Positions 1 through 64,000 of a stretch of 64,000 nucleotides of DNA are shown here, piece by piece. The notes beneath the pieces are model-generated. The model saw nothing but the letters and a program-made list of their open reading frames with translations, ran no database searches and was not told where the DNA came from. How positions within the stretch are numbered: position 1 is the first letter of the stretch; every line of letters begins with the position of its first letter. The position numbers and the translations under genes are program-made. The stretch is from Bryobacteraceae bacterium (lineage in GTDB: Bacteria > Acidobacteriota > Terriglobia > Bryobacterales > Bryobacteraceae): assembly GCA_035295805.1 (NCBI GenBank), contig DATGII010000157.1:158-64157 (forward strand), given 5' to 3'.

Positions 1-333
1 GTGCTCGAGCCTGACGATCTTCTCACCGTTGGCGTACTGATAGCCCACACCAGTGATTACGTCGCCCGGCTTCACCGTCGTCTTGGTCCAGCCATTGGCA
101 GTCATCCGGTTAATGGCGGGACCGCCGACCTTCCATTTCTCGCTCCGGCCGTCATTGCTCTGCACCTCGAGGGTGATCATCGGGTGCGGATTGGCCCAAT
201 CGAACTCGGTCACCGTGCCCTTTACCGTCACCAGCCGATCCATGTTTACGGGCCAGGAATGGTGCGCCGAAACAGGCACTGCGGCAGAGACCAATGCCAG
301 CATGACCAATGCGGGAATACCCAAGACCTTCAT
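1..333 (-). CDS. DUF6152-like small exported protein; start ATG at 333, 3' end runs off the window
   Basis: Absent from the ORF track (no stop inside the window). Reverse complement of 333->1 reads MKVLGIPALVMLALVSAAVPVSA/HHSWPVNMDRLVTVKGTVTEFDWANPHPMITLEVQSNDGRSEKWKVGGPAINRMTANGW... It has the same layout (signal peptide, A-x-A, then HHS; VTxxDWxNPH) as the ORF at 39253-39666. The overlapping + ORF 1-402 is Arg/His-rich with no motif. Confidence 0.7.
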   Translation of the reverse strand, partial: MKVLGIPALVMLALVSAAVPVSAHHSWPVNMDRLVTVKGTVTEFDWANPHPMITLEVQSNDGRSEKWKVGGPAINRMTANGWTKTTVKPGDVITGVGYQYANGEKIVRLEH

Positions 334-423
334 CGCGGCTCTCCTCCTTTGCTGCAATTTTATCAGGCTGAACTCCGGGAATCAGACCGGCGCCCGTTAT
401 GATAGACTCGGCGTCATTCAGGA

Positions 424-1713
424 GTGCCGATGAGACGTTCCGCGTTGATTTTCGCCCTGATTCTCGCCGCCGCCGTGGCGGCGCTGCCCGCATCTATCCA
501 AACCGCCAAACCCGAACAGAATGGCTTCTCGTCGGAGCGTCTGGCGCGCATTCACGAAATGGTTCAGCGGCACATCGACGACCACGATATCTCCGGCGCG
601 GTGACTCTGGTTGCCCGCAACGGCAAAGTGGTGCATTTCGAAGCCCATGGGCTGGCGGACATCGAAACCAAAAAGCCCATGTCCAAAGACTCGCTGTTCT
701 GGATCATGTCGATGACCAAGCCGGTCGTGGGCACGGCGGTGCTCATGATGATGGAAGAAGGCAAGCTGCGCCTGACCGATCCCATTTCGAAGTTCATTCC
801 GGAATTCAAAGGCATGAAGGTCGCGGTGATCGAGGAGCCGGCTCCGGGCGCGCGCGCACCCGCTCGGGCGACGCCCCCCGCGTTCTACACCATCCCCGCG
901 GCGCGGGAGATCACGGTTCAGGATCTGCTTACGCACGTATCGGGCCTCAATAGCGGCGGTCCGGCCAGCAGCGCGGAAGTGGCCAAGATCGCGCTCAAAG
1001 CCGGTGAGAGCCTCGCCGATTACATCCCGCGGTTGGGCACGACTCCGCTCGATTTTCAGCCGGGCACGCGCTGGCAGTACAGCGCGACCGCGGCCTTCGA
1101 CACCCTCGAGCGGGTTGTCGAAGTGGTTTCCGGCGAGCCCTTCGATCGCTTTGCCCGCGAGCGCATATTCGATCCGCTCGCCATGAAAGACACGGGCTAC
1201 CGGCCGTCAACGGAGCAGCTTTCTCGAATTGCCACGCAGTACCGCGGCGCCAATGGCGCGCTCGCCAGGGTAGATAGTAAAGCGATCTGGTTGAACAGCC
1301 CCACCTATTTATCCGGCGGCGGTGGACTCGAGAGCAGTGCCGGGGATTACCTGCAGTTCGCTCAAATGCTGGCCAACCGCGGCGAGTTGAACGGCAGGCG
1401 CCTGCTGGGACCGAAAACGGTTGAGCTGATGTCGTCTGTGTTCGTACCCGACACGCTCCCCGGCCGCGCCAAAGGCCGCGGATTCGGATTAAGCGTGCAG
1501 GTCATCAGCGACCACATCGCGGCCAACACCGCCATTTCCAATGGCAGCTTCGGTTGGGACGGCGCATTCGGCACGCATTTCTGGGTCGACCCCAAAGAGA
1601 AAGTCGTCGGGCTGTTCATGATCCAGGCGGCTGGCCCGAACCGCTCCATGAACCCGGATTTTGAAACCGCGGTAATGCAGGCGCTCGTGGAACCCGCCGG
1701 CGACCACAACTGA
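424..1713 (+). CDS. beta-lactamase-related serine hydrolase (class C / PBP-like), exported
   Basis: 429-aa ORF with signal peptide MPMRRSALIFALILAAAVAALPA and a Ser-x-x-Lys motif in WIMSMTKPVVG. Length and pattern are typical of the beta-lactamase family. Confidence 0.85.
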   Translation: MPMRRSALIFALILAAAVAALPASIQTAKPEQNGFSSERLARIHEMVQRHIDDHDISGAVTLVARNGKVVHFEAHGLADIETKKPMSKDSLFWIMSMTKPVVGTAVLMMMEEGKLRLTDPISKFIPEFKGMKVAVIEEPAPGARAPARATPPAFYTIPAAREITVQDLLTHVSGLNSGGPASSAEVAKIALKAGESLADYIPRLGTTPLDFQPGTRWQYSATAAFDTLERVVEVVSGEPFDRFARERIFDPLAMKDTGYRPSTEQLSRIATQYRGANGALARVDSKAIWLNSPTYLSGGGGLESSAGDYLQFAQMLANRGELNGRRLLGPKTVELMSSVFVPDTLPGRAKGRGFGLSVQVISDHIAANTAISNGSFGWDGAFGTHFWVDPKEKVVGLFMIQAAGPNRSMNPDFETAVMQALVEPAGDHN

Positions 1714-1727
1714 AAGTTTTTTCTGCG

Positions 1728-2129
1728 TTATCCGTTTTCGACCCGCGCTTTGATATCCGCGTAGGCCGCCGCGATCAGTCTGCGGAGCGCCGCGGCATCT
1801 ATCTCCGTCCGCGGCTTCAGCTTCACGTGCCGCATGAACTTGCCGCTGCCTTGCAGCAGGCGGGCCGGATCCGGCAGCGCCGCCCCGTGAAAGAACCCCA
1901 CGTTGACATGCGCCGTAAATACATTCACGTAGCCGAACGGCGCGTCTCCCAAGCAGGCAGTTGGACAGCCGTCATGCAAAAGTTCCCGGACTTCGTCGCC
2001 GCATTTTCTCATCAGCTCAAACCACTGATGCGCCATGGCTCCCAATTCCCCGGCATGCTCTTTCATCCACGCGTCGATCGCGGGATCCCTCTCGACCCCG
2101 CCGTTAAATCGCAGCAAGTCCGTTCGCAT
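1728..2129 (-). CDS. DUF1801 (YdhG-like) domain protein
   Basis: 133-aa ORF. VNVGFFHGAALPDPARLLQGSGKFMRHVKL matches my recollection of the DUF1801 consensus FxxGAxLxDPxxLLxGxGKxxRHxK. Confidence 0.65.
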   Translation of the reverse strand: MRTDLLRFNGGVERDPAIDAWMKEHAGELGAMAHQWFELMRKCGDEVRELLHDGCPTACLGDAPFGYVNVFTAHVNVGFFHGAALPDPARLLQGSGKFMRHVKLKPRTEIDAAALRRLIAAAYADIKARVENG

Positions 2130-2207
2130 CTCGTCGTTTCAATCTGTTATAACCCCGCGGGGCAGGCTGCCGGCCCGCGGTCGACTTTGCCGGGAGAGCC
2201 ACTCTGC

Positions 2208-2987
2208 TTATACCGGCTTCCCGCCCGCTCTTGCGGCTGGTCTTGCGGCGCGAGTGAGCCAGTCTTCAAACCGCGTCGCGCCGAGCCGCGCGTCCTCTTC
2301 CGGCAGTAGCGTCCTCTCGCTCACCGGGATGCCGTAGTATCGCCCGTGCGGGTCGGCGATCACCTCGCGCAGGTCGTGAAGCGCCGCCAGTGCCCGCCGG
2401 GCGAGTTCATCCAGACGAAACTTTTCCGGTCCCCCGATTTCAATCGTGCGCTTCACGGGTGAGCCCGTTGCAATTTTGGCCAGCGCCGTGGCTACATCCT
2501 CGGCAGCCATCGGCTGGATCAGCACGGGAGGCAGGCGTACCTGGTTGCCGTCGGTCGAAAAATCGGCGATCGGTTTGACGAACTCGAAGAACTGCGTCGC
2601 GCGGACGATCGTGTACGGCATCGGCGAAGCCTTGATCAGGTTCTCCTGGGCGAACTTGGCGCGGAAGAACCCGCTTTCCAGCAGACGCTCTGTTCCGACC
2701 ACTGACAGCGCGATGAAATGTCCGACGCTCGCAGTCGCTCCCGCCGCGAGGAGATTCCGGGTGGATGTCTCGAAGAACTGCAGCACGGCCGCGTCTTCCC
2801 AGGAAGGGGAGTTGGTGACATCGACCACCGCCGAAGCTCCCTTCAGCGCATTTGCGAGTCCCTCGCCGGTAATGCTGTTTACCCCCGAACTGGGAGCCGC
2901 GGCGATGGCTTCGTGTCCATGCTGACCAAGTTTTTGGACAAGCTTGGAGCCGATAAGCCCCGTGCCGCCAATAACTGCGATTTTCAT
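2208..2987 (-). CDS. NmrA-like / atypical SDR NAD(P)-binding oxidoreductase
   Basis: 259-aa ORF beginning MKIAVIGGTGLIGSKLV (GxxGxxG Rossmann N-terminus). Confidence 0.85.
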   Translation of the reverse strand: MKIAVIGGTGLIGSKLVQKLGQHGHEAIAAAPSSGVNSITGEGLANALKGASAVVDVTNSPSWEDAAVLQFFETSTRNLLAAGATASVGHFIALSVVGTERLLESGFFRAKFAQENLIKASPMPYTIVRATQFFEFVKPIADFSTDGNQVRLPPVLIQPMAAEDVATALAKIATGSPVKRTIEIGGPEKFRLDELARRALAALHDLREVIADPHGRYYGIPVSERTLLPEEDARLGATRFEDWLTRAARPAARAGGKPV

Positions 2988-3192
2988 GATTGCTCCTTTC
3001 CTTCCGCCGCTCCGATCGCCGACGTGCGACAGTTCGGCTCTCCCCTCACGATATCGCGGCCGGTTCGATCCCGAGACGCAGTTCTTTCACGCAACGCCGA
3101 ACGGTGTGAACGTTGACACCAGGGAAGTGGTGTTCGGGCGGTCCGGCCGGCCCGTGGCCGGCGCGCCACCGCCGCCGCTAATGCGAAAAAGT

Positions 3193-3891
3193 CTACGGGT
3201 GCAGAGGGAGCGTGGCTTTCCCGGCCGCGCCGGCGTAGATCAGTTCCAGCGAGCGAATGTTCTTCAGGTTGCCGCCGTAGGGAAAGTACAGCAAGCCGTC
3301 CTGCGGCAGCAAGCGGTCGCCATCGGCCAGCGCCGCTTTCCTCACGCGCTGAGCCCAGGCGCGGCGCAGTTCGGCGGGCGGACGCGGCGGTTCTTTGCTG
3401 GTGTCGTTGCCGCCCCCGCCGCCTCCGCCGCCTGAGAGAAGACCGCCGCCGCCCTTTTCCGGTTTTTCCGGCGGCGTCCACTCGGGGTCTTTCACCGACG
3501 TCCCGACGCGCTCGTACGGCTCGCCCGGTGTCGCATTCTTCTTACCGTTGATGCGCAGGGAAAAATCGTTGAACGAGATCGGCAGGCGCGTTCCCGCCGG
3601 TCCGAAGAATGCCACTTCCACCACGACGTACGAGTCGCTGGAAAGCGGCCCATCCGCGGTGGGGACGCCGTGACCCGCGAACTCCGCGGCCAGCGTGATT
3701 GCTCCCACTTTCGCTTGCGCCGGATAATCGGACGGCGCGCTTCGCGGCGGGAGCCCTTGTGGTTCATTGATCGTCCCGCCCACAGGCTGAATGGGGACGG
3801 ACTCGGCTGGCGGGGCGCTCGGCGTTTGCGCGCACAGACAAAGCGCCACTACCCCGAGAGATATGGTTCGGAAAGACACAATCAACCGCAT
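3193..3891 (-). CDS. hypothetical exported protein with internal poly-Gly tract
   Basis: 232-aa ORF with N-terminal hydrophobic segment ISLGVVALCLCAQTPSAP and the tract GGGGLLSGGGGGGGGND. No catalytic motif recognised. Confidence 0.55.
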   Translation of the reverse strand: MRLIVSFRTISLGVVALCLCAQTPSAPPAESVPIQPVGGTINEPQGLPPRSAPSDYPAQAKVGAITLAAEFAGHGVPTADGPLSSDSYVVVEVAFFGPAGTRLPISFNDFSLRINGKKNATPGEPYERVGTSVKDPEWTPPEKPEKGGGGLLSGGGGGGGGNDTSKEPPRPPAELRRAWAQRVRKAALADGDRLLPQDGLLYFPYGGNLKNIRSLELIYAGAAGKATLPLHP

Positions 3892-3937
3892 TTCAAAAAC
3901 ACGGTACCACCTTTGCGGGGAGATCCGCCGCCCGGCC

Positions 3938-5278
3938 TCAGTGCCCGTCGGCCTTCATCTTGCGCGCAATCAGAAACGCAAGTTCCAGCGCCTGCTCGTA
4001 ATTGAGCCGTGGATCGACTTCGGATTCGTAAGCGCGCGTCAGATCTTCTTCGCTTTGCCCGCGCGCCCCGCCGACGCACTCGGTCACATCCTCGCCCGTC
4101 AGCTCCACATGCACGCCGCCGAGGCGCTGGCCATAGGCGCGGTGGATCTCGAACGCCTGCTCCACTTCCGAATAGATATCGGCGAACTGGCGGGTCTTGA
4201 TTCCCGTCGCAGTCAGTTTGGTATTGCCATGCATGGGGTCGCACACCCACACCACGGCGCCGCCTGCCTTGGTGACCGCCTCGATCAGGCCTGGCAGTTC
4301 CTCCTCGATCCGCCGCGCGCCGAAACGGTGGATGAACGTCAAACGGCCGGGCCTCCGCTGCGGATCGAGCACATCCAGCCACCGCGCCACCTGCTCGCAG
4401 CTCACGCCCGGCCCCAGCTTGATGCCCACTGGGTTCTCTATGCCCCGCAGATATTCGATGTGCGCGCCATTGGGATCATTGGTGCGCAGCCCCACCCATG
4501 GGAAATGGGTCGAAAGATTGAACCACCCGGTGCGCCGCGGCACCGTGCGGGTCTGCGCCTCCTCGCAGGCCAGGTGCAAGGCCTCGTGCGCCGTGAAAAA
4601 ATCGATGCGATCCGTTTCGCCGGCGCGCACGCCCAGCACGTGCTCCATGAAATTCAGGGATTCGCCGATCATGTAGACCATGTGGTGGTATTCATCGCCC
4701 AAGGGCGAATGGCGCACCCAGTCCAGGTCGAAATATTCGGGGTGATGCAGGTCCGCGAAGCCGCCCTTCACCAGCGCGCGAATGAAATTCAGGGTCAAGG
4801 CCGCGCGTTCATAGCCGCGCAGCAGCAGCTCCGGATCCGCCGAGCGCGCCTCCGCCGTAAATTCCGGACGATTGACGTTATCGCCTCGGTAGGAAGGCAG
4901 CGGCACCCCATTTCGCGTTTCGGTGTCGGCCGAGCGCGGCTTGGCGTATTGTCCGGCAAAGCGCCCGATTCGTACCACTGGCCGTTGCGCGCCCACCACC
5001 AGCACCAGGCTCATCTGGATCAGGACTTTCAGCGTGTTGGTAATCCGCGTCGAGGTGCAATCCACAAAGCGCTCGGCGCAATCGCCGCCCTGCAGCACGA
5101 AACGCCGCCCCGCCGCGGCTTCGGCCAGTTGCTCGCGCAGTTGGAGCACCTCCCAACTGGTTACCAGCGGTGGCAGCCGGCGCAATTCCTCCAGAACGCG
5201 TTCCAGCTGCCGCGCATCGGGGTAGTCCGGTTGCTGCAGCGCGGTCCGGGAGCGCCATGAATGGGGAGTCCAAGTCAC
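3938..5278 (-). CDS. 3-deoxy-7-phosphoheptulonate (DAHP) synthase, class II
   Basis: 446-aa ORF. PSYRGDNVN, WVCDPMHGNT and the overall length are typical of class II DAHP synthases. Confidence 0.9.
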   Translation of the reverse strand: MTWTPHSWRSRTALQQPDYPDARQLERVLEELRRLPPLVTSWEVLQLREQLAEAAAGRRFVLQGGDCAERFVDCTSTRITNTLKVLIQMSLVLVVGAQRPVVRIGRFAGQYAKPRSADTETRNGVPLPSYRGDNVNRPEFTAEARSADPELLLRGYERAALTLNFIRALVKGGFADLHHPEYFDLDWVRHSPLGDEYHHMVYMIGESLNFMEHVLGVRAGETDRIDFFTAHEALHLACEEAQTRTVPRRTGWFNLSTHFPWVGLRTNDPNGAHIEYLRGIENPVGIKLGPGVSCEQVARWLDVLDPQRRPGRLTFIHRFGARRIEEELPGLIEAVTKAGGAVVWVCDPMHGNTKLTATGIKTRQFADIYSEVEQAFEIHRAYGQRLGGVHVELTGEDVTECVGGARGQSEEDLTRAYESEVDPRLNYEQALELAFLIARKMKADGH

Positions 5279-5348
5279 GGGTTTTCAGGTTAGCACAGGC
5301 ACACTTGCGGCCACTTTTGGGCGCTGGCGTGCATCCGATAATTCTAAT

Positions 5349-6305
5349 ATGCGTGATTTTCAAAGCTTGTCGGAGCGCGAAATCCTGGCCTTGGCGATCG
5401 CGCTGGAAGAGGAAGACGAGCGCGTCTATGCCGATTTCAGCGAAGGGCTGCGCGCCAATTACCCCGCGTCGGCCGCCGTGTTTGACGGCATGCGCGAGCA
5501 GGAGTCCGGGCACCGGCGCCGCCTCATCGAACTATACCGCGACAAATTCGGCGATCACATCCCCTTGATTCGCCGCCAGGATGTCCGCGGATTTGTCCAC
5601 CGGCGGCCGGTCTGGCTGGTTCGGCCGCTGGGCCTCGACGTGGTGCGGAATCAAGCCGGCGCCATGGAAGCCGAGACGCGCCGCTTCTACGAGAAAGCCG
5701 CCGCCCGGACCAGCGACGTCCGCATCCGCCAACTCCTCGACGATCTGGCCCAGGAGGAGCGCGGCCATGAAGAGCGTGCCGATGAGTTGGAAAGAACCGA
5801 GCTCACCCCCGGAGCCAAACACGCGGAAGATGAAGCCAAACGGCGCCTGTTCGTGCTGCAGATTGTACAACCCGGCTTGGCCGGCCTGATGGATGGTTCC
5901 GTATCGACTCTCGCCCCGGTGTTCGCCGCTGCCTTTGCGACTCACAAGCCTTGGGACGCGTTTTTGGTTGGTCTGGCCGCATCGGTCGGCGCCGGCATCA
6001 GCATGGGTTTCGCCGAAGCGCTGTCGGACGACGGCAGCCTCACCGGCCGCGGCCACCCGTGGGTGCGCGGCATCATCTGCGGCCTCATGACAGCCCTGGG
6101 CGGCATCGGCCACACACTGCCGTTCCTGATCGACAACTTCACCGCCGCCTTTTCCACCGCGATCGCCGTGGTCGTGCTGGAACTCGCCGTCATCACCTGG
6201 GTGCGCCACCGCTACATGGAGACGCCTCCTCTCTCGGCGGCCCTCCAGGTGGGCTTAGGCGGGGTCCTGGTATTCGCCACCGGGATCCTCATCGGCAGTT
6301 CGTAA
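5349..6305 (+). CDS. mbfA: erythrin (ferritin-like) domain fused to VIT1/CCC1 iron-transporter domain (MbfA-type membrane-bound ferritin)
   Basis: 318-aa ORF. The N-terminal half has two ExxH pairs (EQESGHRRR, AQEERGHEER). The C-terminal half is polytopic (GLAGLMDGSVSTLAPVF, GISMGFAEALSD), as in VIT1-family proteins. Confidence 0.8.
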   Translation: MRDFQSLSEREILALAIALEEEDERVYADFSEGLRANYPASAAVFDGMREQESGHRRRLIELYRDKFGDHIPLIRRQDVRGFVHRRPVWLVRPLGLDVVRNQAGAMEAETRRFYEKAAARTSDVRIRQLLDDLAQEERGHEERADELERTELTPGAKHAEDEAKRRLFVLQIVQPGLAGLMDGSVSTLAPVFAAAFATHKPWDAFLVGLAASVGAGISMGFAEALSDDGSLTGRGHPWVRGIICGLMTALGGIGHTLPFLIDNFTAAFSTAIAVVVLELAVITWVRHRYMETPPLSAALQVGLGGVLVFATGILIGSS

Positions 6306-6354
6306 CGCCGGCAATGCTATCCTGGAGAGAGTCCCCAACACTGGTACACACGTC

Positions 6355-7746
6355 TTGAAAGTCGGTTTTGTCAGTCTGGGCTGCCCCAAAAACCTGGTCG
6401 ACAGCGAGGTGATGATGGGTGAACTTGTGGCTCGCGGCCACGAGTTGACCCCGCATCCCGACCAGGCCGAAGTGCTGGTGGTCAATACGTGCAGCTTCAT
6501 TGATCCAGCCAAAAAAGAATCCGTCGACACCATCCTGGAAATGGCCGAATACAAAAAGATCGGCCGCGCCAGAAAGTTGATCGTGGCCGGCTGCCTGGTC
6601 GAGCGTTACCGCGGCGATATCCGCAAGGAAATGCCGGAAGTCGACGCCATCATCGGCACCAACGAGTTGGAGAGGATCGTCGCGCTGTGCGAAGGCAGCG
6701 ACGCGCCCGCGCCAACGGCCCAGCCGTATCTTTATCACGATCTGACGCCCCGCGTGCTTTCCACGCCCCGGCATTTCGCCTACATCAAAATTGCCGAAGG
6801 CTGCGATCACCCATGCACGTTCTGTGTAATCCCGCAGTACCGCGGCGCCTTTCGCAGCCGCCGCTTCGAATCCGTGATTTCCGAAGCTACTCGCCTGTTC
6901 CAGCAAGGCGTGCGCGAGATCAACCTGATCGGCCAGGACACCACCTGCTACGGCGAAGATCTCGGTTTGAAAGACGGCCTCGCCGCGCTGCTCGAGCGGC
7001 TGGCGCAGATCGAAACACCGCGTGAAAAGTGGATCCGTTTCCTCTACGCCTATCCCAACAAAATCACGCAGAAGCTGCTCGACACGCTCGCGGCCCACCC
7101 CGCCCTGGTGAAGTATATCGATATGCCGCTGCAGCACGCCAGCGCGCGCGTTTTGAAGCGCATGAAGCGCGGCGCGTCGGGCGATATTTTTCTCAAACTT
7201 CTGGAGCGCATCCGCCGCACAATTCCCGGCGTCGCAATCCGCACCAGCTTCATTGCCGGTTTCCCGGGCGAAACCGCTGCGGACTTCGAGGAGCTCTGCC
7301 AGTTTGTGCAAGCCGCGCAGTTCGAGAATCTCGGCGTGTTCGCGTATTCGGATGAAGACACCAGCGCCAGCTTCCGCCTCGACGATAAAGTGGACGGCCG
7401 CACGATTCAGAATCGCAAACGGCGCCTGATGGCGCTCCAGCGCAAGATCGCGCGTGCCCGCCATCGCAAGCTGGTAGGCAGCGAGGTCCCGGTGCTGGTG
7501 GAAGGACCGTCGCAGGAAACCGATCTGCTCTGGGAAGGGCGCCGGCCAACCCAGGCGCCGGAGATCGACGGCGCCACGTTAATCAACGATTTCGAAGGCG
7601 CCGAGCCGCAAGCGGGCGAAATCCGGATGCTGCGCATCACCGAATCGCACGACTACGACGTGGTGGGCACGCTGCTCGCTCCCACCGAACCCCCTCCCCG
7701 GTTTGCGCCCGCGCCGCTCATCAACATCAGTCCGGTGCCTGCATGA
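6355..7746 (+). CDS. rimO: ribosomal protein S12 methylthiotransferase RimO
   Basis: 463-aa ORF with MTTase N-terminus [18 protein letters not shown] and radical-SAM CDHPCTFC (CxxxCxxC). Confidence 0.92.
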
Positions 7747-7925
7747 TCCGCTGCCCCATCTGCAAGAAGGAAGTCGCGCCGGGCGCGCCGGAATTTCCCT
7801 TTTGCAGCGAGCGGTGCAAGCTGATCGATCTGGGCAACTGGGCATCCGGCAAGTACGTCATCTCGACTCCGTTGAAACCCGGCGAATTGCCCAGACAAAC
7901 CGATGACGACTCCGAAGGAGAATAG
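7743..7925 (+). CDS. yacG: DNA gyrase inhibitor YacG (zinc ribbon)
   Basis: 60-aa ORF. Its ATG overlaps the rimO stop (ATGA at 7743-7746). CPICKK...[14 protein letters not shown] signature. Confidence 0.8.
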
Positions 7926-8382
7926 GCGCGCCGACCTGATCTCCACCTGGTTCGGCTGCGGCTACGCGCCCGCCGCGCCGGGCACCGCTGGCTCGCTCGC
8001 CGCCCTGGCGATCGGCATCCTGCTCCATGAAGCAGCAGGGTTCAAATGGTGGGCGTTCCTTCTTCTGAGTGCTCTCGCCTTTGCACCCGCGGTCTGGGCG
8101 GCCACCCGCACCGCGCGCGCGCTCGGTGTCAAAGACCCCGGCCTCGTCGTGGTGGATGAGGTGATCGGCCAATGGATCGCGCTCGCCGGAGCACATCCGT
8201 TCAACTGGAAAAGTTACGGAGCCGCCTTCCTGCTGTTCCGATTGTTCGATATCTGGAAGCCGGCGCCCGTGCGGCAACTGGAGCAGCTGCCGGAAGGCCT
8301 CGGCATCATTGCCGACGATGTAATGGCGGGCTGCTATGCAGCGCTGCTGCTGTGGCTGGGCGGCTACCTGCGCCTTTACTAA
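7903..8382 (+). CDS. pgpA: phosphatidylglycerophosphatase A
   Basis: 159-aa ORF with [21 protein letters not shown] and [10 protein letters not shown]...RLFDIWKP motifs. Confidence 0.85.
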
Positions 8383-8387
8383 CTTTC

Positions 8388-8470
8388 GGAGTTTCGGGGA
8401 CAGGCTACTAAACTAACCAAACTCTGCCAGCCGTCTCGGGTTGGGATTACGTCGCCTGTCCTCGAAACTC
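8388..8470. repeat. long inverted repeat (17-bp arms, ~48-nt spacer) between convergent pgpA and the G8 gene; REP/bidirectional-terminator-like
   Basis: The left arm gagtttcggggacaggc (8389-8405) matches the reverse complement of the right arm gcctgtcctcgaaactc (8454-8470) at 16/17 positions. The arm shares GTTTCGGGGACAGG with the 85-bp repeats at 16633 and 17770. Confidence 0.6.
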
Positions 8471-11106
8471 TACCTGCTGACTTGGATACTGGCCCCCGTT
8501 CCACCGCCACGACCGGGACGCGCGCCGCCACCGTCAGAGACCAGCTTGACCCACAGGGAACCATCGCCCTTGAAGTACGACGTGTCGCCGGCGCTGCGTA
8601 GCGCCTCCAGGCTGTTTTGTTGCGCGCCCGTGGCTGCGCTGCTGTATCCCGGTAATTCGAGGATCACCCATGAGCCCTTGTCCAGCTCCCGTACGCTGAT
8701 GGCCAGGGACGGCGCTTCGTCCTCCGCCCGGATCTCGGTACCGGCGAGTACCGTGGTGTCCCCGTTGACGGAAAGTTTCTTGCCGTTGCGGGTGAGAACG
8801 ACCGGTGGAGCGCCTCCAAAGAAACCTCCTCTACCGCCGGCTCCGCCACGGCCTCCAGCAGCGCCAGGACCGCCAGCTACGCCGCCCGCAGCGCCAGGGC
8901 CTCCAAATCCACCACGACCGCCGGCGCCTCCTCTACCGCCAAATCCACCACCGGGGGCGCCAATCTGGAGGCGGCCGAAATCACCCTTACACACGGCAGC
9001 GTTCCAGTCCGGCTTGATTTGACAGTGTTGCGGATCGTCCGCGATCCCGTTGTCAATCACAATGTACGAATCGCGGACGCCGCCGACCGAGCCGTCGATA
9101 TCGTGGAACACCGCACCATTCCAGCCGGTAAACCTTCCGAATTCACCGGAGAAGGACCAACGGCGATCCTGCTGCGGCGGGAAATACACCGGCTTGGCAT
9201 TTTCGAATGTCAGGCCTTCGACATCGTTGTTGGTGCTGATGGGAAAGCTGGTGTACAGCAGGTACGAGATGGCTCCGCTTCTGCGAGTGGCGTTGTCCAC
9301 GAAATTCACGAACTTGGTGTTGATCACGTGGTGCGTGAAGTCGTAGTATTCGTAGCCCCGGATCGGGTAGTCCGCGTCCGTGCGAGGCATGCTCCGGCCA
9401 TACGCGATTTCTGCTTCCGTCTTGGGGGTGCCCTTATTGTCCGTTTCGCCCACGAACAGGGAGTCCTCGACTTTCGAGGTATAGTCGCCGTGGTACGGGG
9501 CCACGCCGGGATACGCATGAGTGTAGCCGATCCCGCTGTCGGCCAGTTTCAGACCCTGGAACACATGATTCTCGCCGCGCGCCCAGATGGCAGCGCCATT
9601 GTTCTTGTAGCTGGTAAAGTCTCTGATCACGCTTTCCAGCCTCGCGCTGTTGGTGTCGCTGGGATCCGTATAGGGCAGATGCGAGTTCCCGCCAAGGTTG
9701 AATTTACCCTGGGCATTGGGTCCGCGATCGAACATCAGCCCGTCGACGTCGGAGTGTGCGACGTTGCCGGAAAACTCCCGCAGTTGCATGCGGCGCGGCC
9801 AGGTCTTCGCACTGATCTCCGTGCCTTCAAACTTACCCGTTGGATGTTCCGGCAAAGCGATCCAGAAGCCGGTTGCCTCGGAACCCGCGGACACATTCCC
9901 GCGGTACGTATTGTCGGGGTTGGTGATCCAGAAGGTGGACGCCGTGTTGTCGGAAGGAATCAACTGGTCGGTGGCATTTTGACCTTCCCCGGAGCCGTTT
10001 AAAGCGTTGGTCGGATTACAGGGCCTGGTGGGATTGCACCGGGTCAGCATCCCCAGGTTTCCGATGTACTGGTTCCCGTGTTCCACGCCATCTTCGAGGA
10101 AGTAGCAGTGACCGACGTTGTTGTACGCCACATTGTTCTCAACCCGCACATTATTTGTGCCATGCACCGTCACACAGCGGCTGTAGGTGTCGTGAATCGC
10201 GGAGTTCTCGATGTATTGCCCCGGCGCATCGCCCACCAGATGCCAATGGATCGGATACCGCGCCAGGTTCTCGTGCTGACCCATCCGAAAGAACTCGACG
10301 CCGGAGACTTTCATGGTCGAGCCGGCCATCGCCATCACATGCCCGCCGCTGAATGACTTCTCTGCATCCGCGGAAGCCTGGATCCGGATATTGCGAGTGA
10401 GCATACCGACTTCCCCACGCTCATCCACGCCGAAGGTGACTCCGCCGTAGTGCATGTACTCAAGTTTCTGATCGAGCGTGATCTTATTTCCAGAGATACC
10501 GGCAATGGTTCGTCGCTCTGCCTGGTGGGGATCGAAATCGGTTGACGCGACAACAATCTGCTCGCCTTTTTTCCAGTCGCCGGGATTCAAGACTTCGATG
10601 GTGCTGCTGCCTGCGGCGGCTGTTTTTGCCAGCTTGGTCCAGGAGTTTTTCGCGGTACCGTGCAGGCTCAGGGTTCCGCCCATGAGCATGATCCCGCGGT
10701 CGCCCATGGTTTCGATGTCTTCCCCCGGGACGTTATTGGTCAAGGTAATGGTCGCGTGGTGCGTGTGAGGTTTGGCTTCCGTACCAATCTCCAACTCCCC
10801 GTGCACCAGGATCCACTCGGTGGTCAGTTCCAGATCTTTCTTATCCGCGAAGCTCAGTTTGCCGTTGATCGTTAAACCGTGCAGCGGCGGGGGACTGACA
10901 TCGAGGACAACGTCCATGCCCTTCTCAATGGTGACCACGGCGTCTTTGCCCGGCACCTTCTTGTCCGGCCAGGTGGCTGCATCGGACCAGCGCTTCTCCT
11001 TGGCCGTCGAAGAAGTGGTTTGCTGAGCCGTAACGACGGCAGATCCGCCTAACAATAAAAAGGCAGGAAACAGCAGCGAAAGGAACAACGGATGATGTTT
11101 GCGCAT
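8470..11106 (-). CDS. G8-domain / right-handed beta-helix secreted protein (CEMIP/TMEM2-like), paralogue 1
   Basis: 878-aa ORF with signal peptide MRKHHPLFLSLLFPAFLLLGGSAVVTAQ. G8-like N-terminus (RWSDAATWPDKKVPGKDAVVTIEKGMDVVLD...INGKLSF). Beta-helix core with ARYPIHWHL...HDTYSRCVTVHGTNN. Gly/Arg-rich linker followed by a ~110-aa C-terminal domain. Confidence 0.85.
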   Translation of the reverse strand: MRKHHPLFLSLLFPAFLLLGGSAVVTAQQTTSSTAKEKRWSDAATWPDKKVPGKDAVVTIEKGMDVVLDVSPPPLHGLTINGKLSFADKKDLELTTEWILVHGELEIGTEAKPHTHHATITLTNNVPGEDIETMGDRGIMLMGGTLSLHGTAKNSWTKLAKTAAAGSSTIEVLNPGDWKKGEQIVVASTDFDPHQAERRTIAGISGNKITLDQKLEYMHYGGVTFGVDERGEVGMLTRNIRIQASADAEKSFSGGHVMAMAGSTMKVSGVEFFRMGQHENLARYPIHWHLVGDAPGQYIENSAIHDTYSRCVTVHGTNNVRVENNVAYNNVGHCYFLEDGVEHGNQYIGNLGMLTRCNPTRPCNPTNALNGSGEGQNATDQLIPSDNTASTFWITNPDNTYRGNVSAGSEATGFWIALPEHPTGKFEGTEISAKTWPRRMQLREFSGNVAHSDVDGLMFDRGPNAQGKFNLGGNSHLPYTDPSDTNSARLESVIRDFTSYKNNGAAIWARGENHVFQGLKLADSGIGYTHAYPGVAPYHGDYTSKVEDSLFVGETDNKGTPKTEAEIAYGRSMPRTDADYPIRGYEYYDFTHHVINTKFVNFVDNATRRSGAISYLLYTSFPISTNNDVEGLTFENAKPVYFPPQQDRRWSFSGEFGRFTGWNGAVFHDIDGSVGGVRDSYIVIDNGIADDPQHCQIKPDWNAAVCKGDFGRLQIGAPGGGFGGRGGAGGRGGFGGPGAAGGVAGGPGAAGGRGGAGGRGGFFGGAPPVVLTRNGKKLSVNGDTTVLAGTEIRAEDEAPSLAISVRELDKGSWVILELPGYSSAATGAQQNSLEALRSAGDTSYFKGDGSLWVKLVSDGGGARPGRGGGTGASIQVSR

Positions 11107-11303
11107 CGTTAAACCTCGGTACCGTGCAACAACTGAAAGCTGACGCCGAGACCTTCATATTATGTTACTTTCTCCGGCGAGATTTCATTGTCGATTTTGC
11201 GTCTGAGAATTGGGGCCTGCGGATGCCCTGATCCACTACCGGCAGGCGCAGCGCGGCGTCCTTCACCAGGCGGTCGGGTGATTGGGAGTCGGCGAACCGG
11301 AGG

Positions 11304-13109
11304 TCAGTTGCCGCTGGAGAACTGCCGGCTCTTGTTTAAGAAACAATTACCGACCACCAGCGCCTCGATCTGTGTCGTCATGAAGCAGTGGAACGCGTCT
11401 TCCGGAGTGCACACAATGGGCTCATCTTTGACGTTGAAACTGGTGTTCACGAGGACGGGGCAGCCCGTGCGTTGCTTGAAGGCAGAGATCAGCCGATAAA
11501 AGAGTGGATTCGTTCCCTCATGAACCGTTTGAATACGCGCGGAAAAATCGACGTGCGTCACGGCTGGAATGTCGGAGCGCTGCACTTTGAGTTTGTCCAT
11601 TCCCGTGGCCGAGAGTTGCTCCGCGGAAAGGGGGCGCCGCTTGGAATTGGCTACGTTCGTCACAAACAACATGTACGGGCTGTCCTCGTCCATGTCGAAC
11701 CATTCCGCCAGATCCTCGCGCAGCACGGCCGGAGCAAAGGGACGGAAGGACTCTCTATTCTTCACCTTTAGATTCAGCGTGGATTGCATTGTCGGGGAGC
11801 GCGGGTCGGCAAGGATCGAACGATTCCCGAGTGCGCGCGGCCCGAATTCCATTCGACCTTGAAACCAGCCGAGCGCCTGGCCGTCGACCAGAGAGTTGAC
11901 CGCATTCTGGATCAAATCATCGTCATTCAAGACAGTAAACCGCGCACCGGCCGCCTTCAATCGGTACTCGATTTCCTGCGCAGAAAACGAAGGACCGAGA
12001 TATCCTCCATTCATCCCGTCGCAGGCCAATGAACCGGTCTTCTTTTGCCCACTATAGAGGTAATGAGCAATGAGTGCCGCTCCGATCGCGCCACCGGCGT
12101 CCCCGGCAGCCGGCTGAATCCAAACGCGCCGAAAACGTCCGTCACGCAGAACCTTTCCATTGGCAACGCAGTTCAACGCCACGCCTCCGGCCAGACAAAG
12201 ATTCGCAGAGCCGGTCTCCGCCGCCAGCGTGCGCGTGATGCGAAGCACGGCTTCTTCGAGCACGGCCTGGATCGAAGCGGCAATGTCCATGTGCTCCTGG
12301 GTGATCGGCTCCCGGCTCGAGCGCGCCGGCATACCGAACAGGCGTTCGAACCGTCGATTGGTCATGCGGGATCCGGTGCAGTAATCAAAGTAGGACAAGT
12401 CCAGGCGGAAGGAACCGTCCGCTTTGAGGTCGATCAGCCGATCGGCAATGCGTTGCACATACTTTGGCCCGCCGTACGGCGCCAGTCCCATGATTTTGTA
12501 TTCATCGGAATTGACGGCAAATCCAAGGTAATACGTGAATGCGGAATATAGGAGTCCGAGGGAGTGCGGGAAATTGATTTCAGCAAGCAGTTCGACCCTA
12601 TCATTCCGCCCGATTCCGAATGTGGTGGTTGCCCACTCCCCAACTCCATCCATCGTTAATATGGCTGCTTCATCGAAGGGAGATGGGAAGAAGGCACTCG
12701 CGGCATGGCTTAGATGATGTTCAGAGAACAGCAGCTTCTTCCGCCAGTCAAAGCCGCCGCCCAGCTGAGTGAGTTCTGCAATCAGCTGTCTTTTCTGAAA
12801 CAGTTTTTGCCGCAACCACAATGGCATAGACATGGAGAACGACTTGATGCCCCTTGGCGCGGTCGCCAGATAGGTCAGCAGCAACCGTTCGAATTTCAGG
12901 AACGGCTTGTCGTAAAAGACTATGTAGTCGAGAGCGTCAAGCTTGATCCCGCCTTCATTCAGGCATGATTGGATCGCGTTACGTGGGAACTGCGCGTCGT
13001 TTTTCTTACGCGTGAATCGTTCTTCCTGAGCGGCAGCGACAATCTTTCCATCACAAACCAAGGCTGCTGCACTGTCGTGATAAAAGGCCGAGATTCCTAA
13101 TACTCGCAA
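11304..13109 (-). CDS. carbamoyltransferase (NodU/CmcH family)
   Basis: 601-aa ORF. MRVLGISAFYHDSAAALVCDGKIVAAAQEERFTRKKND is the canonical N-terminus of this family. Confidence 0.9.
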   Translation of the reverse strand: MRVLGISAFYHDSAAALVCDGKIVAAAQEERFTRKKNDAQFPRNAIQSCLNEGGIKLDALDYIVFYDKPFLKFERLLLTYLATAPRGIKSFSMSMPLWLRQKLFQKRQLIAELTQLGGGFDWRKKLLFSEHHLSHAASAFFPSPFDEAAILTMDGVGEWATTTFGIGRNDRVELLAEINFPHSLGLLYSAFTYYLGFAVNSDEYKIMGLAPYGGPKYVQRIADRLIDLKADGSFRLDLSYFDYCTGSRMTNRRFERLFGMPARSSREPITQEHMDIAASIQAVLEEAVLRITRTLAAETGSANLCLAGGVALNCVANGKVLRDGRFRRVWIQPAAGDAGGAIGAALIAHYLYSGQKKTGSLACDGMNGGYLGPSFSAQEIEYRLKAAGARFTVLNDDDLIQNAVNSLVDGQALGWFQGRMEFGPRALGNRSILADPRSPTMQSTLNLKVKNRESFRPFAPAVLREDLAEWFDMDEDSPYMLFVTNVANSKRRPLSAEQLSATGMDKLKVQRSDIPAVTHVDFSARIQTVHEGTNPLFYRLISAFKQRTGCPVLVNTSFNVKDEPIVCTPEDAFHCFMTTQIEALVVGNCFLNKSRQFSSGN

Positions 13110-13119
13110 CGCAGCCCCC

Positions 13120-13545
13120 TCAAAATTGATCGCGCAGCGATTCGCGCGAAACGGAATCGGGAACCCGTCGGCTCCAGTAGGATTTCGCGTTGGCGTCGCG
13201 GCGCAACAGCAGAGGGTCTTTCCTCATTGCCCGCATGAGCAGAGATACCGGAACAAAGACTGCGTAAAAAATCACGGCCATGGTCACCCGGCCGGTGATC
13301 TTACCCAACAGGACAGCGAGTGCTGTCCAGGCGATATTCAAAGGGTGCAACACGCGCGGAGCAATGAGCGCCAGCAGCAGAAAGGCTCCAGCCGGCCAGA
13401 GCGCCCATTGGCGGAGACTGCCGTGACGCAGCAAAGGGAAAGCGGCGAAAACCATGGACACCACAAAGAACACAACACCAAAAGTCCGGTCGGAGACCGG
13501 CCTCGGAGGCGCCTCGGACTCGAAGTGCTCGTGAGTACTGGTCAC
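13120..13545 (-). CDS. SxtJ-family membrane protein
   Basis: 141-aa ORF (GTG start) with three hydrophobic helices and a ...RAMRKDPLLLRRDANAKSYW tail. It sits between DUF5989 and the carbamoyltransferase, as in the conserved cassette I recall. Confidence 0.7.
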   Translation of the reverse strand: MTSTHEHFESEAPPRPVSDRTFGVVFFVVSMVFAAFPLLRHGSLRQWALWPAGAFLLLALIAPRVLHPLNIAWTALAVLLGKITGRVTMAVIFYAVFVPVSLLMRAMRKDPLLLRRDANAKSYWSRRVPDSVSRESLRDQF

Positions 13546-13701
13546 TTAAAACAGTGGATATAAGAAAGGAGCGATCACCGGGCTGCTACTGGCCAAAGCC
13601 ACTACGATTGCAAAAGCGATCAAGACGGCGATGATCGGTAGGAGCCAGAATCGTTTTCGAACCCTCAAGAAACGCCAGAGTTCCGAGACAAAATCAACCA
13701 T
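13546..13701 (-). CDS. DUF5989-family small membrane protein (51 aa; below the ORF-track cutoff)
   Basis: Hand translation gives MVDFVSELWRFLRVRKRFWLLPIIAVLIAFAIVVALASSSPVIAPFLYPLF*. This matches the DUF5989 pattern (ELWxFLRxRKxxWLLPI...APFIYxLF). The stop abuts the SxtJ start. Confidence 0.75.
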   Translation of the reverse strand: MVDFVSELWRFLRVRKRFWLLPIIAVLIAFAIVVALASSSPVIAPFLYPLF

Positions 13702-13709
13702 GGTTGTAC

Positions 13710-14918
13710 TCAATGCCTTTCAGGCGGATTATCGGTCGCATGAGCGTTCGGACCAGGGGCTACCGCTTTGGCCTCTTTCAGAATGACTTCGGTTAACGGC
13801 ACAGCGACATCCCGGTGGCCTAGGGGCGTCAAGTGGTCGCCGAACACCTGGTGATTCGCGTTTGCTTTCGCGAGTTCGTCGACCAGAGACGTAAACTGGA
13901 TATTCAACCGTTTTGCGATATCGGCGATCTTGCGCTCCCCGGCTTGCCTGGTCAGTTGTGCCTTCACACCGCTCCGAATGGCATCTTGCTGGAACTGGGT
14001 CCACATATCCTGCCGGATCTCGATCAAGGCCGGCAAATATATGATGCGGAATCGAATATCCGGCCCCAAAGTTCTGAGTATCAGATCAAAGCACTGCACA
14101 TTTTGTTTTAAGACCAGGTCCATCGCGGGATGATGCGCATCGGAATAAAAATACGGAAATACCTCGGCGAAACTTCGATAGGTTTTTCGGATCTCCCCAT
14201 AGCGTTCCGCCATCTCCGCTTTCAGGAGCTCGGGAGGTTTGGGATAGCCAAAGAGAATGTCCTCGAGCTGCTCCGGATTCTTACTCGAGTACAAATAGTA
14301 CGGCCCCAGAGGAGCCGGCGTTTCCAACGGAAAACTGTGGGGCAGGTCGTAACCGCCAGATAAGAACAGCCACACCTCGTTCGGATGATACTTCAATGCA
14401 AAATTCCTGATCACGCCGTAGGCATGGGCCGGGCCGTAGTTGGAAATGCCGAAGTTCATGACTTCCACGGCGAGCTTCTTCTCGGACAATGCGGGTACCA
14501 GGTCCTCGATGAGATTACTAAAACGGCTGGTCTCCGGAACCTGTTCCGCCTCGACGAACGAATCGCCGATCATGGCAATTCGGTAGAACGGCGACTGCAG
14601 GAAATGGTCACGGTCAATAAAGCCTTCGGCGTTAGTTCGAACGCGCGTATCGTAGCCAAAATTTGGGTTGGCGCGGTGGACCTGGGTATTTCCGTTAAGC
14701 CTCCACCCGACGCGCCGGTCGTAAACGTAGGCAATGGACTCCGCTTGCTGCACCTGTTGCTGCTGTACTCTCTCCGCAGTTGATTTTCGCAGACGCTCGC
14801 GCACATAAGGGAAGGCGAAATACGCAGTACCGACGGCAACCGTCGTCACCACGACGAGGAGCAGCCAGTTCGTCAGACGGCTGGAACTCACATGTTCTTC
14901 AGCCAGTTTGGTGGACAC
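13710..14918 (-). CDS. membrane-anchored SGNH/GDSL-like hydrolase
   Basis: 402-aa ORF with an N-terminal TM helix (WLLLVVVTTVAVGTAYFAF). Block I is IAMIGDSFVE and a block V-like motif is FGDHLTPLGH. Confidence 0.6.
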   Translation of the reverse strand: MSTKLAEEHVSSSRLTNWLLLVVVTTVAVGTAYFAFPYVRERLRKSTAERVQQQQVQQAESIAYVYDRRVGWRLNGNTQVHRANPNFGYDTRVRTNAEGFIDRDHFLQSPFYRIAMIGDSFVEAEQVPETSRFSNLIEDLVPALSEKKLAVEVMNFGISNYGPAHAYGVIRNFALKYHPNEVWLFLSGGYDLPHSFPLETPAPLGPYYLYSSKNPEQLEDILFGYPKPPELLKAEMAERYGEIRKTYRSFAEVFPYFYSDAHHPAMDLVLKQNVQCFDLILRTLGPDIRFRIIYLPALIEIRQDMWTQFQQDAIRSGVKAQLTRQAGERKIADIAKRLNIQFTSLVDELAKANANHQVFGDHLTPLGHRDVAVPLTEVILKEAKAVAPGPNAHATDNPPERH

Positions 14919-14939
14919 AATGCGGGTATTATAGCGCTA

Positions 14940-15848
14940 ATGGCATTGGATTCTTTATTCAAGGAGCTGCGACGGCGACGCGTCGATGACGATCGCAGCT
15001 ACTACGGGGCAAGGCGAGCCGCTCACCAGGATTATGCTTCAGAAAATGCGCAGGTTTTTTGTTTTGAGAATTACAGGGTCGACGAGCTCCAATCGGAATT
15101 GTCACACGCGAAAAACCCGGCGTTGCAGATGCTGGCCTGCATGTACCAACCACCGCGCAAATTTCCGGACATGAGCAATTTCCGTCTGGGCCCGAATGTC
15201 TTCGACCGCATCCCGCTGGACTGGATTGTTTTTGCGACTGCCGACAAAGCTTTCAAGACTCCGCAACTGATCGGACACGGCGTGACGACGCGCGTGCCCT
15301 GGACGGGCGATCCGCAAACGCTTCCCCGCGGCTGGCAAGGCATAGTCCGCCGCTGTTACGAAAACGGCTTGAACACCAATCAAAAGTGCAACACGCTGGT
15401 CGGCCTCTTTATCAATATCGAGAACGATTTTCGCCAACAGGGCTGGGCGCTCAAAGCGGTTGAAGGGATGAAGGCGATCGCGCGCGGCGCAGGTCTGTCG
15501 TCGCTGATCATTCCATTACGCCTCCCCACGCGGTATGAAAAGGACAACGCCACCGTGGAGTTCAAGGACTTCGCGTTGCTCAAGCGAGAGGATGGGGAAT
15601 ATCGGGATCACTGGCTCCGCTTGCACGTTCGTGCGGGAGCCGAGGTCATAGCGTTGTGTGATTCATCGCATCAGCACGCGATGCATCTTGAGGATTTCTA
15701 CCAGCAATTCAAAGCGACGGGCATCACGAGCAGCGGCTACCATCTGGCGCTTCAAAACGGTGAATGGTTTCGCGCGTTCATTGACCTGGAACGCGAGTTC
15801 GCCCTGATCAATGAAGGCTGCGTGTGGGTCCAATATCGTGACGTCTGA
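14940..15848 (+). CDS. hypothetical protein, possibly GNAT-like acyltransferase
   Basis: The ORF track gives 14892-15848. I prefer the ATG at 14940, which avoids overlapping the divergent gene's start. RQQGWALKAVEGMKAIARGAG resembles the GNAT acyl-CoA-binding motif (Q/RxxGxG/A). The product call is weak. Confidence 0.5.
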   Translation: MALDSLFKELRRRRVDDDRSYYGARRAAHQDYASENAQVFCFENYRVDELQSELSHAKNPALQMLACMYQPPRKFPDMSNFRLGPNVFDRIPLDWIVFATADKAFKTPQLIGHGVTTRVPWTGDPQTLPRGWQGIVRRCYENGLNTNQKCNTLVGLFINIENDFRQQGWALKAVEGMKAIARGAGLSSLIIPLRLPTRYEKDNATVEFKDFALLKREDGEYRDHWLRLHVRAGAEVIALCDSSHQHAMHLEDFYQQFKATGITSSGYHLALQNGEWFRAFIDLEREFALINEGCVWVQYRDV

Positions 15849-15969
15849 TTCGTACTCCGGGTCGTATTGGAGAGTGAGATCGAGTTGCTGATCGTAGCGT
15901 CGATCGCGTCAATCGCCAGCACCGGATGTCCGGAAACGCGTCCGTCCCGTTTCTTCCCGCAAAGAGCGT

Positions 15970-16458
15970 CTATGCGATTCGAGCGCGGCGTTTGCGCGGG
16001 GTGGCCGCTTGTGCGGCGTCGGCTAGGACGCGCAGGGCACGATTGACCGATTCGCTGTCGGGAAACAGATGCTGCAAGTCGGGGTCGATGAGCACCAGGT
16101 TCATTCCCGCGGTGGCGCGCTGCAAGTATTTGCCTCTCACGCCACCCTTCAAGCGGGAGAGATCATACTGTCGCCGCAAATCGTCATTGTGTTTGGCTGC
16201 TGGTCCCTTCTTCATATTGTTTTCGCTCGGTTCGCGTAGCCGGGCGTTGATGATTCGAATTTTCCCCTCGCGCTCGCAGTGGGAAACGAACACCAGACGT
16301 CTCTTTATAGTACAGCCGACCGTGATTTCTCGCCGCTCTTCCGGCGCGTGGTCGGGGTCAGGAAACGTGGTTGCGAGAGGATCTAGGAAAACGGTGGCTG
16401 CGTCCTCAAAGGCGACACGATGCTTCTGAGATTTGCCGCAGGTTTGCGGGCATCCCAT
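15970..16458 (-). CDS. BrnT-like (DUF497) toxin fused in frame to an antitoxin-like tail; N-terminus apparently frameshifted
   Basis: The 162-aa ORF contains KHRVAFEDAATVFLDPLATTFPDPDHAPEERREITVGCTIKRRLVFVSHCEREGKIRIINAR (DUF497 pattern), then MKKGPAAKHNDDLRRQYDLSRLKGGVRGKY...LIDPDLQHLFPDSESVNRALRVL. The canonical first residues MTIEWDARKPAANL are encoded from ATG 16469 in another frame. Confidence 0.65.
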   Translation of the reverse strand: MGCPQTCGKSQKHRVAFEDAATVFLDPLATTFPDPDHAPEERREITVGCTIKRRLVFVSHCEREGKIRIINARLREPSENNMKKGPAAKHNDDLRRQYDLSRLKGGVRGKYLQRATAGMNLVLIDPDLQHLFPDSESVNRALRVLADAAQAATPRKRRARIA

Positions 16459-16632
16459 TCGATCGTCATGCCAAACCGAGTTTACCGCGAGGGCTGCGGG
16501 CGGCTCGAGACCGCTTCACGCGATACACCGCAACATAGGGCAGCGGAGGAAACAACACTTCGCGGGTGTCCGGCTCGCTTCCGGGCCGTCCGCGATACGG
16601 CGACTCCCTCAATGAACGGATTCGTGCCGTAC

Positions 16633-16717
16633 GGGGTGTTTCGCGGACAGGGTAGCCAATACCGAGGTTCATGGCGCACGGAGTTCGGGAGTTTGGTAGA
16701 CCGTCCCCGAAATGCCT
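16633..16717. repeat. 85-bp structured repeat, copy A
   Basis: ggggtgtttcgcggacagggtagccaataccgaggttcatggcgcacggagttcgggagtttggtagaccgtccccgaaatgcct. Identical to copy B (17770-17854) at 76/85 positions by hand alignment, in the same orientation. Confidence 0.85.
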
Positions 16718-17552
16718 AATTCTTTGGTCGCGACGTGCTTCGGGTCTCCAGGCAAACGGGCTCGCGATACTGCCGCGAGATCGTGATGAGGTTCGGATCT
16801 TCATCTTTAAGCGCCTGGAAAATCGGCTCCGTTGGTCTCCACATTCCGTGCAGAGTTCCGTTCAGATCCGCATCGTGGTGGGCTGGAATGTAGATCCTGG
16901 GTTTATAGACGCTCAGGTACTCCAAAGCTCGTTTGATCGTCAGGGCTGGCAATACGTCCGCCGCCACCGCAGCCAGAGCCAGATCCACGTTTCCTACCTT
17001 CTGCATCACTGTTCTTTCGTAGTCCGTGAGACTTCCGCCGCTATCGCGGTAAATGATCCGGTAACGGTCATCGAGGGTAATTAGATACGCAATGGTTCCT
17101 TCCGTGATGATGCGAGGATCGAAACTGCCCCGGTCTTCGATGCTGGCCATTTCGGCCATTTGGGCGGCCGTATATGGCTGCGTGACCGCTTTCAGTGCTT
17201 GATTGAATGCTGCCGTCACGTTCGGCGGAGGCTCTCCATGGCGGCCCAGAATAGGCTCCACCTCAAATCCCGGGAACTTCAGCACTTCTCCTCCCTTGCC
17301 GGTCACGGTCTTGATCAGCTTTGGACCAAGCGCCTGAGATCGTAGCTTATCGGTAGTGATTGGTGCGCCAACGACGATCGCACCGGTCCTGGTGCTGACC
17401 GACGCGGCATCCGACATATGATCGAAGTGCGCATGGCCAATCAAGATAACGTCTGCCTTCTTGATGTCAGCGGCCTTGAATCCCAGTGGAGTATACGTGC
17501 TCCCTCGATCGAAGTATGCGTCCAGTAGAATGATCTGTCCCTTATAGATCAA
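16716..17552 (-). CDS. MBL-fold metallo-hydrolase; no ATG/GTG start in frame and signal peptide in another frame (possible pseudogene or assembly error)
   Basis: 278-aa ORF with HxHxDH in LIGHAHFDHM. The frame is open upstream to 17621 (…HTLAIRWTGYSNFELIYKGQ…) but contains only TTG/CTG codons there. Confidence 0.7.
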   Translation of the reverse strand: MIYKGQIILLDAYFDRGSTYTPLGFKAADIKKADVILIGHAHFDHMSDAASVSTRTGAIVVGAPITTDKLRSQALGPKLIKTVTGKGGEVLKFPGFEVEPILGRHGEPPPNVTAAFNQALKAVTQPYTAAQMAEMASIEDRGSFDPRIITEGTIAYLITLDDRYRIIYRDSGGSLTDYERTVMQKVGNVDLALAAVAADVLPALTIKRALEYLSVYKPRIYIPAHHDADLNGTLHGMWRPTEPIFQALKDEDPNLITISRQYREPVCLETRSTSRPKN

Positions 17553-17692
17553 CTCGAAATTGGAATATCCGGTCCATCGGATTGCCAGCGTGTGCGGATT
17601 GTGTGGGGCTGGCCCGGGTCCTTAGCGACGACGATTGCAACGCCGAAAATGCCAAGCATCAGCAGTGCCACGAGCCTGCATTGAAAAGTCAT
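17549..17692 (-). other. detached signal-peptide mini-ORF belonging to the MBL hydrolase (frameshift fragment)
   Basis: Hand translation from ATG 17692 gives MTFQCRLVALLMLGIFGVAIVVAKDPGQPHTIRTRWQSDGPDIPISS*. Skipping 11 nt (or any 3n+2) near 17585-17610 joins ...GQPHT to LAIRWTGYSNFELIYKGQ of the MBL frame. Confidence 0.55.
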
Positions 17693-17769
17693 GAGAGGAT
17701 TGTTTCAAGAGCAGGAATGCCGCCGTCCGCGAAAGGAGGTCGCGCGGCACTCTGGCCACGGAGTCCTGA

Positions 17770-17854
17770 GGGGTGTTTCGGGGACAGGGTAGGGAATACC
17801 GAGGTTCATGGCGCACCGAGTTTGGAAGTCTGGTAGACCGTTTCCGAAATGCCT
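17770..17854. repeat. 85-bp structured repeat, copy B
   Basis: ggggtgtttcggggacagggtagggaataccgaggttcatggcgcaccgagtttggaagtctggtagaccgtttccgaaatgcct. It lies 78 nt upstream of the MBL signal-peptide ATG. Confidence 0.85.
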
Positions 17855-17894
17855 CCGGCGGACTTGCGTGTTGCGGCCCTGACGCGCCGGGGGC

Positions 17895-18485
17895 TTATTC
17901 CTTCCAGCCTTCCGGGGGGTTACTGCCGCTCGCGATCTGGCGGGTCTTGTAGAGCCACTGGCCATTCACCTTGACCCACGTGGCGTACTCCTTCCCCTGA
18001 GTCGTAAACTTCATCGGATCGCCCACCTTCTCCTGCCGGTACTCGGTGAAAATGACCTGCGAGGTGGCCGTGTCGCCGTGCACGATGATCAGCGGATTCC
18101 CGATCGCCACGTTGAAAGCGGTCCTCTCGCGCGGGGGCGCCGGGGCCGTAGCAGGCGCTGCTCCGGCCGCAAGGGCCGCGCCGGCTGGCGGCGTTGCGGG
18201 GGCACGGTTATATGCCTGCCTGATGCCTTCCTTGCCCTTGAAGTGCCTCGTGCCGAGAATCAACTCGCCGTCCTCGGCATAAAAGCTCTCTTCGGCCTGC
18301 CGGTCCACTTTGCCGAAGTTGTAGTAGTAACGCGTGATCTGATCCAGGATCAGCTGGCGGTCAATCAATGACTGCATAGTCATCTGGTCTTCCGCACGCG
18401 CAACCGGTGCGCTTGCCAGTACGGCACCGCACATCCCCAACGCGGCCACCCGGACCATCGCCTGACGAATGGAATTCAGTTTCAT
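17895..18485 (-). CDS. NTF2/SnoaL-like fold protein, exported, with Ala/Pro-rich insertion
   Basis: The ORF track gives a GTG at 18503. I prefer ATG 18485 (MKLNSIRQAMVRVAALGMCGAVLASAPVARA), which is preceded by GGGGGGAAG. LIDRQLILDQITRYYYNFG and the C-terminal WVKVNGQWLYKTRQI are typical of SnoaL-like proteins. Confidence 0.65.
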   Translation of the reverse strand: MKLNSIRQAMVRVAALGMCGAVLASAPVARAEDQMTMQSLIDRQLILDQITRYYYNFGKVDRQAEESFYAEDGELILGTRHFKGKEGIRQAYNRAPATPPAGAALAAGAAPATAPAPPRERTAFNVAIGNPLIIVHGDTATSQVIFTEYRQEKVGDPMKFTTQGKEYATWVKVNGQWLYKTRQIASGSNPPEGWKE

Positions 18486-18710
18486 AACTTCCCCCCGGTT
18501 CACTTGACGGGTGTTCTCTGATCGGAAATCGGCTTTATCGGTCCACCGATTCCCGCTTAAAGACCGTGCTGCAATTTAGGCAAACCCTCCGCGGCCTTAC
18601 AAGACAGCATGTTGAACTGCCGCTGAGCTTCGATTTTCCCGATATATCGTAACAGAACGTTCCGCAGATTTCCGAAGCACGCGAACCGAACGCGCAGCAT
18701 TGCGGTACGA

Positions 18711-18740
18711 AACAAAAAGCCCCCGGCCTTTGTCGGGGGC
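18711..18740 (-). terminator. rho-independent terminator of G8 paralogue 2
   Basis: On the minus strand the sequence reads gcccccgacaaaggccgggggc followed by tttttgtt. It has a 7-bp GC stem (18719-18725 / 18734-18740) and an 8-nt loop, 26 nt after the stop at 18766. Confidence 0.8.
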
Positions 18741-18765
18741 TCATCTCAAACAAGCAGGGTTCAGC

Positions 18766-21438
18766 TTACCGGCTGACCTGGAGGCTGGCTCCGCCACTCG
18801 GGCCGCTGTTCGGGCCGCTGCCCGGGACGTCACCGGCGGAGACCAGCTTGACCCAAAGCGAACCGTCGCCTTTGTAGTACGAGGTCGCACTGGCCTGGCG
18901 CAGTGCATCCAGGCTGCTCTGCTCCGTACCCGACGCGGCACTGCTGAATCCCGGCAGCTCGAAGATCACCCACGAGCCGCGATCCAGCTCCCTCACGCTG
19001 AGGGACAGGGTCGGCCTTTCGGTGGTCACCTTGATCTCGCTACCCGCTCGTACGTTGGTTTCTCCGGTAACGCGCAGTTCCTTGCCATTTCGGCTGAGAA
19101 CGATGGGCGGCCCCGCCGGTGCAGGGGCGCCGAGGACTCCCAACCTGGGGCCAACGAGACCACCAGCGCCGCCTCTGCCGCCAGGACCGCCGCTAGCGCC
19201 AGAACCGCCAGCTACCGGAGCCCCGCCTCTACCGCCTCTGCCACCACGACCGCCGCCGCCGGCGCCAACAGTCATGCGCCCGACGTCGCCCTGGCACACG
19301 GCAGCGTTCCAGGCGGGCTTGATCTCGCAGGCGTCGTCGATGGCGATTCCGTCATTTTCGTCGTTGATGAGAATGTAGGAATTGGGGACCCCGCTGACCG
19401 AGCCGTCCTTATCGTTAAATACCGACGTCTGATAGCTCCCGTTGCCGTAATCATCATTGCTCCACTTATACTCCATCGGTGGGAAATACACCGGCTTGGC
19501 GTTGATGAATTTCGCGCGCTGTATGGTGTTGTTGGAGCTCATTCCGAAGCTGGTATACAGCAGGTACGAGATCGCTCCCGTCTTGCGGGTGGCGTTGTCC
19601 TGGTAATTCACGAACGTGACATTGTCCAGTTCGTGATGGTAGTCGTAGAATTCGTAGCCGCGGATCGGGAAATCCGCGAGTGCGGGCTCCGGCAAGCTGC
19701 GGCCGTACGCCTTCTCCGCCGGCGTCCTGGGGTTGCCGATGTTCTCGGTTTCGCCCACGAACCGCGAGTCCACCACCCGTGACGTATAGGCGGATTGACC
19801 GAAGCTGCCGGACGCATGCGTATAGCCAATGGCGTTGTCGGCCAGCTTCAGGTTCTTGTACAGGTGCATCTCACCGCGGCTCCACATGCCGCCATTGCGG
19901 TTCTTGTAGGCGGTGAAATCCTCGATGACCGATTCCACCTGAGGGCTGTTCGGATCAGCGGGATTGGCCACGGAAATATGCCCGCCGGTGGCGAAATGGC
20001 CATCGGGCCTGGGCCCTCGGTCGAACAGGAAACCGTCGAAGTTCGAATGGGAGGTGTTGCCTTTGAACTCCCGCACCCGGGTTCGGCGCGGCCAGGTCCT
20101 GGCACTGATCTCCGTACCTTCGAACTTACCCGTCGGGTGCTGCGGCAAGGCGAACCAGAAACCTGTCGCGTCGGAACCCGCGGCCACGTTGTCGCGGTAA
20201 ATATTGTCCGGATTGGTGATCCAGAAGGTCGACGCCGTGTTGTCGGAAGGGATCAGGATATCCTTGGCGTTCTGGCCGTCCGTATTGAAGTTCTTGCCGC
20301 CCTCCACTCCGAACGGGCCGAGGTCTGTCGCGACGCACGGCTTGTCCGGATGGCACTTGGTCAGAATCCCCAGGTTGTGCACGAACTGGTTGTCGTGCTC
20401 CACGGCATCCTCCAGGAAGAAGCAGTGACCAATGTTGTTGTAGGTCACGTTGTTTTCAACGTCCAGGTAATTGGTGCCATGCACGGTCACGCAGCGGCTG
20501 TAGGTGTCGTGAATCGCCGAGTTCTTGATGTACTGCCCCTGCGCATCGCCGATCAGATGCCAGTGGATCGGATAACGGGCCAGATGCATGTTCTGACCCA
20601 TGCGATTGAGCTCGACGCCCTCGACAAACATCTTGCTCCCATTCATCGCCATGATGTGGCCGCCGAAGAGCGTCGTGTCCGCGTCAGGCGAGGCCTGGAT
20701 CACGATGTTGCGCGTCAGCATGCCGACTTCGCCGCGCTCATCCACGTCGAAGGTGATCTTGCCGAAGTGCATGTAGTCCAGTTTCTTGTCGAGCGTGATC
20801 GTATTGCCACGGATGGCGGCAATGGTGCGCCGCTCTGCCTGATGGGGATCGAAATCCGTCGACGCGAGGACAATCTCGTCACCTTTCTTCCAGTCACCGG
20901 CATTCAAGACTTCGATGGTGTTGCTGCCCGCGGCGGCCGTCTTTGCCAGTTTGGTCCAGGAGTTCTTCTCTGTACCGTGCAGGTTCAGGGTTCCGCCCAT
21001 GAGCATGATCCCGCGGTCACTGCGGTCAGTCGTTCCACCGATTCCACTCATGTCTTCGTCTTTGACGTTGTCGGTGAGGGTAATTGTGGCCTTGCGCGTA
21101 TGAGGCCTGGCTTCGGTACCAATCTCCAACTCCCCGTGCACCATGATCCACTCGGTGGTCAGTTCGAGATCTTTCTTGTCCGCAAAGCTCAGTTTGCCGT
21201 TGATCGTCAGACTGCGCAGCGGTGGCGGAGAGACATCGAGGACGACGTTCATATCCTTTTCAATAGTGACGACGGCATCCTTGGCCGGCACCTTTTTGTC
21301 AGGCCAGGCGGCTGGATCAGACCAGCGCTTCGCGCCGGCCGTCGAAGTCTTTTGCTGCGCTTTGAGGACGGCATATCCGCCCAGGCCGAAAAAGGCTGTA
21401 ACCAGCAACGAAAGGAACAACAGAGAACGTTTTCGCAT
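18766..21438 (-). CDS. G8-domain / right-handed beta-helix secreted protein (CEMIP/TMEM2-like), paralogue 2
   Basis: The ORF track extends to 21462. I prefer ATG 21438 (MRKRSLLFLSLLVTAFFGLGGYAVLKAQ). It is collinear with 8470-11106, roughly three-quarters identical by eye, with the same G8, ARYPIHWHL, RGG linker and C-terminal domain. Confidence 0.85.
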   Translation of the reverse strand: MRKRSLLFLSLLVTAFFGLGGYAVLKAQQKTSTAGAKRWSDPAAWPDKKVPAKDAVVTIEKDMNVVLDVSPPPLRSLTINGKLSFADKKDLELTTEWIMVHGELEIGTEARPHTRKATITLTDNVKDEDMSGIGGTTDRSDRGIMLMGGTLNLHGTEKNSWTKLAKTAAAGSNTIEVLNAGDWKKGDEIVLASTDFDPHQAERRTIAAIRGNTITLDKKLDYMHFGKITFDVDERGEVGMLTRNIVIQASPDADTTLFGGHIMAMNGSKMFVEGVELNRMGQNMHLARYPIHWHLIGDAQGQYIKNSAIHDTYSRCVTVHGTNYLDVENNVTYNNIGHCFFLEDAVEHDNQFVHNLGILTKCHPDKPCVATDLGPFGVEGGKNFNTDGQNAKDILIPSDNTASTFWITNPDNIYRDNVAAGSDATGFWFALPQHPTGKFEGTEISARTWPRRTRVREFKGNTSHSNFDGFLFDRGPRPDGHFATGGHISVANPADPNSPQVESVIEDFTAYKNRNGGMWSRGEMHLYKNLKLADNAIGYTHASGSFGQSAYTSRVVDSRFVGETENIGNPRTPAEKAYGRSLPEPALADFPIRGYEFYDYHHELDNVTFVNYQDNATRKTGAISYLLYTSFGMSSNNTIQRAKFINAKPVYFPPMEYKWSNDDYGNGSYQTSVFNDKDGSVSGVPNSYILINDENDGIAIDDACEIKPAWNAAVCQGDVGRMTVGAGGGGRGGRGGRGGAPVAGGSGASGGPGGRGGAGGLVGPRLGVLGAPAPAGPPIVLSRNGKELRVTGETNVRAGSEIKVTTERPTLSLSVRELDRGSWVIFELPGFSSAASGTEQSSLDALRQASATSYYKGDGSLWVKLVSAGDVPGSGPNSGPSGGASLQVSR

Positions 21439-21574
21439 CGCTAAATCTCCGCGATCGATCATGTTACGCTACTTCCCCCCGCGAGGATCGAAGGATGTGT
21501 AGCCTGCGACAATTTTACACCGATCGCCGGCCGGACAATATCCTCTGGTTTCAACGTTTCGCACGCGCCCGGCT

Positions 21575-22777
21575 TCACGCCCGCCACGACGGCGTCACCT
21601 CGCCCGCGCCGCCGGCGGCGTTGGTGGCCGACAGGACCGGCTCCTTGCCGGTGGCCTCGCGGTACTCTTTTGACACCGTCCCGCAAAATTCGTCCACCCG
21701 CTCTTCGCGCACCAGGTTGATGGTGCAACCGCCAAAACCGCCGCCGGTCATGCGTGAGCCGTACACGCCCGGCTGCTTCACTGCGATCTCTACCATTGTG
21801 TCGAGTTCCTTGCAGCTGACTTGGTAATCATCGCGCAGGCTGGCGTGCGATTCGGCCATCAGGCGCCCGAACTGCGCCAGGTCCGCCCGCTTGAGCGCCT
21901 CGGCCGCTTGCCCCACCCGAATGTTTTCGGTGATCACGTGACGGCACCGGCGAAATATGGTTTCCGGCAGGTTGCGGCCGTAGTGTTCCAATTCTGCCGG
22001 CGTCACGTCGCGCAGCGCCCGGATTTGCGGCAGAACGCGCGTCATGTGCCGGACGCCTTCCTGGCACTCCGCGCGGCGCCGGTTGTATTCTCCGCCCGCG
22101 TGCCCGTGCCGCACCATGGTGTTGGCAATCACCATGCGCACTCCCGCCGGCAAAGGCGCAAGGCTGAATTCCAGAGACCGGCAATCGAGCATCACCGCGT
22201 GCCCCGCCATCCCGTGGCAGGCGATGAATTGATCCATGATGCCGCACCACGTCCCGACAAATTCGTTTTCCGCCCGCTGCCCGATGCGCGCGATCTCTGT
22301 TCGGTCAACCACCCGCCCGGCCACTCCCAGCAGGGCAAACGCCGTCGCTATCTCGATCGCCGCCGATGAACTCAGCCCGCCTCCCATGGGCACCGCGCCG
22401 CGAATCAGCAGATTCGTCCCCCGCAACCGGTAGCCTGCGCGTTCCAGCGTGACCGCCACGCCGCGTACGTAGTCGGTCCAGTCGTCACCCCGCTGCGGCC
22501 CGACATCATCGAGCGGAAATTCGCGAAGCTGGGAAAAATTTTCGGAGTAAATACTCAGAATTCGGTCCGGCCGGCCCGCCGCGGCCACCCATGTGGAAAA
22601 CTCGATGGCCGCCGGCATCACGAAACCCTCGTTGTAATCCGTGTGCTCGCCGATGAGGTTGACGCGCCCCGGAGCGCGATAGATTCGCGGCGTAGCGCCC
22701 CACCGGGCCTGAAACGCGCGCCGCAGTTCCGCGGCGTGGTTCTTCGTGTCAGCGGGCAGCCAGGGTCTCCATCGCAA
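21575..22777 (-). CDS. galK: galactokinase
   Basis: 400-aa ORF with the GRVNLIGEHTDYNEGFV signature and GHMP-kinase motif PMGGGLSSSAA. Confidence 0.9.
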   Translation of the reverse strand: MRWRPWLPADTKNHAAELRRAFQARWGATPRIYRAPGRVNLIGEHTDYNEGFVMPAAIEFSTWVAAAGRPDRILSIYSENFSQLREFPLDDVGPQRGDDWTDYVRGVAVTLERAGYRLRGTNLLIRGAVPMGGGLSSSAAIEIATAFALLGVAGRVVDRTEIARIGQRAENEFVGTWCGIMDQFIACHGMAGHAVMLDCRSLEFSLAPLPAGVRMVIANTMVRHGHAGGEYNRRRAECQEGVRHMTRVLPQIRALRDVTPAELEHYGRNLPETIFRRCRHVITENIRVGQAAEALKRADLAQFGRLMAESHASLRDDYQVSCKELDTMVEIAVKQPGVYGSRMTGGGFGGCTINLVREERVDEFCGTVSKEYREATGKEPVLSATNAAGGAGEVTPSWRA

Positions 22778-22791
22778 CCATCATAGCGGGA

Positions 22792-22977
22792 TCACGCCGC
22801 GGCGCGCCGTGCCAATAACAACAGAATGATTCCGAATACCAGCATGGCGATTCCCACGTAGAGGTTGACGTTGATATCGGTCAGCGGAGCGCGCATCCCG
22901 GGCGCCGCCACGCCAAGCAGCGTCAGCACCACACCGAGCAGACAAAAAAAATAACCCGATGGCTTCCTCAGATCCAT
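22792..22977 (-). CDS. small two-helix membrane protein between the symporter and galK
   Basis: 61-aa ORF: MDLRKPSGYFFCLLGVVLTLLGVAAP...LYVGIAMLVFGIILLLLARR. It is packed 9 nt after the symporter stop and 14 nt before the galK start. Confidence 0.5.
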   Translation of the reverse strand: MDLRKPSGYFFCLLGVVLTLLGVAAPGMRAPLTDINVNLYVGIAMLVFGIILLLLARRAAA

Positions 22978-22986
22978 ACTTCCCCG

Positions 22987-24636
22987 CTAGCGGAAAATCC
23001 AATTCAGAATCAAAACCACGCCCAGCGCAACGGATCCCAGCAGCACCGGTTTTTTCCACCATGGCACCGTCCCGTCATGCGGAATCGGCGTAACACCCCA
23101 GACCAGCCCCTTCAGTTCCGCGACCTCTTTCGGCTTGGTCATTAAGCTCACCGTGATCGTAACCAGAAAGCAAACGGTGAACGCCCAGATGGCAACCCAA
23201 AAATTCTGCGCCATGGAGGACGGGTAAGTGGCCAGCGGAGTGATCCAGCCGCCCTTGCCCTCCGCCACCGTCAAGCCGTGTGTCGCGGCGGCCGCCGCCG
23301 TGCCGCACAACAGGCCGTAAAACGCGCCGTTGGCCGATGCCCGCTTCCAGAACATTCCCAATAAAAAAGTGGCAAACAGCGGCGCGTTCACAAATCCGAA
23401 GACCAGCTGCAGCAGATCGAGAATGTTGTTGTACAACGCCGTCAGGTAAGCGCACCCGATCGAAAGCAGCACCCCCGCGATGGTTGCCACTCGTCCGACC
23501 GTCAGATAATGCGAATCGGCTGCATTCTTGCGAATATAGCTCTGATAAATGTCATAGGTGAACACCGTGTTGAACGCGGTCACGTTACCCGCCATGCCCG
23601 ACATGAACGAGGCCATCAGCCCGGTGAGCCCGACCCCCAGCAGGCCGGCCGGGTAGAACTGGGCCATCAGCGTGGTCAGCACCTGGTCGTAATCGAACCC
23701 CGCGCCTTTGCGCGGGAGGTCGTAATTTAGTCCCATGTGCGATAGCGCCACCGCGGCGATCCCCGGCACGATCACGATGAATGGCATGAACATCTTGGGG
23801 AAGGCGCCGATCAATGGAGTCAGGCGGCCTTCGGCCATGTTGCGCGCCGCCAGCGCGCGTTGAACAACCAGAAAGTTCGTGCACCAATACCCGAACGAGA
23901 GCACGAACCCAAGTCCCGCCACCATCCCAAAAGTGTCAATGCCCATCGGGTTCTCTGCGGGCTGTCCCATGTAACGCCACGCGCTCGTCATCACCTCCGG
24001 AAGGCGGCTGCGCAGCCCCTCCCACCCGCCGGCGCGCGTCACCGAAAGAATCGCCAGCGGCGAAAAACCGATCACGATCAGAAAGAATTGCAGCACTTCG
24101 TTGTAAATCGCGCTGGTCAGCCCGCCTAGCAGCGTATAGATAAGAACAATCGCGGCGGAGAGCAGCACCGAAGCCGTGAAACTCCACCCCAGCACCAGCC
24201 TCAGCAGCAGCCCCAGCGCATACATGGAAATGCCGGAGGAAAACACCGTCATCACGGCGAACGAAATCGCGTTCAGGCCCCGGGTCTTTTCATCGAACCT
24301 CAGTTTGAGGTATTCGGGGACTGAACGGGCCCGGCTGCCAAAATAAAACGGCATCATGAACACGCCCATGAAGACCATCGCGGGGACGGCGCCCACCCAA
24401 TAAAAGTGCGCGGTCATGATGCCGTATTTCGCCCCGGACGCGCACATCCCGATCAACTCCTGCGCGCCGAGGTTGGCTGCCACGAATGCCAGGCTGGTAA
24501 TCCACACCGGAACTGAGTGCTGGGAGGTCAGAAAATCCGCGCTGGTGGCGACCGTACGCTTCAAGTACCAGCCGATGCCGAGAACGAACGCGAAGTACAG
24601 CAGCAGGATGAAGTAATCTACGCCTTGCAGGTTCAT
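22987..24636 (-). CDS. sodium:solute symporter (SSS/SGLT family)
   Basis: 549-aa polytopic ORF. The N-terminus MNLQGVDYFILLLYFAFVLGIGWYLK and the overall pattern are typical of SSS transporters. Confidence 0.88.
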   Translation of the reverse strand: MNLQGVDYFILLLYFAFVLGIGWYLKRTVATSADFLTSQHSVPVWITSLAFVAANLGAQELIGMCASGAKYGIMTAHFYWVGAVPAMVFMGVFMMPFYFGSRARSVPEYLKLRFDEKTRGLNAISFAVMTVFSSGISMYALGLLLRLVLGWSFTASVLLSAAIVLIYTLLGGLTSAIYNEVLQFFLIVIGFSPLAILSVTRAGGWEGLRSRLPEVMTSAWRYMGQPAENPMGIDTFGMVAGLGFVLSFGYWCTNFLVVQRALAARNMAEGRLTPLIGAFPKMFMPFIVIVPGIAAVALSHMGLNYDLPRKGAGFDYDQVLTTLMAQFYPAGLLGVGLTGLMASFMSGMAGNVTAFNTVFTYDIYQSYIRKNAADSHYLTVGRVATIAGVLLSIGCAYLTALYNNILDLLQLVFGFVNAPLFATFLLGMFWKRASANGAFYGLLCGTAAAAATHGLTVAEGKGGWITPLATYPSSMAQNFWVAIWAFTVCFLVTITVSLMTKPKEVAELKGLVWGVTPIPHDGTVPWWKKPVLLGSVALGVVLILNWIFR

Positions 24637-24719
24637 TCTGGGACCTCGGAGTCCGCCACTCGTCCGCGGAACCGCACGAACGATTTACAATCGACGTGAA
24701 CGAACACTCTACCTCACAT

Positions 24720-25742
24720 ATGTCTGAATGGGAAGAGCACCCGCATCGGCGCTTCAACGCACTCACCGGCGAATGGATTCTGGTTTCTCCCCAAAGGTCG
24801 GCCCGCCCGTGGTTGGGACAGGTGGAACCGGCCGCCCCGCCGGCGGAACAGCCGTACGATGCTGATTGTTACCTGTGCCCCGGCAACCGGCGCGCCGGCG
24901 GTGCGCGCAATCCCGTATATTCCGGTACATTCAGCTTCACCAACGATTACCCCGCCCTGCTGGAGAACACGCCGCCGCGTTCGCTGAATCAGGACGGTCT
25001 GCTGATCGCGGAGGCCGAGCGGGGCGTTTGCCGCGTTCTGTGCTTTTCTCCCCGGCATGATCTGACGATGGCGCGCATGCAGCTCGATGACATCCGGGGC
25101 GTCGTCGATGCATGGTGCGCTGAATATCGGGAACTGCGTTCGATCTCCTGGATCCGGCATATCCAGATCTTTGAGAACCGTGGCGCCCTGATGGGCGCCA
25201 GCAATCCGCACCCGCATTGCCAGATCTGGGCGAGCGACCGGATTCCGAATGAAATTCGCAAAGAGCACCGGGCCCAATGCCTGTACCGTCGCGAGCGGGG
25301 CACTTGCTTGCTATGCCACTATTTCCAGAGGGAGAAGGGCGGGCCTCGCTGGGTCTACGAAAACGCCGGCTTCGCGGCGGTGGTGCCCTTCTGGGCAGTG
25401 TGGCCTTTTGAAGTCTTGTTGATCAGCAAAGATCATATCCCCACGATCGATCAACTGCCGCCCGGGCTGCGCAGCCAATTAGCGGACGTGCTGAAGCAAA
25501 TCACCACGCGCTACGACCACCTCTTTAATGCGCCGTTCCCATACACGATGGGGTTTCATCAAGGTCCGGCTGAACCCGACCCGGACCAGGCATGGCATCT
25601 TCACGCCCACTTTTACCCACCCCTGCTGAGATCTGCAACGGTCCGTAAATTCATGGTCGGTTACGAGTTGCTGGCCATGCCGCAGCGCGACATCACACCC
25701 GAAGCAGCGGCGGAGCGGTTGCGTACCACACCCGTGGCCTAG
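24720..25742 (+). CDS. galT: galactose-1-phosphate uridylyltransferase
   Basis: The ORF track starts at GTG 24696. I prefer ATG 24720 (MSEWEEHPHRRFNALTGEWILVSPQR). Zinc motif CYLCPGN and active-site HPHCQIW (His-Pro-His). Confidence 0.9.
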   Translation: MSEWEEHPHRRFNALTGEWILVSPQRSARPWLGQVEPAAPPAEQPYDADCYLCPGNRRAGGARNPVYSGTFSFTNDYPALLENTPPRSLNQDGLLIAEAERGVCRVLCFSPRHDLTMARMQLDDIRGVVDAWCAEYRELRSISWIRHIQIFENRGALMGASNPHPHCQIWASDRIPNEIRKEHRAQCLYRRERGTCLLCHYFQREKGGPRWVYENAGFAAVVPFWAVWPFEVLLISKDHIPTIDQLPPGLRSQLADVLKQITTRYDHLFNAPFPYTMGFHQGPAEPDPDQAWHLHAHFYPPLLRSATVRKFMVGYELLAMPQRDITPEAAAERLRTTPVA

Positions 25743-25826
25743 TACGAGTAAGGACCGAAACCGCTTGTTTCGGCTTCCACATAAGAGTAATCTAGACCCG
25801 TAACTCCTGTTAGTGGAGGACACGCG

Positions 25827-26330
25827 GTGCTGAACTGGTTCGGCAGGTTGCTTCACAAAATCGCATTCGTCGCACCGGGGGGAGGCAGCGTGCGGCCGTC
25901 GCTGCACCGGTTGCGGGGGGTGCACGTGGGGACGAATGTGTGGATTGGCCAGTTCGTCTACATGGACGAACTTCATCCTCATGGCCTGAGCATCGGCGAG
26001 AACAGCACGATCGGCATGCGCACATCGATGTTCACGCACTTCTACTGGGGCCCGCGCCAGCCGGCGAGCAACGGGAAAATCGTGGTGGGCAAAAACGTGT
26101 TCATCGGCCCGCATTGCGTGATCCTGCCCAATGTAAGAATCGGTGACGGCGCCGTGATCCGGGCCGGAACGGTCGTCAGCCGCAATGTTCCGCCGCATGC
26201 GTTTTGGGGGCCGACGCCAGCCGAAATGCTGGGCACTGCCGAGGTTCCCCTCACCAGCCGTACCGGTTACCAGGAGTTCACGCGAGGGCTGCGGCTCCAC
26301 GCGCGCAAACGCGGCAGCGGAGCGGCGTGA
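25827..26330 (+). CDS. hexapeptide-repeat (LbH) acyl/acetyltransferase
   Basis: 167-aa ORF with left-handed beta-helix repeats (VGKNVFIGPHCVILPNVRIGDGAVIRAGTVVSRNV). Confidence 0.8.
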   Translation: MLNWFGRLLHKIAFVAPGGGSVRPSLHRLRGVHVGTNVWIGQFVYMDELHPHGLSIGENSTIGMRTSMFTHFYWGPRQPASNGKIVVGKNVFIGPHCVILPNVRIGDGAVIRAGTVVSRNVPPHAFWGPTPAEMLGTAEVPLTSRTGYQEFTRGLRLHARKRGSGAA

Positions 26331-26346
26331 GAGGAAGACGGCGCTC

Positions 26347-28353
26347 ATGTGCGGCATCTGCGGATTTGTGAACTTCACCGGCCCTGGCGAGGCCGGTCTC
26401 CTGCCCGCGATGATCTCGGCAATTCACCACCGCGGGCCCGACGACACCGGGTTCTACCGCTGCGCCCAGGCAGGCTTGGGCCACGCGCGGTTAAGCATCA
26501 TTGACGTGGAGGGCGGCCGCCAGCCCATGTGCAATTCCGACGGCACGCTGTGGATCACGTTCAACGGGGAAATCTTCAATCACGTCGAGTTGCGCGAGGA
26601 GTTGAGCGGACGCGGGCACCGCTTTCGCACGCGCTCGGATACCGAGGTAATTCTGCACCTGTACCAGGAAGAAGGCGAGCGGTGCGTCGAACGGCTGAAC
26701 GGCCAATGGGCCTTCGGAATCTGGGACGCGCGCGCAAGCAAGCTCTTTCTTTCTCGCGACCGTATGGGCGTCCGACCTCTGTTCTATACCCGGACCAGCG
26801 ATCAGTTTCTGTTCGGATCGGAAATCAAGGCGCTATTGGCCTGCCCGCAAGTGACGCGGGAACTGGATCTGCAGGCTCTCGACCAGATCTTCACATTCTG
26901 GTTCGCGCTGCCGCCGCGCACGGCCTTCCGGAATATTCATCAATTGCCGCCGGGACACTCGCTTACCCTGCAAAACGGCGAGGTCCGGATATGGCGCCAT
27001 TGGACTCTCGAGTTTCCGGCAGAGGAGGAATTTCCGGAAGACGCCGTGGACCGGCTTGCCGAAGAATTCCTGGCGCTGCTGACGGACGCCACGCGCATCC
27101 GCCTGCGGTCGGACGTGCCGGTCGGGGCGTACCTCAGCGGAGGCCTGGATTCGACGATCATTGCCGCGCTGGCCCGCAAGGCGGCGGGCAGGCGCCTGCG
27201 CACGTTCTCGGTGCAATTTGACGATCCGGCTTACGACGAGACGCCTTTCCAGCGCGAGGCCAGCCGGTTTCTCGGAACCGACCACAGCGCGGCGCAGTGC
27301 ACCGGGCAGGACATTGCGCGGGTCTTCGTGGATGTGGTCCGCCACGCCGAGCAGCCGCTTCTGCGGGCCGCTCCGGCTCCCATGTTCCTGCTGTCGAAAC
27401 TGGTCCATGACAGCGGCTTCAAAGTCGTGCTTACTGGCGAGGGCGCGGACGAAATGATGGGAGGCTATGACATTTTCAAGGAGGCAAAGATCCGGCGCTT
27501 TTGGGCGCGAGACGCCGACTCGTCGCTGCGGCCCCTCCTGCTGCGGCGCTTGTATCCGTACCTCGACGATTTGCAGCGCCAGCCTCCGCAATACCTGAAG
27601 CGGTTCTTTCACGTCACGGCGGCCGATCGGGCCAGCCCCTTCTTTTCGCACCTGCCCCGCTGGGAATTGACGGCAAAATTGAAAACGTTTCTATCGGCCG
27701 AAGCGCGCCGGGCGGCCTCCCCGGATTGCCTTCTTCCCGAGTTGGAGCGGACGCTCTCCGCCTCATACCATGGCTGGAGACCCTTCCATCAGGCCGAATA
27801 CCTGGAGGCCGCCTATCTTCTGCCGGAATACATTCTTTCTTCGCAGGGCGACCGCATGGCGATGGCGCATGCCGTGGAGAGCCGATACCCGTTTCTCGAT
27901 CACCGCGTGGTGGAGTTTACCGCCAGGCTCTCTCCGCGCCTCAAAATGAAAGTGCTGGATGAAAAGCACCTGCTGCGGCGCGCGGCCGCCGGAATCGTCC
28001 CGGAAATCATCCGCAAGCGGCGCAAAATGCCGTATCGCGCTCCGGACGGTAAAAGCTTCTTCAGCTCCAAAAACGAACTGGTCGATGATTTGCTCTCGCC
28101 GGATCAGATTCAGCGGGATGGCGTTTTTGATTCGCGGAGCGTCAACGCTCTGGTGGCCAAATTCAAGAGCGGGCGCGCGACGGGCGCGAAAGACAACATG
28201 GCTTTGCTCGGCATCCTGTCGACGGAGATTTTGTTGAAACACCTGATGCAGCACCAGACCGCTTCCCGTTCGCGGGAAAGGACAAATAACTATGCAGATA
28301 GCGGAACAAATACGAGCGTTCATCGCGGAGAACTTTCTCTTCGGACCTTGTGA
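26347..28353 (+). CDS. asparagine synthase (glutamine-hydrolysing)-like amidotransferase
   Basis: The start is set at MCGICGF (Ntn Cys2); the track ORF begins upstream at 26185. PP-loop AYLSGGLDSTIIAALA. Confidence 0.88.
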   Translation: MCGICGFVNFTGPGEAGLLPAMISAIHHRGPDDTGFYRCAQAGLGHARLSIIDVEGGRQPMCNSDGTLWITFNGEIFNHVELREELSGRGHRFRTRSDTEVILHLYQEEGERCVERLNGQWAFGIWDARASKLFLSRDRMGVRPLFYTRTSDQFLFGSEIKALLACPQVTRELDLQALDQIFTFWFALPPRTAFRNIHQLPPGHSLTLQNGEVRIWRHWTLEFPAEEEFPEDAVDRLAEEFLALLTDATRIRLRSDVPVGAYLSGGLDSTIIAALARKAAGRRLRTFSVQFDDPAYDETPFQREASRFLGTDHSAAQCTGQDIARVFVDVVRHAEQPLLRAAPAPMFLLSKLVHDSGFKVVLTGEGADEMMGGYDIFKEAKIRRFWARDADSSLRPLLLRRLYPYLDDLQRQPPQYLKRFFHVTAADRASPFFSHLPRWELTAKLKTFLSAEARRAASPDCLLPELERTLSASYHGWRPFHQAEYLEAAYLLPEYILSSQGDRMAMAHAVESRYPFLDHRVVEFTARLSPRLKMKVLDEKHLLRRAAAGIVPEIIRKRRKMPYRAPDGKSFFSSKNELVDDLLSPDQIQRDGVFDSRSVNALVAKFKSGRATGAKDNMALLGILSTEILLKHLMQHQTASRSRERTNNYADSGTNTSVHRGELSLRTL

Positions 28354-28591
28354 CGAATTGGGAGACAACGAATCGTTTCTCGAGAGTGGAATTCTCGACT
28401 CCACCGGCGTCCTGCAGCTTGTCGATTTCCTCGAACAGGCATATGGGGTGAAGGTTGAGGATGAGGAACTGATTCCCGATAACCTGGATTCCATCGAGAA
28501 GATCTCGGCCTATCTGGAACGCAAACTCCACGGAGCCTGCGCCGGTGCAACTCCGGCGGTTCAAACGGCCGATGCCGGGGGGCGGTTGTGA
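28292..28591 (+). CDS. acyl/peptidyl carrier protein (DltC-like)
   Basis: 99-aa ORF. MQIAEQIRAFIAENFLF...LESGILDSTGVLQLVDFLEQAYGV carries the phosphopantetheine Ser in the DS motif. Confidence 0.75.
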   Translation: MQIAEQIRAFIAENFLFGPCDELGDNESFLESGILDSTGVLQLVDFLEQAYGVKVEDEELIPDNLDSIEKISAYLERKLHGACAGATPAVQTADAGGRL

Positions 28592-29577
28592 GCGCGCCGG
28601 CCGCCTTGTCAATGGACCTTCTGCGGCTGGATGCGGCGGCCGAGTGCAGCCGCATCACCGGCGCCATCCGTCAGATCGTTTTTCATGAACTGAAGCGAAA
28701 GGGCGCTGTGGTCGGCGTCTCCGGCGGAATCGATAGCACCGTTGTGGCCTTTTTGTGCGCCCGCGCTCTGGGTCCGGAGCGCGTATTCGCTCTGTTTCTC
28801 CCGGAGGAGGATTCTTCCCCCGACAGCCTCCGCCTCGGCCGGCTGGTCGCGGAATCGCTGCGTATCCGCTCGGCCGTGGAAGACGTCGGCCCTCTGCTGC
28901 GCGCGGCGCGCTGCTATGAGCGGCGCGATGACGCCATCCGCCTCGCCGCCCCCGAATATGGCGCGGGTTACAAATCGAAGATCGTGCTGCCCGATCTGCT
29001 GCACGCGAGCGGGTATCCCATCTTTTCCGTCGTGGTCCAAACGCCCGCAGGAGACACGCGAACGGTTCGCCTGAGCATGGCGGCGTACCTGGGAGTGGTG
29101 GCGGCGACGAACTTCAAGCAGCGCGCCCGCAAGATGATGGAGTATCACTACGCCGACCTGCTGCAGTACGCAGTAGCCGGAACCCCGAACCGGCTGGAAT
29201 ACGACCAGGGGTTTTTCGTGAAAAACGGAGATGGCGCCGCGGATTTCAAGCCCATCGCGCATCTGTACAAGTCCCAGGTTTATCGGTTGGCGGAATACCT
29301 GGGCGTGCCGGAAGAAGTCCGGCGCCGGAAGCCGACCACCGACACCTATTCGCTGGAACAATCGCAGGAGGAATTCTATTTCACGCTCCCGCTGGAAAAG
29401 ATGGATCTGTGCCTCTACGGGATCGACCACGGCATGACTGCCGGGGAGCTCGCGGCGCTGGTCGAAATGAAACCGGAGCAGGTTGAGCGGGTGTTCGGCA
29501 TGATTCGATCGAAGCGCCGCATGGCGCGTTATCTTCACGCGCAGCCGATGCTGGTGCAGGAAGTGAGCGCCCGATGA
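28588..29577 (+). CDS. NAD+ synthetase (NadE)-like PP-loop ATP pyrophosphatase
   Basis: 329-aa ORF. GTGA overlap with the ACP stop. VGVSGGIDSTVVAFL (SGGxDS). Confidence 0.8.
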   Translation: MSAPAALSMDLLRLDAAAECSRITGAIRQIVFHELKRKGAVVGVSGGIDSTVVAFLCARALGPERVFALFLPEEDSSPDSLRLGRLVAESLRIRSAVEDVGPLLRAARCYERRDDAIRLAAPEYGAGYKSKIVLPDLLHASGYPIFSVVVQTPAGDTRTVRLSMAAYLGVVAATNFKQRARKMMEYHYADLLQYAVAGTPNRLEYDQGFFVKNGDGAADFKPIAHLYKSQVYRLAEYLGVPEEVRRRKPTTDTYSLEQSQEEFYFTLPLEKMDLCLYGIDHGMTAGELAALVEMKPEQVERVFGMIRSKRRMARYLHAQPMLVQEVSAR

Positions 29578-31214
29578 CTGGCGCGCCGCCCCCTGCAGCC
29601 CGGAACGTGGCCGAATATCTGCTTGGCGGAAAACCGGCGGACCGGCCCGCGCTTCATTTGGCCCATGCGGATCATACCTACGGCGAATTGCAGGATGCCG
29701 TTCGCGCCGTGGCTTGCTATCTGCGCCGGCAAGGCGCTGTGAAGGGCGAACGCGCGATCCTGGTAGCCGAAAACTCGCTGTTCTGGGTTGCCGCTTACCT
29801 GGGCACGCTCGAAGCTGGCATGGTTTCGGTTCCTCTGCCGGCCGGAACGCCGCCGGAAGACCTGCATGCGATCGTAGGGATCACGGAAGCGCGCGTCGCT
29901 TTCGTGCAGGCCGCGATTCTCCATCGGAATCCCGGGCTGTTTCGCGGCATGCACCTGATCACCGACCGCGAGACCGCGCCGATTCCGATCGCCGTTTCAC
30001 AAACGAATTGGGGGGAAGTTCTTGCTTCCGGCGCCGGCGCCGACACTCCGGATTCACCGGGGGACGCCGACGGCCTGGCGGCGCTGATGTTCACATCCGG
30101 CTCGACCGGCGCCCCGCGCGGCGTCATGGTGTCGCACCGCAACATCATCGCCAATACCGAATCGATCATCGCCTATCTCGGGCTCACCGAGCGGGACCGC
30201 ATCATGGACGTGCTGCCGTTTCACTATTGCTTCGGAGCGTCGCTGCTGCACACCCATCTCCGGGCCGGCGCATCGATCGTTGTAGACCAGCGCTTTCTGT
30301 ATCCGGAAGCGGTGCTGCAGCGGATGATCGAAACCCGATGCACCGGTTTTGCGGGCGTGCCGAGCCATTTTCAGATTCTGCTGCGCAATTCGAGTCTGGC
30401 GCGGACTGCGCTGCCGCATCTGCGGTACGTGCAGCAAGCCGGCGGATGCCTCGCGCCCGGGTTCGTCCGCCAGTTGCGCGCCGCGCTGCCCGGGACTCGG
30501 ATTTTCATCATGTACGGGCAAACCGAGGCCACGGCGCGCCTGTCCTACCTGCCGCCCGAATTGCTGGATCGCAAGCCGGGCTCGATCGGCAAAGGCATTC
30601 CCGGCGTGCGCTTGCTCGTGCTGGATGAATCGGGAACTTCGGTGCTGCCCGGCGAGACCGGTGAAATCGTCGCGGCCGGCGAGAACATAACGCGCGGTTA
30701 TTGGCGCGCGCCGGCCGAGACCGCGGCCACGTTCCGGAACGGCCAGCTGTACACCGGCGATCTCGCCACAGTGGACGCAGATGGATTCATCTACATCATC
30801 GGCCGCGCCAAAGACATGCTCAAGTGCGGCGGAGAACGCGTCAGCTGCCGGCGCGTGGAAGAGGAGTTGCTGGCCGTAGCCGGCGTCGAGGACGCCGCCG
30901 TAACCGGCATTCCGGACGATGTCCTGGGCGAAGCCGTGCAGGCCTTCCTGGTAATGCGCAGGCCGGCATGCGGAGCGGCCTGCGACTGGCGCCGTTGCCG
31001 TGCTTTCCGCGAGCAGGTGCGGACGGCCTGCCGGCAGCGTCTCCCGGCGCAACTGATTCCGCGCCAGATCGTGCTCACGCCGGAACTGCCCCGGAGCAGC
31101 GCGGGCAAGCTGCTGAAGTCACGCCTGAACGCGCCGGGCCCCCTCACCGGGGCTGATATTATGACTTTCGATGAGGTGGACAAGAGCGCTGCTGGCTGTG
31201 CTGCTGGGCTTTGA
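29574..31214 (+). CDS. AMP-dependent synthetase/ligase (adenylate-forming enzyme)
   Basis: 546-aa ORF. ATGA overlap with the preceding gene. AMP-binding motif LMFTSGSTGAPRGVMVSH, plus YGQTE and the later GDLATVDADGFIYIIGRAKD. Confidence 0.88.
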   Translation: MTGAPPPAARNVAEYLLGGKPADRPALHLAHADHTYGELQDAVRAVACYLRRQGAVKGERAILVAENSLFWVAAYLGTLEAGMVSVPLPAGTPPEDLHAIVGITEARVAFVQAAILHRNPGLFRGMHLITDRETAPIPIAVSQTNWGEVLASGAGADTPDSPGDADGLAALMFTSGSTGAPRGVMVSHRNIIANTESIIAYLGLTERDRIMDVLPFHYCFGASLLHTHLRAGASIVVDQRFLYPEAVLQRMIETRCTGFAGVPSHFQILLRNSSLARTALPHLRYVQQAGGCLAPGFVRQLRAALPGTRIFIMYGQTEATARLSYLPPELLDRKPGSIGKGIPGVRLLVLDESGTSVLPGETGEIVAAGENITRGYWRAPAETAATFRNGQLYTGDLATVDADGFIYIIGRAKDMLKCGGERVSCRRVEEELLAVAGVEDAAVTGIPDDVLGEAVQAFLVMRRPACGAACDWRRCRAFREQVRTACRQRLPAQLIPRQIVLTPELPRSSAGKLLKSRLNAPGPLTGADIMTFDEVDKSAAGCAAGL

Positions 31215-31323
31215 AGGATTCCTGCTGCTCCGCCCCGACGGCGTGCTGGTGCGCGCCGCGCAACACGGACACCGCAAGGAAGACGATCAGGCGGCTCTTT
31301 GGTGGCGCCGAAGCCCGGTACAT

Positions 31324-31671
31324 ATGGGCTGCTCGGTTCGCTCCTGCACGCGTCCGGCGACGCGCACCGCCACCTACCGCCAAATGAGCCCGCGCGGGGC
31401 CATCTGGCGCGCCTACGGCTTTTGTGAGGCGCATGACCCGCCGCAGACTCTGACCGGTTTGGTTTACCGGCTCGGTCAGCCGGAGCAGCCGGGATACGAC
31501 GTGCCGCTGACTCCATTCTGGACGGAGGTTTATTTTCTGCTCGGCATTCTGGCATTCGGCATCTGGTGCGCCTGCGTGTGGCGGTATGCGACTCCCCGGA
31601 CCGGCCGGGCCGCGTGGTCGTGCCTGCTGGTGCTGCAGGCGGTCGTTGTGGCGGGATTTTGGATTTATTAA
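31324..31671 (+). CDS. hypothetical small Cys-containing protein with two C-terminal TM helices
   Basis: The track ORF is 31171-31671. From ATG 31324 it reads MGCSVRSCTRP...AYGFCEAHDPP...FWTEVYFLLGILAFGIWCACVW...LLVLQAVVVAGFWIY. Support comes only from hydrophobicity and position. Confidence 0.35.
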   Translation: MGCSVRSCTRPATRTATYRQMSPRGAIWRAYGFCEAHDPPQTLTGLVYRLGQPEQPGYDVPLTPFWTEVYFLLGILAFGIWCACVWRYATPRTGRAAWSCLLVLQAVVVAGFWIY

Positions 31672-31687
31672 GGCAGCGTCCGGCCGG

Positions 31688-32584
31688 TTACTGTTCGAAA
31701 GCAACCAGGCGGCCCTCTACGTTGTTTCGTAGCGCCTCTTCGGCAGGGAAGCGTTCCGGCCCATGGTGCGCCAGCATGGACGCCAGCAGACCGCCATAGC
31801 TGGGCGGAATGCGGTAGCGGACCGCGGAGTAGCCCAGCGCGTCGGCCATCAAGCATGCCGCTTTGACTACTTGCAGAAGGGGAGAATCGCCCGGCCGCAG
31901 CGGTTCGTGGTGGTGCTCGCAGATTTCGACAAACGCCGCGGGAAACGCCCACGTCTTCACAAGCCACGCGCCCGCGGTTCCGTGATCCACGTTTACCGCG
32001 ACATGCTCGGCCATCAGCGCGTCCGCCGCATCGTTGTATGGGGCGGCCAGGATCGGAGCGACTTCGCGCGCGTAAGACTTCAGCAAGCCCAGCCGGCCGA
32101 TATCGTGCATGAGAGCGGCGGTATAGGCCCGATCCCCCGCCAGGTCGAAGTTCGAAGAGATCTCCTCGGCGATCACGGCGCATGCCGCCGTATGCCTCCA
32201 GCATTGGCGGATCAAAGGGCTTGCTTGCCCCAGATAGGCCCGCATGGCCACCGTCACCGCCAGCGCCTTGATGCGGTCCAGCCCCAAAACCGCCACGGCG
32301 TGGCGCAGGACGTGCATCTTCGACGGAAAGCCGAATAACGGCGAGTTCGCAAGAAAAAGAATTTCGGCCGCGAACGCGGGGTCGGCTTCGATTACCGCCG
32401 CCAGCTCCGGCAGGTCGACATTGTCGTCGGCCGACAGCGAAAGCACCTGGTTTGCAATCGAGTGCAGAGGCGGCAGGTTGCAGAGCTTGGCCGGGATCGT
32501 GAGTTCCTGAGCCTGAACGTTTTTTCCGGGATCTACGAGCGCCGCCGGCTTCCTCGGCAATGCGCCGGCCACCTTATCGGGCAT
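31688..32584 (-). CDS. HDOD domain signalling protein
   Basis: 298-aa ORF. LPELAAVIEADPAFAAEILFLANSPLFGF...VLGLDRIKALAVTVA...LMHDIGRL is the HDOD pattern. Confidence 0.85.
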   Translation of the reverse strand: MPDKVAGALPRKPAALVDPGKNVQAQELTIPAKLCNLPPLHSIANQVLSLSADDNVDLPELAAVIEADPAFAAEILFLANSPLFGFPSKMHVLRHAVAVLGLDRIKALAVTVAMRAYLGQASPLIRQCWRHTAACAVIAEEISSNFDLAGDRAYTAALMHDIGRLGLLKSYAREVAPILAAPYNDAADALMAEHVAVNVDHGTAGAWLVKTWAFPAAFVEICEHHHEPLRPGDSPLLQVVKAACLMADALGYSAVRYRIPPSYGGLLASMLAHHGPERFPAEEALRNNVEGRLVAFEQ

Positions 32585-32705
32585 ACCTTTGAATTATCGG
32601 TTGCAGAACGGCCTGGGTCGATAATGCCTTTCGTTAACTGCGGCGGCGGAATCCCGGCTGTCCCGCCGCGCTTCGGCTATACTCTACCCGAAGGAAGCCT
32701 CGGCC

Positions 32706-32921
32706 ATGACAGAAGCATGTCCCACCCGGGAAGAAATCGTCGGGCACATCAAGCACGCGATGACGGAGATCTTTTCGATTCACAGCGATGAAGTCACGGC
32801 GGCCATTCGCGGCGATTTCACCACCCATGACGAACTGCGGGGCCGGCTGGAAAAGGCCCAGGAGATGGAGAGCCTCCTCATCGACCGGCTGCGCAGGCAC
32901 ACCGAAGAGCACGGCTGCTGA
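32706..32921 (+). CDS. hypothetical small helical protein
   Basis: 71-aa ORF (MTEACPTREEIVGHIKHAMTEIF...). The composition is coding-like, with no recognisable motif. Confidence 0.4.
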   Translation: MTEACPTREEIVGHIKHAMTEIFSIHSDEVTAAIRGDFTTHDELRGRLEKAQEMESLLIDRLRRHTEEHGC

Positions 32922-33256
32922 AACCGCCGCTCAGGCGTTCGCGATCCGTGCGAAGGAAAAGTCCTCTTATCCTTCCGCCGCCTCGTCGCATTTCTGCCGG
33001 TAGGCGCCCCCAACCGCCGATGTAAAGCATAATCACGTGCGGTTTGCCCGGCACGTGGGCGCCCGTGATGGCGTCGAAGCCGATCGCGAAATACCAGGCT
33101 GTCGGCCTGAGAACCCATCGCCCTGCCGGGGTTGATACCATACACCACGGCGAATTGCCGCGCCAAGCGGGCCCGGTTGCAAACCAGGTCCCGGTTACAA
33201 TTCGTAAAACGCCCGCGGCGGAGAAACGGATGCACGCCGCGCACAGGGGAAGGGCC

Positions 33257-34282
33257 ATGAACAAACTTGCCGCATTCTCGATTGTGATCGCTGCCGGAGT
33301 GCTTATCGCCGCCGATGCTCCCCAAACCGCGCCGGACTGGGCCTACGGCTATCTGAAACCCTGGGCGCCGGGCGATCCGGTGGCGCCTCCCTGCCCGGCT
33401 ATCGCGAATGCATTTCCGGATTGCGCGTACGCGGCGCCGGCGCCGCCGGATGACGGCGTTAAGCACGAGCTGCCGGGCACTACCTTGAGATTCACGCGCA
33501 CTGAAGCCTATTTCGATTACGGGCCGGCTGACTGGCACCCCGGCGATCATCCGCCCATGCCGGACATTGTGGCGCATGGTAAACAGGCGGTGGGTACCCG
33601 CGCCTGCGCACTGTGCCACTTTCCGAATGGCCAGGGCAAGATGGAAAACGGCGGCGTCGCGGGCTTGAGCAAGGGCTATATTCTGCAGCAGCTCAAAGCC
33701 TTCCGCACGGGCGCGCGTCACAGCAGCGATCCGCGCAAAGCCAACACCAACGAGATGGTGCAGATCGCCCGCTCCCTTACCGAGGAAGAGGCCGGCGCCG
33801 CGGCCGCCTATTTCTCGTCGATGAAGTGGCGCCCGTGGGTCAAGGTGATGGAGGCGGAGTCGGCCCCGGCAGTCCGCAGCACGACCAATGGCCTGTTCCT
33901 CCCGATCCCGAAAGCGGCGCCGGTTGCGCTGGGAGATCGCATTATCGAAGTTCCGGAAAATCCGGAGCGGACCGATGTCATGCGAGATCCGCACTCCGGC
34001 TTTATTGCCTACGTGCCGGTTGGGAGCGTTGCCAAAGGCCGCGAGCTCGCCGGGAATGGCGGCGGCAAGACCACCGGCTGCGCGGGCTGCCACGGTGCGG
34101 ATCTGAACGGGAAAGACGACATTCCCGGCATTGCCGGGCGCAGCCCGAGCTATCTCATGCGCCAGCTCTGGGATTTCAAGCAAGGTACGCGGAAGAGCGC
34201 CGTGATGGCCCCGCTCGCCGCAAAGCTGGATGTCGGCGATATGATCGCGCTGGTCTCGTACGCCGCTTCCCGTACGCCTTAG
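33257..34282 (+). CDS. dihaem c-type cytochrome, exported
   Basis: The start is set at MNKLAAFSIVIAAGVLIAADA (signal peptide); the track ORF starts at 33044. Two CxxCH motifs (CALCHF, CAGCHG). Confidence 0.8.
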   Translation: MNKLAAFSIVIAAGVLIAADAPQTAPDWAYGYLKPWAPGDPVAPPCPAIANAFPDCAYAAPAPPDDGVKHELPGTTLRFTRTEAYFDYGPADWHPGDHPPMPDIVAHGKQAVGTRACALCHFPNGQGKMENGGVAGLSKGYILQQLKAFRTGARHSSDPRKANTNEMVQIARSLTEEEAGAAAAYFSSMKWRPWVKVMEAESAPAVRSTTNGLFLPIPKAAPVALGDRIIEVPENPERTDVMRDPHSGFIAYVPVGSVAKGRELAGNGGGKTTGCAGCHGADLNGKDDIPGIAGRSPSYLMRQLWDFKQGTRKSAVMAPLAAKLDVGDMIALVSYAASRTP

Positions 34283-34421
34283 ATAGCCGGGCGCTATCAA
34301 CTTTGTTGATGTTGCGCATCGATCCGCCCGGCCGGGCCGCGCGAGCGGGAAGATTATAATTGGTGGTGGGAACCGTGCAGCGCCCCTTGGCGCGGCCGGC
34401 TCATTTCGGGAGTCATTTTCC

Positions 34422-36149
34422 ATGCGTATTGGTTCACTCATTGTGCTCGCCGCTTTGTGCGTCGCTCCTTATCCCATCGCGTTCGCAGCTACGGCCAGCC
34501 CGGTGGCGGATGCGGCCATGCGCGGCGACAAGACGGCGGTCCAGTCGTTGCTCGCCGGGAAAGCGGATGTGAACGCACCCCAGACCGATGGCGCGACCGC
34601 GATTCAGTGGGCGGCGTATCGCAACGATCTCGAACTGGCCGATCTGCTGATTGCAGCCGGGGCGAACGTCAAGCTGGCCAATCATGACGGCGCCACCCCG
34701 CTCTGGCTGGCGGCGGAGAATGGCAGCGCGGCCATGATCGAGAAGCTGATCGAAGCCGGCGCCGACCCCAACGAGCGGCGCGCCAATGCCGGCGATACGC
34801 CTTTGATGATGGCGGCGCGCAACGGGAACGTGGCTGCGCTGAAGGTTCTGCTGGACCACAAAGCCGATCCCAACTTGAAAGAAACCCTGCGCGGCACGAC
34901 CGCTCTGATGTGGGCGGCGGAGCAGGATCACGCCGACGCCGTCAAGGTGCTGCTCGCGCATGGCGCGGATTTCAATGCGGCCACCGAACCGGACACGCGG
35001 AACTCGCGGCTGAACATTGCGCCGACCGTTCAGCAGCGTATCCAGCAGGACGCAAATTTCGGGGCGCGGCGCCCCGGCCGGGCCCGCGCCGGCGCGCGAG
35101 GCGGCGCTGCGGCGGAAACCGCGGCCGCTGATGATTTCGAAGCATTTTTTCGCGGACCGCAAGTCAAGGACGGCGGCGGACTGACGCCGTTGATTTACGC
35201 CGCGCGCGAAGGCTGCCTGGATTGCGCCCGGATGCTGGTGGAAGCCGGCGCCGACGTCAATCAGGTGAGTAAATACGGTTGGACTCCGCTGCTGACCGCT
35301 GCTCAAAACCGGCACTACCGGCTGGCGGCGTACCTCCTCGATAAAGGCGCGAATCCGAATTTGCCCAATAAGGGCGGCTGGACGCCCCTCTACCTCGCCA
35401 CCGACAACCGCAACATCGAGAGCGGCGATTATCCGGTCCGCAGACCGGACATGGATCATCTGGATTTCATCAAGCTGCTCATCGAAAAAGGCGCCAACGT
35501 GAATGCGCGCATTTGCGGCGCCGAATCCACGGCTAAAGAGTGCAAGGGCGACACCACCGAGACGCGCACCAATTTCACCATGCAGTGGCTCTACGAAGAC
35601 GGCGCCACGCCCTTCCTGCGCGCCGCGCAGTCCGGCGACGTCACGCTCATGAAGCTATTGCTCGACCACGGAGCCGATCCCAAGATCGCTACCGCCCACA
35701 ATGACACCGCGCTCGCTGTGGCGGCGGGCATCGGCTGGGTGGAAGGCGTTACCTTTGAATGGTCGCCCGAGCAGAGCCTGGAAGCGGTCAAAATGTGTTT
35801 GGATCTCGGTATTGATCCGAACGTGGCCGACGACCAGGGGCGCACTGCGCTGCACGGCGCGGCCCACAAGGGCCGGACCGACGTGATTCAACTCCTGGTG
35901 GATCACGGAGCCAACCTGGAAGCTCACGACTACGGGAGCCGCGACACCTTCGCCGGCGCCATGAAGGGCATGACCTGGATCCCGCTGGACTGGGCGCGCG
36001 GCCTGGTGCGGGTCGGCGTGCAATCGGCGATTCCGCATCCGGAAGCCGAAAAGCTGCTGGTTAAATTGATGACCGATCGCGGGCTCAAGATCCCCCCGCC
36101 GCCGGCCTCATCGATTTGCCTGACCAAGGGCGTCAACGGCTGCCAATAA
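34422..36149 (+). CDS. ankyrin-repeat protein with signal peptide
   Basis: 575-aa ORF with signal MRIGSLIVLAALCVAPYPIAFA and many ANK repeats (DGATPLWLAAENGSAAMIEKLIEAGADPN etc.). Confidence 0.88.
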   Translation: MRIGSLIVLAALCVAPYPIAFAATASPVADAAMRGDKTAVQSLLAGKADVNAPQTDGATAIQWAAYRNDLELADLLIAAGANVKLANHDGATPLWLAAENGSAAMIEKLIEAGADPNERRANAGDTPLMMAARNGNVAALKVLLDHKADPNLKETLRGTTALMWAAEQDHADAVKVLLAHGADFNAATEPDTRNSRLNIAPTVQQRIQQDANFGARRPGRARAGARGGAAAETAAADDFEAFFRGPQVKDGGGLTPLIYAAREGCLDCARMLVEAGADVNQVSKYGWTPLLTAAQNRHYRLAAYLLDKGANPNLPNKGGWTPLYLATDNRNIESGDYPVRRPDMDHLDFIKLLIEKGANVNARICGAESTAKECKGDTTETRTNFTMQWLYEDGATPFLRAAQSGDVTLMKLLLDHGADPKIATAHNDTALAVAAGIGWVEGVTFEWSPEQSLEAVKMCLDLGIDPNVADDQGRTALHGAAHKGRTDVIQLLVDHGANLEAHDYGSRDTFAGAMKGMTWIPLDWARGLVRVGVQSAIPHPEAEKLLVKLMTDRGLKIPPPPASSICLTKGVNGCQ

Positions 36150-36184
36150 CTTCGGGCAGGCTTCCAGCCTCCCGCGCCCGTCGC

Positions 36185-36976
36185 CTACTTGCCGACCAGG
36201 TGTTCGACGTCGCGATTGTTTTCCTGGCAGATGTACTCGATTAACTCGCCGCGCAGCATCGTGGGATGAGTCGTGAACGTCCACGGCCTCGTGTACGCCT
36301 TTGGATCATCCACCGTGTGTTCGATGTCCATGTGGCCGAGATCGATCCGGTGGAATTTCTCGATTACGTGCAGGGCCTCGGTCGTGGGGAGGCCAGACTC
36401 ATCGATCCACGTTCTGCCGTTGAGCCCGACCGTATCCACTACGAATGTCTCGTCGTCCCAATGACCGATCGATTCGCCAAGCCAGGAAGGATTCGGATCC
36501 GCGCTGTGCGGCCGGCCGTCGGCGAAGATCTGCCGCCATACGTGGGCCCCGCCTTCGTAAACGATCACGGTGAGATTTGGAGTCTGGACAATGCGGAACG
36601 GATAGGGCGTTGTGCTCATGCGCGGTACACCAGGAGGCAGGCAGCGCGCTTCGGGATCGTCCTTGGAGATGTTCGTCTTACGTTCCTTGTACAGGGCTTC
36701 GGCCCACGGTTGAAACGGGACCTGCACGCCGCTGCCCACCATATCCACGTTCTGGCGGATGGCGTTGGGCTCCCAGTTGCCGGATAGGTCCGGTTTACCG
36801 TCGGCCGTGCGCGGCGTCGGACCGGCGGGCGGCCAGTTGGGCCGCGCCCCGCCGCGAGCCCGCGGACCGGGGCCGCCGCCGGCCGCTGGTGCGGGCGGAG
36901 CCTGGGCTTGAACAAACGGAGCAGCCAGCAGCGAAACCGCCGCGGCCATCAAGACGAACGTCAGGGATTTCATCAA
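36185..36976 (-). CDS. exported protein of an uncharacterised family (DGKPD-L-x-G-x-W ... GHWxxxT(L/F)VVD ... LHV(V/I)E(R/K)F), paralogue 1
   Basis: 263-aa ORF with signal MMKSLTFVLMAAAVSLLAAPFVQA. Shares RTADGKPDLSGNWEP, CLPPGVPR, GHWDDETFVVDTVGLN...WID, ALHVIEKFHR with the ORFs at 39663 and 40406. Confidence 0.75.
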   Translation of the reverse strand: MMKSLTFVLMAAAVSLLAAPFVQAQAPPAPAAGGGPGPRARGGARPNWPPAGPTPRTADGKPDLSGNWEPNAIRQNVDMVGSGVQVPFQPWAEALYKERKTNISKDDPEARCLPPGVPRMSTTPYPFRIVQTPNLTVIVYEGGAHVWRQIFADGRPHSADPNPSWLGESIGHWDDETFVVDTVGLNGRTWIDESGLPTTEALHVIEKFHRIDLGHMDIEHTVDDPKAYTRPWTFTTHPTMLRGELIEYICQENNRDVEHLVGK

Positions 36977-37058
36977 TTCCTCCTCGGGGAGGCCGGGTTT
37001 CCGATTGAGTAATGCTTGGCGATTAAAAATACGAAGTGGCGCCGATGATCAGACCCCA

Positions 37059-37070
37059 AATGCATGCATT
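37059..37070. promoter_or_regulatory. candidate operator, 12-bp palindrome AATGCATGCATT
   Basis: Read directly from the sequence. Lies 83-94 nt upstream of the 36976 start, in the divergent intergenic region. Confidence 0.55.
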
Positions 37071-37183
37071 ACCGCGAACCGTTGCTCCAGTATAGGGTTC
37101 GATTCCGCGGCTTGTCAATGTAACCAACGCCCGCTTCCCGACGCCGGAAACCACGCGGAAATGCCGGCGAATCCGGCGCTCGG

Positions 37184-37193
37184 GTGCATGCAC
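37184..37193. promoter_or_regulatory. candidate operator, 10-bp palindrome GTGCATGCAC
   Basis: Read directly. It abuts a possible TTAACA(37197-37202)-18nt-TATAAA(37221-37226) promoter of the GntR gene. Confidence 0.5.
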
Positions 37194-37250
37194 AAATTAA
37201 CAAAAACCCGCCGCTTTTGCTATAAAGTATGGAGCCAGGGAAGGTGAGGC

Positions 37251-38021
37251 GTGGGCGAGAAACCGAACATTCAGAGCATGCCGCCGGGCAAAGAATCCGG
37301 ATCGTCCTCGCAAACCGCGCGCGCCACTCTGGCGCTCCGCGAAATGCTGGTGCAAGGGCGCTTCCGTCCCGGCGAGCGGATTCGCGAAGTGCCCCTGGCC
37401 GCCGAATTGAAGGTCTCCCGCATCCCGCTGCACCTGGCCTTGGAACGGCTGGCGCACGAGGGCTTTCTGCAAATCCGGCCCACCCGCGGCTTCGTGGTCC
37501 AGGGATTCTCCACCGACGACATCTTCGACGCGATTGAATTGCGCGGCCTGCTCGAGGGCGAGGCGGCCCGCCTCGCCACCGAACGATTGCGCGACCCCCG
37601 GGATCTGGAACCGCTGCAGCAAGCCAGCCGCGAAATTTTGACGCTGATCCGGCGGCGCAAACTCACCATCGACGGCTTCAACCTCTATATCGAATTGAAC
37701 GCCAGCTTTCATAGCGCTCTGCTCGATCTCTCGCGCAGCCGCATGCTGCGCCGCGCCGTCGAACAGGCCTGCTCGCTGCCGTTTGCGTCGCCCAGCGCTT
37801 TCCTGAAACGGCAGTATGTAACGCCCGAGTTGCAGGAATTGTTCCTGATTTCCGCCGACCAGCATCGCGCGATTGTCGAGGCGATCGCCAATCACGAGAG
37901 CATGCGCGCCGAGGCGCTCACCCGCGAGCACGCCCGCGTCGCCCGCCGCAACCTGGAAAACGCCCTGCAAAACCGCGAACAACTGCAAGGCATCGCGGGC
38001 GCCCGGCTCATCCACTTGTAG
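37251..38021 (+). CDS. GntR-family transcriptional regulator (FadR/FCD-type C-terminal domain)
   Basis: 256-aa ORF (GTG start, AGGTGAGG upstream). Winged-helix region LREMLVQGRFRPGERIREVPLAAELKVSRIPLHLALERLAHEGFLQIRPTRGFVV. Confidence 0.88.
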   Translation: MGEKPNIQSMPPGKESGSSSQTARATLALREMLVQGRFRPGERIREVPLAAELKVSRIPLHLALERLAHEGFLQIRPTRGFVVQGFSTDDIFDAIELRGLLEGEAARLATERLRDPRDLEPLQQASREILTLIRRRKLTIDGFNLYIELNASFHSALLDLSRSRMLRRAVEQACSLPFASPSAFLKRQYVTPELQELFLISADQHRAIVEAIANHESMRAEALTREHARVARRNLENALQNREQLQGIAGARLIHL

Positions 38022-38028
38022 CCCCGCG

Positions 38029-38040
38029 GATGCATGCATC
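38029..38040. promoter_or_regulatory. candidate operator, 12-bp palindrome GATGCATGCATC
   Basis: Read directly. Begins 8 nt after the GntR stop. Confidence 0.5.
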
Positions 38041-38104
38041 TGCGTGCGCGCTCTATCGCGCCGTCGCGCCGCCCACTGCCGCAAAAGACCACATTTGACG
38101 CGGG

Positions 38105-38134
38105 TTGACAGCACTCGCGGCCTCCGAATATAAT
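38105..38134 (+). promoter_or_regulatory. sigma70-type promoter of the dioxygenase operon
   Basis: TTGACA (38105-38110), an 18-nt spacer, then TATAAT (38129-38134). Lies 134 nt upstream of ATG 38268. Confidence 0.65.
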
Positions 38135-38151
38135 TCGATCCTGCGCCGGAG

Positions 38152-38161
38152 TTGCATGCAA
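38152..38161. promoter_or_regulatory. candidate operator, 10-bp palindrome TTGCATGCAA, just downstream of the -10
   Basis: Read directly. Starts 18 nt after the TATAAT, a repressor-type position. Confidence 0.55.
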
Positions 38162-38267
38162 TCTTACGTTGGGTCGCCTCCCGCCAGGGAAGGTCCGGCC
38201 CTCCCCTTCCTCCGGCCGATGCGGCAGACCCCGTTTGCGCTAAAGTTGAATTTTTAGGAGATCTCTC

Positions 38268-39239
38268 ATGGATTACCCACTCACCGGATATCACCACATC
38301 ACCGCTTGCGCCGGAGGCGCCCAGGACGATATCAATTTCTTTACGCAAGCGCTTGGCCTGCGCATGGCCAAGCAGACCGTGCTCATGGATGGCAAGATTC
38401 CGGTCTATCACTTGTATTACTCGAACGCGAAGATCGAACCTGGATCCGTCATGACCACGTTTCCTTACAGCCGCCTCCAGGGGCGGCGCGGCTCCGGCCA
38501 GGTCTATGCCACCGCGTTTACCGTTGCCAAAGGCACTCTCCCGTTCTGGAAGGATCACCTGAAGCGCCATAACATCGAACAGGAACCCGCCGCTGAACGC
38601 TTCGGACAGTCGTTTATCCGGTTCAATCATCCCTCGGGACTGCAATTCGAGGTCATCGAGGATAAAGAGGACCAGCGGGAAGGCTGGACCACGCCGCAGA
38701 TCGGGCTCGGCGAAGCGGTCCGCGGCTTCCATGGCTCGGTACTATCGGTCCGTGAGATCCCCGAAACCGAGCGATTCTTCATTGACGCCCTCGGCTTCCG
38801 CAAAACGGGGGTCGACGGCGCCTATCATCGCTTTGAGACAGGCACCGGCGGCGCCAACAAAACCATTACCCTTCTGCATCAGCCCGACCGGCCCGCCGGA
38901 AGCTGGACCTTCGGCGCCGGCACCCATCATCACATCGCGCTCTGGGGCGCCGATGACGACGCGCTCACGCGCCAGAAGGCCATCTACGAAGAACTCGGCT
39001 ACACCGACGCTTCCGAAATCAAAGACCGCTTCTATTTCCACTCGATGTACTGCCGCTGCCCGGGCGGAATCCTGGTCGAGAGCTGCTGCAATGTGCCGGG
39101 CGGCTTCGAGAAGGATGAACCGAAGGAAAAGCTCGGTACGACGCTGCACTTGCCGCCATGGTGGGCCGACCGCAAACAGGAAATGATGAAGGTGCTGGAA
39201 CCGATTCGCGTTCCCGAAACCGCGACCCACCGCAATTGA
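38268..39239 (+). CDS. ring-cleaving dioxygenase, two-domain VOC (glyoxalase/extradiol) family, MhqO-like
   Basis: 323-aa ORF preceded by TAGGAG. Starts MDYPLTGYHHITACAGGAQDDINFFTQALGLRMAKQTV. The second VOC repeat has GFHGSVLSV...HHIALW. Confidence 0.82.
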   Translation: MDYPLTGYHHITACAGGAQDDINFFTQALGLRMAKQTVLMDGKIPVYHLYYSNAKIEPGSVMTTFPYSRLQGRRGSGQVYATAFTVAKGTLPFWKDHLKRHNIEQEPAAERFGQSFIRFNHPSGLQFEVIEDKEDQREGWTTPQIGLGEAVRGFHGSVLSVREIPETERFFIDALGFRKTGVDGAYHRFETGTGGANKTITLLHQPDRPAGSWTFGAGTHHHIALWGADDDALTRQKAIYEELGYTDASEIKDRFYFHSMYCRCPGGILVESCCNVPGGFEKDEPKEKLGTTLHLPPWWADRKQEMMKVLEPIRVPETATHRN

Positions 39240-39252
39240 TTCGCGCATCGTC

Positions 39253-39666
39253 ATGAAGAACCGCTTGATGATTTTGATTTGCGGCGGCGCGCTGGCTCTG
39301 ATTCCCGGCACAGTTTCGGCGCACCACTCCTTCGCTGCCGAGTACGACGCCAATAAGCCCGTCACGTTGAAAGGCAGGGTGACCAAGGTGGATTGGGTCA
39401 ACCCCCACTCTTGGGTTCACGTCGACGTTACCGACGCCAACGGCAAGGTGACCAACTGGAGTTGCGAGACGGCGCCTCCCAACATCCTCTATCGCCAGGG
39501 CTGGAGACCGAACAGCCTCAAAGAAGGCGACGAGGTCACAATCGAAGGTTTCGCGGCAAAGGATGCCACCGCCACCATGACCGCCAACTCGGTCACCTTG
39601 GCGAATGGCCGCAGGATGTTCGTGGGCTCCAACAAAGACGGCGCGCCCTCCGAGTCGAAGAAATGA
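39253..39666 (+). CDS. DUF6152-like small exported protein
   Basis: 137-aa ORF: MKNRLMILICGGALALIPGTVSA/HHSFAAEYDANKPVTLKGRVTKVDWVNPHSWVHVDV... Confidence 0.75.
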   Translation: MKNRLMILICGGALALIPGTVSAHHSFAAEYDANKPVTLKGRVTKVDWVNPHSWVHVDVTDANGKVTNWSCETAPPNILYRQGWRPNSLKEGDEVTIEGFAAKDATATMTANSVTLANGRRMFVGSNKDGAPSESKK

Positions 39667-40409
39667 GTGCGGCTCGCGCGCTCATCGCCTGCGCCGCGCT
39701 GATCGCTTCGCTATCGGGCCAAACGAGAGCCTATCGCGCTCCCCGTACACCCGACGGGAAGCCCGATTTACAGGGCATCTGGGAGGCGCGCTCCACCGCC
39801 GGCGGCAATCTCGAAGCGCACAGCGCCGCGCTCGGGATACGCGCCGGAGAGAGCGTGATCGTCGACCCTGCGGATGGCAGGATCCCGTATCAACCCGCGG
39901 CGCGCGAAAAGCAGAAAGAGAATTTTCTGAACCGGGCGGCAGCCGACCCCATCGCCAAGTGTTATCTGCCGGGCGTGCCGCGCGTCACCTACATGCCCTA
40001 CCCGTTCCAGATTTTTCAGACGCCGGAATTTGTCGCCCTCACCTACGAGTATGTCCATGCGTCGCGCACCATCCACATGAACAAATCCGAACACCTGGAC
40101 GGCATCGAATTCTGGATGGGCGATTCCCGCGGGCATTGGGAAGGTGAGACCTTGGTGGTGGACGTGGCCGATAACAACGGCGACACTTGGCTGGACTCCT
40201 CGGGCAACTTTCACAGCTCGGCTCTGCACGTCGTCGAACGCTACACCCGGACTGGGCCGGATACTTTACAATACGAAGCGGCCCTTGAGGATCCCAAGGT
40301 GCTCACCCGCCCGTTCACCATCAGCATTCCGTTGTACCGACACACCGGCAAAAACGCGCAATTGTACGAATACGAATGTCACGTCTATCAGGAGGAAAGC
40401 AGGAAATGA
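39663..40409 (+). CDS. exported protein of the same uncharacterised family, paralogue 2
   Basis: The start is set at MSAARALIACAALIASLSG (ATGA overlap with the DUF6152 stop); the track ORF starts at 39393. Contains RTPDGKPDLQGIWEA, CYLPGVPR, GHWEGETLVVDVADNN...WLD, ALHVVERYTR. Confidence 0.75.
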   Translation: MSAARALIACAALIASLSGQTRAYRAPRTPDGKPDLQGIWEARSTAGGNLEAHSAALGIRAGESVIVDPADGRIPYQPAAREKQKENFLNRAAADPIAKCYLPGVPRVTYMPYPFQIFQTPEFVALTYEYVHASRTIHMNKSEHLDGIEFWMGDSRGHWEGETLVVDVADNNGDTWLDSSGNFHSSALHVVERYTRTGPDTLQYEAALEDPKVLTRPFTISIPLYRHTGKNAQLYEYECHVYQEESRK

Positions 40410-41215
40410 TGCGGACGGCGGCGCTCGCGCTGGCCGTGCTGCTGCCGGTAGCGCTCCTGGCGCAAGGCCGCGGCCCGGGGCGCGCCCCCGGAAAGGCCGG
40501 CCCGTTCACGCGTCTGCCCGATGGCAAGCCAAACATGCAGGGCTACTGGGAGACGCTCAATTTCTTCTCGGCTTTCGACCTGGAAGGCCACGACAAAGCC
40601 GAGTTCGGCATTCCCGCCGGCAAGGGCGTTGTCGTCGATCCTGCCGATGGAAAAATCCCCTACCAGCCCTGGGCGCTGGCAAAGCGGAAGGACGTTCTCG
40701 AACACCACTTGTTCGATGACCCGCAGGCGCACTGTTGGCTTTCGGGCGTGCCGCGCCAGATGTACACCCCGTTCGGGTTCCAGATCCTCCAGCCGCCCGG
40801 CAATGTCGTCCTGCTCTACGAGGCGTTTCATTCCTACCGCATCATTCCTCTGAACGGCGCGCCGCACGCTTCCGATGCCATCCGCATGTTCGAAGGCGAT
40901 TCGCGCGGCCACTGGGAAGGCGACACGCTCGTCGTCGACGTCACCAACCAGAACGAGAAGACCTGGTTCGACATGTCGGGCAACTTTCATAGCGACGCGC
41001 TTCACGTAGTCGAGCGGTTTACGATGGCCGACGCGAACACCATCCGTTACCAGGCCACCCTCGACGATCCCAAAGTCTTTGCGCGGCCCTGGAAAATCGC
41101 CTTCGACCTGGGCCGCAACACCCAGCCCGACTACCAGCAGATGGAGTACGCCTGTGTCGAAGGCGAAAAAGACCTGCAGCATTACACCGAAAGCGAGGGG
41201 GCCAGGAAAAAGTAA
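40406..41215 (+). CDS. exported protein of the same uncharacterised family, paralogue 3
   Basis: The start is set at MMRTAALALAVLLPVALLAQG (ATGA overlap with the previous stop). Contains RLPDGKPNMQGYWET, CWLSGVPR, GHWEGDTLVVDVTNQN...WFD, ALHVVERFTM. Confidence 0.75.
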   Translation: MMRTAALALAVLLPVALLAQGRGPGRAPGKAGPFTRLPDGKPNMQGYWETLNFFSAFDLEGHDKAEFGIPAGKGVVVDPADGKIPYQPWALAKRKDVLEHHLFDDPQAHCWLSGVPRQMYTPFGFQILQPPGNVVLLYEAFHSYRIIPLNGAPHASDAIRMFEGDSRGHWEGDTLVVDVTNQNEKTWFDMSGNFHSDALHVVERFTMADANTIRYQATLDDPKVFARPWKIAFDLGRNTQPDYQQMEYACVEGEKDLQHYTESEGARKK

Positions 41216-41231
41216 GCGGCCCGCCGGACAC

Positions 41232-42392
41232 ATGAAAACCAGCACGGAACGCATCCTCACCACTCACGTCGGCAGTCTGCCGCGTCCTCAGGAAGTCGCG
41301 GATTTGTTGTTCATGCAGGACCGCGGCGACCCATACGACCCCGCCCGCTTCGATGCCGTCATGCGGCGCGGCGTCGCCGAAGCCATTCGCCGGCAGCAGC
41401 AAGCCGGCATCGATATCGTCAGCGACGGCGAAACCAGCAAGATCAGCTACGCCACCTACATTCGCCATCGCCTCACCGGCTTTGAAGGCGATTCGCCGCG
41501 GCCCACGCCGCAGGATATCGACGAGCTGCCCGACTACCGCGACAAGCTCGTCAAAGAGGGCGCATCGGCGAAATATTTGCGGCCGGCCTGCAAAGGACCC
41601 ATCCAGGTGAAGAACCGCGAGCCGCTCGAACAGGATATCGCCCGCATGAAGGACGCCCTGGCCCAGGCGCAGGTGACCGAAGGCTTCATGAACGCCGTGT
41701 CGCCCGGCACCATCGCGGTCTTCCAGCCTAACGAATATTACCCCTCTCATGCCGCATACATGGAAGCGCTCGCCGGGGCCATGCGCGACGAATACGAGAC
41801 CATCGTGCAATCGGGCCTGCTGCTGCAGGTAGACTGTCCCGATCTGGCCATGGGACGCCACAGCCGCTTCCGCAATCTCAGCGACGAAGAATTCCTGCGC
41901 GCCGCCGAAATCCAGGTCGAGGCGCTCAATCACGCCTTGGCCCGCGTGCCCGCCGATCGCGTGCGCCTCCATATCTGTTGGGGCAATTACGAAGGCCCGC
42001 ATACGCACGATATTCCCCTCGAAAAGGTGCTGCCGCTGCTGTTCAAAGCCAAGCCGATGGCTCTGCTGATCGAAGGCGCCAACCCCCGCCATGAGCATGA
42101 GTGGGAGATTTGGAAGACGCACAAGCTTCCCGCTGATAAAATTCTCGTGCCCGGCGTGCTCGACTCCAGCTGCAATTTTGTCGAACACCCGCAGCTGGTG
42201 GCGCAGCGTCTGGTGCGCTATGCCGAGGGTGTCGGCCGCGAGCGTGTGATCGCCGGCACCGATTGCGGCTTCGGCACCTTCGCCGGCTTCGGTCCGGTCC
42301 ATCCGTCCATCTGCTGGCTCAAAATGCGGTCGCTGGCCGAAGGCGCGGCGCTGGCGTCGAAGAAGCTGTGGGGCGCGCGGTCTTCGGCATGA
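41232..42392 (+). CDS. cobalamin-independent methionine synthase (MetE C-terminal domain)-like protein 1
   Basis: The start is set at MKTSTERILTTHVGSLPRPQEV. Also has IDIVSDGE, HICWGN and TDCGF (candidate Zn ligands). 386 aa. Confidence 0.82.
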   Translation: MKTSTERILTTHVGSLPRPQEVADLLFMQDRGDPYDPARFDAVMRRGVAEAIRRQQQAGIDIVSDGETSKISYATYIRHRLTGFEGDSPRPTPQDIDELPDYRDKLVKEGASAKYLRPACKGPIQVKNREPLEQDIARMKDALAQAQVTEGFMNAVSPGTIAVFQPNEYYPSHAAYMEALAGAMRDEYETIVQSGLLLQVDCPDLAMGRHSRFRNLSDEEFLRAAEIQVEALNHALARVPADRVRLHICWGNYEGPHTHDIPLEKVLPLLFKAKPMALLIEGANPRHEHEWEIWKTHKLPADKILVPGVLDSSCNFVEHPQLVAQRLVRYAEGVGRERVIAGTDCGFGTFAGFGPVHPSICWLKMRSLAEGAALASKKLWGARSSA

Positions 42393-43540
42393 AGCGAAGC
42401 GAGCACCGGATTCTCACCACCCACGTCGGCAGCCTCATCCGGCCCGGGGAACTGCGCGATCTCTCCGCGGCCGCGGAAAAGGATCCCGCCCAGGCGGCGC
42501 ACTATGAGTCGGCGCTGCGCCAGGCCGTCGCCGAGGTCGTCCAACACCAGGCGCGCGTCGGTATCGATATCGTCAGTGACGGCGAGTACGGCAAAGCCAG
42601 CTGGTCCAACTACATCCTGAAACGCATCAGCGGATTTGAGATTCGCCCCGAGCAGAAGCGCACGCTCCCCTGGCTTGGCCGCGACCGCGAGCGATTCCGC
42701 GACGCCATCGCGCAGGATATGCCCCGCCTGCTGACCGGCGTCCCCACCGAAGCCTGTACCGGTCCTGTCTCCTACCGCGACCCCGCGCCCATCCGGCGTG
42801 CCATCGAAAATTTCCAGGCCGCTCTGCGGCAGGTCTCGGTGGAAGAGGCATTTCTCACCGCCGTCGCTCCCGGCAGCACCGCCTACGACGGCGTCAACGA
42901 GTATTACTCGAGCGAAAAAGAGTACGTCTACGCAATTGCCGACGCGCTGCGCGAGGAATACCGCGCCATCCACCAATCCGGCGTGCTGCTGCAGGTGGAT
43001 GATGCCGTGCTCGCCAACATGTACGACGAGCTCGTGCAGGCCAGCCCCCAGCGCTATCGGGAATGGGCGAACCTGCGGGTCGAAGCCCTGAACCACGCCT
43101 TGACCGGCATCCCCGACGACCGCATTCGCTACCATGTCTGCTTCGGCAGTTGGCATGTGCCGCATGTCGCCGACGCTCCGCTCGATCAGATTGTCGATCT
43201 GATTCTCAAAGTCCGCGCCGGCGCCTACTCCATCGAAGCCGCCAACGTGCGCCACGAGCACGAGTGGCGGGTCTGGGAAAATGCCCGCCTGCCCAAAGCA
43301 AAGCTGCTCATCCCCGGTGTCATTACTCACCACACCGCCACCGTGGAGCATCCGCAAGCCGTGGCCGATCGCATTGTCCGCTTCGCCCGCCTCGTGGGCC
43401 GCGAGAATGTTATCGCGGGCTCCGATTGCGGTTTTGCGCAAGCCGACATGATCCAGCGCGTTCATCCTACCGTCATGTGGGCCAAGTTCGAGGCGCTCGT
43501 CGAAGGCGCGCGAATCGCCTCGAAAACGCTCTGGTCGTGA
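42389..43540 (+). CDS. cobalamin-independent methionine synthase (MetE C-terminal domain)-like protein 2
   Basis: The start is set at MKRSEHRILTTHVGSLIRPGEL (ATGA overlap with the previous stop). Also has IDIVSDGE, HVCFGSW, SDCGF. 383 aa. Confidence 0.82.
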   Translation: MKRSEHRILTTHVGSLIRPGELRDLSAAAEKDPAQAAHYESALRQAVAEVVQHQARVGIDIVSDGEYGKASWSNYILKRISGFEIRPEQKRTLPWLGRDRERFRDAIAQDMPRLLTGVPTEACTGPVSYRDPAPIRRAIENFQAALRQVSVEEAFLTAVAPGSTAYDGVNEYYSSEKEYVYAIADALREEYRAIHQSGVLLQVDDAVLANMYDELVQASPQRYREWANLRVEALNHALTGIPDDRIRYHVCFGSWHVPHVADAPLDQIVDLILKVRAGAYSIEAANVRHEHEWRVWENARLPKAKLLIPGVITHHTATVEHPQAVADRIVRFARLVGRENVIAGSDCGFAQADMIQRVHPTVMWAKFEALVEGARIASKTLWS

Positions 43541-43593
43541 AAGAGTTGATGCCCCCGCTGATACCTGCTATCGATTCGGTTGATACTGCGTTC

Positions 43594-43601
43594 TGCATGC
43601 A
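43594..43601. promoter_or_regulatory. candidate operator core TGCATGCA upstream of the TonB-dependent receptor promoter
   Basis: Read directly (ttcTGCATGCAatc). Confidence 0.45.
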
Positions 43602-43657
43602 ATCCACTGATGCCGGCGCATGGTTGTGAATTGTCGAAGGTGCGACCAATATTACCG

Positions 43658-43687
43658 TTGACATAGATTTCGCCCACGTCATATAAT
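43658..43687 (+). promoter_or_regulatory. sigma70-type promoter of the TonB-dependent receptor gene
   Basis: TTGACA (43658-43663), an 18-nt spacer, then TATAAT (43682-43687). Lies 112 nt upstream of ATG 43799. Confidence 0.65.
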
Positions 43688-43703
43688 CCAGCAAAACTGG
43701 TGG

Positions 43704-43715
43704 AATGCACGCATT
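43704..43715. promoter_or_regulatory. one-mismatch copy of the operator (AATGCACGCATT) downstream of the -10
   Basis: Read directly. Starts 17 nt after the TATAAT, the same geometry as at 38152. Confidence 0.4.
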
Positions 43716-43798
43716 TTGACTCGGGGTCCCTTCCGGCATTTGGGCCGTGTGTACCTGCGCGCCCGGAGTCTCTCAGTAGCCCTAGAGGAGGACCATTC

Positions 43799-46700
43799 AT
43801 GAAAACTTTTGCTTTGCGCTGCGCGACGGCAGCCATTGCCTTATCTTTGGCGAGCATCGCTTTCGGCCAGATCACCGCCTCGGTCGGCGGCACCGTATCT
43901 GACCCCTCCGGCGCTCTGGTACCGAAAGTCAATGTCAGCGCCCGTAATATCAATACCGGCATCGTGTCCAACACGGTAACCAATGAAACGGGAGCCTATC
44001 AGTTTCCGAGCCTGCAGCCCGGCTCTTACACGATCTCGGCCACAGCCGCCGGTTTCCAGACGGCCACTTACAATGACGTGCAGCTCGGGCAGAACCAGCA
44101 AGTGCGCCTGAACTTCAGCATGCAACTGGCCACCGGCGCGCAGTCTGTCGAAGTCGAGGTCCAGGCCGACACCGCCATCGCCACCACATCCTCCTCGGTC
44201 GGCGGTGTGATCGCTGAGAAAGACGTGCTCTCGCAGCCGCTCGCGAGCCGCAACGTGCTCGATCTGGTCGCCCTCACGCCCGGCGTAATTTCGGTGCCCG
44301 GCGTGTTCGTCGGCAGCACGCTGAATTTTGCCGGCGTGCAGCAAAATCAGGTGAACACCACGCGCGATGGTTTGATCACCAACGACGGCCGCTACGCCAA
44401 CGGCGCCTACTCCGGCATTTTCACGAGTCCCGACATGGTCGAAGAAGTTCGCGTCAGCACCAACCAGATCGATCCTTCGCTCGGCCGCGGTGCCGCGCAG
44501 GTGCAAATGCGGACCCGCTCCGGCAGCAACGAATTTCACGGCGCGGCTTTCTGGACCAATAACAACTCCGTCTTCAACGCGGCCACCTACTTTCAGAACC
44601 TCCAGCACCAGCCGGTGGATTATGCCAATCGTAACCAGTTCGGCGGCCGCGTCGGAGGTCCGATTAAAAAGAATAAGGCCTTCTTCTTCGTCTTAACGGA
44701 TGATCAGCGTTACATGACGAAGGTGAATGACGTCGCCACGGTTCTCACCGCGCCGGCCCGCCAGGGCATCTTTCGTTATCTGACCGCCGGTTCGCCGGGC
44801 GGCGCCGCGCGAACCAATGGCAACGCCTTTTCGAGCACCCCCTCGGTTGATCTGAACGGAAATATCCTCACCTCGGCCGGCGGCCAGCCGTTATACCTGA
44901 ATTCGGTCAACCTGCTTGCTGCCGGAGGTCCCAATTTCAGCTCGATCGATCCGCTCTGGTTCGGGCCTCAGTACACGAACAAGTACATGCCGCTGCCCAA
45001 CAACTACACCGTCGGCGACGGCCTGAACACGGCTGGTTTCCAATGGCAGCAGCCGGAGAACGGAGTGGACGGTTCCACGGGCCAAAGCCCCAGCACCAAT
45101 CGCAACAACATCACGCTCCGCTTCGACTATCAGATCAACGCCGCTCAGAGTGTCAATTTCGTGATGAGCAAGGAACGGGATTGGGGCGTCAATACCCAGA
45201 CCGGTATCCCCGATTACCCGGCCGGTTATTTCGGCGATGTGCGGCGGACCCCGTCCTTTTATAGCGCGGCCTGGACGTGGACTATCAGGCCGACCTTGTT
45301 GAATGAATTCCGTTTCGGCCATAAAGTCGATACCTGGCAAGGCACTTCCGCCATGGATCTGGGGTGCTGCTGGAATGGCGCGGCGGAGAACAGCGGACTG
45401 GCGGCGACCGCCCAGGCGGCCCGCGCCTCCTATCCGCAGTTGAATGGCTCGTTCCTCTACACAGCACCCGGTTCGCTCGGCGCCATCGGCGGGAGCCTGG
45501 GGCTGTACGCCGGTATGAATGTCGCATCCCCCCGTCAGACGATCAGCCCCTTCTGGCAGTTTGGCGACTCGCTCAGCTGGATCCACGGATCCCATTCGCT
45601 TCAGTTCGGATTCGAAATCGACCGGACGTCCTCGCAATCGGCTAATAGCGGCGGCACCCAGACTACGCGGCCCACCGTGAACCTCGGCATACCCGCCGGT
45701 GGAGTGGCGCCGCCGATCACCACGGCTACCTTCCCCGGCATCGGCGCGCTCAACCTCACCACGGCTCAGAATTTGCTGGCTAACCTCGCCGGCGAGGTGG
45801 CCAACGTGCAGGAACAATATTGGGTCAACAGCCCGACCGCGACCAACTGGAATTCCTACCTGAACGATTTTCTGTTCTACCGAACCAATCATCAGAATGC
45901 CTGGTCCGGGTACGTCAAGGATACGTGGAAGGTCAACCCCAATCTGACCGTCAATGCCGGCCTGCGCTACGACTTTTTCGGCGCGCCTTATCAGGATCAG
46001 GGCTTGGCCGGTCGGCCTCTCGGCGGCCAGGCCGGATTGTTCGGAATCTCCGGAACCAGCTTCGCGGCAATGTGGAACCCGTACGCCAATGGCGGCGCGT
46101 TGACCACGGCTCAGTTTGTCGGCCCGAATTCGCCCAACCCCGGCCTTGGTGTATACAACAATTACTGGAAGGCCCTCGGTCCTTCGATTGGAGTCGCCTA
46201 CCAGTTGCCGTGGTTCAAGCGCGCCACGGTCATCCGTGCGGGTTACGGCATCAATTACATCGGCAACGTGGACTTCCTCACGGTGAATACGGGCATCGGT
46301 AACTTCCCGGGCCAGACGCTGAATACTCAATTCAATCCGTCGACCTTCGTGAACCTGTCGAGCCTCCTCTCTTCGGGCAATGTGCCGGTGCCGACGGGCA
46401 CCACGCAGCCCTTCACCCCAGTGCCGCTTACAGGCCCGACCAGCCGCACGGCCACCATCTACGGTTACGCGGACAATCTGCGGACGCCGTACATTCAAAG
46501 CTACAACTTCTCGATCCAACGGGAATTGACTTCAACTCTGACGGTCGACTTCAATTTCATCGGCAACAAAGGTTCCGAACTCTACACGAATCAGCAGCTG
46601 AACGAGACCAACATCTTTGAAAACGGGATCCTGAATGCCTTCAACACCACCCGGGCCGGAGGCAATGCCCCGCTGTTTGATACGTTGCTGAACGGAATCA

Positions 46701-47836
46701 CGATTCCCGGCGTCGGCACCGTGAACGGCACGTCGTTAACCGGCTCGCAGGCGCTCCGGCAATACTCGGTCACCAATACGATGATCGCGAATGGCTCCGT
46801 TGGCGCCCTGGCCAACTTCTTTAATACGACGTCAACCGGAACGGGAGCCAACGGCGGACTGCTTTCCCACGCCGGGCTGCCGCAGAACTTCATTGTCGTG
46901 AACCCCCAATTCGCCCAGGTGTTCATGATCGATAACAACGGAAATTCCACCTACAACGCATTCCAGGCCCACATCATGAAACGCCTGACTCACGGTGTGA
47001 CCGGCCAGTTCTCGTATACGTTTTCCAAAACGCTCGGCGACACGCCGGCCGGCGGCGGCACCTCCGGCGGCATCCGCGACTGGCGGAATATGAGTCTGAG
47101 CAAGAGTCTGTTGCCGATTGATCGTCCCCAGCTGTTCCAGTGGAACATCACGTGGGATCTGCCCATCGGCAGCAAACGGGCGCTGTTGGGTAATGCTCCC
47201 AAGTGGATGAACACGGTTGTGGGCGGCTGGCAGGTCGCTTCCGCATTCCAATGGCAATCCGGCGTACCGCTCACGTTCTTCCCGGGAAGCGGGACTTCCC
47301 TCAACAACGTCGATACGATCGGCTACTTCGCCAGCAACACGGCGGATCTGGTCGGTCAACTGCCCTCCAACCTTTCGACCGTTGTGAAAGGAAATGGCTT
47401 CGTCCAATACTTCCCCGGCCTGTCGGCAGTGAATGCGCCGGCCCCAAACTTCGGCGGCGATCCCAATCTGCCGGGACGGTTCACCAATTTGCAGGTAGTC
47501 AACGCATCGGGTCAGCCGGTGCTGGCTAACCCGAATCCTGGAACAACCGGGAATACCCCGTACTACATGCCGGGAGTGCGCAGCCCCGGATTGATGGGCT
47601 TTAATGCGTCCGCCAGTAAGCTCTTCCGGCTCACCGAGTCGAAGACCATCACGTTGCGGGCCGACGCCATCAACATTTTGAATACTCCTCAATTCGGCTA
47701 TTACCTGAGCGCTCCGCCGATTGGCCAGCCGCCTCTCGTCGCGATTCAGACTAATATCGATTCGCCGTCATTCGGCCGCATCACGTCGGCAACCGGCAAC
47801 CGCATGATCACGTTCTACGCTCGTTTCGATTTCTAG
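43799..47836 (+). CDS. TonB-dependent receptor with carboxypeptidase-regulatory-like N-terminal domain
   Basis: The start is set at MKTFALRCATAAIALSLASIAFGQ (GAGGAGG upstream); the track ORF starts at 43700. N-terminal domain ITASVGGTVSDPSGALVPKVNVSARNINTG...TGAYQFPSLQPGSYTISATAAGF. The long beta-barrel ends ...YARFDF (terminal Phe). Confidence 0.88.
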   Translation: MKTFALRCATAAIALSLASIAFGQITASVGGTVSDPSGALVPKVNVSARNINTGIVSNTVTNETGAYQFPSLQPGSYTISATAAGFQTATYNDVQLGQNQQVRLNFSMQLATGAQSVEVEVQADTAIATTSSSVGGVIAEKDVLSQPLASRNVLDLVALTPGVISVPGVFVGSTLNFAGVQQNQVNTTRDGLITNDGRYANGAYSGIFTSPDMVEEVRVSTNQIDPSLGRGAAQVQMRTRSGSNEFHGAAFWTNNNSVFNAATYFQNLQHQPVDYANRNQFGGRVGGPIKKNKAFFFVLTDDQRYMTKVNDVATVLTAPARQGIFRYLTAGSPGGAARTNGNAFSSTPSVDLNGNILTSAGGQPLYLNSVNLLAAGGPNFSSIDPLWFGPQYTNKYMPLPNNYTVGDGLNTAGFQWQQPENGVDGSTGQSPSTNRNNITLRFDYQINAAQSVNFVMSKERDWGVNTQTGIPDYPAGYFGDVRRTPSFYSAAWTWTIRPTLLNEFRFGHKVDTWQGTSAMDLGCCWNGAAENSGLAATAQAARASYPQLNGSFLYTAPGSLGAIGGSLGLYAGMNVASPRQTISPFWQFGDSLSWIHGSHSLQFGFEIDRTSSQSANSGGTQTTRPTVNLGIPAGGVAPPITTATFPGIGALNLTTAQNLLANLAGEVANVQEQYWVNSPTATNWNSYLNDFLFYRTNHQNAWSGYVKDTWKVNPNLTVNAGLRYDFFGAPYQDQGLAGRPLGGQAGLFGISGTSFAAMWNPYANGGALTTAQFVGPNSPNPGLGVYNNYWKALGPSIGVAYQLPWFKRATVIRAGYGINYIGNVDFLTVNTGIGNFPGQTLNTQFNPSTFVNLSSLLSSGNVPVPTGTTQPFTPVPLTGPTSRTATIYGYADNLRTPYIQSYNFSIQRELTSTLTVDFNFIGNKGSELYTNQQLNETNIFENGILNAFNTTRAGGNAPLFDTLLNGITIPGVGTVNGTSLTGSQALRQYSVTNTMIANGSVGALANFFNTTSTGTGANGGLLSHAGLPQNFIVVNPQFAQVFMIDNNGNSTYNAFQAHIMKRLTHGVTGQFSYTFSKTLGDTPAGGGTSGGIRDWRNMSLSKSLLPIDRPQLFQWNITWDLPIGSKRALLGNAPKWMNTVVGGWQVASAFQWQSGVPLTFFPGSGTSLNNVDTIGYFASNTADLVGQLPSNLSTVVKGNGFVQYFPGLSAVNAPAPNFGGDPNLPGRFTNLQVVNASGQPVLANPNPGTTGNTPYYMPGVRSPGLMGFNASASKLFRLTESKTITLRADAINILNTPQFGYYLSAPPIGQPPLVAIQTNIDSPSFGRITSATGNRMITFYARFDF

Positions 47837-47870
47837 AAAGGCGGCAACGCGATTTCCAGCCGGTTGCGCG

Positions 47871-48866
47871 TCACGCCGCCGGCTGGTGGTTGCCGAAGAC
47901 CTTTGCTTCTGAGGAATCAGCGGCGCGGGTGCCGGACGCAGCCGACGCCGCAAGCCGCTGGCGCATTCCGCGCTGCTCGCAGAACAAATCGGCGATCACG
48001 CTTCGCAGCCAGCGCACCGCCGGATCGTGCGTGTATCGCTCGTGCCAGTGCTGCATGATCACGTAAGAAGGCACCGCAAACGGCAAGCGCAGCACTTTAA
48101 TGGTTCCCGGCCCCGCCAGGTGTTGCGCCAATTGTCCCGGCAGGACTGCCAGGTAATCGGTGGATGCGAGAATCGAGGAGATGCCCAAAAAGCTCGGCAC
48201 CGACAACCCAACGTGGCGGCGGATGCCCTTGGCTTCGAGAATTCGCTCCACGATGCCATGTCCGGTGCCGGAGGTGGCGACCGCGAGGTGAGTCTCGCCT
48301 TGAAATTGTTCGAGGCTCAGGGCGGCTCCGACGCGCGGGTGATCCCGCCGCGCAGCGCAGACGAATTTTTCCTTGAACAGGCTTTGCTGGCAATAACCGG
48401 CGCCCATCGGCGGAATGAACCCGACCGCAAGATCCACTGCTCCCGATTCCAGCAGGCGGGGCGTGGTCTCCGAGATGCGCCGCAAGTCGATCCGCACCGC
48501 CGGGGCATCCTCTTTCAACCGCGCCATGAGTTTCGGAATCAGCGTGACTTGCGCGATGTCGGTGGAACACAGCCGGAAGACGCGGTCCGAGGTTCGCGGG
48601 TTGAACACGACGTGATGCCCCAGCGCGGTTTGTAATAACTCTTCGGCTTGCTTGAGGAGATCGATAAGCTCGGAGGCATGCGGCGTCGGCTCCATGCCGC
48701 TGGAGGTACGGACAAACAGTGGATCGTTGAAATGCTTGCGGAGCTTCGCCAGATTCATGCTGACTGCGGACTGGCTTAGCGACAAATTCTCCGCGGTTTG
48801 CGACACGCTGCGCGTGTGGTGCAGTTCGCTGACGACGGCCAGAAGCTTCAGGTCTATGTTTTTCAC
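47871..48866 (-). CDS. LysR-family transcriptional regulator
   Basis: The start is set at GTG 48866 (VKNIDLKLLAVVSELHHTRSVSQTAENLSLSQSAVSMNLAKLRKHF). The track ATG at 48926 lies inside a TGCATGCA site. Confidence 0.85.
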   Translation of the reverse strand: MKNIDLKLLAVVSELHHTRSVSQTAENLSLSQSAVSMNLAKLRKHFNDPLFVRTSSGMEPTPHASELIDLLKQAEELLQTALGHHVVFNPRTSDRVFRLCSTDIAQVTLIPKLMARLKEDAPAVRIDLRRISETTPRLLESGAVDLAVGFIPPMGAGYCQQSLFKEKFVCAARRDHPRVGAALSLEQFQGETHLAVATSGTGHGIVERILEAKGIRRHVGLSVPSFLGISSILASTDYLAVLPGQLAQHLAGPGTIKVLRLPFAVPSYVIMQHWHERYTHDPAVRWLRSVIADLFCEQRGMRQRLAASAASGTRAADSSEAKVFGNHQPAA

Positions 48867-48921
48867 GCGCGCCCGCAACCCCCCGCAGCAGGAAGCTGTT
48901 AGAGCAAGCATATCACAAAAT

Positions 48922-48929
48922 TGCATGCA
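48922..48929. promoter_or_regulatory. candidate operator core TGCATGCA upstream of the LysR gene
   Basis: Read directly (aatTGCATGCAtta). Confidence 0.45.
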
Positions 48930-48963
48930 TTATAGGCGGCTTCGGGGCACCCGTGACGAAGAA

Positions 48964-48991
48964 CCGGGAGAAATGCATGCATTTCTCCCGG
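48964..48991. promoter_or_regulatory. 28-bp perfect palindrome centred on TGCATGCA (operator and/or terminator hairpin of the upstream hydrolase gene)
   Basis: ccgggagaaatgcatgcatttctcccgg is its own reverse complement. It lies 31 nt downstream of the stop at 49022 and 98 nt upstream of the LysR start. Confidence 0.6.
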
Positions 48992-49021
48992 TAGGAGATG
49001 GGTCGGCGGGCGGAAACTCGG

Positions 49022-49885
49022 CTAGGCCAGCGCCTTGCCGTACAGCGCGAGCAGACGGCTCCAGGCCCTCTCTGCCTCGGGCTCGTTATAAACCCCGGAA
49101 TCCGGAGGGCACCAGCCGTGCGCGCCCTTGTACACTTCGATTTCGGCGGGCAGGTTCGCCTTGGCGAAGGTCTCCCTCAGAATGTCCTTCTCGTCCGGCT
49201 TCTGCGCGTCGTCGTTGGCGGCAATGCAAATTAAAAACTGCGCCTTGCTCTTGGCCGCCTGCAGGTGCGGGCTATTGGGCATGTCCGTCGCAAGCCCGTT
49301 GCCGCCGTGGAAAGAGGCGACGGCTCCGACGCGGTCCGGCACGGCGGCGGCGGTGCGAAACGCCATCGGGCCGCCCATGCAATACCCCTGCGTGCCGATC
49401 TTGCGATTCTTGGCAACCGAGGGTTGCTGATCGAGCCACGCGATGAACGCCTTCGCATCCGTCATGTGCGTCTTTTCATTGAGGCTTTGGGCTAGCGGCA
49501 TCAATTGCGGGATCGGGGTGGCGGCGCCTTTTTCGGCGGTCGGCGCTTTCTTAGTGCGATAAAACGGATTCACCACGAGCACCGAATAGCCCGATTCGGC
49601 GAGCCGCTTGCCCATCTGGCGCTGCGCCGGACGCAACCCGAAGATGTCGGGCCACAGCAGAACGCCGGGCGCCGTGCCGCTCGATGGATGCACGAAATAG
49701 CAGTCGGCGGTGCCATCCGGGGTTTTCACTTCCACGTCCGATTCGGTAACGGATACGGCATTGGCAACGGCCGGCAGCATCATAGCCACCCCGGCGCCCA
49801 GTATTTTCCCGAATTGCTTTCGCGTTACCAGACCGAGGCGTTCAAATTCTTTCAGATCCTCGTCAAAATGATCTTGATCGCACAT
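49022..49885 (-). CDS. dienelactone hydrolase family protein, probably exported
   Basis: 287-aa ORF. TRKQFGKILGAGVAMMLPAVANA resembles a signal or Tat-like leader. GVLLWPDIFGL, GTQGYCMGG (nucleophile elbow) and the C-terminal GAHGW are typical of DLH. Confidence 0.82.
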   Translation of the reverse strand: MCDQDHFDEDLKEFERLGLVTRKQFGKILGAGVAMMLPAVANAVSVTESDVEVKTPDGTADCYFVHPSSGTAPGVLLWPDIFGLRPAQRQMGKRLAESGYSVLVVNPFYRTKKAPTAEKGAATPIPQLMPLAQSLNEKTHMTDAKAFIAWLDQQPSVAKNRKIGTQGYCMGGPMAFRTAAAVPDRVGAVASFHGGNGLATDMPNSPHLQAAKSKAQFLICIAANDDAQKPDEKDILRETFAKANLPAEIEVYKGAHGWCPPDSGVYNEPEAERAWSRLLALYGKALA

Positions 49886-49985
49886 AATCGCTCCTTATCG
49901 TTGCCTGATTCCTCTAGAGTGGCGCGGCGGACCGCGCGTATACCGGGCTATTTTATATCACCCGGCATGCCGACAGGGCGGCCGA

Positions 49986-50939
49986 TCAGGGCTTGCAACG
50001 GGCGGCGGCGGCGGCCGGATCGCCGGGGCGGAAGCCGCGCTTATCGCGATACACCTGGTGGCAGTGCGCGCAGGCATCGGACAGCCGAGAGGTGAAATCG
50101 CTCATGGCTTCCTGATTCCGCGACTGGGCAATGCGGTAGGCTTCTCGTCCGGTTTCGACCAGTTCCTGCGTGTATTTGATCCAATCGGCGCGCTCGACGG
50201 GGACCGGCAGACCGTTCTGGCAGCGGCGCCCCGGAGTCAGCAGGAGAGGCGCCGAGTCGGCAATTGCAATCGCGGCGTAGTCCACGATCTGCCAGCCGCT
50301 ATAAAGACCGGCGCCCCAGGTGGTCCAGGAGAAATCCGCGTTGGCCCCGGCCGGGCCGGCCTTGGGAGGCGCACCGGGATCATTGGTCTGAACGTTGAAA
50401 ATGATGTTCGAGTTCGGAAACAGAATGGAACGCATCAACTGATTCAAATTGCCCAGGGGCGGAAAGGCGGGACCCGGCGAGGCGGCTGTGGTCGTGGACT
50501 GCGGCTTGGCCGCGGTGAGCACGAGGGACTTCAGAGCGGCCTCTTCGGCAGGGAGTTCGTTGGAGCCTGAAGGAAACTTGCCGGCCTGCAGGATGTACGC
50601 GACAAGGTCGGCCGTATCGGCGGGCTTCAATTTGCCCGGATCGTCGGCCGGCATGGTATTGCGGATCTTACCCGCCAATTCCGAGAGCGGTTGCGCTCCC
50701 CAGGCGCCGAGGAACGCGGAGCCGGCCAGCGGCGGCGCAGCCTTACCTTCGAGGGCATCGCCGTGGCACGGGGCGCACTTCTGTTGATAGAGGGCGCGGC
50801 CGCGCGCAGCCTGGGCATCAGTATAAATGCGATCGTCGGCTGTTCGGGCCGGCTGGGCCGATGACACGGGAGCGAGCAGTTGGAACAGCAGACCCGCGGC
50901 AATAACAGAGCGGAGCGCGAACGACAAATGGGCTCTCAT
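49986..50939 (-). CDS. exported c-type cytochrome with a second C-terminal haem motif
   Basis: 317-aa ORF with signal MRAHLSFALRSVIAAGLLFQLLAPVSSA. CAPCHGD sits near the N-terminus and CAHCHQVY near the C-terminus. Confidence 0.75.
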   Translation of the reverse strand: MRAHLSFALRSVIAAGLLFQLLAPVSSAQPARTADDRIYTDAQAARGRALYQQKCAPCHGDALEGKAAPPLAGSAFLGAWGAQPLSELAGKIRNTMPADDPGKLKPADTADLVAYILQAGKFPSGSNELPAEEAALKSLVLTAAKPQSTTTAASPGPAFPPLGNLNQLMRSILFPNSNIIFNVQTNDPGAPPKAGPAGANADFSWTTWGAGLYSGWQIVDYAAIAIADSAPLLLTPGRRCQNGLPVPVERADWIKYTQELVETGREAYRIAQSRNQEAMSDFTSRLSDACAHCHQVYRDKRGFRPGDPAAAAARCKP

Positions 50940-50987
50940 GGATCTCCGATTATATGCCAGCGTGTAACCGGTTTCTCGTTCAGAGCA

Positions 50988-51314
50988 CTAGCGCGACTTT
51001 TTAAGATCGCGGTACTGCCGCCACGTAAAATATGCGCAACCGGGTAAAGCCGAGGCGTAGAAAATCAACAGCAACAGGTTGACGTTTGATTCGACGGTTC
51101 CAGAGGGCCGGCCGCTCAGGCTGAAGACCGCCCAACCTCCATACGCCAGAAACAGGGAAACGACGGCAAGTAGAGACCAAAACCGGATCGCCAGTTTCCG
51201 TTCCGTCTGGCTGCCTGCCTTTTGGTCTGCCTCCGGGGCAGCCACAACTTCAAAAGATGTCATCTCTTCGGCTCTGATGCTCATACAGCCTCCATCACAA
51301 CCAGCGTGGGACAT
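50988..51314 (-). CDS. hypothetical two-helix membrane protein
   Basis: 108-aa ORF (…RFWSLLAVVSLFLAYGGWAVF…LLLLIFYASALPGCAYF…). Support is weak. Confidence 0.35.
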   Translation of the reverse strand: MSHAGCDGGCMSIRAEEMTSFEVVAAPEADQKAGSQTERKLAIRFWSLLAVVSLFLAYGGWAVFSLSGRPSGTVESNVNLLLLIFYASALPGCAYFTWRQYRDLKKSR

Positions 51315-51490
51315 CTTGCGAAATCAAACGAGTCCGGCACGTACCCTGGTGCTCTCATTACATAGCGAACAGCATATGTCGAAGGTTAAACGAGCTCTAA
51401 CGGAGCCGCCGGTACCCGGCTTCACAACCACTAACTATCGAATAATTGAATGACGTTGCCGATTGGCTTAGTTTTGAGAAAGAGGTAACT

Positions 51491-51949
51491 ATGCTAAGCC
51501 CTCGGCTCCTTTCGCAACGCGGCAGCGCCACGATCGAAATTTCATTGCTGGCCCCGTGGCTTCTCTTCCTGTTCGTCGGCATGTTCGATATGGGCATATA
51601 CACCTACACCATGATTGGGGTTGAAAACGCGGCGCGCGTCGCGGCCGAATACACATCGCAGAATCCGAATGTCGCCAGCGACAGCGCGGGCGCGTGCACG
51701 CGGGCTCTGGCCGAAATGGCAATGCTGCCGAACGTCGGGAGCCAGTCGAACTGCAATGCCGGAGGCGGAAATACGGTGGTTGTGAGCGCCACCGCTCTCG
51801 GTTCCTCGCCGCTGCCGGCCTCCGTGGACGGCCAGCCTGCCACGCAGGTTCAAGTCACCTACACGGGCAACCAGCTAATCCCGATTCCAGGGCTGCTGAT
51901 GGGAAGGCTCAACATTACGCGATCGCTGCAAATGAGGGTAAAACCGTGA
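51491..51949 (+). CDS. TadE-like pilus/pseudopilin protein
   Basis: The start is set at MLSPRLLSQRGSATIEISLLAPWLLFLFVGMFDMG (TadE N-terminal motif), with AGAGG upstream. Confidence 0.75.
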   Translation: MLSPRLLSQRGSATIEISLLAPWLLFLFVGMFDMGIYTYTMIGVENAARVAAEYTSQNPNVASDSAGACTRALAEMAMLPNVGSQSNCNAGGGNTVVVSATALGSSPLPASVDGQPATQVQVTYTGNQLIPIPGLLMGRLNITRSLQMRVKP

Positions 51950-52473
51950 CCGGAAATCGCAGTGCCCGATCGCGCGGCGCGACGATCCTGGAGTTCTCTC
52001 TGGCCGGGATCGGTCTGATCTTCGTGTTTCTGTCGTTCTTTGAAGTCTCGCGCGGCATGTGGATCTACCAGACGCTGTCGTATGCGGTCCGCGAGGGTGC
52101 GCGTTATGCTTCCGTGCACGGCAAGGACTGCGCACCGCCCTACGCACCGAGTCCCGGGTGCCAAGTCACGGTTTCCCAGATCGCGGCCGTGATCAAGGCT
52201 GCCGGCCCGGGGATCGACCCGAACACCACCACCGTGACGCTCACACCGGCCAGCGGCAGCGCCACCAGCGACACACTCGCCAACCTGATCGCCAACTACA
52301 CGACCACCGACTGGCCGCCCAGCTCAGCCTATTCGACGGGGCAGACGGTCCAGGTCTCGGCAGCGTATCCTTTCCGCACTTTCCTGGCCATGTTCTGGAT
52401 GGGCAGCCGGCCCGTCGCAGATTCGCAGGTCTTCACCTTGGGCGCATCGTCGACCGAAACAATTCAGTTCTAG
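51946..52473 (+). CDS. TadE-like pilus/pseudopilin protein (second copy)
   Basis: The GTG start overlaps the previous stop (GTGA). VTGNRSARSRGATILEFSLAGIGLIFVFLSFFEVSRGMW. Confidence 0.72.
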   Translation: MTGNRSARSRGATILEFSLAGIGLIFVFLSFFEVSRGMWIYQTLSYAVREGARYASVHGKDCAPPYAPSPGCQVTVSQIAAVIKAAGPGIDPNTTTVTLTPASGSATSDTLANLIANYTTTDWPPSSAYSTGQTVQVSAAYPFRTFLAMFWMGSRPVADSQVFTLGASSTETIQF

Positions 52474-52477
52474 GAGA

Positions 52478-53806
52478 CTATTCCACAAGCGCTACCTGCT
52501 GAAGCGGTGAAACGCCTCCGGGAAGCGAGGTGTAATTGTTGTTGAAGGCGGTGGTGCCCTGAAGGGTCACGTAGTCGGCCACCACCATGGTGTATTGCGT
52601 GTCGGTACTCGAGTTGCCATACATGACCACACCATTTTTCGGGTTGTAAATCACTCCCTGATAAACCGCGGTGCTGCCGCCTCCGTAATTGTCGGGATTG
52701 CCCGTGGGCGCGCTGCGATCATCAAAAAACAGGATACCGGCATAAGCGCCGGTGGCAGGCGCGGTCAGACTCACGGTCGAATTCGCGTTGATGTTAATCG
52801 CCCCGTACGCCTGATTTCCCTTGTCGGTTTGACCAAACGTGTTATAGAAAAACACATTCGTGCCCGAGATGACAGAATTCGCGCTCTGAGTGCTCAGGCC
52901 GCCGCCGGCGAGTATGTAAGTACCGGCTGAGAAGGTGACCGTTGCATTCTCAACGCTGATTCCGCCGCAATACGTGCCCGGCTGGAGAGTGATGTTGCCG
53001 CTCTTGGCGTCATAATTCTTAAAATCGCATTCGTAAGTCGGCGTAGCTGGTACAGGCAAGCCTGCCAGCGGATCCGATGCCGGCGCAATCCCGGTGTTGG
53101 CGGAAGGGGCCAAGGGCGCGTGGGTACAGACGTTGCCTACGACATCATATTCTGGCGCGGTGATCGTGGCGCTTCCGTTCGTCGATAACGCGCAGGCGTT
53201 GTTGCTATCGACGAGGACGCCGCAAGACGACGTCAGAGCAGCCGTCCCGCCCACCGAAATCGCTCCCGCCATATTGGGATCGAGCGCATAGATGCAATCG
53301 GTGGCACCCACCACAGCGGCCGTCGAACGGCCCACCACCAGCCCGCTGAAATTTCCGAGGACAGCCGAAAACAACTGCGGCACCCTCTGATACGTCCGGT
53401 AGACAACCCAATAGGGCGCGCTCCCAATTCCAGAAGCCGTGGGGGGAGCCGAATTAAGCCCGGTCTGGTAGGTCACCGAACCCGTCGAACTGAACCCATG
53501 GGCCTGGGCATAGAGGCATCCGTCCTGAATCGGATCGGCCGGCGTCGTGATGTTGGTTGGGCACGCAGTCTCGCTGGAAGCGCATACGACGGTTGCTCCA
53601 CATGTGTAACTCGCCCCGCCATTGGTCTTATGAAACGAGACCATAGCAGACTGCGCCGCGGCTTCCGCGGCCGACTGCGCGGTCATCTTGACATAGTGCA
53701 TGTATCCTAAGTCGGTCACTAGGCCTAGCATCCCGAACAGAGGGATGCTCAGCAGGGTTGCCATCAGTAGGACTTGCCCGCGTTGTTTGTTTCCTTTTCC
53801 GCGCAT
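52478..53806 (-). CDS. TadG-like (Tad_N) putative pilus-associated protein with Thr/Gly/Ala-rich body
   Basis: The start is set at MRGKGNKQRGQVLLMATLLSIPLFGMLGLVTDLGYMHYVKMTAQSAAEAAAQSA (GGGAGG upstream); the track starts at 53842. Confidence 0.68.
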   Translation of the reverse strand: MRGKGNKQRGQVLLMATLLSIPLFGMLGLVTDLGYMHYVKMTAQSAAEAAAQSAMVSFHKTNGGASYTCGATVVCASSETACPTNITTPADPIQDGCLYAQAHGFSSTGSVTYQTGLNSAPPTASGIGSAPYWVVYRTYQRVPQLFSAVLGNFSGLVVGRSTAAVVGATDCIYALDPNMAGAISVGGTAALTSSCGVLVDSNNACALSTNGSATITAPEYDVVGNVCTHAPLAPSANTGIAPASDPLAGLPVPATPTYECDFKNYDAKSGNITLQPGTYCGGISVENATVTFSAGTYILAGGGLSTQSANSVISGTNVFFYNTFGQTDKGNQAYGAININANSTVSLTAPATGAYAGILFFDDRSAPTGNPDNYGGGSTAVYQGVIYNPKNGVVMYGNSSTDTQYTMVVADYVTLQGTTAFNNNYTSLPGGVSPLQQVALVE

Positions 53807-54404
53807 CAGTTCCTCCCAGGAATTTCGAGGGACCGGCTCCACAGACCGTCACGAGACGGATGTGCCGGCGGCTCCAGTAAGTCTATGCTGCCGAATGGGA
53901 GGGTAACAAGCTGCCAAAGGTAAGCGCGCCCCTGGGACGAGTAAGACAACGAATGGCCACTGTCGAGGGTTAATCGGGTTGGGCCGCGGCACGGAGCACA
54001 GTTTGCGGAGGGGCACGCCGATTTTCGCCTTTTCGGGAAACGTACAATTCGGAATCGGAAGAGGATTCGTTGCAGCTATGGAGCTTAGAAGTGCACCTCG
54101 CTTTGTACAAAGCGAACGCCTTCGCTCCAATTTGCAGCAGTCTGCCTATCGGAATCCTTGGCCGAGATCGAGCTTCGCGCATCGGCACCTAACCTCACTG
54201 ACCTCATTATCTCGCGCGCGTGCAAAAAAGCGGCGTCGCGGAGTACGGGACGTGAGGAATAAATGGCGAGTTTTGAAGCGGATCAAGAAATGTTCGCCGG
54301 GTTGTGATTTCTATTTAGGGACCGGCGGGTGCTTCCGGCCTGGCGCGCCATTACGACGCCCGATTGGATTTCCTTGTACAATCCTTGGCGAGGGGAAAAC
54401 GGAC

Positions 54405-55466
54405 ATGAAATTTGTGATTAGTTTAATGGTGACGGCGCAATTCGCGCTGGCACAGGGGCCGTCCGCCGGCCCGTGCGCGCCGCCGGCTCCGGCTCCGCGC
54501 GCGAATCCACCTGCGGCGCGCGCTCCTCGCGAGACCGTTCCGGCAACGCCGGAAGACCGCGCGGCGATAGCCAGACTCTCAGACCTCCCTGCCTGGCATG
54601 CGGGAGCGGGCGATGGCGATTTTTCGATCGGGCCTGAGTACGCGCCTGCTCCGGAACAGACCAAACGCGCCGGCGTTCCCGAGGGCCGGGTTGTTGAATT
54701 CGTCATGAATTCGGCCGAGAGCAAGTTCTATCCCGGCGTCAACGGGCCGTTTGAGCGGCACGTCTGCGTTTATGTACCCGCCCAGTATGTGCCGGGCACG
54801 GCCGCGCCCGTGATTGTGTCGGCGGACGCCTACGGGATGCGCTACGGGTTGCCGACCATTCTCGACAACATGATTGCCGACCACCGCCTTCCGGTGATGG
54901 CGGCCGTCATGATTGCCAATGGCGGCGCCGAGCGCAGCATGGAATACGACACGGTTTCGGCCAAGTACGCCGATTACGTGGAAGCAGAGGTCCTGCCGCG
55001 TGCCGAGAAGGAGGCCCACATCAAGCTGACGAAGGACCCCGAAGGCCGGTTGACCTTCGGAGGAAGTTCGGGCGGGGCCGTGGCCTTGACCATGGCCTGG
55101 TTCAAACCGGAGCTTTACCACCGCGTTCTGACATACTCCGGCACATATGTCGATCTGCGGAACGGCCCCGAAGCCCCGCACGGCGCGTGGGAATATCTCG
55201 AACACTTCATTCCGGATAATCCGGCCAAGCCGCTGCGGGTCTGGATGGAGGTCGCGCAGAATGATATCGGCGCGGACAGCGCATCCTCGAATCGCCGGAA
55301 CTGGGTCATTGCCAACCAGCGCATGGCGGCGGTGATGAAGGCCAAGGGCTATCACTACGAGTTCGTTTACGCGAAGAACGCGGGCCACGTCGACGCCAAG
55401 GTGATCAACCAGACCTTGCCGCAGGCACTCGAATATCTTTGGAAGGGTTATCGGACTCAGAAGTAG
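54405..55466 (+). CDS. exported esterase (esterase D / enterochelin-esterase-like alpha/beta hydrolase)
   Basis: The start is set at MKFVISLMVTAQFALAQG; the track ORF starts at 53979. GxSxG is in TFGGSSGGAVAL. Confidence 0.78.
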   Translation: MKFVISLMVTAQFALAQGPSAGPCAPPAPAPRANPPAARAPRETVPATPEDRAAIARLSDLPAWHAGAGDGDFSIGPEYAPAPEQTKRAGVPEGRVVEFVMNSAESKFYPGVNGPFERHVCVYVPAQYVPGTAAPVIVSADAYGMRYGLPTILDNMIADHRLPVMAAVMIANGGAERSMEYDTVSAKYADYVEAEVLPRAEKEAHIKLTKDPEGRLTFGGSSGGAVALTMAWFKPELYHRVLTYSGTYVDLRNGPEAPHGAWEYLEHFIPDNPAKPLRVWMEVAQNDIGADSASSNRRNWVIANQRMAAVMKAKGYHYEFVYAKNAGHVDAKVINQTLPQALEYLWKGYRTQK

Positions 55467-55534
55467 CTGTGCGGAAGAAAACATAGCCCACGATGCAAAA
55501 GAAGGGCATCGGTAACTCGGGAGGGAAACTTCAG

Positions 55535-56797
55535 ATGAAAACCCCACTGGCGAGGCTCAAACCAGATCGCCGCGGTTTCCTCAAGGGGCTTGGCGCCCTT
55601 GGGGCCGCGGGTTGGTCATCGTCGGCGGCCCACGCGTTCGCGTTGCCGGAAGACAAGATTAAGGTAGTCCATTACTTCAGCACTCCTGGCGACGCGCAAG
55701 GACGGCAAGGCCAGCCGATGGTCAATCAGTCCGCCAACGTGGTCATGATCGAGACCGAACGGGGACTGGTAGGAATCGGCGAGGGCGGGGAACCGCGCAC
55801 CATGGACGAATGCGCAAGCATGTTGATCGGTTTGGACCCGTTCCGAATCGACAACTTGTGGCAGCGGATGATGCGGGGCTACTTTTATCCCGCCGGCCGG
55901 GAGAAGCTCCATTCGCTTGGCGCGCTGGATGTGGCGTTGTGGGACTTAAAAGGAAAAGCGCTCGATGTCCCGGTTTGGCAACTGCTGGGCGGAAAATCGC
56001 GAAACTACATCGAGCTGTACTCGACCGCCTTCCCATTTCGTGGCGGAACGGTGGAAGATGCGGCGCGCGCCTGCGTGCAAGCAGGCTTTCGCACGTATCG
56101 GTACGCCACCGACAACCCGCGCGAGCGCGTGGTGGACCGTTTCAAGCTGGTCGGCAAGATGTATGACGATTGCGTGCTCCTGCACAAGGCGACTGGAGAT
56201 GGCGGATGGGCCATCGACTTTCATACCGAGCTCGATCCGAGCGACGCGATCAATCTCGCGACGATGCTCGAACCGCTGCATCCGTACTTCTGCGAGGACC
56301 TGATTCGCAGCGAGAACGTGACCTCGTACGAGCACATCCGCCAGCGGACGCGCGTGCCGATCGCGGTTGGGGAACAGTTCGGCTACAAGTGGGACATCAA
56401 TCAACTGATCGAGCACGAGCTGATCGACTACGCGCGCGTGACGCTGCCCAATGTGGGAGGAATCACGGAATTCATGAAGATCGCTGCGCTAGCCGAGACT
56501 CATTACATCGGAATGATTCCGCACTTCACCGGACCCATTTCCGAAGCCGCGCTGGTCCAGTGCCTCACCGCGACATCGCTGACGGCGTTGATGGAGATGC
56601 TCGGCGACGGAACGCGCACATGGCCGTACCTGCCCAAGGTCTACGACTTCAGGCAAGGAAAGTTGTGGCCGAACGACCGGCCGGGCCTGGGCGTGGAGGT
56701 GGACAGAACGAAGCTTACCCAGATCGGTAGATACGATACCTACCGCGCCGGCATGCTGCTGAACCAGCGGCCCGACGGCTCATTCACGAACTGGTAA
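55535..56797 (+). CDS. enolase-superfamily (mandelate racemase / acid-sugar dehydratase-like) enzyme with twin-arginine signal
   Basis: Starts MKTPLARLKPDRRGFLKGLGALGAAGWSSSAAHA (RRxFLK Tat motif). Then DVALWDLKGKALDVPVWQLLGG and the later IAVGEQ, typical of MR/MLE enzymes. GGGAGGGAAA lies upstream. Confidence 0.82.
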   Translation: MKTPLARLKPDRRGFLKGLGALGAAGWSSSAAHAFALPEDKIKVVHYFSTPGDAQGRQGQPMVNQSANVVMIETERGLVGIGEGGEPRTMDECASMLIGLDPFRIDNLWQRMMRGYFYPAGREKLHSLGALDVALWDLKGKALDVPVWQLLGGKSRNYIELYSTAFPFRGGTVEDAARACVQAGFRTYRYATDNPRERVVDRFKLVGKMYDDCVLLHKATGDGGWAIDFHTELDPSDAINLATMLEPLHPYFCEDLIRSENVTSYEHIRQRTRVPIAVGEQFGYKWDINQLIEHELIDYARVTLPNVGGITEFMKIAALAETHYIGMIPHFTGPISEAALVQCLTATSLTALMEMLGDGTRTWPYLPKVYDFRQGKLWPNDRPGLGVEVDRTKLTQIGRYDTYRAGMLLNQRPDGSFTNW

Positions 56798-56820
56798 CGG
56801 AGCTCCGAGGAAGCCAGAAT

Positions 56821-57744
56821 ATGAAAAAACCTTGCGCTGGTTTTGGTTTGCGGTTGGCCTCCGGGTTCGGTCTGGCGCTCGCCCTAATATCGGTGTCCGG
56901 AGCCGGGGCTCAGGAGAAAGCGCCGTTCTGGAGCGCCGATTTGAACCAGATTCGGCAGACAGCACGCACGATTCCCGGCGCGCGGCCGCTCCGGGTCAAT
57001 GTCCTGAAATTCGCCGAAAGCCGCCGCACCAAGAACTTCTCGGTAAAGGGAATGCCCAGCGAGCCCAGCGTGCAGGCCCGCACGGTCTACCAGGTGGTGT
57101 ATCCGGACGGTAGCATCATGATCGATTCGGGCATGGACCGGCAGGTTCACAAATTTTTCGGCCGCGGCGTCGAAGAGCCGTATTTTCCGGAAGCCGCAAG
57201 CCAAGTGGAGCGGGCACTTCGTGGCGCCCGGTCTATCGTGATGACTCATGAGCACGGAGATCACATCGCCGGCGTCATCCGGACGCCATTTTTTGCCGAA
57301 CTGGCGCCCAAAACGATTGTGACCAGAACCCAGGTGCAAACGCTTCTGACCAATCCGCAGATGCCGGAAATCCGGCTGACCCCGGAGATGGCCGCGCACT
57401 ACATCGTGATCGATTACGAGAGATATTTTCCCCTGGCCCCCGGGTTGGTGCTGATCAAGGCTCCGGGGCATACGCCGGGATCGCAGATGATCTACCTGGC
57501 GCTGCAATCGGAGCGGGAATATGTCCTGGCCGGGGACGTGGCATGGCACATGGACGGGGTTCGCCTGGTTCGCGGAAAAGATGCGGCCTGGATCAAGGAA
57601 GACGAGAACGCGCTGGCGGCCGAGCTGAAATGGCTGAACATGCTCGGCACGACAGAGAAGAACCTGTTCGTGGTGATCAGTCACGACGACGAGCAGCGGC
57701 AGGAGTACGTGCAGCGCGGCGTGCTCGGAGATGGCTTGGAGTAA
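56821..57744 (+). CDS. exported MBL-fold metallo-hydrolase (lactonase-like)
   Basis: 307-aa ORF with a signal-like N-terminus. HxHxDH is in VMTHEHGDHIAG. Confidence 0.82.
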   Translation: MKKPCAGFGLRLASGFGLALALISVSGAGAQEKAPFWSADLNQIRQTARTIPGARPLRVNVLKFAESRRTKNFSVKGMPSEPSVQARTVYQVVYPDGSIMIDSGMDRQVHKFFGRGVEEPYFPEAASQVERALRGARSIVMTHEHGDHIAGVIRTPFFAELAPKTIVTRTQVQTLLTNPQMPEIRLTPEMAAHYIVIDYERYFPLAPGLVLIKAPGHTPGSQMIYLALQSEREYVLAGDVAWHMDGVRLVRGKDAAWIKEDENALAAELKWLNMLGTTEKNLFVVISHDDEQRQEYVQRGVLGDGLE

Positions 57745-57748
57745 AGCG

Positions 57749-58831
57749 ATGACAGGAATTCGAGGGAAAGGCGTTGGGGCGACCTTGATGCTGGCGTGCT
57801 CCGGATTGGGGTTGGTGCTGTTCGCGCAATCGAGAACCGGGGAAGACCGGCTCCAGGCGGGCAATCCCAGAACGGCCGTACTCAAGCCCGCTTCCTCACC
57901 CTATATCGACGCTCATGTCCATATAGACCAGCACGAGCCGGAAGGCGCGGTCGAGCTCCTGTTGCGCGCGATGGACGGTCTGAACGGGGCGAAAGCTTTC
58001 ATCCAGACAGAGCCATATGGCCCGGACAACCCGGGGAGATGGGATGCCGAGATGATCCTGCCGGCGGTGAAAAAGCACGCAGACAAATTGATGGTGCTGG
58101 GCGGCGGCGGAACTCTCAATCCGATGATTCTCGAATCCTGGCGAACGGGCGATTCCGGACCCGAAATCCGGAAGAAATTTCGCGAGCGTGCCGAAGCACT
58201 TCTGCGGGAAGGCGTAGCGGGATTCGGGGAGTTGTCAACGGAGCATCTCTCTCTGCCGCAGTCTCCGGTGAAGGATTACGAATATGCGCCCGCGGATCAG
58301 CCATTGATGCTGCTGCTCGCCGACATTGCCGCCGAGCATCACGTTCCGATCGGCCTGCATATGGAAGGCGTGCCCAACGACATGCCGATGCCGGCGGAGT
58401 ATCAGGCGCCCAATCCGCCGGAGCTCCATGCAAATATCGCGGCCCTCGAACGGCTGCTGAGCCACAACCAACGAGCCAACATCATCTGGGCGCACGCCGG
58501 CGCCGACAACCTCGGGTATCGCACACCCGAGTTATGCCGGAGGCTGCTGCAGGCCCATGCGAATCTGTACATGGAGATCAAGTATGATCCGAATTTCCCC
58601 GGTAAGGATCCGCCGATGGTGAATGGCAAGCTGAAGCCCGAATGGTTGAAACTGTTTTCCGATTTCCCCGACCGCTTTCTTATTGGGAGCGACCAGCACT
58701 ACGATCCGCCGGCGACCGCGCCTCTGGCGCGGGCGCAACAGAATGCTTTCCTGACGGATCAGCTTCCGCCGGATTTAAGGCGCAAGATCGGGATGGAAAA
58801 CGCGCTGCGGATTTACGGGGTGCATCCTTGA
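57749..58831 (+). CDS. exported metal-dependent amidohydrolase (TIM-barrel)
   Basis: The track ORF starts at 57731. I prefer ATG 57749 (MTGIRGKGVGATLMLACSGLGLVLFAQS). HxH is in YIDAHVHID. Confidence 0.78.
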   Translation: MTGIRGKGVGATLMLACSGLGLVLFAQSRTGEDRLQAGNPRTAVLKPASSPYIDAHVHIDQHEPEGAVELLLRAMDGLNGAKAFIQTEPYGPDNPGRWDAEMILPAVKKHADKLMVLGGGGTLNPMILESWRTGDSGPEIRKKFRERAEALLREGVAGFGELSTEHLSLPQSPVKDYEYAPADQPLMLLLADIAAEHHVPIGLHMEGVPNDMPMPAEYQAPNPPELHANIAALERLLSHNQRANIIWAHAGADNLGYRTPELCRRLLQAHANLYMEIKYDPNFPGKDPPMVNGKLKPEWLKLFSDFPDRFLIGSDQHYDPPATAPLARAQQNAFLTDQLPPDLRRKIGMENALRIYGVHP

Positions 58832-58840
58832 TGCCGGCGT

Positions 58841-58880
58841 GAGTTGGCTGGGAGGCAGGGATTCGAACCCCGATACGCAG
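58841..58880. repeat. 40-bp duplicate of the 3' end of tRNA-Gln (att-like direct repeat, distal copy)
   Basis: gagttggctgggaggcagggattcgaaccccgatacgcag is identical to 63098-63137. The flanks diverge immediately on both sides. Confidence 0.85.
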
Positions 58881-58954
58881 CGTTTCGGCGGCCTGGCAGC
58901 AACGCCAGCTTGCGCTACGCTGAACTCAACCCAGCGCGGGCTGGCATCGTGCCA

Positions 58955-59173
58955 TTACACCGGATCCTCGCACCTTCCCTGCGCCGAGCTCATGTACCGG
59001 GCTCCAAATTAATCGAGGCCCGTTTCCGCATCCCGTTGTTTGGCGGTGACGCGAATTCGGTTCGTATCCGAGGACGGGGTGAACTCTTCGTCAAAGGGCA
59101 TGTAGTCATACGTCTGGGCAACGGGAAGCCAGCGTGTCAATCCGGCGGAATGCAATGATCGAGGGTCACTCAT
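58955..59173 (-). pseudogene. RHS/YD repeat-associated core remnant with in-frame stop
   Basis: Hand translation from ATG 59173 gives MSDPRSLHSAGLTRWLPVAQTYDYMPFDEEFTPSSDTNRIRVTAKQRDAETGLD*FGARYMSSAQGRCEDPV*. This resembles the RHS core consensus ...YxYxPFGE...RxxFTGKERDxETGLxYFGARYY.... TAA replaces the expected Tyr codon. Confidence 0.6.
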
Positions 59174-62100
59174 TGAGTATGCTGAACGGTCAGAACGCTA
59201 CTGGACGGGGACTGCGCACCATTTAAGGTAGCAACGATTGGATAATCGCCGTCTGGCATCGACGCGGGGATCTGAATTGCAATTTGATACGCCGCCGCAT
59301 AACTGCTGAGGACTGCCCCGAGCACTGGAATGGCGGTTCCGCCTAACGTGACGGTCACGGGACTTTGTGTCGGTGGCGCGACCGCGGTTGGCTCCTGTCC
59401 GGCGGGCACCAAGGGATTGGTCGGTCCGAAGCCCGTGCCCCAGAGAGTGATCACCTCGCCTGGTTTGGCCGCAACAGTCGTTACCCCAGGAAATGTATCG
59501 TTCTTCGCGGCAATGCTGTAATCCGCGTGTGTGGCTACCGGCTGATTCCCCGGCCATGGAAAGAACGCGGGGCTGTACAGTAGCGAACTGGTGGTGAACG
59601 GCGTGCTTGCGCCGCCACCCGTTGTGACGACTACCTGGACCGGACCATTCCCCACATCTGGAGCCTGCACGTTAATCTGTCCGGGCGAGATGGCATAGAT
59701 GTAGGCGGGTTTGCCCCCGATCGTGACGCTTACGGTGTCCAGTTGCTTCGGAAGCTGCCCGTTGATAATGGCCTTGCTCCAGTCGTCGTAGGGAAGAGGA
59801 GTAAAGTTCGATCCGTATATAGAGACGAAGGCTCCGGAGGCTACGCCGTGCTGCCCGCCTGCGGCATTAGCGACTGATGTGATTACGGGAGCGGAGAGGT
59901 GAATTGGATCGGCGAGCAGGATGATGGCGTCGAATGGCGCGAGAGTGAGGGAATCGGAGACGGCCTGCCCATTGTTGATATCGGGTGCTTGGGCTCCTTT
60001 GATGCGATGGATTCCGGTGCGGTTGAGTGCGCCTGCTAGATCGGTCACGGAAAACGTGTGCGGCTGGGCGAAAGGATTGATCAAAACAAATCCATTCTCG
60101 AAATCCCTTCGCCATGGGCCCACACCGCCCTGGTAGATCTTGACATTATCGATCGCAACTTTGCCGCCGCCGTTCGTGAGGAAAAAGTTGATCGACCAGT
60201 TTCCAGCGGAGGGAATAGTGAACGGAAAGTGCAGGGTTCCGGAGTCCCCTGCGACTGTCCCTGGTACAAGGGCGTGGTCCAAACTCTGACTACCATTATT
60301 TACGCCGATTCGAAACCCGGATTGTGCGCAATCTATAGTTTCGAGGATCCGCCAGTCGAATATCAGCAGGTACGTTACCCCGGCACTGAGGGGAATAACC
60401 GCCGGATTCGTCCGCACGCTGACGGTACCTTGCTTCGTATGGTCTGGATTACTGAGTACCAGACTTCCGCCACCAGAAATGAACTCGCCGGCGGCCTGTG
60501 TAATTGAAACCGCAGTCGACGGATTTCCGATGAACGAGTTTGGAAGGACTCCGCTCTCGAAGCCTTCCTGAAACACAAGCGTGCCCGGATTCGCCAGCTC
60601 GCTAGCATCTGCCAGGGGCTGTCCGAGGTACCCTTTCTTCGTGCGATCCTCAATTGCGTTTCCGGTAGAATCCACGGAGTATTCGTCAAACCAATAAGGC
60701 GCGCTTAATGAGTCTTTGAGGGAATATTCATAAAATCCATTACCGAGAAGGGCCGTACCCATTGAGAGGCGGTGCTGCTGGAGGTCCTGAGATGTGGGAG
60801 TGAGGTAAGCGTTCGAGAAGTTCTCCGTGTTAAAGTCGGAAGCGTTTATGCCGCAGGCCTGCATGATATTGAGTTGAGGAGCCCGCAGAAGCGTCTGCAT
60901 TCGTAAATACGAGTCGAACTCCACGCGCCAGCTAGCCGGAGAGCTGGAGGCGATTGGGGCGCCGGGTTGGTTCCACCATGAATTGAAACACTCGAACGTG
61001 TACCCGTTAACGAACGGCGCTAACGCAAACTGGGGTGCTCCCCCTGCATTGCCCATTATGAGTTGCGAGCCATTCGTGTCCAAGTTAATCTGCTGGAGCA
61101 TTTTGGCCTTAGCAGCGCGTATCATCTCGCTCGTAGATGCCGGGGTCTCGTCCCTTAGTCCGTTCCGGTTCCAGTCGTAGTTAAAAAGCGCAGGATCATC
61201 ATTGTGCGGAAAATCAGGGTTGAGCGCATCCTCCATGAAATGAAACCAGACGCCATCCCACACACCCGATGGAAAAATCTGAGTATTGAGGAAATTGGGA
61301 AGGGCGGTCCGCCATGTCTGGCCGTTGACGACAGGCACGAGGTCCGAGATATTCATGTAAAAGAGATCCGGAAAGTTCACCGGACCGATGACGTTCCCCG
61401 AAGTATCGGCTGACTTCCACTCGTCCGGCGTGCTCTTGACTAGCTGGTAATCTAAATCGATGTTGCTGCCAAATGGCGGCGTTGTTATTTGCTGTCCTTC
61501 GAGCATTCTTTGAGGGAGGATGACGGCATTGGGATTCAATGTGCGGATGCGGTGAATTGAATCGGGGTCCAAGGTTTGATTGTGAATGGAGAGGCCCGCA
61601 ATTACATCGGCAAAGGCTAGGCGGCTCTCGATCTGCGCGACCGTGTAAGTAAATGGCCGCTCATCCCAGCCAAATTGGGCCATCTCGTGTGTGCCCTCCA
61701 GAATGTAATTGCCCAGACGCGGAAAGGGGGCCGTCGCCAGGTAATTCCACGAGGGAGGAGGCGCGCTCTGCGCGGTCACGTCCTGCCGGTAAACGAAAAT
61801 GTTATCGATGACGAGCGAAACCGCAGCGGCTATGCCCAAGTGCAGAACATAGGCCGATCTACCAGCAGTCTGCGCACCCGTTGAGAAGGTCCCTGTCACT
61901 TCGGAATTTTTTAGCATCGTTGGGATGACGACCTGCGATGCCTGGTCAGTCGTTCCGGTGGGCTGGAACCATAGATAAAAAAGGGTGTCGGCGGTTCCAG
62001 GAGAGATGATCCGATAATCAAACTTGATCGTGTAGATTGTATTCGCGCCAATCGGTATTACGAACGGATCCGTGATGAATCCTCCCGGGTTGTTGAGGAG

Positions 62101-62847
62101 GAGTGAGGCTTTGCCCGAGATAACCCGGGAAGGATCGGTGGTCACCGTTGCACCTTGCAGTTGAATTCCAGATTTAAGCGTTGGCGCGGTTTTTTCGCCG
62201 TTCTCGAAGGCGATCACCTTCCCAGTAGCGTCCGTGATCTGAATATTATCAATCGAGATTGCGCCCGTGGATCCAATGTTCCAAAGGACTTGGTAATCGG
62301 AATAATTCGCAAGTGTGCTGGTAAGAGTAATATTACCGGTCGCGCCAGACGTCCCCACGATCGGCACAGCTTTCAGAAAGTTAGCCTGAGAGGCTGCCGT
62401 TGCCGAAAAGAACTGCACTACGAAGTAGTTGCTTGGGGGCGTGAGGATCTTGTACTGGAATGTCACTGTATATGAATGGTTTGGAGTAAAGGGAAGAACC
62501 GAAGGATTGGTCGAAAGAAATGCGGTATTCGATGCTGAGCCAAAATACGACCCTTTGATCGATTCGCCACCTGCGATGACTTCGCCTTGGTTTGACGTGA
62601 GCGAGCCCGCTGGGCCGAGGGAGAATGCCGAACCGAGGGTCGGAGCGACGGTTTCGATATCGTCCGAATAGATTTGTGTGTACTGCGCCTGCCAACGAAC
62701 CGGAGTTCCGGAGCCGCCTTGAGCCCACAAAGAGGAGCTGAGGCAGAAGCTCCAGAAGAAGAATTCGAAAATATGATGCAGGCAGACACAATCGCTTGTG
62801 CGGTGCATAATCATTGGACCTTTTTGTAGACAACAGTGCACAACCAC
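59170..62847 (-). CDS. 1225-aa secreted multidomain protein: CBM-like beta-sandwich modules, a central glycoside-hydrolase-like region, and a Solibacter-type C-terminal domain
   Basis: The longest ORF has a GTG at 62847; ATGs at 62814 and 62808 are alternative starts before the hydrophobic FFFWSFCLSSSLWAQG. The last ~220 aa (PVITSVANAAGG...FVSIYGSNF...ISPGQINVQAP...GEVITLWGTGFGPT...AAYQIAIQIPASMPDG...) fit my memory of TIGR03437. Confidence 0.8.
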   Translation of the reverse strand: MVVHCCLQKGPMIMHRTSDCVCLHHIFEFFFWSFCLSSSLWAQGGSGTPVRWQAQYTQIYSDDIETVAPTLGSAFSLGPAGSLTSNQGEVIAGGESIKGSYFGSASNTAFLSTNPSVLPFTPNHSYTVTFQYKILTPPSNYFVVQFFSATAASQANFLKAVPIVGTSGATGNITLTSTLANYSDYQVLWNIGSTGAISIDNIQITDATGKVIAFENGEKTAPTLKSGIQLQGATVTTDPSRVISGKASLLLNNPGGFITDPFVIPIGANTIYTIKFDYRIISPGTADTLFYLWFQPTGTTDQASQVVIPTMLKNSEVTGTFSTGAQTAGRSAYVLHLGIAAAVSLVIDNIFVYRQDVTAQSAPPPSWNYLATAPFPRLGNYILEGTHEMAQFGWDERPFTYTVAQIESRLAFADVIAGLSIHNQTLDPDSIHRIRTLNPNAVILPQRMLEGQQITTPPFGSNIDLDYQLVKSTPDEWKSADTSGNVIGPVNFPDLFYMNISDLVPVVNGQTWRTALPNFLNTQIFPSGVWDGVWFHFMEDALNPDFPHNDDPALFNYDWNRNGLRDETPASTSEMIRAAKAKMLQQINLDTNGSQLIMGNAGGAPQFALAPFVNGYTFECFNSWWNQPGAPIASSSPASWRVEFDSYLRMQTLLRAPQLNIMQACGINASDFNTENFSNAYLTPTSQDLQQHRLSMGTALLGNGFYEYSLKDSLSAPYWFDEYSVDSTGNAIEDRTKKGYLGQPLADASELANPGTLVFQEGFESGVLPNSFIGNPSTAVSITQAAGEFISGGGSLVLSNPDHTKQGTVSVRTNPAVIPLSAGVTYLLIFDWRILETIDCAQSGFRIGVNNGSQSLDHALVPGTVAGDSGTLHFPFTIPSAGNWSINFFLTNGGGKVAIDNVKIYQGGVGPWRRDFENGFVLINPFAQPHTFSVTDLAGALNRTGIHRIKGAQAPDINNGQAVSDSLTLAPFDAIILLADPIHLSAPVITSVANAAGGQHGVASGAFVSIYGSNFTPLPYDDWSKAIINGQLPKQLDTVSVTIGGKPAYIYAISPGQINVQAPDVGNGPVQVVVTTGGGASTPFTTSSLLYSPAFFPWPGNQPVATHADYSIAAKNDTFPGVTTVAAKPGEVITLWGTGFGPTNPLVPAGQEPTAVAPPTQSPVTVTLGGTAIPVLGAVLSSYAAAYQIAIQIPASMPDGDYPIVATLNGAQSPSSSVLTVQHTQ

Positions 62848-63016
62848 TTGGCATAGCTTACGATACGGGAATTCGGTTTTTCAATTTGGCACGAAGGTTC
62901 TCGTAGACGCGCCAGCATGGGCCCTTTTCCGGAACGAAGCGGCCCGGTGGAGATCGAGTGTCACTGGAGTTCAGAAGGATAACCAGAGTGTCGACAGAGA
63001 ACTGAGAATCTCAATT

Positions 63017-63073
63017 AAGGCGTCTGTCCCTCTTGTCCTTTGTCCTTTGGACTCTTACAAAAAGGCGTCTGTC
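63017..63073. repeat. two direct copies of AAGGCGTCTGTC, 45 bp apart, next to the tRNA-proximal att copy
   Basis: 63017-63028 and 63062-63073. The flanks are also similar (…ccctcttgtcctttg versus …tccttttgtcttag). Confidence 0.7.
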
Positions 63074-63101
63074 TCCTTTTGTCTTAGATGCAGCGGAGAG
63101 T

Positions 63102-63175
63102 TGGCTGGGAGGCAGGGATTCGAACCCCGATACGCAGATCCAGAGTCTGCAGTCTTACCGTTAGACGACCTCCCA
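63102..63175 (-). tRNA. tRNA-Gln (anticodon CTG)
   Basis: The minus strand reads TGGGAGG-TC-GTCT-AACGGTA-AGAC-T-GCAGA-CTCTGGA-TCTGC-GTAT-CGGGG-TTCGAAT-CCCTG-CCTCCCA-G-CCA. That is 74 nt, all four stems pair, and the 7-nt anticodon loop carries CTG. Confidence 0.9.
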
Positions 63176-63251
63176 ACAGGAGAGACTTTATTTTAACAAA
63201 CCCGGGCGCGGGCGTTCCAGAACACGCTGCGTAGTACACTGGGGTTTCGCA

Positions 63252-64000
63252 ATGAACAAGTGTCTGCGGCTCTGCGTCGTGGCGGCGCTGGGGCTTTCCG
63301 CTGCCTCCGCGGTCGAGTGGAAAACACTGAAGCCGCAAGGATATGTCAGCGATTTCGCGCGCGTCATCGATGCCGGCACGAAAGAGCGGCTGGAGAATTA
63401 TTGCGGGATCGTCGAGCGCTCGACGGGGGCGCAGATCGCCCTGGTTACGATTCCCTCCCTGGAAGGGGAACCGATCGAGGATGTCGCCAACACGATTTTT
63501 CGGGCGTGGGGCGTCGGGCAGAAGGGCAAAGACGAGGGCATCCTGCTGCTGCTCGCCATCCGGGACCGGCGCAGCCGGCTGGAGGTGGGGTACGGCCTGG
63601 AGCCGATTCTTCCGGACGGACTGGACGGCAGCATTCTGCGGGAGATGCGGCCGGCGTTGCGGCAGCAGCGCTACGGTGAGGCATTTCTGGCGGCGGCCGA
63701 TACGATCGGGAGCGATATCGCGGCGGCGAAACACGTGGCGCTCAACGCGCCGCTGCAGCGCCGCATGCGGCCGACGGCGACCGATTCGATTCCATGGCCG
63801 ATGGTGCTGGGCGGCATTTTTTTGCTGTTCTGGTTGATGCGGGCAGGCGGGCCGCGCGGCTACGGCGGCGGCGGGGGCGGCGGATTCCTGCCGGGGTTGA
63901 TTCTGGGCAGCATGATGAATCGCGGTTCCTGGGGAAGCCGGGGCAGCGGGGGGTTCGGGGGATTCGATTCGGGCGACGGCTTCGGAGGTTTCGGGGGCGG
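63252..64000 (+). CDS. TPM-domain (YgcG-like) protein with Gly-rich C-terminal tail; 3' end runs off the window
   Basis: Not in the ORF track (no stop). MNKCLRLCVVAALGLSAASAVEWKTLKPQGYVSDFARVID...STGAQIALVTIPSLEGEPIEDVANTIFRAWGVGQKGKDEGILLLLAIRDRRSRLEVGYGLE is the TPM pattern. It is followed by a TM helix and GGFGG repeats. Confidence 0.8.
   Translation, partial: MNKCLRLCVVAALGLSAASAVEWKTLKPQGYVSDFARVIDAGTKERLENYCGIVERSTGAQIALVTIPSLEGEPIEDVANTIFRAWGVGQKGKDEGILLLLAIRDRRSRLEVGYGLEPILPDGLDGSILREMRPALRQQRYGEAFLAAADTIGSDIAAAKHVALNAPLQRRMRPTATDSIPWPMVLGGIFLLFWLMRAGGPRGYGGGGGGGFLPGLILGSMMNRGSWGSRGSGGFGGFDSGDGFGGFGG

Follow-up and report, generated by a model that had tools for sequence, protein, structure and literature searches.

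Paired 12-bp palindromes as probable operators of a VanR/Atu1419-type GntR-FCD regulator in an acidobacterial gene cluster

An intergenic palindrome in a 12-kb gene cluster

We analyzed a 64-kb stretch of DNA from a member of the Bryobacteraceae (the window), which is coding over about 90% of its length by an ORF-based estimate and has a G+C content of 60.7%, rather than the approximately 63% assumed in an earlier note on this DNA. The genes considered here are the following.

36185..36973, minus strand: gene for a secreted protein of 262 aa, paralogous to both operon proteins of unknown function, putatively regulated
37251..38021, plus strand: GntR/FCD regulator of the VanR group, homolog of Atu1419 and proposed binder of the sites
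38268..43540, plus strand: six-gene operon, putatively regulated
43799..47836, plus strand: TonB-dependent receptor with a CarboxypepD_reg domain, putatively regulated
47871..48866, minus strand: LysR-family regulator gene

The operon encodes a PcpA-like hydroquinone 1,2-dioxygenase, a DUF6152 protein, two paralogous proteins of unknown function and two MetE-like proteins.

The octamer TGCATGCA was found seven times in the window, all inside 12 kb, starting at positions 37061, 37185, 38031, 38153, 43594, 48922 and 48974; our recount thus agrees with the earlier note on every copy. Enrichment over roughly one chance copy per 64 kb had been estimated, and the computed expectation of 1.55 copies (standard deviation 1.3) leads to the same view, with seven or more copies reached in 0 of 100 dinucleotide-preserving shuffles. 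No exact copy was present in the remaining 51.8 kb of the window or in its other intergenic regions, which number about 30. The extended motif is 12 bp long, WWTGCATGCAWW. A count of the octamer and its one-mismatch variants on both strands had also been proposed; within the window, the exact copies were enriched and the variants were not (25 matches, including the exact copies, against 31 expected). Since the one-mismatch class was not enriched, we restricted the analysis to exact cores with A/T flanks. Such flanks occurred in 1 of the 18 one-mismatch variants, namely, the near copy TGCACGCA at 43706 within AATGCACGCATT, which confirms the single-mismatch site previously noticed at 43704-43715.

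Under the database gene calls, which place the LysR start at 48866 and the TonB-receptor start at 43799, all eight sites (seven exact copies and the near copy) were intergenic, as had been claimed before. In a logo of 131 distinct sites, the two positions that flank the motif on either side were 93% A/T, and conservation ended there. Conservation limited to these flanks indicates the footprint of a protein site and not a repeat element.

Promoter architecture, conservation and spacing of the sites

The sites and the promoters next to them are as follows.

37059..37070: predicted operator AATGCATGCATT, 20 nt downstream of the minus-strand -10 of the 262-aa secreted protein gene
37089..37118, minus strand: sigma-70-type promoter TTGACA-18-TATACT (11/12 consensus matches), driving the gene at 36185-36973
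37183..37194: predicted operator GGTGCATGCACA, ending 4 nt upstream of the putative GntR -35
37197-37202 and 37221-37226: putative GntR promoter, TTAACA and TATAAA with an 18-nt spacer, read by eye and not called by the promoter scan
38029..38040: predicted distal operator GATGCATGCATC, 122 bp upstream of the proximal dioxygenase-operon operator
38105..38134, plus strand: dioxygenase-operon promoter TTGACA-18-TATAAT (12/12 consensus matches)
38151..38162: predicted proximal operator GTTGCATGCAAT, its core beginning 18 nt past the -10, at about +12 to +19
43592..43603: predicted distal operator TCTGCATGCAAT, ahead of the TonB-dependent receptor
43658..43687, plus strand: TonB-dependent receptor promoter TTGACA-18-TATAAT (12/12 consensus matches)
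43704..43715: predicted proximal degenerate operator AATGCACGCATT, its core beginning 18 nt past the -10
48907..48915, minus strand: inferred extended -10 of the LysR promoter, TGaTATGCT, found as TGnTATnCT in many orthologous upstream regions
48920..48931: predicted operator ATTGCATGCATT, ending 6 nt upstream of the extended -10, with its centre near the LysR -25
48963..48992: perfect palindrome of 30 bp centred on AATGCATGCATT, predicted to be the distal operator to the site at 48922, at a distance of 52 bp

Proximal sites were located 18 to 20 nt after three near-perfect sigma-70 promoters, or on the LysR promoter, and a second site usually lay 52 to 124 bp from the first. A repressor-operator geometry had been described at two promoters; both cases hold, and the minus-strand TTGACA-18-TATACT promoter with the site at 37061 makes a third. 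The known pair spacings of 124 bp (37061/37185), 122 bp and 52 bp were reproduced. The TonB-receptor pair is 112 bp apart from core to core and not 110 bp, a 12-mer start having been mixed with an 8-mer start, and the perfect palindrome around 48974 extends over 30 bp instead of 28 bp. We infer that five transcription units are under control of the sites, rather than four as counted previously: the 262-aa secreted protein gene, GntR, the dioxygenase operon, the TonB receptor and LysR. From its place ahead of the putative GntR -35, the site at 37185 could serve activation as well. The site at 38029..38040 is part of a 20-bp imperfect palindrome immediately 3' of the GntR stop codon.

Conservation of the sites in orthologous loci had been set beforehand as a test of their function. 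In L001 and L002, two orthologous loci from Acidobacteria, we observed sites at matching positions of the promoters, and 59 of 69 distinct LysR upstream regions from acidobacterial metagenome contigs had the site, mostly paired. The arrangement TTGACA-N17/18-TATAAT-N16-20-TGCATGCA recurred in the window, in L001 and L002 and upstream of many LysR genes. The position about 18 nt past a consensus -10 was conserved, and the degenerate site AATGCACGCATT was base-for-base identical in L002. The dioxygenase promoter of L002 had no second site; not all orthologous promoters are paired.

Could the copies be non-regulatory, that is, products of chance, a compositional effect of SphI/NsiI-type restriction palindromes, or small hairpins or terminators? 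Two of them do lie in longer palindromes directly after a stop codon (38031 and 48963-48992), and the latter palindrome folds as RNA into a stable 13-bp hairpin (predicted; region -37.7 kcal/mol, z -4.5). However, the shuffles did not reach the observed count, the fixed distance to promoter hexamers is kept in dozens of loci, and the remaining copies are too short for hairpins. Moreover, no terminator-like site was called in a scan of 48800-49100, and an Rfam search of 36000-50000 gave no match. We consider the probability of this explanation to be close to negligible. As for the 30-bp palindrome itself, the tail 3' of its hairpin, UUCUUCGUC, is weak as a U tract, and the terminator scan called none here, though the hairpin is predicted. 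It may have a second role as the transcript-end hairpin of the dienelactone-hydrolase gene (stop at 49022).

Across loci, the distances between paired sites ranged from 52 to 260 bp. Their periodogram peaked at 11.6 to 11.7 bp with half-integral phase (R 0.54, 57 pairs); when each sequence family contributed a single value (n = 26), R was 0.63 and p was 0.002, although shared ancestry could still inflate this periodicity. No signal was obtained at the 10.5-bp helical repeat (R 0.12 to 0.27). Since spacing appears quantised at about 11.6 bp, this analysis suggests DNA looping between paired sites. In lac loops in vivo, the helical turn exceeds 11 bp and the optimum is half-integral (PMC3001091), and the paired sites of Atu1419, 109 and 190 bp apart, form loops visible by EM (PMC7797058). 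The likeness to lac O1/O3-type loops (PMC3001091) comprises a proximal operator at the promoter, an auxiliary one about 50 to 190 bp off, and quantised spacing with an apparent repeat above 11 bp; in contrast, the protein family is unrelated, and looping in the window is a prediction from spacing statistics and from Atu1419.

The GntR protein as the probable binder of the palindromes

The GntR protein combines an N-terminal winged helix-turn-helix domain (PF00392, E 3.6e-14) with a C-terminal FCD domain (PF07729, E 3.6e-14). It is a full-length homolog of Agrobacterium Atu1419 (6z74; E 8.4e-43, residues 19-245, identity about 42%), the next-best PDB match having an E value of 2.6e-12, and its close relatives are labelled "vanillate catabolism transcriptional regulator" by JGI. 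Atu1419 of Agrobacterium fabrum (PDB 6Z74 and others) is a tetrameric VanR-group FCD-GntR repressor that binds ATGTATACAT (PMC7797058). The two proteins share domains, and alignment showed that the Zn ligands Asn137, His141, His192 and His214 are kept in the window GntR; Ser44, Arg45, Glu34 and Arg86 of Atu1419, which include the guanine-reading arginine, are likewise conserved. In contrast, the DNA contacts Thr46 and Arg49 of Atu1419 are replaced by Ile and His. The window consensus ATGCATGCAT is identical to the Atu1419 operator at 8 of 10 positions, with mismatches only at positions 4 and 7: both are 10-bp palindromes of the form ATG-N4-CAT, in which positions 4 to 7 read CATG in the window and TATA in Atu1419. 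The systems are further alike in autoregulation (predicted here), in the combination of a perfect site with a second, sometimes degenerate one about 110 to 190 bp off, and in sites that overlap or follow the core promoter. They differ in their regulons, which comprise a LigM-type demethylase and MetF for Atu1419 and, in the window, the PcpA-like dioxygenase operon, the TonB receptor, LysR and secreted paralogs.

In a protein search, all GntR homologs that came up were acidobacterial and close (72% identity or more); a plasmid collection did give homologs from other phyla. In loci with GntR homologs of the Kordiimonas type (43% identity), TGCATGCA preceded the regulator gene itself, and three copies were found ahead of a LigM-like demethylase and MTHFR. 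The homologs of Azospirillum, Rhizobium, Roseomonas and Burkholderia (41 to 48% identity) had one or two copies of TGTATACA beside vanA/vanR or MTHFR, where 0.02 to 0.09 copies per locus are expected by chance. With GntRs of merely 26 to 32% identity, the motif was absent. From these sequences, the operator code of the VanR/Atu1419 family across three phyla appears to be TG[C/T]AT[G/A]CA. The proteobacterial loci carry vanAB or demethylase genes; the regulated units of the window contain no vanAB or GcvT-type demethylase, the PcpA-like dioxygenase and the two MetE-like genes being found there instead. We rejected the changes of Thr46 to Ile and Arg49 to His as specificity determinants, since they are restricted to Acidobacteria and absent in Kordiimonas, which also uses TGCATGCA. 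The residue after Arg49 (residue 50), the sole one to correlate with the operator variant, is Leu in both TGCATGCA lineages and V, A, T or E in six TGTATACA lineages, and is a candidate specificity residue for operator positions 4 and 7, resting on two independent lineages.

The earlier note had named GntR and LysR as candidate binders. Acidobacterial data alone cannot separate the two, because both genes co-occur in these clusters and the site pair is most constant upstream of LysR. If the LysR-family regulator at 47871-48866 bound TGCATGCA, autoregulated and controlled the cluster, this would account for the frequency of the site, usually paired, in LysR upstream regions and for the many loci in which LysR is the first gene ahead of the dioxygenase genes. 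However, an identical or one-position-variant palindrome stands beside the Alpha- and Betaproteobacterial GntR homologs, and no LysR homolog was found within 6 to 10 kb of these. LysR-type regulators recognize a T-N11-A dyad with a gap between its halves, and their recognition and activation sites lie side by side; the site studied here is a 12-bp palindrome without interruption, its conservation stops after two flanking positions on each side, and pair distances of 52 to 260 bp are unlike LysR-type footprints. Finally, this very sequence has been footprinted with a GntR-family protein, Ms0535. Binding by LysR is thus distinctly unlikely, and the evidence favours LysR as a member of the regulon. 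The half of the earlier proposal that named GntR is the one favoured, because of the homology to Atu1419 and of the proteobacterial TG[C/T]AT[G/A]CA sites without LysR nearby.

Binding of the palindrome by GntR is predicted from sequence, which gives some room to a different, unlinked transcription factor that reads it, the association with GntR being incidental. We hold this to be highly improbable: the motif tracks GntR homologs over three phyla, shifting between TGTATACA and TGCATGCA with them, and is missing from the other intergenic regions of the window.

The regulator could also bind the sites and activate at some or all promoters, like Ms0535, a VanR-like GntR protein of Mycobacterium smegmatis that protects CCTTGCATGCATTCTTGCATGCAAGG and reportedly activates an MFS permease operon (PMC4609117). 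Judged by its operator, Ms0535 resembles the window system, with a footprint on two TTGCATGCA(A/T) palindromes whose core is that of the window and a site in its own promoter, and differs in being an activator, in its MFS permease operon and in the distance of just 4 nt between its two palindromes. Besides the binding of TTGCATGCA repeats by this activator, the centre of the site at 37185, about -45 relative to the putative GntR promoter, agrees with activation. Against it, the site is at +12 to +19 or in the core promoter at four of the five promoters, which are RNA polymerase-blocking positions; with 11 or 12 of the 12 sigma-70 consensus positions matched, three of these promoters would be expected to work without an activator, and the closest characterised homolog, Atu1419, is a repressor. 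Activation is accordingly an unlikely mode. A further GntR-type repressor, VanR of Caulobacter crescentus with its operator vanO (PMC5377333), is similar by operator layout: it controls an aromatic O-demethylation operon through two perfect 12-bp palindromic operators, one beside the -35 and one over -10/+1. Its operator, ATTGGATCCAAT, is different, and its effector is vanillate.

We conclude, at a probability of roughly 80%, that the palindromes WWTGCATGCAWW are operators of the VanR/Atu1419-type GntR-FCD regulator at 37251-38021, which would turn the cluster for aromatic compounds of this soil acidobacterium on and off. The proposal that the palindromes are operators through which one regulator ties 36.2-49.0 kb together is thus supported by the positions in orthologs, the LysR upstream regions and the repressor geometry.

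Proposed mechanism and significance

By analogy with the Atu1419-DNA structure, one dimer would bind each palindrome, and the recognition-helix arginine (Arg45 in Atu1419) would contact the G of each TGCA half-site. The proximal operator is at about +12 to +19 at the three strong consensus promoters and between the -35 region and the extended -10 at the LysR promoter; at these positions, bound protein would block RNA polymerase at all four. As with Atu1419, a single tetramer probably grips both sites, with one dimer on each, and so loops the DNA and tightens repression. An effector in the Zn-containing FCD domain, for which N5,N10-methylene-tetrahydrofolate (as for Atu1419) and a methoxylated aromatic compound are candidates, would cause release from DNA and hence induction of the five units named above, the regulator's own gene among them.

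More tentatively, soil Acidobacteria might use a tetrameric VanR-type repressor to shut a whole catabolic regulon by obligatory loops between paired operators, with half-integral helical phasing of about 11.6 bp per turn under selection and a folate one-carbon intermediate possibly being sensed. The regulon would then consist of the PcpA-like dioxygenase, DUF6152, three paralogous secreted proteins, two MetE-like methyltransferases, the TonB receptor and a LysR sub-regulator. This extended version is doubtful; if a repressor sensing such an intermediate were present, the MetE-like proteins would point to a new kind of aryl-methyl-ether demethylation system.

The regulatory system is well supported yet fairly ordinary in kind: the VanR/Atu1419 type was already known, and the acidobacterial instance is new. 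To our knowledge, almost no transcription factors have been characterised in the Acidobacteria, an abundant soil phylum, for which a specific operator sequence, a promoter layout and a regulon of five named units, all predicted, are now at hand. The consensus promoters with an operator at +16 could serve as inducible-promoter parts for engineering. Regulators of this type are linked to aromatic O-demethylation, so that assigning a widely conserved cluster to one of them leaves a smaller range of substrates to consider.

The palindromic motif and the gene cluster it accompanies

The window contains exactly seven copies of the 8-bp palindrome TGCATGCA, compared to 1.55 expected from dinucleotide-preserving shuffles. 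This count was matched in none of 100 such shuffles, which rules out a chance origin. All copies, correctly located by the earlier note, are confined to 37061-48981, with none in the other 51.8 kb. One-mismatch variants as a class were not enriched in the window (25 hits including the exact copies, 31 expected), and only 1 of 18 had A/T flanks, namely, the near copy TGCACGCA at 43706 that the same note had singled out. Its claim that no exact copy lies in a coding sequence also held: according to the database annotation of a metagenome contig with identical sequence, every site is intergenic, and the coding share of the window is ~90% by an ORF-based estimate. The G+C content is 60.7% rather than the ~63% assumed. 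A logo of 131 distinct sites gave WWTGCATGCAWW as the true 12-bp motif, with 93% A/T at its four flanks. The lack of conservation further out points to a protein-binding site and speaks against a repeat element. A known RNA family was ruled out by the lack of an Rfam match in 36000-50000.

Genes of the cluster
36185-36973, minus strand: 262-aa secreted protein
37251-38021, plus strand: GntR/FCD regulator
38268-43540, plus strand: six-gene operon
38268-39239, plus strand: operon gene, PcpA-like hydroquinone 1,2-dioxygenase
Operon gene: DUF6152 protein
39663-40409 and 40406-41215, plus strand: operon genes, two proteins of unknown function, paralogs of the secreted protein
41232-42392 and 42389-43540, plus strand: operon genes, two MetE-like (Meth_synt_2) proteins
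43799-47836, plus strand: CarboxypepD_reg TonB-dependent receptor
47871-48866, minus strand: LysR regulator
49022-49885, minus strand: dienelactone-hydrolase-like gene

The dioxygenase matched 2,6-dichloro-p-hydroquinone 1,2-dioxygenase (PDB 4huz, E 5e-73) and MhqO (3oaj, E 2e-52). Since it is specifically PcpA-like, the ring-cleavage substrate of the cluster is probably a substituted hydroquinone and not a catechol. The secreted protein and its two operon paralogs share 33-50% identity and have no Pfam, NCBIfam or PDB match; this family, often multicopy, lies beside DUF6152 and a PcpA-like dioxygenase in dozens of acidobacterial contigs. The MetE-like tandem paralogs share ~43-45% identity, and the stop codon of the first gene overlaps the start codon of the second. 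The proposed regulator of their operon is of a type linked elsewhere to aryl O-demethylation and to the recycling of folate C1 units; the two proteins could provide a methyl-transfer step of an uncharacterised pathway. A gene for a 575-aa ankyrin-repeat protein (34422-36149, plus strand) adjoins the cluster with no TGCATGCA site upstream; homologs 82-86% identical accompany the cluster at varying positions in L001, L002, L028 and L029.

In the orthologous loci L001 and L002 (Bryobacteraceae/Solibacteraceae MAGs), whose GntR proteins are ~80% identical to that of the window, the sites occur at the corresponding promoters with unchanged promoter-operator spacing, and L002 has the same degenerate TGCACGCA before the TonB receptor. 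With the LysR protein as query, metagenomes yielded 80 loci with 69 distinct LysR upstream regions, 59 of which carry the site, mostly paired. Conservation in orthologous loci, on which the operator reading of the earlier note hinged, is thus clear. In these metagenome loci the cluster is kept in shuffled order (GntR, LysR, dioxygenase, DUF6152, paralog family, MetE-like proteins, TonB receptors, ankyrin-repeat protein), and a site pair often separates divergently transcribed GntR and LysR genes.

Position of the sites at promoters and gene ends

Promoters found by scan, scored against the E. coli sigma-70 consensus
38105-38134, plus strand: TTGACA-18-TATAAT, 12/12
43658-43687, plus strand: TTGACA-18-TATAAT, 12/12
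37118-37089, minus strand: TTGACA-18-TATACT, 11/12

At all three promoters, the palindrome core starts 18-20 nt past the -10, which places it at about +12 to +19. The distances between proximal and second sites are 124, 122, 112 and 52 bp; the pair before the TonB receptor, earlier put at 110 bp, was confirmed as a pair but measures 112 bp core to core. For natural promoters, the three consensus matches with their 18-nt spacers are unusually strong, and the architecture recurs in related loci. Ahead of LysR, many orthologous upstream regions conserve TGCATGCA-N5/6-TGnTATnCT, which we read as a predicted operator abutting an extended -10. Among the metagenome loci (L021-L100), one class of LysR promoter has the site 5-6 nt upstream of this conserved element (TGTGATATGCT). 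The other, typical of loci with a divergent GntR, consists of TTGACT-N17/18-TATACT with the site ~17 nt downstream.

The site at 48974 is the centre of a perfect palindrome, as described earlier, although of 30 bp (48963-48992) rather than 28 bp. It lies 30 nt past the dienelactone-hydrolase-like stop codon, and a strong 13-bp RNA hairpin without a clear U tract is predicted there. The scan called no terminator at 48800-49100, which speaks against a terminator reading of the sites; the palindrome may serve both as an operator and as a hairpin at the transcript end. Site 38031, immediately past the GntR stop codon, also lies within a palindrome, a weaker one of 20 bp.

Probable assignment of the sites to the GntR regulator

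The earlier note had left GntR and LysR as candidate binders. Their co-occurrence within Acidobacteria is not decisive, since both are present there. Four independent lines of evidence favor GntR. First, the window GntR is a full-length homolog (E 8e-43) of Atu1419, a tetrameric VanR-group repressor of Agrobacterium fabrum crystallized on ATGTATACAT (PMC7797058). In the alignment, the window protein retains the Zn ligands and Arg45, which reads guanine, and ATGCATGCAT differs from the Atu1419 operator only at symmetric positions 4 and 7. Second, in Kordiimonas and a related marine alphaproteobacterial MAG, GntR homologs 43-44% identical have TGCATGCA, or TGCGTGCA in the MAG, at their own promoter and three TGCATGCA copies before a GcvT-fold (LigM-like) demethylase and MTHFR, a unit functionally equivalent to atu1420/atu1418; no LysR homolog is present in these loci. 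Third, on Azospirillum, Rhizobium, Roseomonas and Burkholderia replicons, homologs 41-48% identical are located in vanA-vanR-vanB or beside MTHFR and GcvT. One or two copies of the Atu1419 operator core TGTATACA (0.02-0.09 expected) flank every one of these homologs, some paired 85 or 164 bp apart, with no LysR annotated nearby.

TGTATACA sites on plasmids/chromids
L101: 4653, 4817
L102: 5707
L103: 4887
L104: 5807, 5892
L105: 4906

Fourth, footprinting of Ms0535, a VanR-like GntR of M. smegmatis, showed protection of CCTTGCATGCATTCTTGCATGCAAGG (PMC4609117); the TGCATGCA core is thus already known experimentally. The motif was absent for GntR-family proteins of only 26-32% identity, and the operator seems family-wide in VanR homologs. 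Judged from sequence, we consider it about 80-85% probable that the sites belong to GntR. Binding by LysR was considered very unlikely, since the sites do not have a LysR-type architecture and proteobacterial loci carry the motif with no LysR nearby; LysR would rather belong to the regulon itself and probably acts at a second tier of regulation.

The window system would work like Atu1419, with which it shares domain composition, sequence homology, the Zn site, Arg45, a short palindromic operator and predicted autoregulation. Its units include neither vanAB nor ligM/metF; judged strictly by function, its GntR therefore does not qualify as a vanillate regulator.

Probable mode of regulation and possible DNA looping

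The site positions imply repression by GntR, and promoters so close to consensus would need no activator. At a consensus promoter, a dimer occupying +12 to +19 would occlude RNA polymerase, as would one between the -35 region and the extended -10. Less clear is the putative GntR promoter, where site 37185 lies just upstream of the -35; activation might occur there, Ms0535 having been reported as an activator (PMC4609117).

Looping was examined through the distances between neighbouring sites across all loci (57 non-redundant pairs). Spacings clustered near 75, 86, 96, 110, 122, 133, 144, 159, 168, 178 and 188 bp, with a periodogram peak at 11.6 bp (R 0.54) equalled in none of 5000 jittered data sets; a period of 10.5 bp gave no signal. 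When each of 26 sequence families sharing no 9-mers was represented by a single value, R was 0.63 at 11.7 bp (p 0.002), with a phase of about half a turn. In vivo lac looping likewise has an apparent repeat of >11 bp and roughly half-integral optima (PMC3001091). Atu1419, for which DNA loops were observed by EM, binds either a perfect site plus a degenerate one at a distance of 109 bp or two sites separated by 190 bp (PMC7797058); at 11.6 bp, these distances correspond to a similar phase of 0.40 and 0.38 turn. The spacing is thus suggestive of looping; shared ancestry may contribute to the periodicity. Some orthologous promoters have a single site only. In view of Atu1419 and the two MetE-like genes, we infer that methylene-THF is an attractive candidate effector.

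We found no description in the literature of the acidobacterial regulon or of the motif in Acidobacteria. Our analysis adds the site-spacing periodicity and an apparently family-wide operator code, TG[C/T]AT[G/A]CA. The residue after Arg49, which is Leu in both TGCATGCA lineages and V, A, T or E in the six lineages with TGTATACA, is a candidate specificity residue. The near-consensus promoters are informative on acidobacterial promoter usage, and the sites give access to the regulation of an acidobacterial gene cluster that is widespread but uncharacterised.

Follow-up and report, generated by a model that had tools for sequence, protein, structure and literature searches.

A composite, operator-linked locus of Bryobacteraceae as a candidate regulon for the uptake and catabolism of a substituted p-hydroquinone

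The uptake of a lignin-derived aromatic compound by a TonB-dependent receptor (TBDR) has a precedent in DdvT (PMC6874591). In a fungal pathway, methoxyhydroquinone is formed by an FAD hydroxylase, and a methyl ester remains once the ring has been cleaved (PMC8336404). Here we describe a locus of a soil acidobacterium, from a contig of a Bryobacteraceae metagenome-assembled genome, of which a 64-kb window (the whole stretch of DNA analysed) was studied. With modest confidence, we regard this locus as an inducible regulon through which a substituted p-hydroquinone, probably a methoxylated compound from lignin or humus, is taken up and catabolised. A search for a published characterization found none, and a literature search for DUF6152 was likewise empty.

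An earlier note on this DNA had described a six-gene operon followed by a TonB receptor, with a GntR regulator and a third exported paralogue upstream of the operon. The seven-gene layout proved correct in its coordinates, in agreement with the NCBI gene calls on the same contig (HLK49274-81, matching in products and lengths); the two upstream genes were verified by Pfam and tblastn, and the product families were borne out by profile and PDB searches. The ATGA start/stop overlaps at 39663, 40406 and 42389 are all present, and the remaining two gaps within the operon measure 13 and 16 nt. Overlooked at that time were the LysR gene, the operator palindrome and a third promoter (Table 1). The locus extends beyond this first description: since palindromes with a TGCATGCA core bracket three promoters, the third paralogue (ParC), the GntR gene, the operon, the TonB receptor and the downstream LysR gene form one regulon.

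Table 1. Features of the locus, with positions in the window.
Feature	Coordinates	Strand	Remarks
ParC, third exported "DGKPD" paralogue	36185..36976	-	Signal peptide
Operator TGCATGCA, extended form AATGCATGCATT	37061..37068	.	~20 nt downstream of ParC -10 box
ParC promoter TTGACA-18-TATACT	37089..37118	-	11/12 positions
Operator TGCATGCA	37185..37192	.	Upstream of GntR gene
GntR-family regulator, FCD subfamily	37251..38021	+	Pfam GntR + FCD
Operator palindrome	38031..38038	.	~70 nt upstream of operon -35 box
Operon promoter TTGACA-18-TATAAT	38105..38134	+	12/12 positions
Operator palindrome	38153..38160	.	18 nt downstream of operon -10 box; road-block position
PcpA/LinE/MhqO-type hydroquinone ring-cleaving Fe(II) dioxygenase	38268..39239	+	Two-domain VOC/Glyoxalase; no signal peptide
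DUF6152 exported OB-fold protein	39253..39666	+	Pfam 2e-32; 111 bits vs cut-off 27
ParA, exported protein, uncharacterised "DGKPD" family	39663..40409	+	Predicted calycin/FABP-like beta-barrel
ParB, exported paralogue of ParA	40406..41215	+	Signal peptide
MetE-C-terminal-like Zn enzyme 1, single domain, cytoplasmic	41232..42392	+	Meth_synt_2; HxC...E...C motif in sequence
MetE-C-terminal-like Zn enzyme 2 (MetE2)	42389..43540	+	Meth_synt_2
Operator palindrome	43594..43601	.	Upstream of TBDR promoter; conserved in L004 + L005
TBDR promoter TTGACA-18-TATAAT	43658..43687	+	12/12 positions
Degenerate operator ATGCACGCAT	43705..43714	.	18 nt downstream of TBDR -10 box
TBDR, acidobacterial type, 1345 aa	43799..47836	+	N-terminal CarboxypepD_reg, Plug, barrel domains
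LysR-family regulator	47871..48926	-	Pfam HTH_1 + LysR_substrate
Operator palindrome	48922..48929	.	At LysR promoter, inside conserved box ATATCACAAAATTGCATGCA
Operator core	48974..48981	.	In 28-nt perfect palindrome upstream of LysR gene

The operon and TBDR promoters had been called perfect, which holds for both. A scan allowing at most one mismatch detected three such sites in the whole window (0.11 expected), all of them within the locus. The -35 and -10 boxes are kept in orthologous loci (numbered with the prefix L) while the surrounding DNA has diverged, and both hexamers of the operon promoter are invariant in an alignment with L004 and L005. The TGCATGCA-core palindrome is present in eight copies, seven exact and one degenerate; the exact sites (1.55 expected) are all placed in intergenic DNA of the locus. 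In related Bryobacteraceae the palindromes are retained at orthologous positions with unconserved flanks: the operator at 38031 is invariant in L004 and L005, the GntR-upstream operator has orthologous sites in both (7543 and 7564, respectively), and the aligned L004 counterpart of the degenerate copy is a perfect ATGCATGCAT. Loci with regulator orthologues have an operator density of 2.3 per 10 kb, the remaining loci one of 0.07 per 10 kb. The FCD-type GntR protein, whose orthologues occur in L001, L004, L005, L007, L109, L166 and L167, is most likely the repressor acting on these palindromes. Bound at sites that lie approximately 65-75 nt before the -35 box and 18-20 nt past the -10 box, it would control the three consensus sigma-70 promoters, and further TGCATGCA sites lie at the GntR and LysR genes. 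Orthologues of the LysR gene were found in L001, L004, L005 and L007; as its called ATG falls inside the operator, the true start may be a GTG near 48866.

The claim that these genes act as a functional unit is supported by comparison with relatives. The whole arrangement recurs in the same order in L004, L005 and L166 (the TBDR orthologue of L004 and L005 is 78% identical), and a shared, conserved operator connects all the promoters; in L167 and L086 the gene order is shuffled inside one operon. In L167 a GntR gene is followed in the same direction by genes for a group-A FAD monooxygenase (kin of decarboxylative hydroxylases including vanillate 1-hydroxylase, 8x38), the dioxygenase, DUF6152, a MetE-like protein, ParA and ParB; thus cytoplasmic and exported genes interleave in differing orders. 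The feature is real, far beyond chance. Fortuitous juxtaposition of functionally unlinked genes, for which the lack of a known pathway is the only argument, is extremely improbable and already refuted by the comparative data, given the synteny in at least five independent relatives, the start/stop overlaps, the promoters and the shared conserved operator.

The description of the locus as self-contained did not survive, because neither an inner-membrane transporter nor a lower-pathway gene (e.g. for maleylacetate reductase) was found among the genes examined. Two separable modules, each of which also occurs independently, make up the locus. The first, of cytoplasmic and outer-membrane location, comprises the PcpA-type dioxygenase, the MetE-like Zn enzymes and the TonB receptor; L091, L095 and L105 contain TBDR, dioxygenase and MetE2 genes in that order without the exported genes, and in L091 and L095 a second MetE-like gene precedes the dioxygenase and an MBL hydrolase gene follows MetE2. 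The second is a periplasmic triad, DUF6152 plus two paralogues of a family without a Pfam model, and about 75 other loci have this triad but lack the enzymes.

The two MetE-like paralogues (44% mutual identity) could be ordinary cobalamin-independent methionine synthases, the cluster then serving methionine or sulfur metabolism beside an aromatic gene. The source annotation uses that name, and the Meth_synt_2 match and Zn-ligand motif agree with it; we nevertheless consider this very unlikely, since these single-domain proteins lack Meth_synt_1, score 83-107 bits (far below the NCBIfam equivalog cut-offs of 258-930), are encoded by two genes under a GntR/LysR operator, and are accompanied by neither a SAM nor a B12 riboswitch. 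Moreover, the subfamily recurs next to genes of a different kind. In a survey of 49 metagenome loci containing a gene of the MetE2 subfamily (each of at least 4 kb), a dioxygenase gene was present in eight, always on the same strand and directly upstream, a DesA/LigM aryl O-demethylase in nine, an AAHS-like MFS transporter (aromatic-acid type) in eight and a TBDR in 16. The adjoining DesA/LigM protein matches PDB 5tl4 (E=2.6e-154) and exceeds the NCBIfam LigM cut-off; no such gene was detected across the 64-kb window. MetE2 orthologues also adjoin a group-A flavin hydroxylase. These neighbours, together with the PcpA/MhqO-type dioxygenase, fit the aromatic, methyl-bearing substrate suggested in the earlier note. 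In one relative, L001, the orthologous locus does without the MetE-like genes and has a CE15 glucuronoyl esterase gene after the triad instead.

The dioxygenase matches MhqO over its full length (PDB 3oaj, E=2e-52), and its metal-ligand motifs (HHIT, HHxA and E) align with those of homologues. The locus might thus be a regulon for defence against quinone/hydroquinone stress, like the Mhq system of B. subtilis, and not a route for nutrients: the dioxygenase would destroy toxic hydroquinones, repair or conjugation would fall to the MetE-like thiol-alkylating enzymes, and the exported proteins, whose calycin-like barrels could bind quinones, would sequester these compounds in the periplasm. The missing lower-pathway and importer genes are in line with such a role, but a TonB receptor, costly in energy and placed under the same operator, speaks for deliberate import, and the DesA/LigM, MFS importer, FAD hydroxylase and CE15 esterase genes of homologous loci are catabolic or uptake functions. 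We therefore judge this explanation unlikely.

All four exported proteins carry signal peptides. That the paralogues belong to an uncharacterised family was upheld: Pfam and NCBIfam searches placed ParA and ParB in no family, and ParC has no Pfam match. ParA and ParB are approximately 50% identical (49% by alignment, 52% by tblastn), and ParC is 36-39% identical to both by tblastn (43% to ParA in the alignment). Natural tandem fusions of ParA-like and ParB-like proteins exist, and ParB is a probable heterodimer partner of ParA. Clustered at 50% identity, the DGKPD family falls into about 19,700 groups; at least two of its domains were found in 77 of 80 genome loci, and DUF6152 lies within 1.5 kb in 63 of them. 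Structure prediction gave FABP/calycin-like barrels and, for DUF6152, an OB-fold (AF2, pLDDT 85), with weak structural matches (Foldseek E ~1e-3, TM ~0.5-0.6). In all 49 DUF6152 homologues the signal peptide ends A|HH, predicting a mature N-terminus His-His (pLDDT below 50 in the model), and an NPH motif is invariant; the His-His points to a site for a metal or ligand.

Conservation of the triad spans Acidobacteriota and Proteobacteria, and its neighbours are often PQQ-cytochrome dehydrogenases and TonB receptors. In other phyla it is unlinked to the dioxygenase and adjoins PQQ-cytochrome c dehydrogenases and further haem proteins; its function may therefore be a general one (redox, metal) and not tied to the substrate of this locus. 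The triad, perhaps with the TBDR, might be a periplasmic metal-acquisition or metallochaperone module that supplies metalloenzymes, here the Fe dioxygenase and the Zn MetE-like enzymes, elsewhere Ca/Ln PQQ dehydrogenases; the cytoplasmic enzymes would then be clients, not pathway partners. Besides the His-His and NPH motifs and the PQQ dehydrogenase and TBDR neighbours, all enzymes of the operon are metalloenzymes, the OB-fold presumably resembles that of CusF, and we take the barrels to recall ZinT. We assign this possibility a low probability: regulators of the GntR/FCD and LysR types sense small molecules and are not of the Fur/Zur/CsoR types, no metal transporter is nearby, the DGKPD family as a whole does not conserve its His residues, and the triad genes of Bryobacteraceae are mixed with catabolic ones in an order that varies. 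In L001, L005, L007, L109 and L166, the ParC orthologue has the GntR gene or the TBDR as its neighbour.

In the hydroquinone pathway that we favour, the candidate substrates are methoxy- or 2,6-dimethoxy-hydroquinone, the corresponding quinone, or a phenolic compound from which one of these is made. The TBDR would bring the compound across the outer membrane, a ParA-ParB heterodimer, solitary ParC and DUF6152 might bind, hand on or pre-process it in the periplasm, and an inner-membrane step encoded elsewhere would deliver it to the cytoplasm, where the dioxygenase would cleave the ring. The two MetE-like enzymes may pass methoxyl-derived methyl groups to a thiol such as homocysteine, with 5-methyl-THF from a DesA/LigM-type demethylase, or methyl-ester or enol-ether ring-fission products, as the donor. 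The locus includes members of a very large and widespread set of secreted proteins, as well as methionine-synthase-like enzymes, all functionally uncharacterised. The dioxygenase is homologous along its whole length to PcpA, a 2,6-dichlorohydroquinone 1,2-dioxygenase (PDB 4huz, E=5e-73), and by analogy with PcpR and LinR the LysR protein is probably a ligand-dependent activator.

The gene map drawn in the earlier note proved accurate. ORF mapping and translation placed six plus-strand operon genes and a large receptor exactly where they had been claimed, with three ATGA start/stop overlaps and remaining gaps of 13 and 16 nt; TTGACA-18-TATAAT is perfect at both 38105 and 43658, and the NCBI annotation of the same contig, a Bryobacteraceae MAG, holds an identical gene set (HLK49274-81). 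The GntR/FCD gene and a third exported paralogue (ParC) also lie upstream of the operon as described. The operon, the receptor and these upstream flanks thus stood, whereas the LysR regulator, the modular nature of the locus and its full extent had been missed. The arrangement recurs in three of the related loci with which the window was compared (L004, L005 and L166), and the view of these genes as a functional unit holds in outline.

Genes and putative operator sites of the locus (window coordinates)
Feature	Position	Strand	Basis or location
Gene 1, dioxygenase	38268-39239	+	ORF map, translation
Gene 2, DUF6152	39253-39666	+	ORF map, translation
Gene 3, ParA	39663-40409	+	ORF map, translation
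Gene 4, ParB	40406-41215	+	ORF map, translation
Gene 5, MetE-like 1	41232-42392	+	ORF map, translation
Gene 6, MetE-like 2	42389-43540	+	ORF map, translation
Gene 7, 1345-aa TonB-dependent receptor	43799-47836	+	ORF map, translation
GntR/FCD regulator	37251-38021	+	Pfam
ParC, third exported paralogue	36185-36976	-	paralogy to ParA, ParB
LysR regulator	47871-48926	-	Pfam
TGCATGCA	37061 and 37185		between ParC and GntR
TGCATGCA	38031 and 38153		either side of operon promoter
TGCATGCA	43594		upstream of receptor promoter
TGCATGCA	48922 and 48974		upstream of LysR
ATGCACGCAT, one-mismatch eighth copy	43705		18 nt downstream of receptor -10 box

To judge from its sequence, gene 1 encodes a hydroquinone ring-cleaving dioxygenase of the PcpA/LinE/MhqO type, within the VOC superfamily. 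Its product matched 2,6-dichloro-p-hydroquinone 1,2-dioxygenase (PcpA, 4huz) over its full length (residues 5-311 of 323, E=5e-73) and MhqO (3oaj) at 2e-52; the Pfam assignment is Glyoxalase, and the protein has the build expected of the family, i.e. ~320 aa with two VOC modules. The motifs carrying the Fe(II) ligands align as well (YHHIT in gene 1 with LHHIT in PcpA, THHHIAL with IIHHGAF, and ILVES with VMFEA); the 2-His-1-carboxylate ligands of PcpA are His11, His227 and Glu276. The product carries no signal peptide and is predicted to cleave p-hydroquinones. Gene 7 encodes an acidobacterial-type TonB-dependent receptor with CarboxypepD_reg (8e-22), Plug (9e-06; 26.6 bits against a cut-off of 23.9) and OMP_b-brl_4 (the barrel; 4e-124) domains. 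The GntR protein belongs to the FadR/FCD subfamily (GntR wHTH and FCD, both 3.6e-14), and in the LysR protein both the HTH_1 and the LysR_substrate domains were matched.

Genes 5 and 6 (MetE1 and MetE2) encode paralogues of the catalytic C-terminal barrel of MetE, 44% identical and 386 and 383 aa in length. MetE itself has a two-barrel architecture of ~750 aa; in these single-domain proteins Meth_synt_2 was detected alone (43.7 and 65.3 bits against a cut-off of 21), without the N-terminal Meth_synt_1. The translations contain the zinc motif HxC...E...C (HICW/HVCF, IEGA/IEAA, DCGF) and keep the GS(L/F)PR and DGE motifs. Against the NCBIfam methionine-synthase models the best scores were 83 and 107 bits, compared with 406 for PRK04326, and the others also fell far below cut-off. 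Both proteins are assigned to the MetE superfamily and are not demonstrably methionine synthases. That the two genes serve ordinary methionine synthesis is very unlikely, since this is contradicted by their architecture and scores as well as by their regulation and context. Control of the locus by B12 or methionine was ruled out, as no SAM or cobalamin riboswitch, nor any other Rfam family, was matched in it even at E up to 1. The sole Rfam match within the window is a tRNA gene (63105-63175, minus strand). Literature searches linking MetE-like proteins or cobalamin-independent methionine synthase with aromatics, with a TonB-dependent receptor plus dioxygenase, with LigM or with lignin O-demethylation returned nothing relevant.

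The context of these enzymes was surveyed by scanning metagenome contigs with gene 6, which yielded relatives 56-81% identical to it (the MetE2 subfamily). In 8 of the 48 loci with enough flanking sequence, the relative lies directly 3' of a PcpA-like dioxygenase gene; three loci (L091, L095 and L105) carry receptor, dioxygenase and MetE2 in that order without the exported proteins of genes 2-4, and in the first two of them a second MetE-like gene precedes the dioxygenase and an MBL hydrolase follows MetE2. Among the 49 loci of at least 4 kb, a DesA/LigM aryl O-demethylase adjoins the MetE2 subfamily in nine (PDB 5tl4 at E=2.6e-154; above the NCBIfam LigM cut-off and just under that of DesA), an AAHS-like MFS transporter is found nearby in eight, and some TonB receptor in 16. 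The earlier suggestion of an aromatic or methyl-bearing substrate is right in outline, given the dioxygenase family and these DesA/LigM neighbours.

Gene order varies further among the relatives. Locus L086 reads dioxygenase - ParB - MetE2 - MetE1 - GntR, and L167 reads GntR - FAD monooxygenase - dioxygenase - DUF6152 - MetE-like - ParA - ParB. The monooxygenase of L167 is a group-A flavoprotein hydroxylase, whose structural relatives include 6-hydroxynicotinate 3-monooxygenase, salicylate hydroxylase, 8gsm (a PDB entry deposited as 4-hydroxybenzoate decarboxylase) and decarboxylative vanillate 1-hydroxylase; hydroxylases of this kind produce hydroquinones. In L001 the MetE-like genes are missing, and a gene for a CE15 glucuronoyl esterase lies 3' of ParB. 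Such interleaving of genes for exported and cytoplasmic proteins in several orders is good evidence of a shared function in this lineage, and the comparative data exclude a chance juxtaposition. Additional genes were observed in two of these loci: in L004 (12810-17437) a polysaccharide-deacetylase gene splits the MetE-like pair and is followed by genes for an AprA-like methyltransferase and a third MetE-like protein, and a polysaccharide deacetylase is also encoded 3' of ParB in L167.

On balance, we lean towards regarding the locus as an inducible regulon that takes up and catabolises a substituted p-hydroquinone derived from lignin or humus, probably a methoxylated one, or else a precursor of such a compound. 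Family membership and context suggest that the compound would enter through the TonB receptor, for which there is a precedent in DdvT, a TonB receptor importing a lignin-derived aromatic (PMC6874591). ParA-ParB, ParC and DUF6152 may then capture it, pass it on or pre-process it in the periplasm, and it would cross the inner membrane via a transporter encoded elsewhere. The ring would be cleaved by the PcpA-type dioxygenase, again as judged from family and context, and the MetE-like Zn enzymes could move the methoxyl-derived methyl group to a thiol, e.g. homocysteine. The donor might be 5-methyl-THF from demethylases of the DesA/LigM type that neighbour MetE-like genes elsewhere, or the methyl-ester/enol-ether products expected if a methoxy-hydroquinone were cut next to the carbon bearing the methoxyl; a methyl-ester intermediate of exactly this kind occurs in a fungal pathway, where it is removed by an esterase (PMC8336404). 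The module had been called self-contained, a description that does not hold: among the genes examined, neither an inner-membrane transporter nor a gene of the lower pathway was identified. The locus consists of two separable modules. Neither DesA/LigM nor an aromatic MFS transporter was found within the 64-kb window.

The regulatory DNA is unusually well marked. Across all 64 kb of the window only three sites match TTGACA-18-TATAAT with at most one mismatch, where 0.11 would be expected, and the third promoter (37118-37089, minus strand) points to ParC. The 8-nt palindrome TGCATGCA is present in seven copies (1.55 expected; seven were reached in 0 of 100 shuffles), all of them in non-coding DNA of the locus, and the 18-nt spacing of the variant copy ATGCACGCAT from the receptor -10 box equals that at the operon promoter. 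It follows from the positions that each of the three promoters has one site ~65-75 nt upstream of the -35 box and one ~18-20 nt downstream of the -10 box, a geometry suggestive of a road-block and possibly of looping too. The palindrome recurs at matching intergenic positions in other Bryobacteraceae and Terriglobia (L001, L004, L005, L007, L166, L167 and L109), the nearby DNA having diverged, and in alignments with L004 and L005 the two promoter boxes (-35 and -10) and the palindromes stand out as invariant islands. Loci with orthologues of both regulators contain 2.3 sites per 10 kb, compared with 0.07 in 153 loci without them. These palindromes are thus the phylogenetic footprint of a putative repressor-type operator. 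Sites are also present in L109, L166 and L167, in which GntR but no LysR was detected, and this mildly favours GntR over LysR as the operator-binding regulator; a short contig with LysR only (L094) has sites as well.

Three further features of this non-coding DNA were observed. A 28-nt perfect palindrome, CCGGGAGAAATGCATGCATTTCTCCCGG (~48961-48988), holds the operator core between the 3' end of a dienelactone-hydrolase gene and the LysR gene, and could act as a terminator in both directions, as an extended operator or in both roles. The called ATG of LysR (48924-48926) falls inside the operator at 48922-48929, as does its counterpart in L004 (18634-18636); the real start may be a GTG ~60 nt downstream (MKNIDLKLL...). 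The receptor promoter has a conserved box, GTGAATTGT (~43630-43640), between its -35 box and the operator upstream; this box is shared with L005 and partly with L004, and may be a second regulator site, e.g. for LysR.

Operator control of an importer bears on the idea that the regulon defends the cell against quinone stress. Such a role, which would account for the missing lower pathway, is poorly matched by this importer and by the catabolic genes seen in related loci, and we regard it as unlikely.

With regard to the flanks, the dienelactone hydrolase (49022-49885, minus strand) and a c-type cytochrome (49986-50939, minus strand) were considered as members of the locus and left out because their synteny is not kept in L004 or L005; they are probably unrelated. 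The former, just past the LysR gene, has an N-terminal export-like segment. On the other side the locus is bordered by a gene for an ankyrin-repeat protein of ~575 aa with an apparent signal peptide (34422-36149, plus strand), whose synteny is conserved (L001, 1-185; L004, 20037-20756; L005, 17772-19751). Elsewhere in the window, 8470-11106 and 18766-21462 (both minus strand) encode exported proteins of ~880-900 aa, apparent paralogues with very similar N-termini (…QQ.TS(S)TA..KRWSD…).

DUF6152, ParA and ParB make up a periplasmic triad, whose distribution was surveyed in 80 loci taken from GTDB species genomes. The feature that recurs throughout is DUF6152 beside two genes of the family to which ParA, ParB and ParC belong (the DGKPD family), in variable order and often in several sets per locus; at least two DGKPD domains are present in 77 of the 80 loci, and DUF6152 lies within 1.5 kb in 63. 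The genomes concerned represent Bryobacterales, Vicinamibacterales, Holophagales and other Acidobacteriota, several lineages of Gammaproteobacteria, Rhodospirillaceae and Burkholderiaceae, and a two-gene unit of DUF6152 and a ParC-like protein also recurs. The co-occurrence considered in the earlier note was seen across Acidobacteriota and proteobacterial lineages for the triad; in this 80-locus survey it is joined by genes for the dioxygenase, the MetE-like enzymes, GntR and LysR only in loci closely related to the window (L001-L007). In the other loci its commonest neighbours are a PQQ alcohol-dehydrogenase propeller that carries a cytochrome c domain at its N-terminus (15 loci, its gene often directly adjoining the triad in the same orientation), TonB receptors (12 loci), DUF6644 membrane proteins and other c-type haem proteins.

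ParA and ParB share ~50% identity, and ParC is 36-43% identical to either, depending on the method; all three have signal peptides. As the earlier note had supposed, they fall in no characterised family: Pfam, NCBIfam and PDB sequence searches gave no relatives, PDB profile searches with two alignments of exported proteins (A2 and A3) gave nothing better than E=0.5, and more than 8,000 word-sharing matches are, every one, named 'hypothetical'. A DGKPD profile search retrieved 19,702 clusters (50% identity) at E<=1e-3 and 10,991 at E<=1e-10. The AlphaFold2 model of ParA (pLDDT 83) consists of one strand, a helical segment and eight antiparallel strands, and its best Foldseek matches are the calycins FABP4, CRABP2 and streptavidin, all weak (E ~1e-3, target TM ~0.5); a profile search detected no relation to calycins at the sequence level. 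Natural tandem fusions of 400-530 aa, with a ParA-like N-terminal half and a ParB-like C-terminal half in the order of the window genes, argue that the two proteins act together as a heterodimer. Neither Pfam domains on ten long family members, sought as fusion clues, nor DUF6152-DGKPD fusions were found.

Gene 2 was assigned to DUF6152 (PF19649) at 111.4 bits against a gathering threshold of 27; a literature search found no paper on this family. In all 49 homologues from related loci, the predicted signal peptide ends ...A|HH(S/A)F.AE(F/Y)D, so that the mature protein, if cleaved as predicted, would begin His-His, and an NPH motif is invariant. The AlphaFold2 model of the mature protein (pLDDT 85) is an OB-fold, closest to SSB, PriB and the anticodon-binding domain of LysRS, with a low-confidence His-His tail. 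In histidine-brace copper proteins (LPMO, CopC or PmoB type) the brace, which includes a mature N-terminal His created by signal-peptide cleavage, is carried by an Ig-like or cupredoxin-like beta-sandwich, and the modelled OB-fold departs from this. A second DUF6152 homologue is encoded far from the locus, at the very start of the window (40-300, minus strand); it has 36% identity to the gene 2 product across 89 residues, and within the window it has no detected neighbour from the DGKPD family.

The predicted invariant His-His N-terminus raises the question of whether the triad handles metals in the periplasm. The predicted OB and calycin folds recall CusF and ZinT, respectively, PQQ dehydrogenases neighbour the triad, and all the operon enzymes are metalloenzymes. 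The regulator types (GntR and LysR) and the interleaving of the triad with catabolic genes are at odds with this, as are the histidines of the DGKPD family, which are not conserved: H132 and H158 vary among diverse representatives, excluding a conserved multi-His metal site, the polar positions that are conserved being mainly Asp, Glu and Arg, along with a Cys pair. We give a metal-handling role a small chance.

A more ambitious reading, made of two linked claims, is put forward tentatively, as a possibility rather than an expectation. In its first part, the triad would form a periplasmic machine, unrecognised so far and very widespread, in which a metal-bearing OB-fold subunit with a His1-His2 site sits on a heterodimer of calycin-like proteins; just behind TonB receptors it would capture or oxidatively process phenolics or quinones, and in other phyla it would work alongside PQQ-cytochrome dehydrogenases. 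In the second, the MetE-like proteins would form a new methyltransferase class, moving methyl groups derived from lignin methoxyls (from an aryl ether, a ring-fission methyl ester, or 5-methyl-THF supplied by DesA/LigM) onto homocysteine. Were this second part true, lignin methyl groups would feed directly into methionine.

Acidobacteria dominate many acidic, lignin- and humus-rich soils, and to our knowledge their pathways for aromatic carbon are almost unknown. For soil carbon turnover the locus offers a concrete regulon, with promoters, an operator, two candidate sensors and a likely substrate class. Neither Pfam nor NCBIfam has a model for the DGKPD family (~19,700 clusters at 50% identity), and none of its relatives has a solved structure; it is an apparently obligate partner of DUF6152, and assigning its function would annotate tens of thousands of genes. 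The possible payoff is a new post-TonB step of periplasmic handling, or a new route from lignin methoxyl groups to one-carbon metabolism and methionine.

In its general kind, a TonB-receptor-linked aromatic catabolic cluster with a PcpA-type dioxygenase and GntR/LysR control, the locus is already known. The new parts are the DUF6152/DGKPD triad, on which the searches turned up no model, structure or paper, the TGCATGCA operator system, and the tie of a MetE-like subfamily to hydroquinone cleavage and aryl O-demethylation. The hydroquinone branch of the Sphingobium pcp/lin pathways shares with it the dioxygenase family (PcpA/LinE) and a LysR gene (PcpR/LinR there), and the FAD phenol/benzoate hydroxylase upstream in L167 echoes the PcpB-PcpA logic. 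In contrast to that branch, the window, from the MAG of an acidobacterium, has no equivalent of PcpB, PcpC or PcpE (LinD, LinF), and it encodes in addition a TonB receptor, a putative GntR repressor system, MetE-like enzymes and four exported proteins from families of unknown function; chlorinated compounds are unlikely to be its natural substrates.

The members of the MetE C-terminal-domain superfamily, i.e. MetE, single-domain 'core' MetE and epoxyalkane:CoM transferase, have a (beta-alpha)8 Meth_synt_2 domain with an HxC...E...C zinc motif that activates a thiolate. The products of genes 5 and 6 resemble them in the domain, the zinc motif, GS(L/F)PR and DGE, and differ from MetE in lacking the N-terminal folate-tail domain and in genomic context and regulation. 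CusF, ZinT and the histidine-brace proteins (CopC, LPMOs) are periplasmic metal-binding proteins with an N-terminal His; DUF6152, which has no sequence or profile similarity to them, is likewise a small exported beta-barrel with an invariant predicted His-His start, and its partners are calycin-like, as is ZinT.

Sphingobium sp. SYK-6 recycles 5-methyl-THF by MetF, LigH and FolD, not by a MetE-like enzyme. It resembles the proposed system in its THF-dependent aryl O-demethylases (DesA/LigM), which in homologous loci adjoin the MetE-like subfamily, and in a TonB receptor dedicated to a lignin-derived aromatic (DdvT, PMC6874591); unlike the window, its locus has no DUF6152/DGKPD triad, and its ring cleavage proceeds via protocatechuate or gallate, not hydroquinone. 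The closest chemical logic is that of VhyA-MhdA-OmeA of Aspergillus niger, in which an FAD hydroxylase yields a methoxy-hydroquinone, a 1,2-dioxygenase opens the ring, and the methoxyl becomes a methyl ester that has to be removed (PMC8336404). MhdA is, however, annotated as a homogentisate 1,2-dioxygenase and not of the VOC/PcpA type (PMC8336404), the fungal esterase releases the methyl as methanol, and the fungal route is without MetE-like enzymes, an outer-membrane step or periplasmic proteins. Finally, the window differs from SusC/SusD loci in that the receptor adjoins MetE-like and LysR genes with no SusD-like lipoprotein gene, and in that its enzymes are aromatic-catabolic, with no glycoside hydrolases, but it shares with them a CarboxypepD_reg-type TonB receptor co-regulated with periplasmic and cytoplasmic processing genes.

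What the first reader, a model, noticed from the sequence alone, without database searches (positions are those of the whole stretch)
58841..63137. 4.2-kb insertion bounded by a 40-bp direct repeat of the tRNA-Gln 3' end, with no integrase
- **Repeat:** The 40-mer gagttggctgggaggcagggattcgaaccccgatacgcag occurs at 63098-63137, where it forms the T-arm, acceptor 3' strand, CCA and 4 flanking nt of an intact tRNA-Gln(CTG). It occurs again at 58841-58880, 10 nt after the amidohydrolase stop.
- **Sharp edges:** Identity ends abruptly at both edges. The distal copy has no 5' acceptor strand, so it is not a second tRNA.
- **Geometry:** This matches attL/attR left by site-specific integration into a tRNA 3' end, with the insert lying downstream of the tRNA.
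- **Content:** The insert carries only a 1225-aa secreted protein gene, an RHS-core remnant and about 250 bp of non-coding DNA. I found no recombinase.
- **Composition:** Sampled 60-nt lines inside are about 45-55% GC versus about 60-65% outside.
Basis: partly seen in the sequence, partly recalled or inferred. Interest (0 to 1): 0.65.

Follow-up and report, generated by a model that had tools for sequence, protein, structure and literature searches.

The report
Integrase-less islet behind tRNA-Gln
A 4.2-kb stretch of foreign-looking DNA carrying one secreted, sugar-cleaving-type enzyme gene lies behind a glutamine tRNA gene between two copies of the tRNA's tail; this is the usual scar of an integrating mobile element that has since lost its own integrase, so it is an ordinary genomic-island remnant.

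Summary
An exact 40-mer occurs twice (58841-58880 and 63098-63137). The second copy is the last 36 nt of an intact tRNA-Gln(CTG) on the minus strand plus 4 flanking nt. An independent assembly carries the identical arrangement.

The 4.2 kb between the copies is the lowest-GC stretch of the window. It holds:
- one intact, selectively constrained gene for a 1212-aa secreted glycoside-hydrolase-like protein;
- a stop-interrupted RHS-core remnant;
- no recombinase in any frame.

Comparative data support the att reading. In 118 classifiable metagenomic copies of this tRNA tail, 24 are displaced 3' fragments. At least ten loci have Pfam-confirmed or motif-identified tyrosine integrases next to the site. 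Relatives sharing the tRNA-Gln/TPM-gene linkage each carry different DNA there: one an intact integrase element, another a frameshifted integrase with a 15-nt tRNA remnant 4.65 kb away.

No empty site was found. The window's repeat stops 11 nt short of the block seen in all 24 other fragments.

Best reading: a decayed, probably immobilised remnant of a tRNA-Gln-integrating element (CIME-like). This is a known kind of feature and of low novelty.

The parts
57731..58831 (+). Left chromosomal flank: Amidohydro_2 gene. Homology to relatives ends at its stop codon.
   Evidence: Pfam PF04909. blastn of L011-L014 stops at 58831/58832.
58841..58880 (-). Distal repeat copy: the displaced 3' fragment of tRNA-Gln (36 nt of tRNA plus 4 nt). 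It is attL-like and is not a tRNA.
   Evidence: Exact 40-mer. No tRNA called there.
58881..58972 (.). Island arm next to the distal copy. It has no homologue among the arms of other elements.
   Evidence: Local alignments against 118 flanks are within the shuffled range.
58973..59104 (-). RHS-associated-core remnant (last YD repeat plus ...RDAETGLD*FGARY...). It has an in-frame stop at 59009-59011 and no toxin domain. It lies within the 54-aa ORF 59009-59173, whose ATG overlaps the cargo stop codon.
   Evidence: Translation. TIGR03696 E=8.6e-5, 23 bits, below the 32.5 cut-off.
59170..62808 (-). Cargo gene: a 1212-aa secreted multidomain protein. It has a signal peptide, two N-terminal beta-sandwiches, a (beta/alpha)8 barrel of GH168/GHL15 type, and a C-terminal TIG/Soli_cterm domain. 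It is intact and under purifying selection.
   Evidence: TIGR03437 at E=3.9e-49 and TIG. Orthologues at 67-78% identity, some carrying PF14885. AlphaFold pLDDT 89; Foldseek hits to GH168 fucanases with TMt 0.63-0.65. dN/dS 0.11-0.16.
62809..62889 (-). 5' leader or upstream region of the cargo gene. It is still homologous to the orthologue locus L139.
   Evidence: blastn alignment runs from window 62889 to 60030.
62890..63097 (.). Island arm next to the tRNA. It is non-coding, has GC about 0.50 and no homologue. It contains a 12-nt direct repeat AAGGCGTCTGTC at 63017-63028 and 63062-63073.
63098..63137 (-). Proximal repeat copy: the 3' 36 nt of the functional tRNA-Gln plus 4 flanking nt. It is attR-like.
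63102..63175 (-). Intact tRNA-Gln(CTG), the integration target.
   Evidence: ARAGORN. Rfam RF00005 at 58.4 bits.
63252..64000 (+). Right chromosomal flank: TPM-domain gene, cut by the window end. Its linkage to tRNA-Gln is conserved in relatives.
   Evidence: Pfam PF04536. Synteny in L088, L091, L071, L055, L126, L021 and L142-147.

Best explanation
**What it is**
- The 58841-63137 segment is the decayed remnant of a mobile element that a tyrosine integrase once inserted into the 3' end of tRNA-Gln(CTG).

**How it arose**
- Integration duplicated the tRNA tail.
  - The copy at 63098-63137 keeps the tRNA intact.
  - The copy at 58841-58880 is the displaced fragment.
- Later deletions and replacements removed the integrase and most other genes.
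- What remains is:
  - one useful, selectively maintained cargo gene for a secreted glycoside-hydrolase-like protein;
  - a scrap of an RHS toxin gene;
  - two short non-coding arms.

**Likely present state**
- The distal site lacks the anticodon-loop part that every other tRNA-Gln fragment from related bacteria retains.
- The islet is therefore probably no longer excisable by that class of integrase. It would now behave as fixed chromosomal DNA: a CIME-like or 'locked-in' islet.

**Shown versus inferred**
- Shown: the repeat, its tRNA origin, the orientation, the foreign composition, the absence of a recombinase, and the use of this tRNA site by integrases in relatives.
- Inferred: that an integrase made this particular repeat, that the integrase was lost by deletion, and that the islet is now immobile.
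For: **The repeat itself**
- There is an exact 40-nt direct repeat of the tRNA 3' end, in the same orientation, with 0 expected by chance.
- An independent contig is identical.

**Foreign composition**
- The interior is the lowest-GC 4.2-kb stretch of the 64-kb window.
- The cargo gene has the lowest GC3 (z=-2.8) and the worst codon fit (z=-3.0) of 36 genes.

**The site is an integration hotspot**
- Of 118 classifiable metagenomic copies of the 36-nt tRNA tail, 24 are displaced 3' fragments.
- 19 copies are directly abutted by the C-terminal coding end of one integrase family.
- Integrases beside the site were confirmed by Pfam PF00589 in L021, L033, L066, L070, L107, L109 and L142.

**The same chromosomal locus (tRNA-Gln next to the TPM gene) is variable in relatives**
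- L142-145 (TPM 87% aa) carry an intact integrase 68 nt from the tRNA, followed by an MTase/Mrr gene and a DUF927 gene.
- L146 (89% aa) carries a truncated, frameshifted integrase and only a 15-nt tRNA remnant 4.65 kb away. This is a second example of decay at this site.
- L088, L091, L055 and L126 each carry unrelated DNA there.

**Signs of decay inside the islet**
- The RHS core is cut at both ends and interrupted by a stop codon.
- Orthologues of the cargo gene sit in unrelated contexts elsewhere: a glycoside-hydrolase gene cluster, a sulfatase/TonB locus, and a MotAB locus.

**No recombinase**
- None was found in any frame.

**Precedent**
- The target-plus-displaced-fragment principle is described in PMC4383910.
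- Decay of integrated elements to att-flanked remnants lacking integration genes is described as the CIME in PMC5704250.
Against: - No empty site (amidohydrolase directly adjacent to tRNA-Gln with a single 40-mer) was found. The closest relatives of the amidohydrolase are 88-89% identical at the DNA level, and homology ends at the stop codon with different DNA downstream. The state before insertion is therefore unknown.
- The island arms resemble none of the arms of the other sampled tRNA-Gln elements, so the parent element is unidentified.
- The identity block of 36 tRNA nt differs from the roughly 47 nt seen in all 24 other fragments. This fits erosion, but it fits equally well an unknown integrase with a different crossover sublocation.
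- No integrase pseudogene fragment survives inside the islet to prove the loss.
Confidence: 0.7

Rival explanations
1. It is a still-functional integrase-free cassette: a true cis/trans-mobilizable element. Both 40-nt sites would be active att sites, and an integrase encoded elsewhere in the genome or on an incoming element would excise and move the single-gene islet.
For: - The two copies are 40/40 identical, with no drift.
- tRNA-Gln-specific integrases are common in related bacteria.
- The cargo gene is intact and under selection.
- A 12-nt direct repeat lies 25-80 nt from the proximal site, where arm-type binding sites would be expected.
- CIMEs are documented elsewhere (PMC5704250).
Against: - The distal site lacks the anticodon-loop segment present in all 24 other fragments. 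That segment is where that class of integrase would cross over.
- No second copy of the 12-nt motif exists on the other arm.
- No related islet, attP junction or copy was found in the plasmid or phage collections, and the tRNA 36-mer has no match in the viral contigs.
- No integrase was found in the window's main ORFs that were scanned.
Confidence: 0.13
2. The repeat was made without a site-specific recombinase. Either RecA-dependent single crossover inserted a circular DNA that happened to carry a tRNA-Gln 3' segment, or the whole already-decayed region was imported from a relative by homologous recombination in the flanks.
For: - A 40-nt stretch of perfect homology is about the minimum needed for RecA.
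- Weak similarity continues for 16 nt beyond the repeat on one side (10 of 16). Integrase cores do not require this.
- No integrase trace remains in the islet.
Against: - The circular DNA would itself need a tRNA tail, which normally comes from an integrase-type attP.
- The geometry (3' fragment, same orientation, island on the 3' side of the tRNA) is the specific signature of integrase-mediated tDNA integration (PMC4383910).
- The same site demonstrably hosts integrases in relatives.
Confidence: 0.12
3. It is an assembly chimera or a chance repeat, and there is no real biological structure.
For: The window comes from a metagenome assembly.
Against: - Chance expectation is 0.00.
- The 40-nt repeat is shorter than the k-mer implied by the contig names (k141), so it would not join unrelated contigs.
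- A second contig from another ENA analysis is 100% identical over 5848 nt spanning both repeats.
Confidence: 0.02

Closest known systems
tDNA genomic islands as defined by Islander (Hudson, Lau & Williams 2015, PMC4383910; Williams 2002, as cited there)
   Same: - An intact tRNA gene plus a displaced 3' fragment in the same orientation mark the two ends.
- The island lies on the 3' side of the tRNA.
- Composition is anomalous.
- The length is above the 2-kb filter.
   Different: - No integrase gene lies inside or overlapping the islet. The Islander integrase filter would reject it.
- The identity block ends inside the anticodon-stem 3' strand rather than in the anticodon loop or T loop.
CIME (cis-mobilizable element; decayed ICE/IME that keeps attL and attR; Guedon et al. 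2017, PMC5704250)
   Same: - Integration and transfer genes are absent.
- Both att-like repeats are retained.
- It sits at the 3' end of a tRNA gene that is also targeted by integrase-bearing elements in relatives.
   Different: - Mobilisation, accretion with an ICE/IME and att function are untested here.
- The host is a soil Acidobacterium, not a Firmicute.
- The distal site may be truncated and therefore inactive.
L146 islet at the orthologous tRNA-Gln/TPM locus
   Same: - Same chromosomal locus and similar size (4.65 kb).
- A tRNA 3' remnant marks the far end.
- No working integrase.
   Different: - L146 still shows the frameshifted C-terminal third of an integrase abutting the tRNA.
- Its distal remnant is only 15 nt.
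- Its cargo genes are unrelated to those in the window.
Mx8/SSV-type integrases whose gene extends across attP (cited in PMC4383910)
   Same: A family of integrases at this very tRNA-Gln site in metagenomes reads into the tRNA tail. This shows which kind of element uses the site.
   Different: The window's islet has no trace of that integrase. Its tRNA-side arm is unrelated to that family's conserved '...EVLPNEW' coding end.

Membership tests
tDNA-integrated genomic island (Islander criteria) | A full-length tRNA/tmRNA gene with a cognate fragment of it elsewhere in the same replicon | tested here: met
   tRNA-Gln at 63102-63175. A 36-nt 3' fragment (plus 4 nt) at 58841-58880.
tDNA-integrated genomic island (Islander criteria) | The fragment has the same orientation as the tRNA gene, and it is an end fragment (3' end) | tested here: met
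   Both copies match on the same strand. The fragment is the 3'-terminal 36 nt including CCA (sequence).
tDNA-integrated genomic island (Islander criteria) | An integrase ORF inside or overlapping the candidate island | tested here: not met
   No PF00589 or other recombinase hit in the main ORF or in 10 alternative ORFs. tblastn with the L021 and L142 integrases was negative.
tDNA-integrated genomic island (Islander criteria) | Length between 2 and 200 kb, and the fragment not inside a conserved protein domain | tested here: met
   4257 nt from start to start. The fragment lies in the 9-nt-plus intergenic space after the amidohydrolase stop.
CIME (cis-mobilizable element) | [quoted passage not shown] | tested here: met
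   No recombinase, relaxase or conjugation domain. The only intact gene is the GH-like cargo.
CIME (cis-mobilizable element) | Retains attL and attR sites | tested here: inconclusive
   A 40/40 identical repeat is present. The distal copy lacks the 11 nt reaching the anticodon loop that all 24 other fragments keep. Functionality is unknown.
CIME (cis-mobilizable element) | Derived from an ICE/IME by decay, and can be excised or transferred when a related element supplies the integrase | not testable with these tools
   This needs excision PCR or mating assays. Only indirect support exists: integrase-bearing and decaying elements at the same locus in relatives.
RHS/YD-repeat toxin gene | RHS-associated core domain (TIGR03696) above threshold, preceded by YD repeats and followed by a toxin domain | tested here: not met
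   Only 44 core positions match, at 23 bits (cut-off 32.5). There is an in-frame stop and neither a repeat body nor a toxin domain. It is a remnant only.
Glycoside hydrolase (GHL15/GH168-like) cargo | A (beta/alpha)8 catalytic barrel with family-level sequence or structure match | tested here: inconclusive
   Pfam finds only TIG in the window protein, and there is no PDB sequence hit. Homologues carry PF14885. The model barrel matches GH168 fucanases at TMt 0.63-0.65 with 12-15% identity. Catalytic residues were not checked.

The most novel reading that the evidence does not exclude
The islet is a working integrase-free cargo cassette. It would be a minimal one-gene unit bounded by two tRNA-Gln tails, which the abundant tRNA-Gln-specific integrases of soil Acidobacteria (or an unknown integrase using a T-arm/3'-end crossover) excise and re-insert in trans. 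This would give a route by which single polysaccharide-degrading genes are traded between genomes.
Probability: 0.12. Interest if true: 0.4.

Novelty: new member of a known kind. Interest (0 to 1): 0.2.

Why it matters
- It marks tRNA-Gln(CTG) as a busy integration hotspot in uncultured soil Acidobacteria.
- It gives a concrete case of a carbohydrate-active secreted enzyme gene that was brought in by a mobile element and kept after the element decayed.
- This is useful for annotation. Such remnants are missed by island finders that require an integrase.
- It is also useful for understanding how these large genomes gain glycan-degrading genes.
- It does not reveal a new mechanism.

Tried and rejected
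**Search for an empty site**
- The genome-contig scan with the amidohydrolase returned 10 loci at 58-81% identity, none with a tRNA.
- The closest amidohydrolase homologues (89% aa) lie on short contigs with a cytochrome c gene, tRNA-His or a sigma-70 gene downstream.
- The closest TPM homologue (96%) lies on a contig that stops 25 nt before the gene.
- No empty site was found.

**Search for the parent element**
- The island arms were aligned against the arms of 118 tRNA-Gln copies and of L142-147. All scores were within the shuffled range.
- An apparent TTGTCTT...GAGAG resemblance to the L142 arm was not significant.

**Integrase remnants**
- tblastn and tblastx with the L021 and L142 integrases gave only noise.

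**Plasmid or phage origin**
- blastn of the islet against PLSDB and INPHARED gave no match.
- The 36-mer has no match in IMG/VR.

**Other checks**
- An Rfam E-value search of 58500-64000 found only the tRNA.
- The promoter and terminator scan was not above shuffled expectation.
- The exact-sequence look-up of the amidohydrolase as I delimited it found no record.
- Misassembly and chance were considered and rejected.
Full report
**1. Observation**

ARAGORN finds a single tRNA in the window, tRNA-Gln(CTG), at 63102-63175 on the minus strand. Rfam confirms it at 58.4 bits.

Read on the tRNA strand, the repeat has two parts:
- The last 36 nt of the tRNA: 4 nt of the anticodon-stem 3' strand, the variable loop, the T arm, the acceptor 3' strand, the discriminator and CCA.
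- 4 nt beyond the 3' end.

The distal copy has no 5' half and is not called as a tRNA. It begins 9 nt after the stop codon of an Amidohydro_2 gene.

On the island side of the distal copy the identity ends abruptly. On the other side, 10 of the next 16 nt still match. For a single fixed comparison p is about 0.003, which is suggestive only.

A second contig from another ENA analysis (L017) is 100% identical over 5848 nt covering both repeats. This excludes a one-off assembly artefact.

**2. Content of the 4.2 kb**

- **Cargo gene.** One long minus-strand ORF spans 59170-62847. The gene callers start it at 62808, giving 1212 aa (P0121).
  - It has a signal peptide.
  - It has a C-terminal TIGR03437 'Soli_cterm'/TIG domain.
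  - Homologues at 67-78% identity have the same length, and several carry PF14885 (GHL15).
  - An AlphaFold model of residues 40-1000 is confident (pLDDT 89.1, pTM 0.81).
  - The model shows two N-terminal beta-sandwiches, a (beta/alpha)8 barrel and further beta domains.
  - The barrel's best compact PDB matches are GH168 endo-1,3-fucanases (TMt 0.63-0.65).
  - dN/dS against three orthologues is 0.11-0.16.
  - The gene is therefore intact and constrained.
- **RHS remnant.** Downstream, a 54-aa ORF has an ATG overlapping the cargo stop codon. This ORF and the following codons encode '...YDYMPFDEEF...RDAETGLD*FGARYMSSAQGR'.
  - This is the end of an RHS shell with an in-frame stop and no toxin domain.
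  - TIGR03696 scores 23 bits, below its cut-off.
- **tRNA-side arm.** About 290 nt are non-coding.
  - The first 80 nt are still homologous to the region upstream of an orthologue in L139.
  - The remaining 208 nt (GC 0.50) have no homologue. They contain a 12-nt direct repeat at 63017-63028 and 63062-63073.
- **No recombinase.** No Pfam recombinase or any other domain is found in ten alternative-frame ORFs. tblastn with two integrases taken from the same site in relatives finds nothing in the window.

**3. Composition**

- The insert has GC 0.548, against 0.604 on the left flank and 0.656 on the right.
- It is the lowest-GC 4.2-kb stretch of the 64 kb.
- The cargo gene has the lowest GC3 (0.619, z=-2.8) and the poorest fit to the window's synonymous codon usage (z=-3.0) among 36 genes.
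- Orthologues sit in hosts of GC 0.57-0.61.

The interior therefore looks acquired.

**4. Is this tRNA tail an integration site?**

- Of 118 classifiable copies, 94 are full tRNA-Gln genes and 24 are 3' fragments without the 5' half.
- In all 24 fragments the identity to the tRNA continues beyond the 36 nt, typically by 10-12 nt into the anticodon loop.
- 19 copies are abutted on the 3' side by the C-terminal coding end of one integrase family ('...EVLPNEW', reading on through the complement of the tRNA).
- Pfam PF00589 confirms integrases next to the site in L021, L033, L066, L070, L107 and L109.

This tRNA tail is therefore a much-used att site in related soil bacteria. The relatives are Acidobacteria/Bryobacteraceae, judging by source names and by the Soli_cterm domain.

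**5. The same chromosomal locus in relatives**

The linkage of tRNA-Gln to the TPM-domain gene is conserved. The DNA on the 3' side of the tRNA differs in every relative:

| Locus | What lies on the 3' side of the tRNA |
|---|---|
| L088 | FRG-domain gene |
| L091 | haem-peroxidase-like gene plus a short integrase-end signature |
| L055 | two long ORFs, not checked against Pfam |
| L126 | partial ORF at the contig end, not checked against Pfam |
| L021 | integrase |

Two relatives are especially informative:
- **L142-145** (TPM protein 87% identical; includes an NCBI MAG). An intact 386-aa integrase starts 68 nt from the tRNA. A response regulator, an MTase/Mrr gene and a DUF927 gene follow.
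- **L146** (89% identical). The last third of an integrase, with a frameshift, abuts the tRNA. A 15-nt remnant of the tRNA 3' end lies 4.65 kb away next to an unrelated gene. This is a second, independently decayed islet at the same place.

**6. The other flank**

The closest relatives of the MBL-amidohydrolase gene pair are 88-89% identical at the DNA level. They align with the window up to the amidohydrolase stop codon (58831/58832) and then diverge, both from the window and from each other. Downstream they carry a cytochrome c gene, tRNA-His or a sigma-70 gene.

No sampled sequence has the amidohydrolase next to tRNA-Gln.

**7. Interpretation**

[quoted passage not shown] Three observations point to decay of a formerly larger element:
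- the absence of an integrase;
- the RHS scrap cut on both sides;
- the single surviving, constrained cargo gene, whose orthologues live in unrelated contexts.

[quoted passage not shown] Islander-type searches discard such candidates at the integrase filter (PMC4383910).

The window's identity block is unique among the 25 fragments in ending at tRNA nt 36. There are two readings:
- A deletion from the island side ate into the distal att site, as has clearly happened in L146, and took the integrase with it. In L066 and L070 the integrase sits right next to the fragment.
- The parent element used a different crossover sublocation. Anticodon-loop, T-loop and 3'-end classes are known (bioRxiv 10.1101/2020.11.02.365908, citing Williams 2002).

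In the first case the islet can no longer be excised by anticodon-loop-type integrases. I cannot distinguish these two readings with the data available.

**8. Rivals**

- A still-mobilizable cassette is possible but unsupported. There is no second arm motif and no copy elsewhere, and the distal site is truncated.
- RecA-mediated insertion or import of an already-decayed region cannot be excluded. It would still trace back to an integrase-type attP.
- Chimera and chance are excluded.

**9. Verdict**

- The feature is a new example of a well-known kind: a decayed, integrase-less tRNA-linked islet.
- Its interest lies mainly in the hotspot it reveals in Acidobacteria and in the retained glycoside-hydrolase-like cargo.

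Noticed in passing
L025, L033, L067, L077, L082, L107, L108 and others (metagenome loci); e.g. L033:1852-3189, L107:3640-4941: A family of tyrosine integrases has an ORF that runs into the tRNA-Gln 3' end. The conserved C-terminus '...SPQQSA.QPQ...ESDGFEEVLPNEW' continues as LGGRDSNPDTQIQSLQSYR across the complement of the tRNA. It abuts 19 of 118 tRNA-Gln copies. This resembles the Mx8/SSV design in which int extends across attP.
   Followed up: partly
L146:165-179 and L146:4383-4903: A second integrase-decayed islet lies at the orthologous tRNA-Gln/TPM locus. A frameshifted C-terminal third of an integrase abuts the tRNA. Only 15 nt of the tRNA 3' end remain, 4.65 kb away.
   Followed up: yes
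L142:1-9844 (also L143, L144, L145): An apparently intact element sits at the same tRNA-Gln in a relative (TPM 87% aa). It carries a 386-aa integrase 68 nt from the tRNA, a response regulator, an N6/N4 MTase fused to an Mrr-like nuclease, and a DUF927 protein. Its far end lies beyond the 10 kb fetched.
   Followed up: partly
L098 (two copies of the 36-mer, 1741 nt apart): This is the only metagenome locus holding both a fragment and the full tRNA. A 200-aa stop-to-stop ORF carrying the integrase catalytic motif spans the fragment itself. This suggests an integrase gene that was split or truncated at att.
   Followed up: no
window 11304-17552, flanked by 8470-11106 and 18766-21462: A second low-GC block (gene GC 0.545-0.587, GC3 0.62-0.67) contains a carbamoyltransferase gene, an MBL-fold gene and ORFs without Pfam hits. 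It lies between two paralogous G8/CEMIP beta-helix genes, so it may be another acquired segment.
   Followed up: no
window 58829-58840 compared with L011:1934-1945, L013:2129-2140 and L014: In every relative, homology to the window stops exactly at the amidohydrolase stop codon. L011 and L013 share TGATTCAGC and then diverge from each other. L013 has tRNA-His (minus strand) 137 nt downstream. This gene end is a recurrent rearrangement breakpoint.
   Followed up: partly
window 59170-59173: The cargo gene's stop codon overlaps the ATG of the 54-aa RHS-remnant ORF (ATGA). The orthologue in L018/L019 shows the same 4-nt overlap with a different downstream gene (DUF6259), whose N-terminus is unrelated.
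   Followed up: partly
window 63017-63028 and 63062-63073: An exact 12-nt direct repeat AAGGCGTCTGTC, with 45-nt spacing, lies 25-80 nt from the tRNA-proximal att copy. It could be integrase arm-type sites or promoter elements of the cargo gene. No further copy exists in the islet.
   Followed up: partly
window 58825-58840 vs 63082-63097: 10 of 16 nt match immediately outside the 40-mer on the side away from the tRNA body (56 nt at 89% overall). This may be chance, or the element's attP arm may have been captured from a similar tRNA-Gln downstream flank.
   Followed up: partly
L018:195-19867: The 72%-identical orthologue of the cargo gene sits in a run of six large secreted glycan-active-looking genes (GHL15, Laminin_G_3, FG-GAP, DUF6259, GH113/CBM_4_9). 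In the window the gene stands alone.
   Followed up: no
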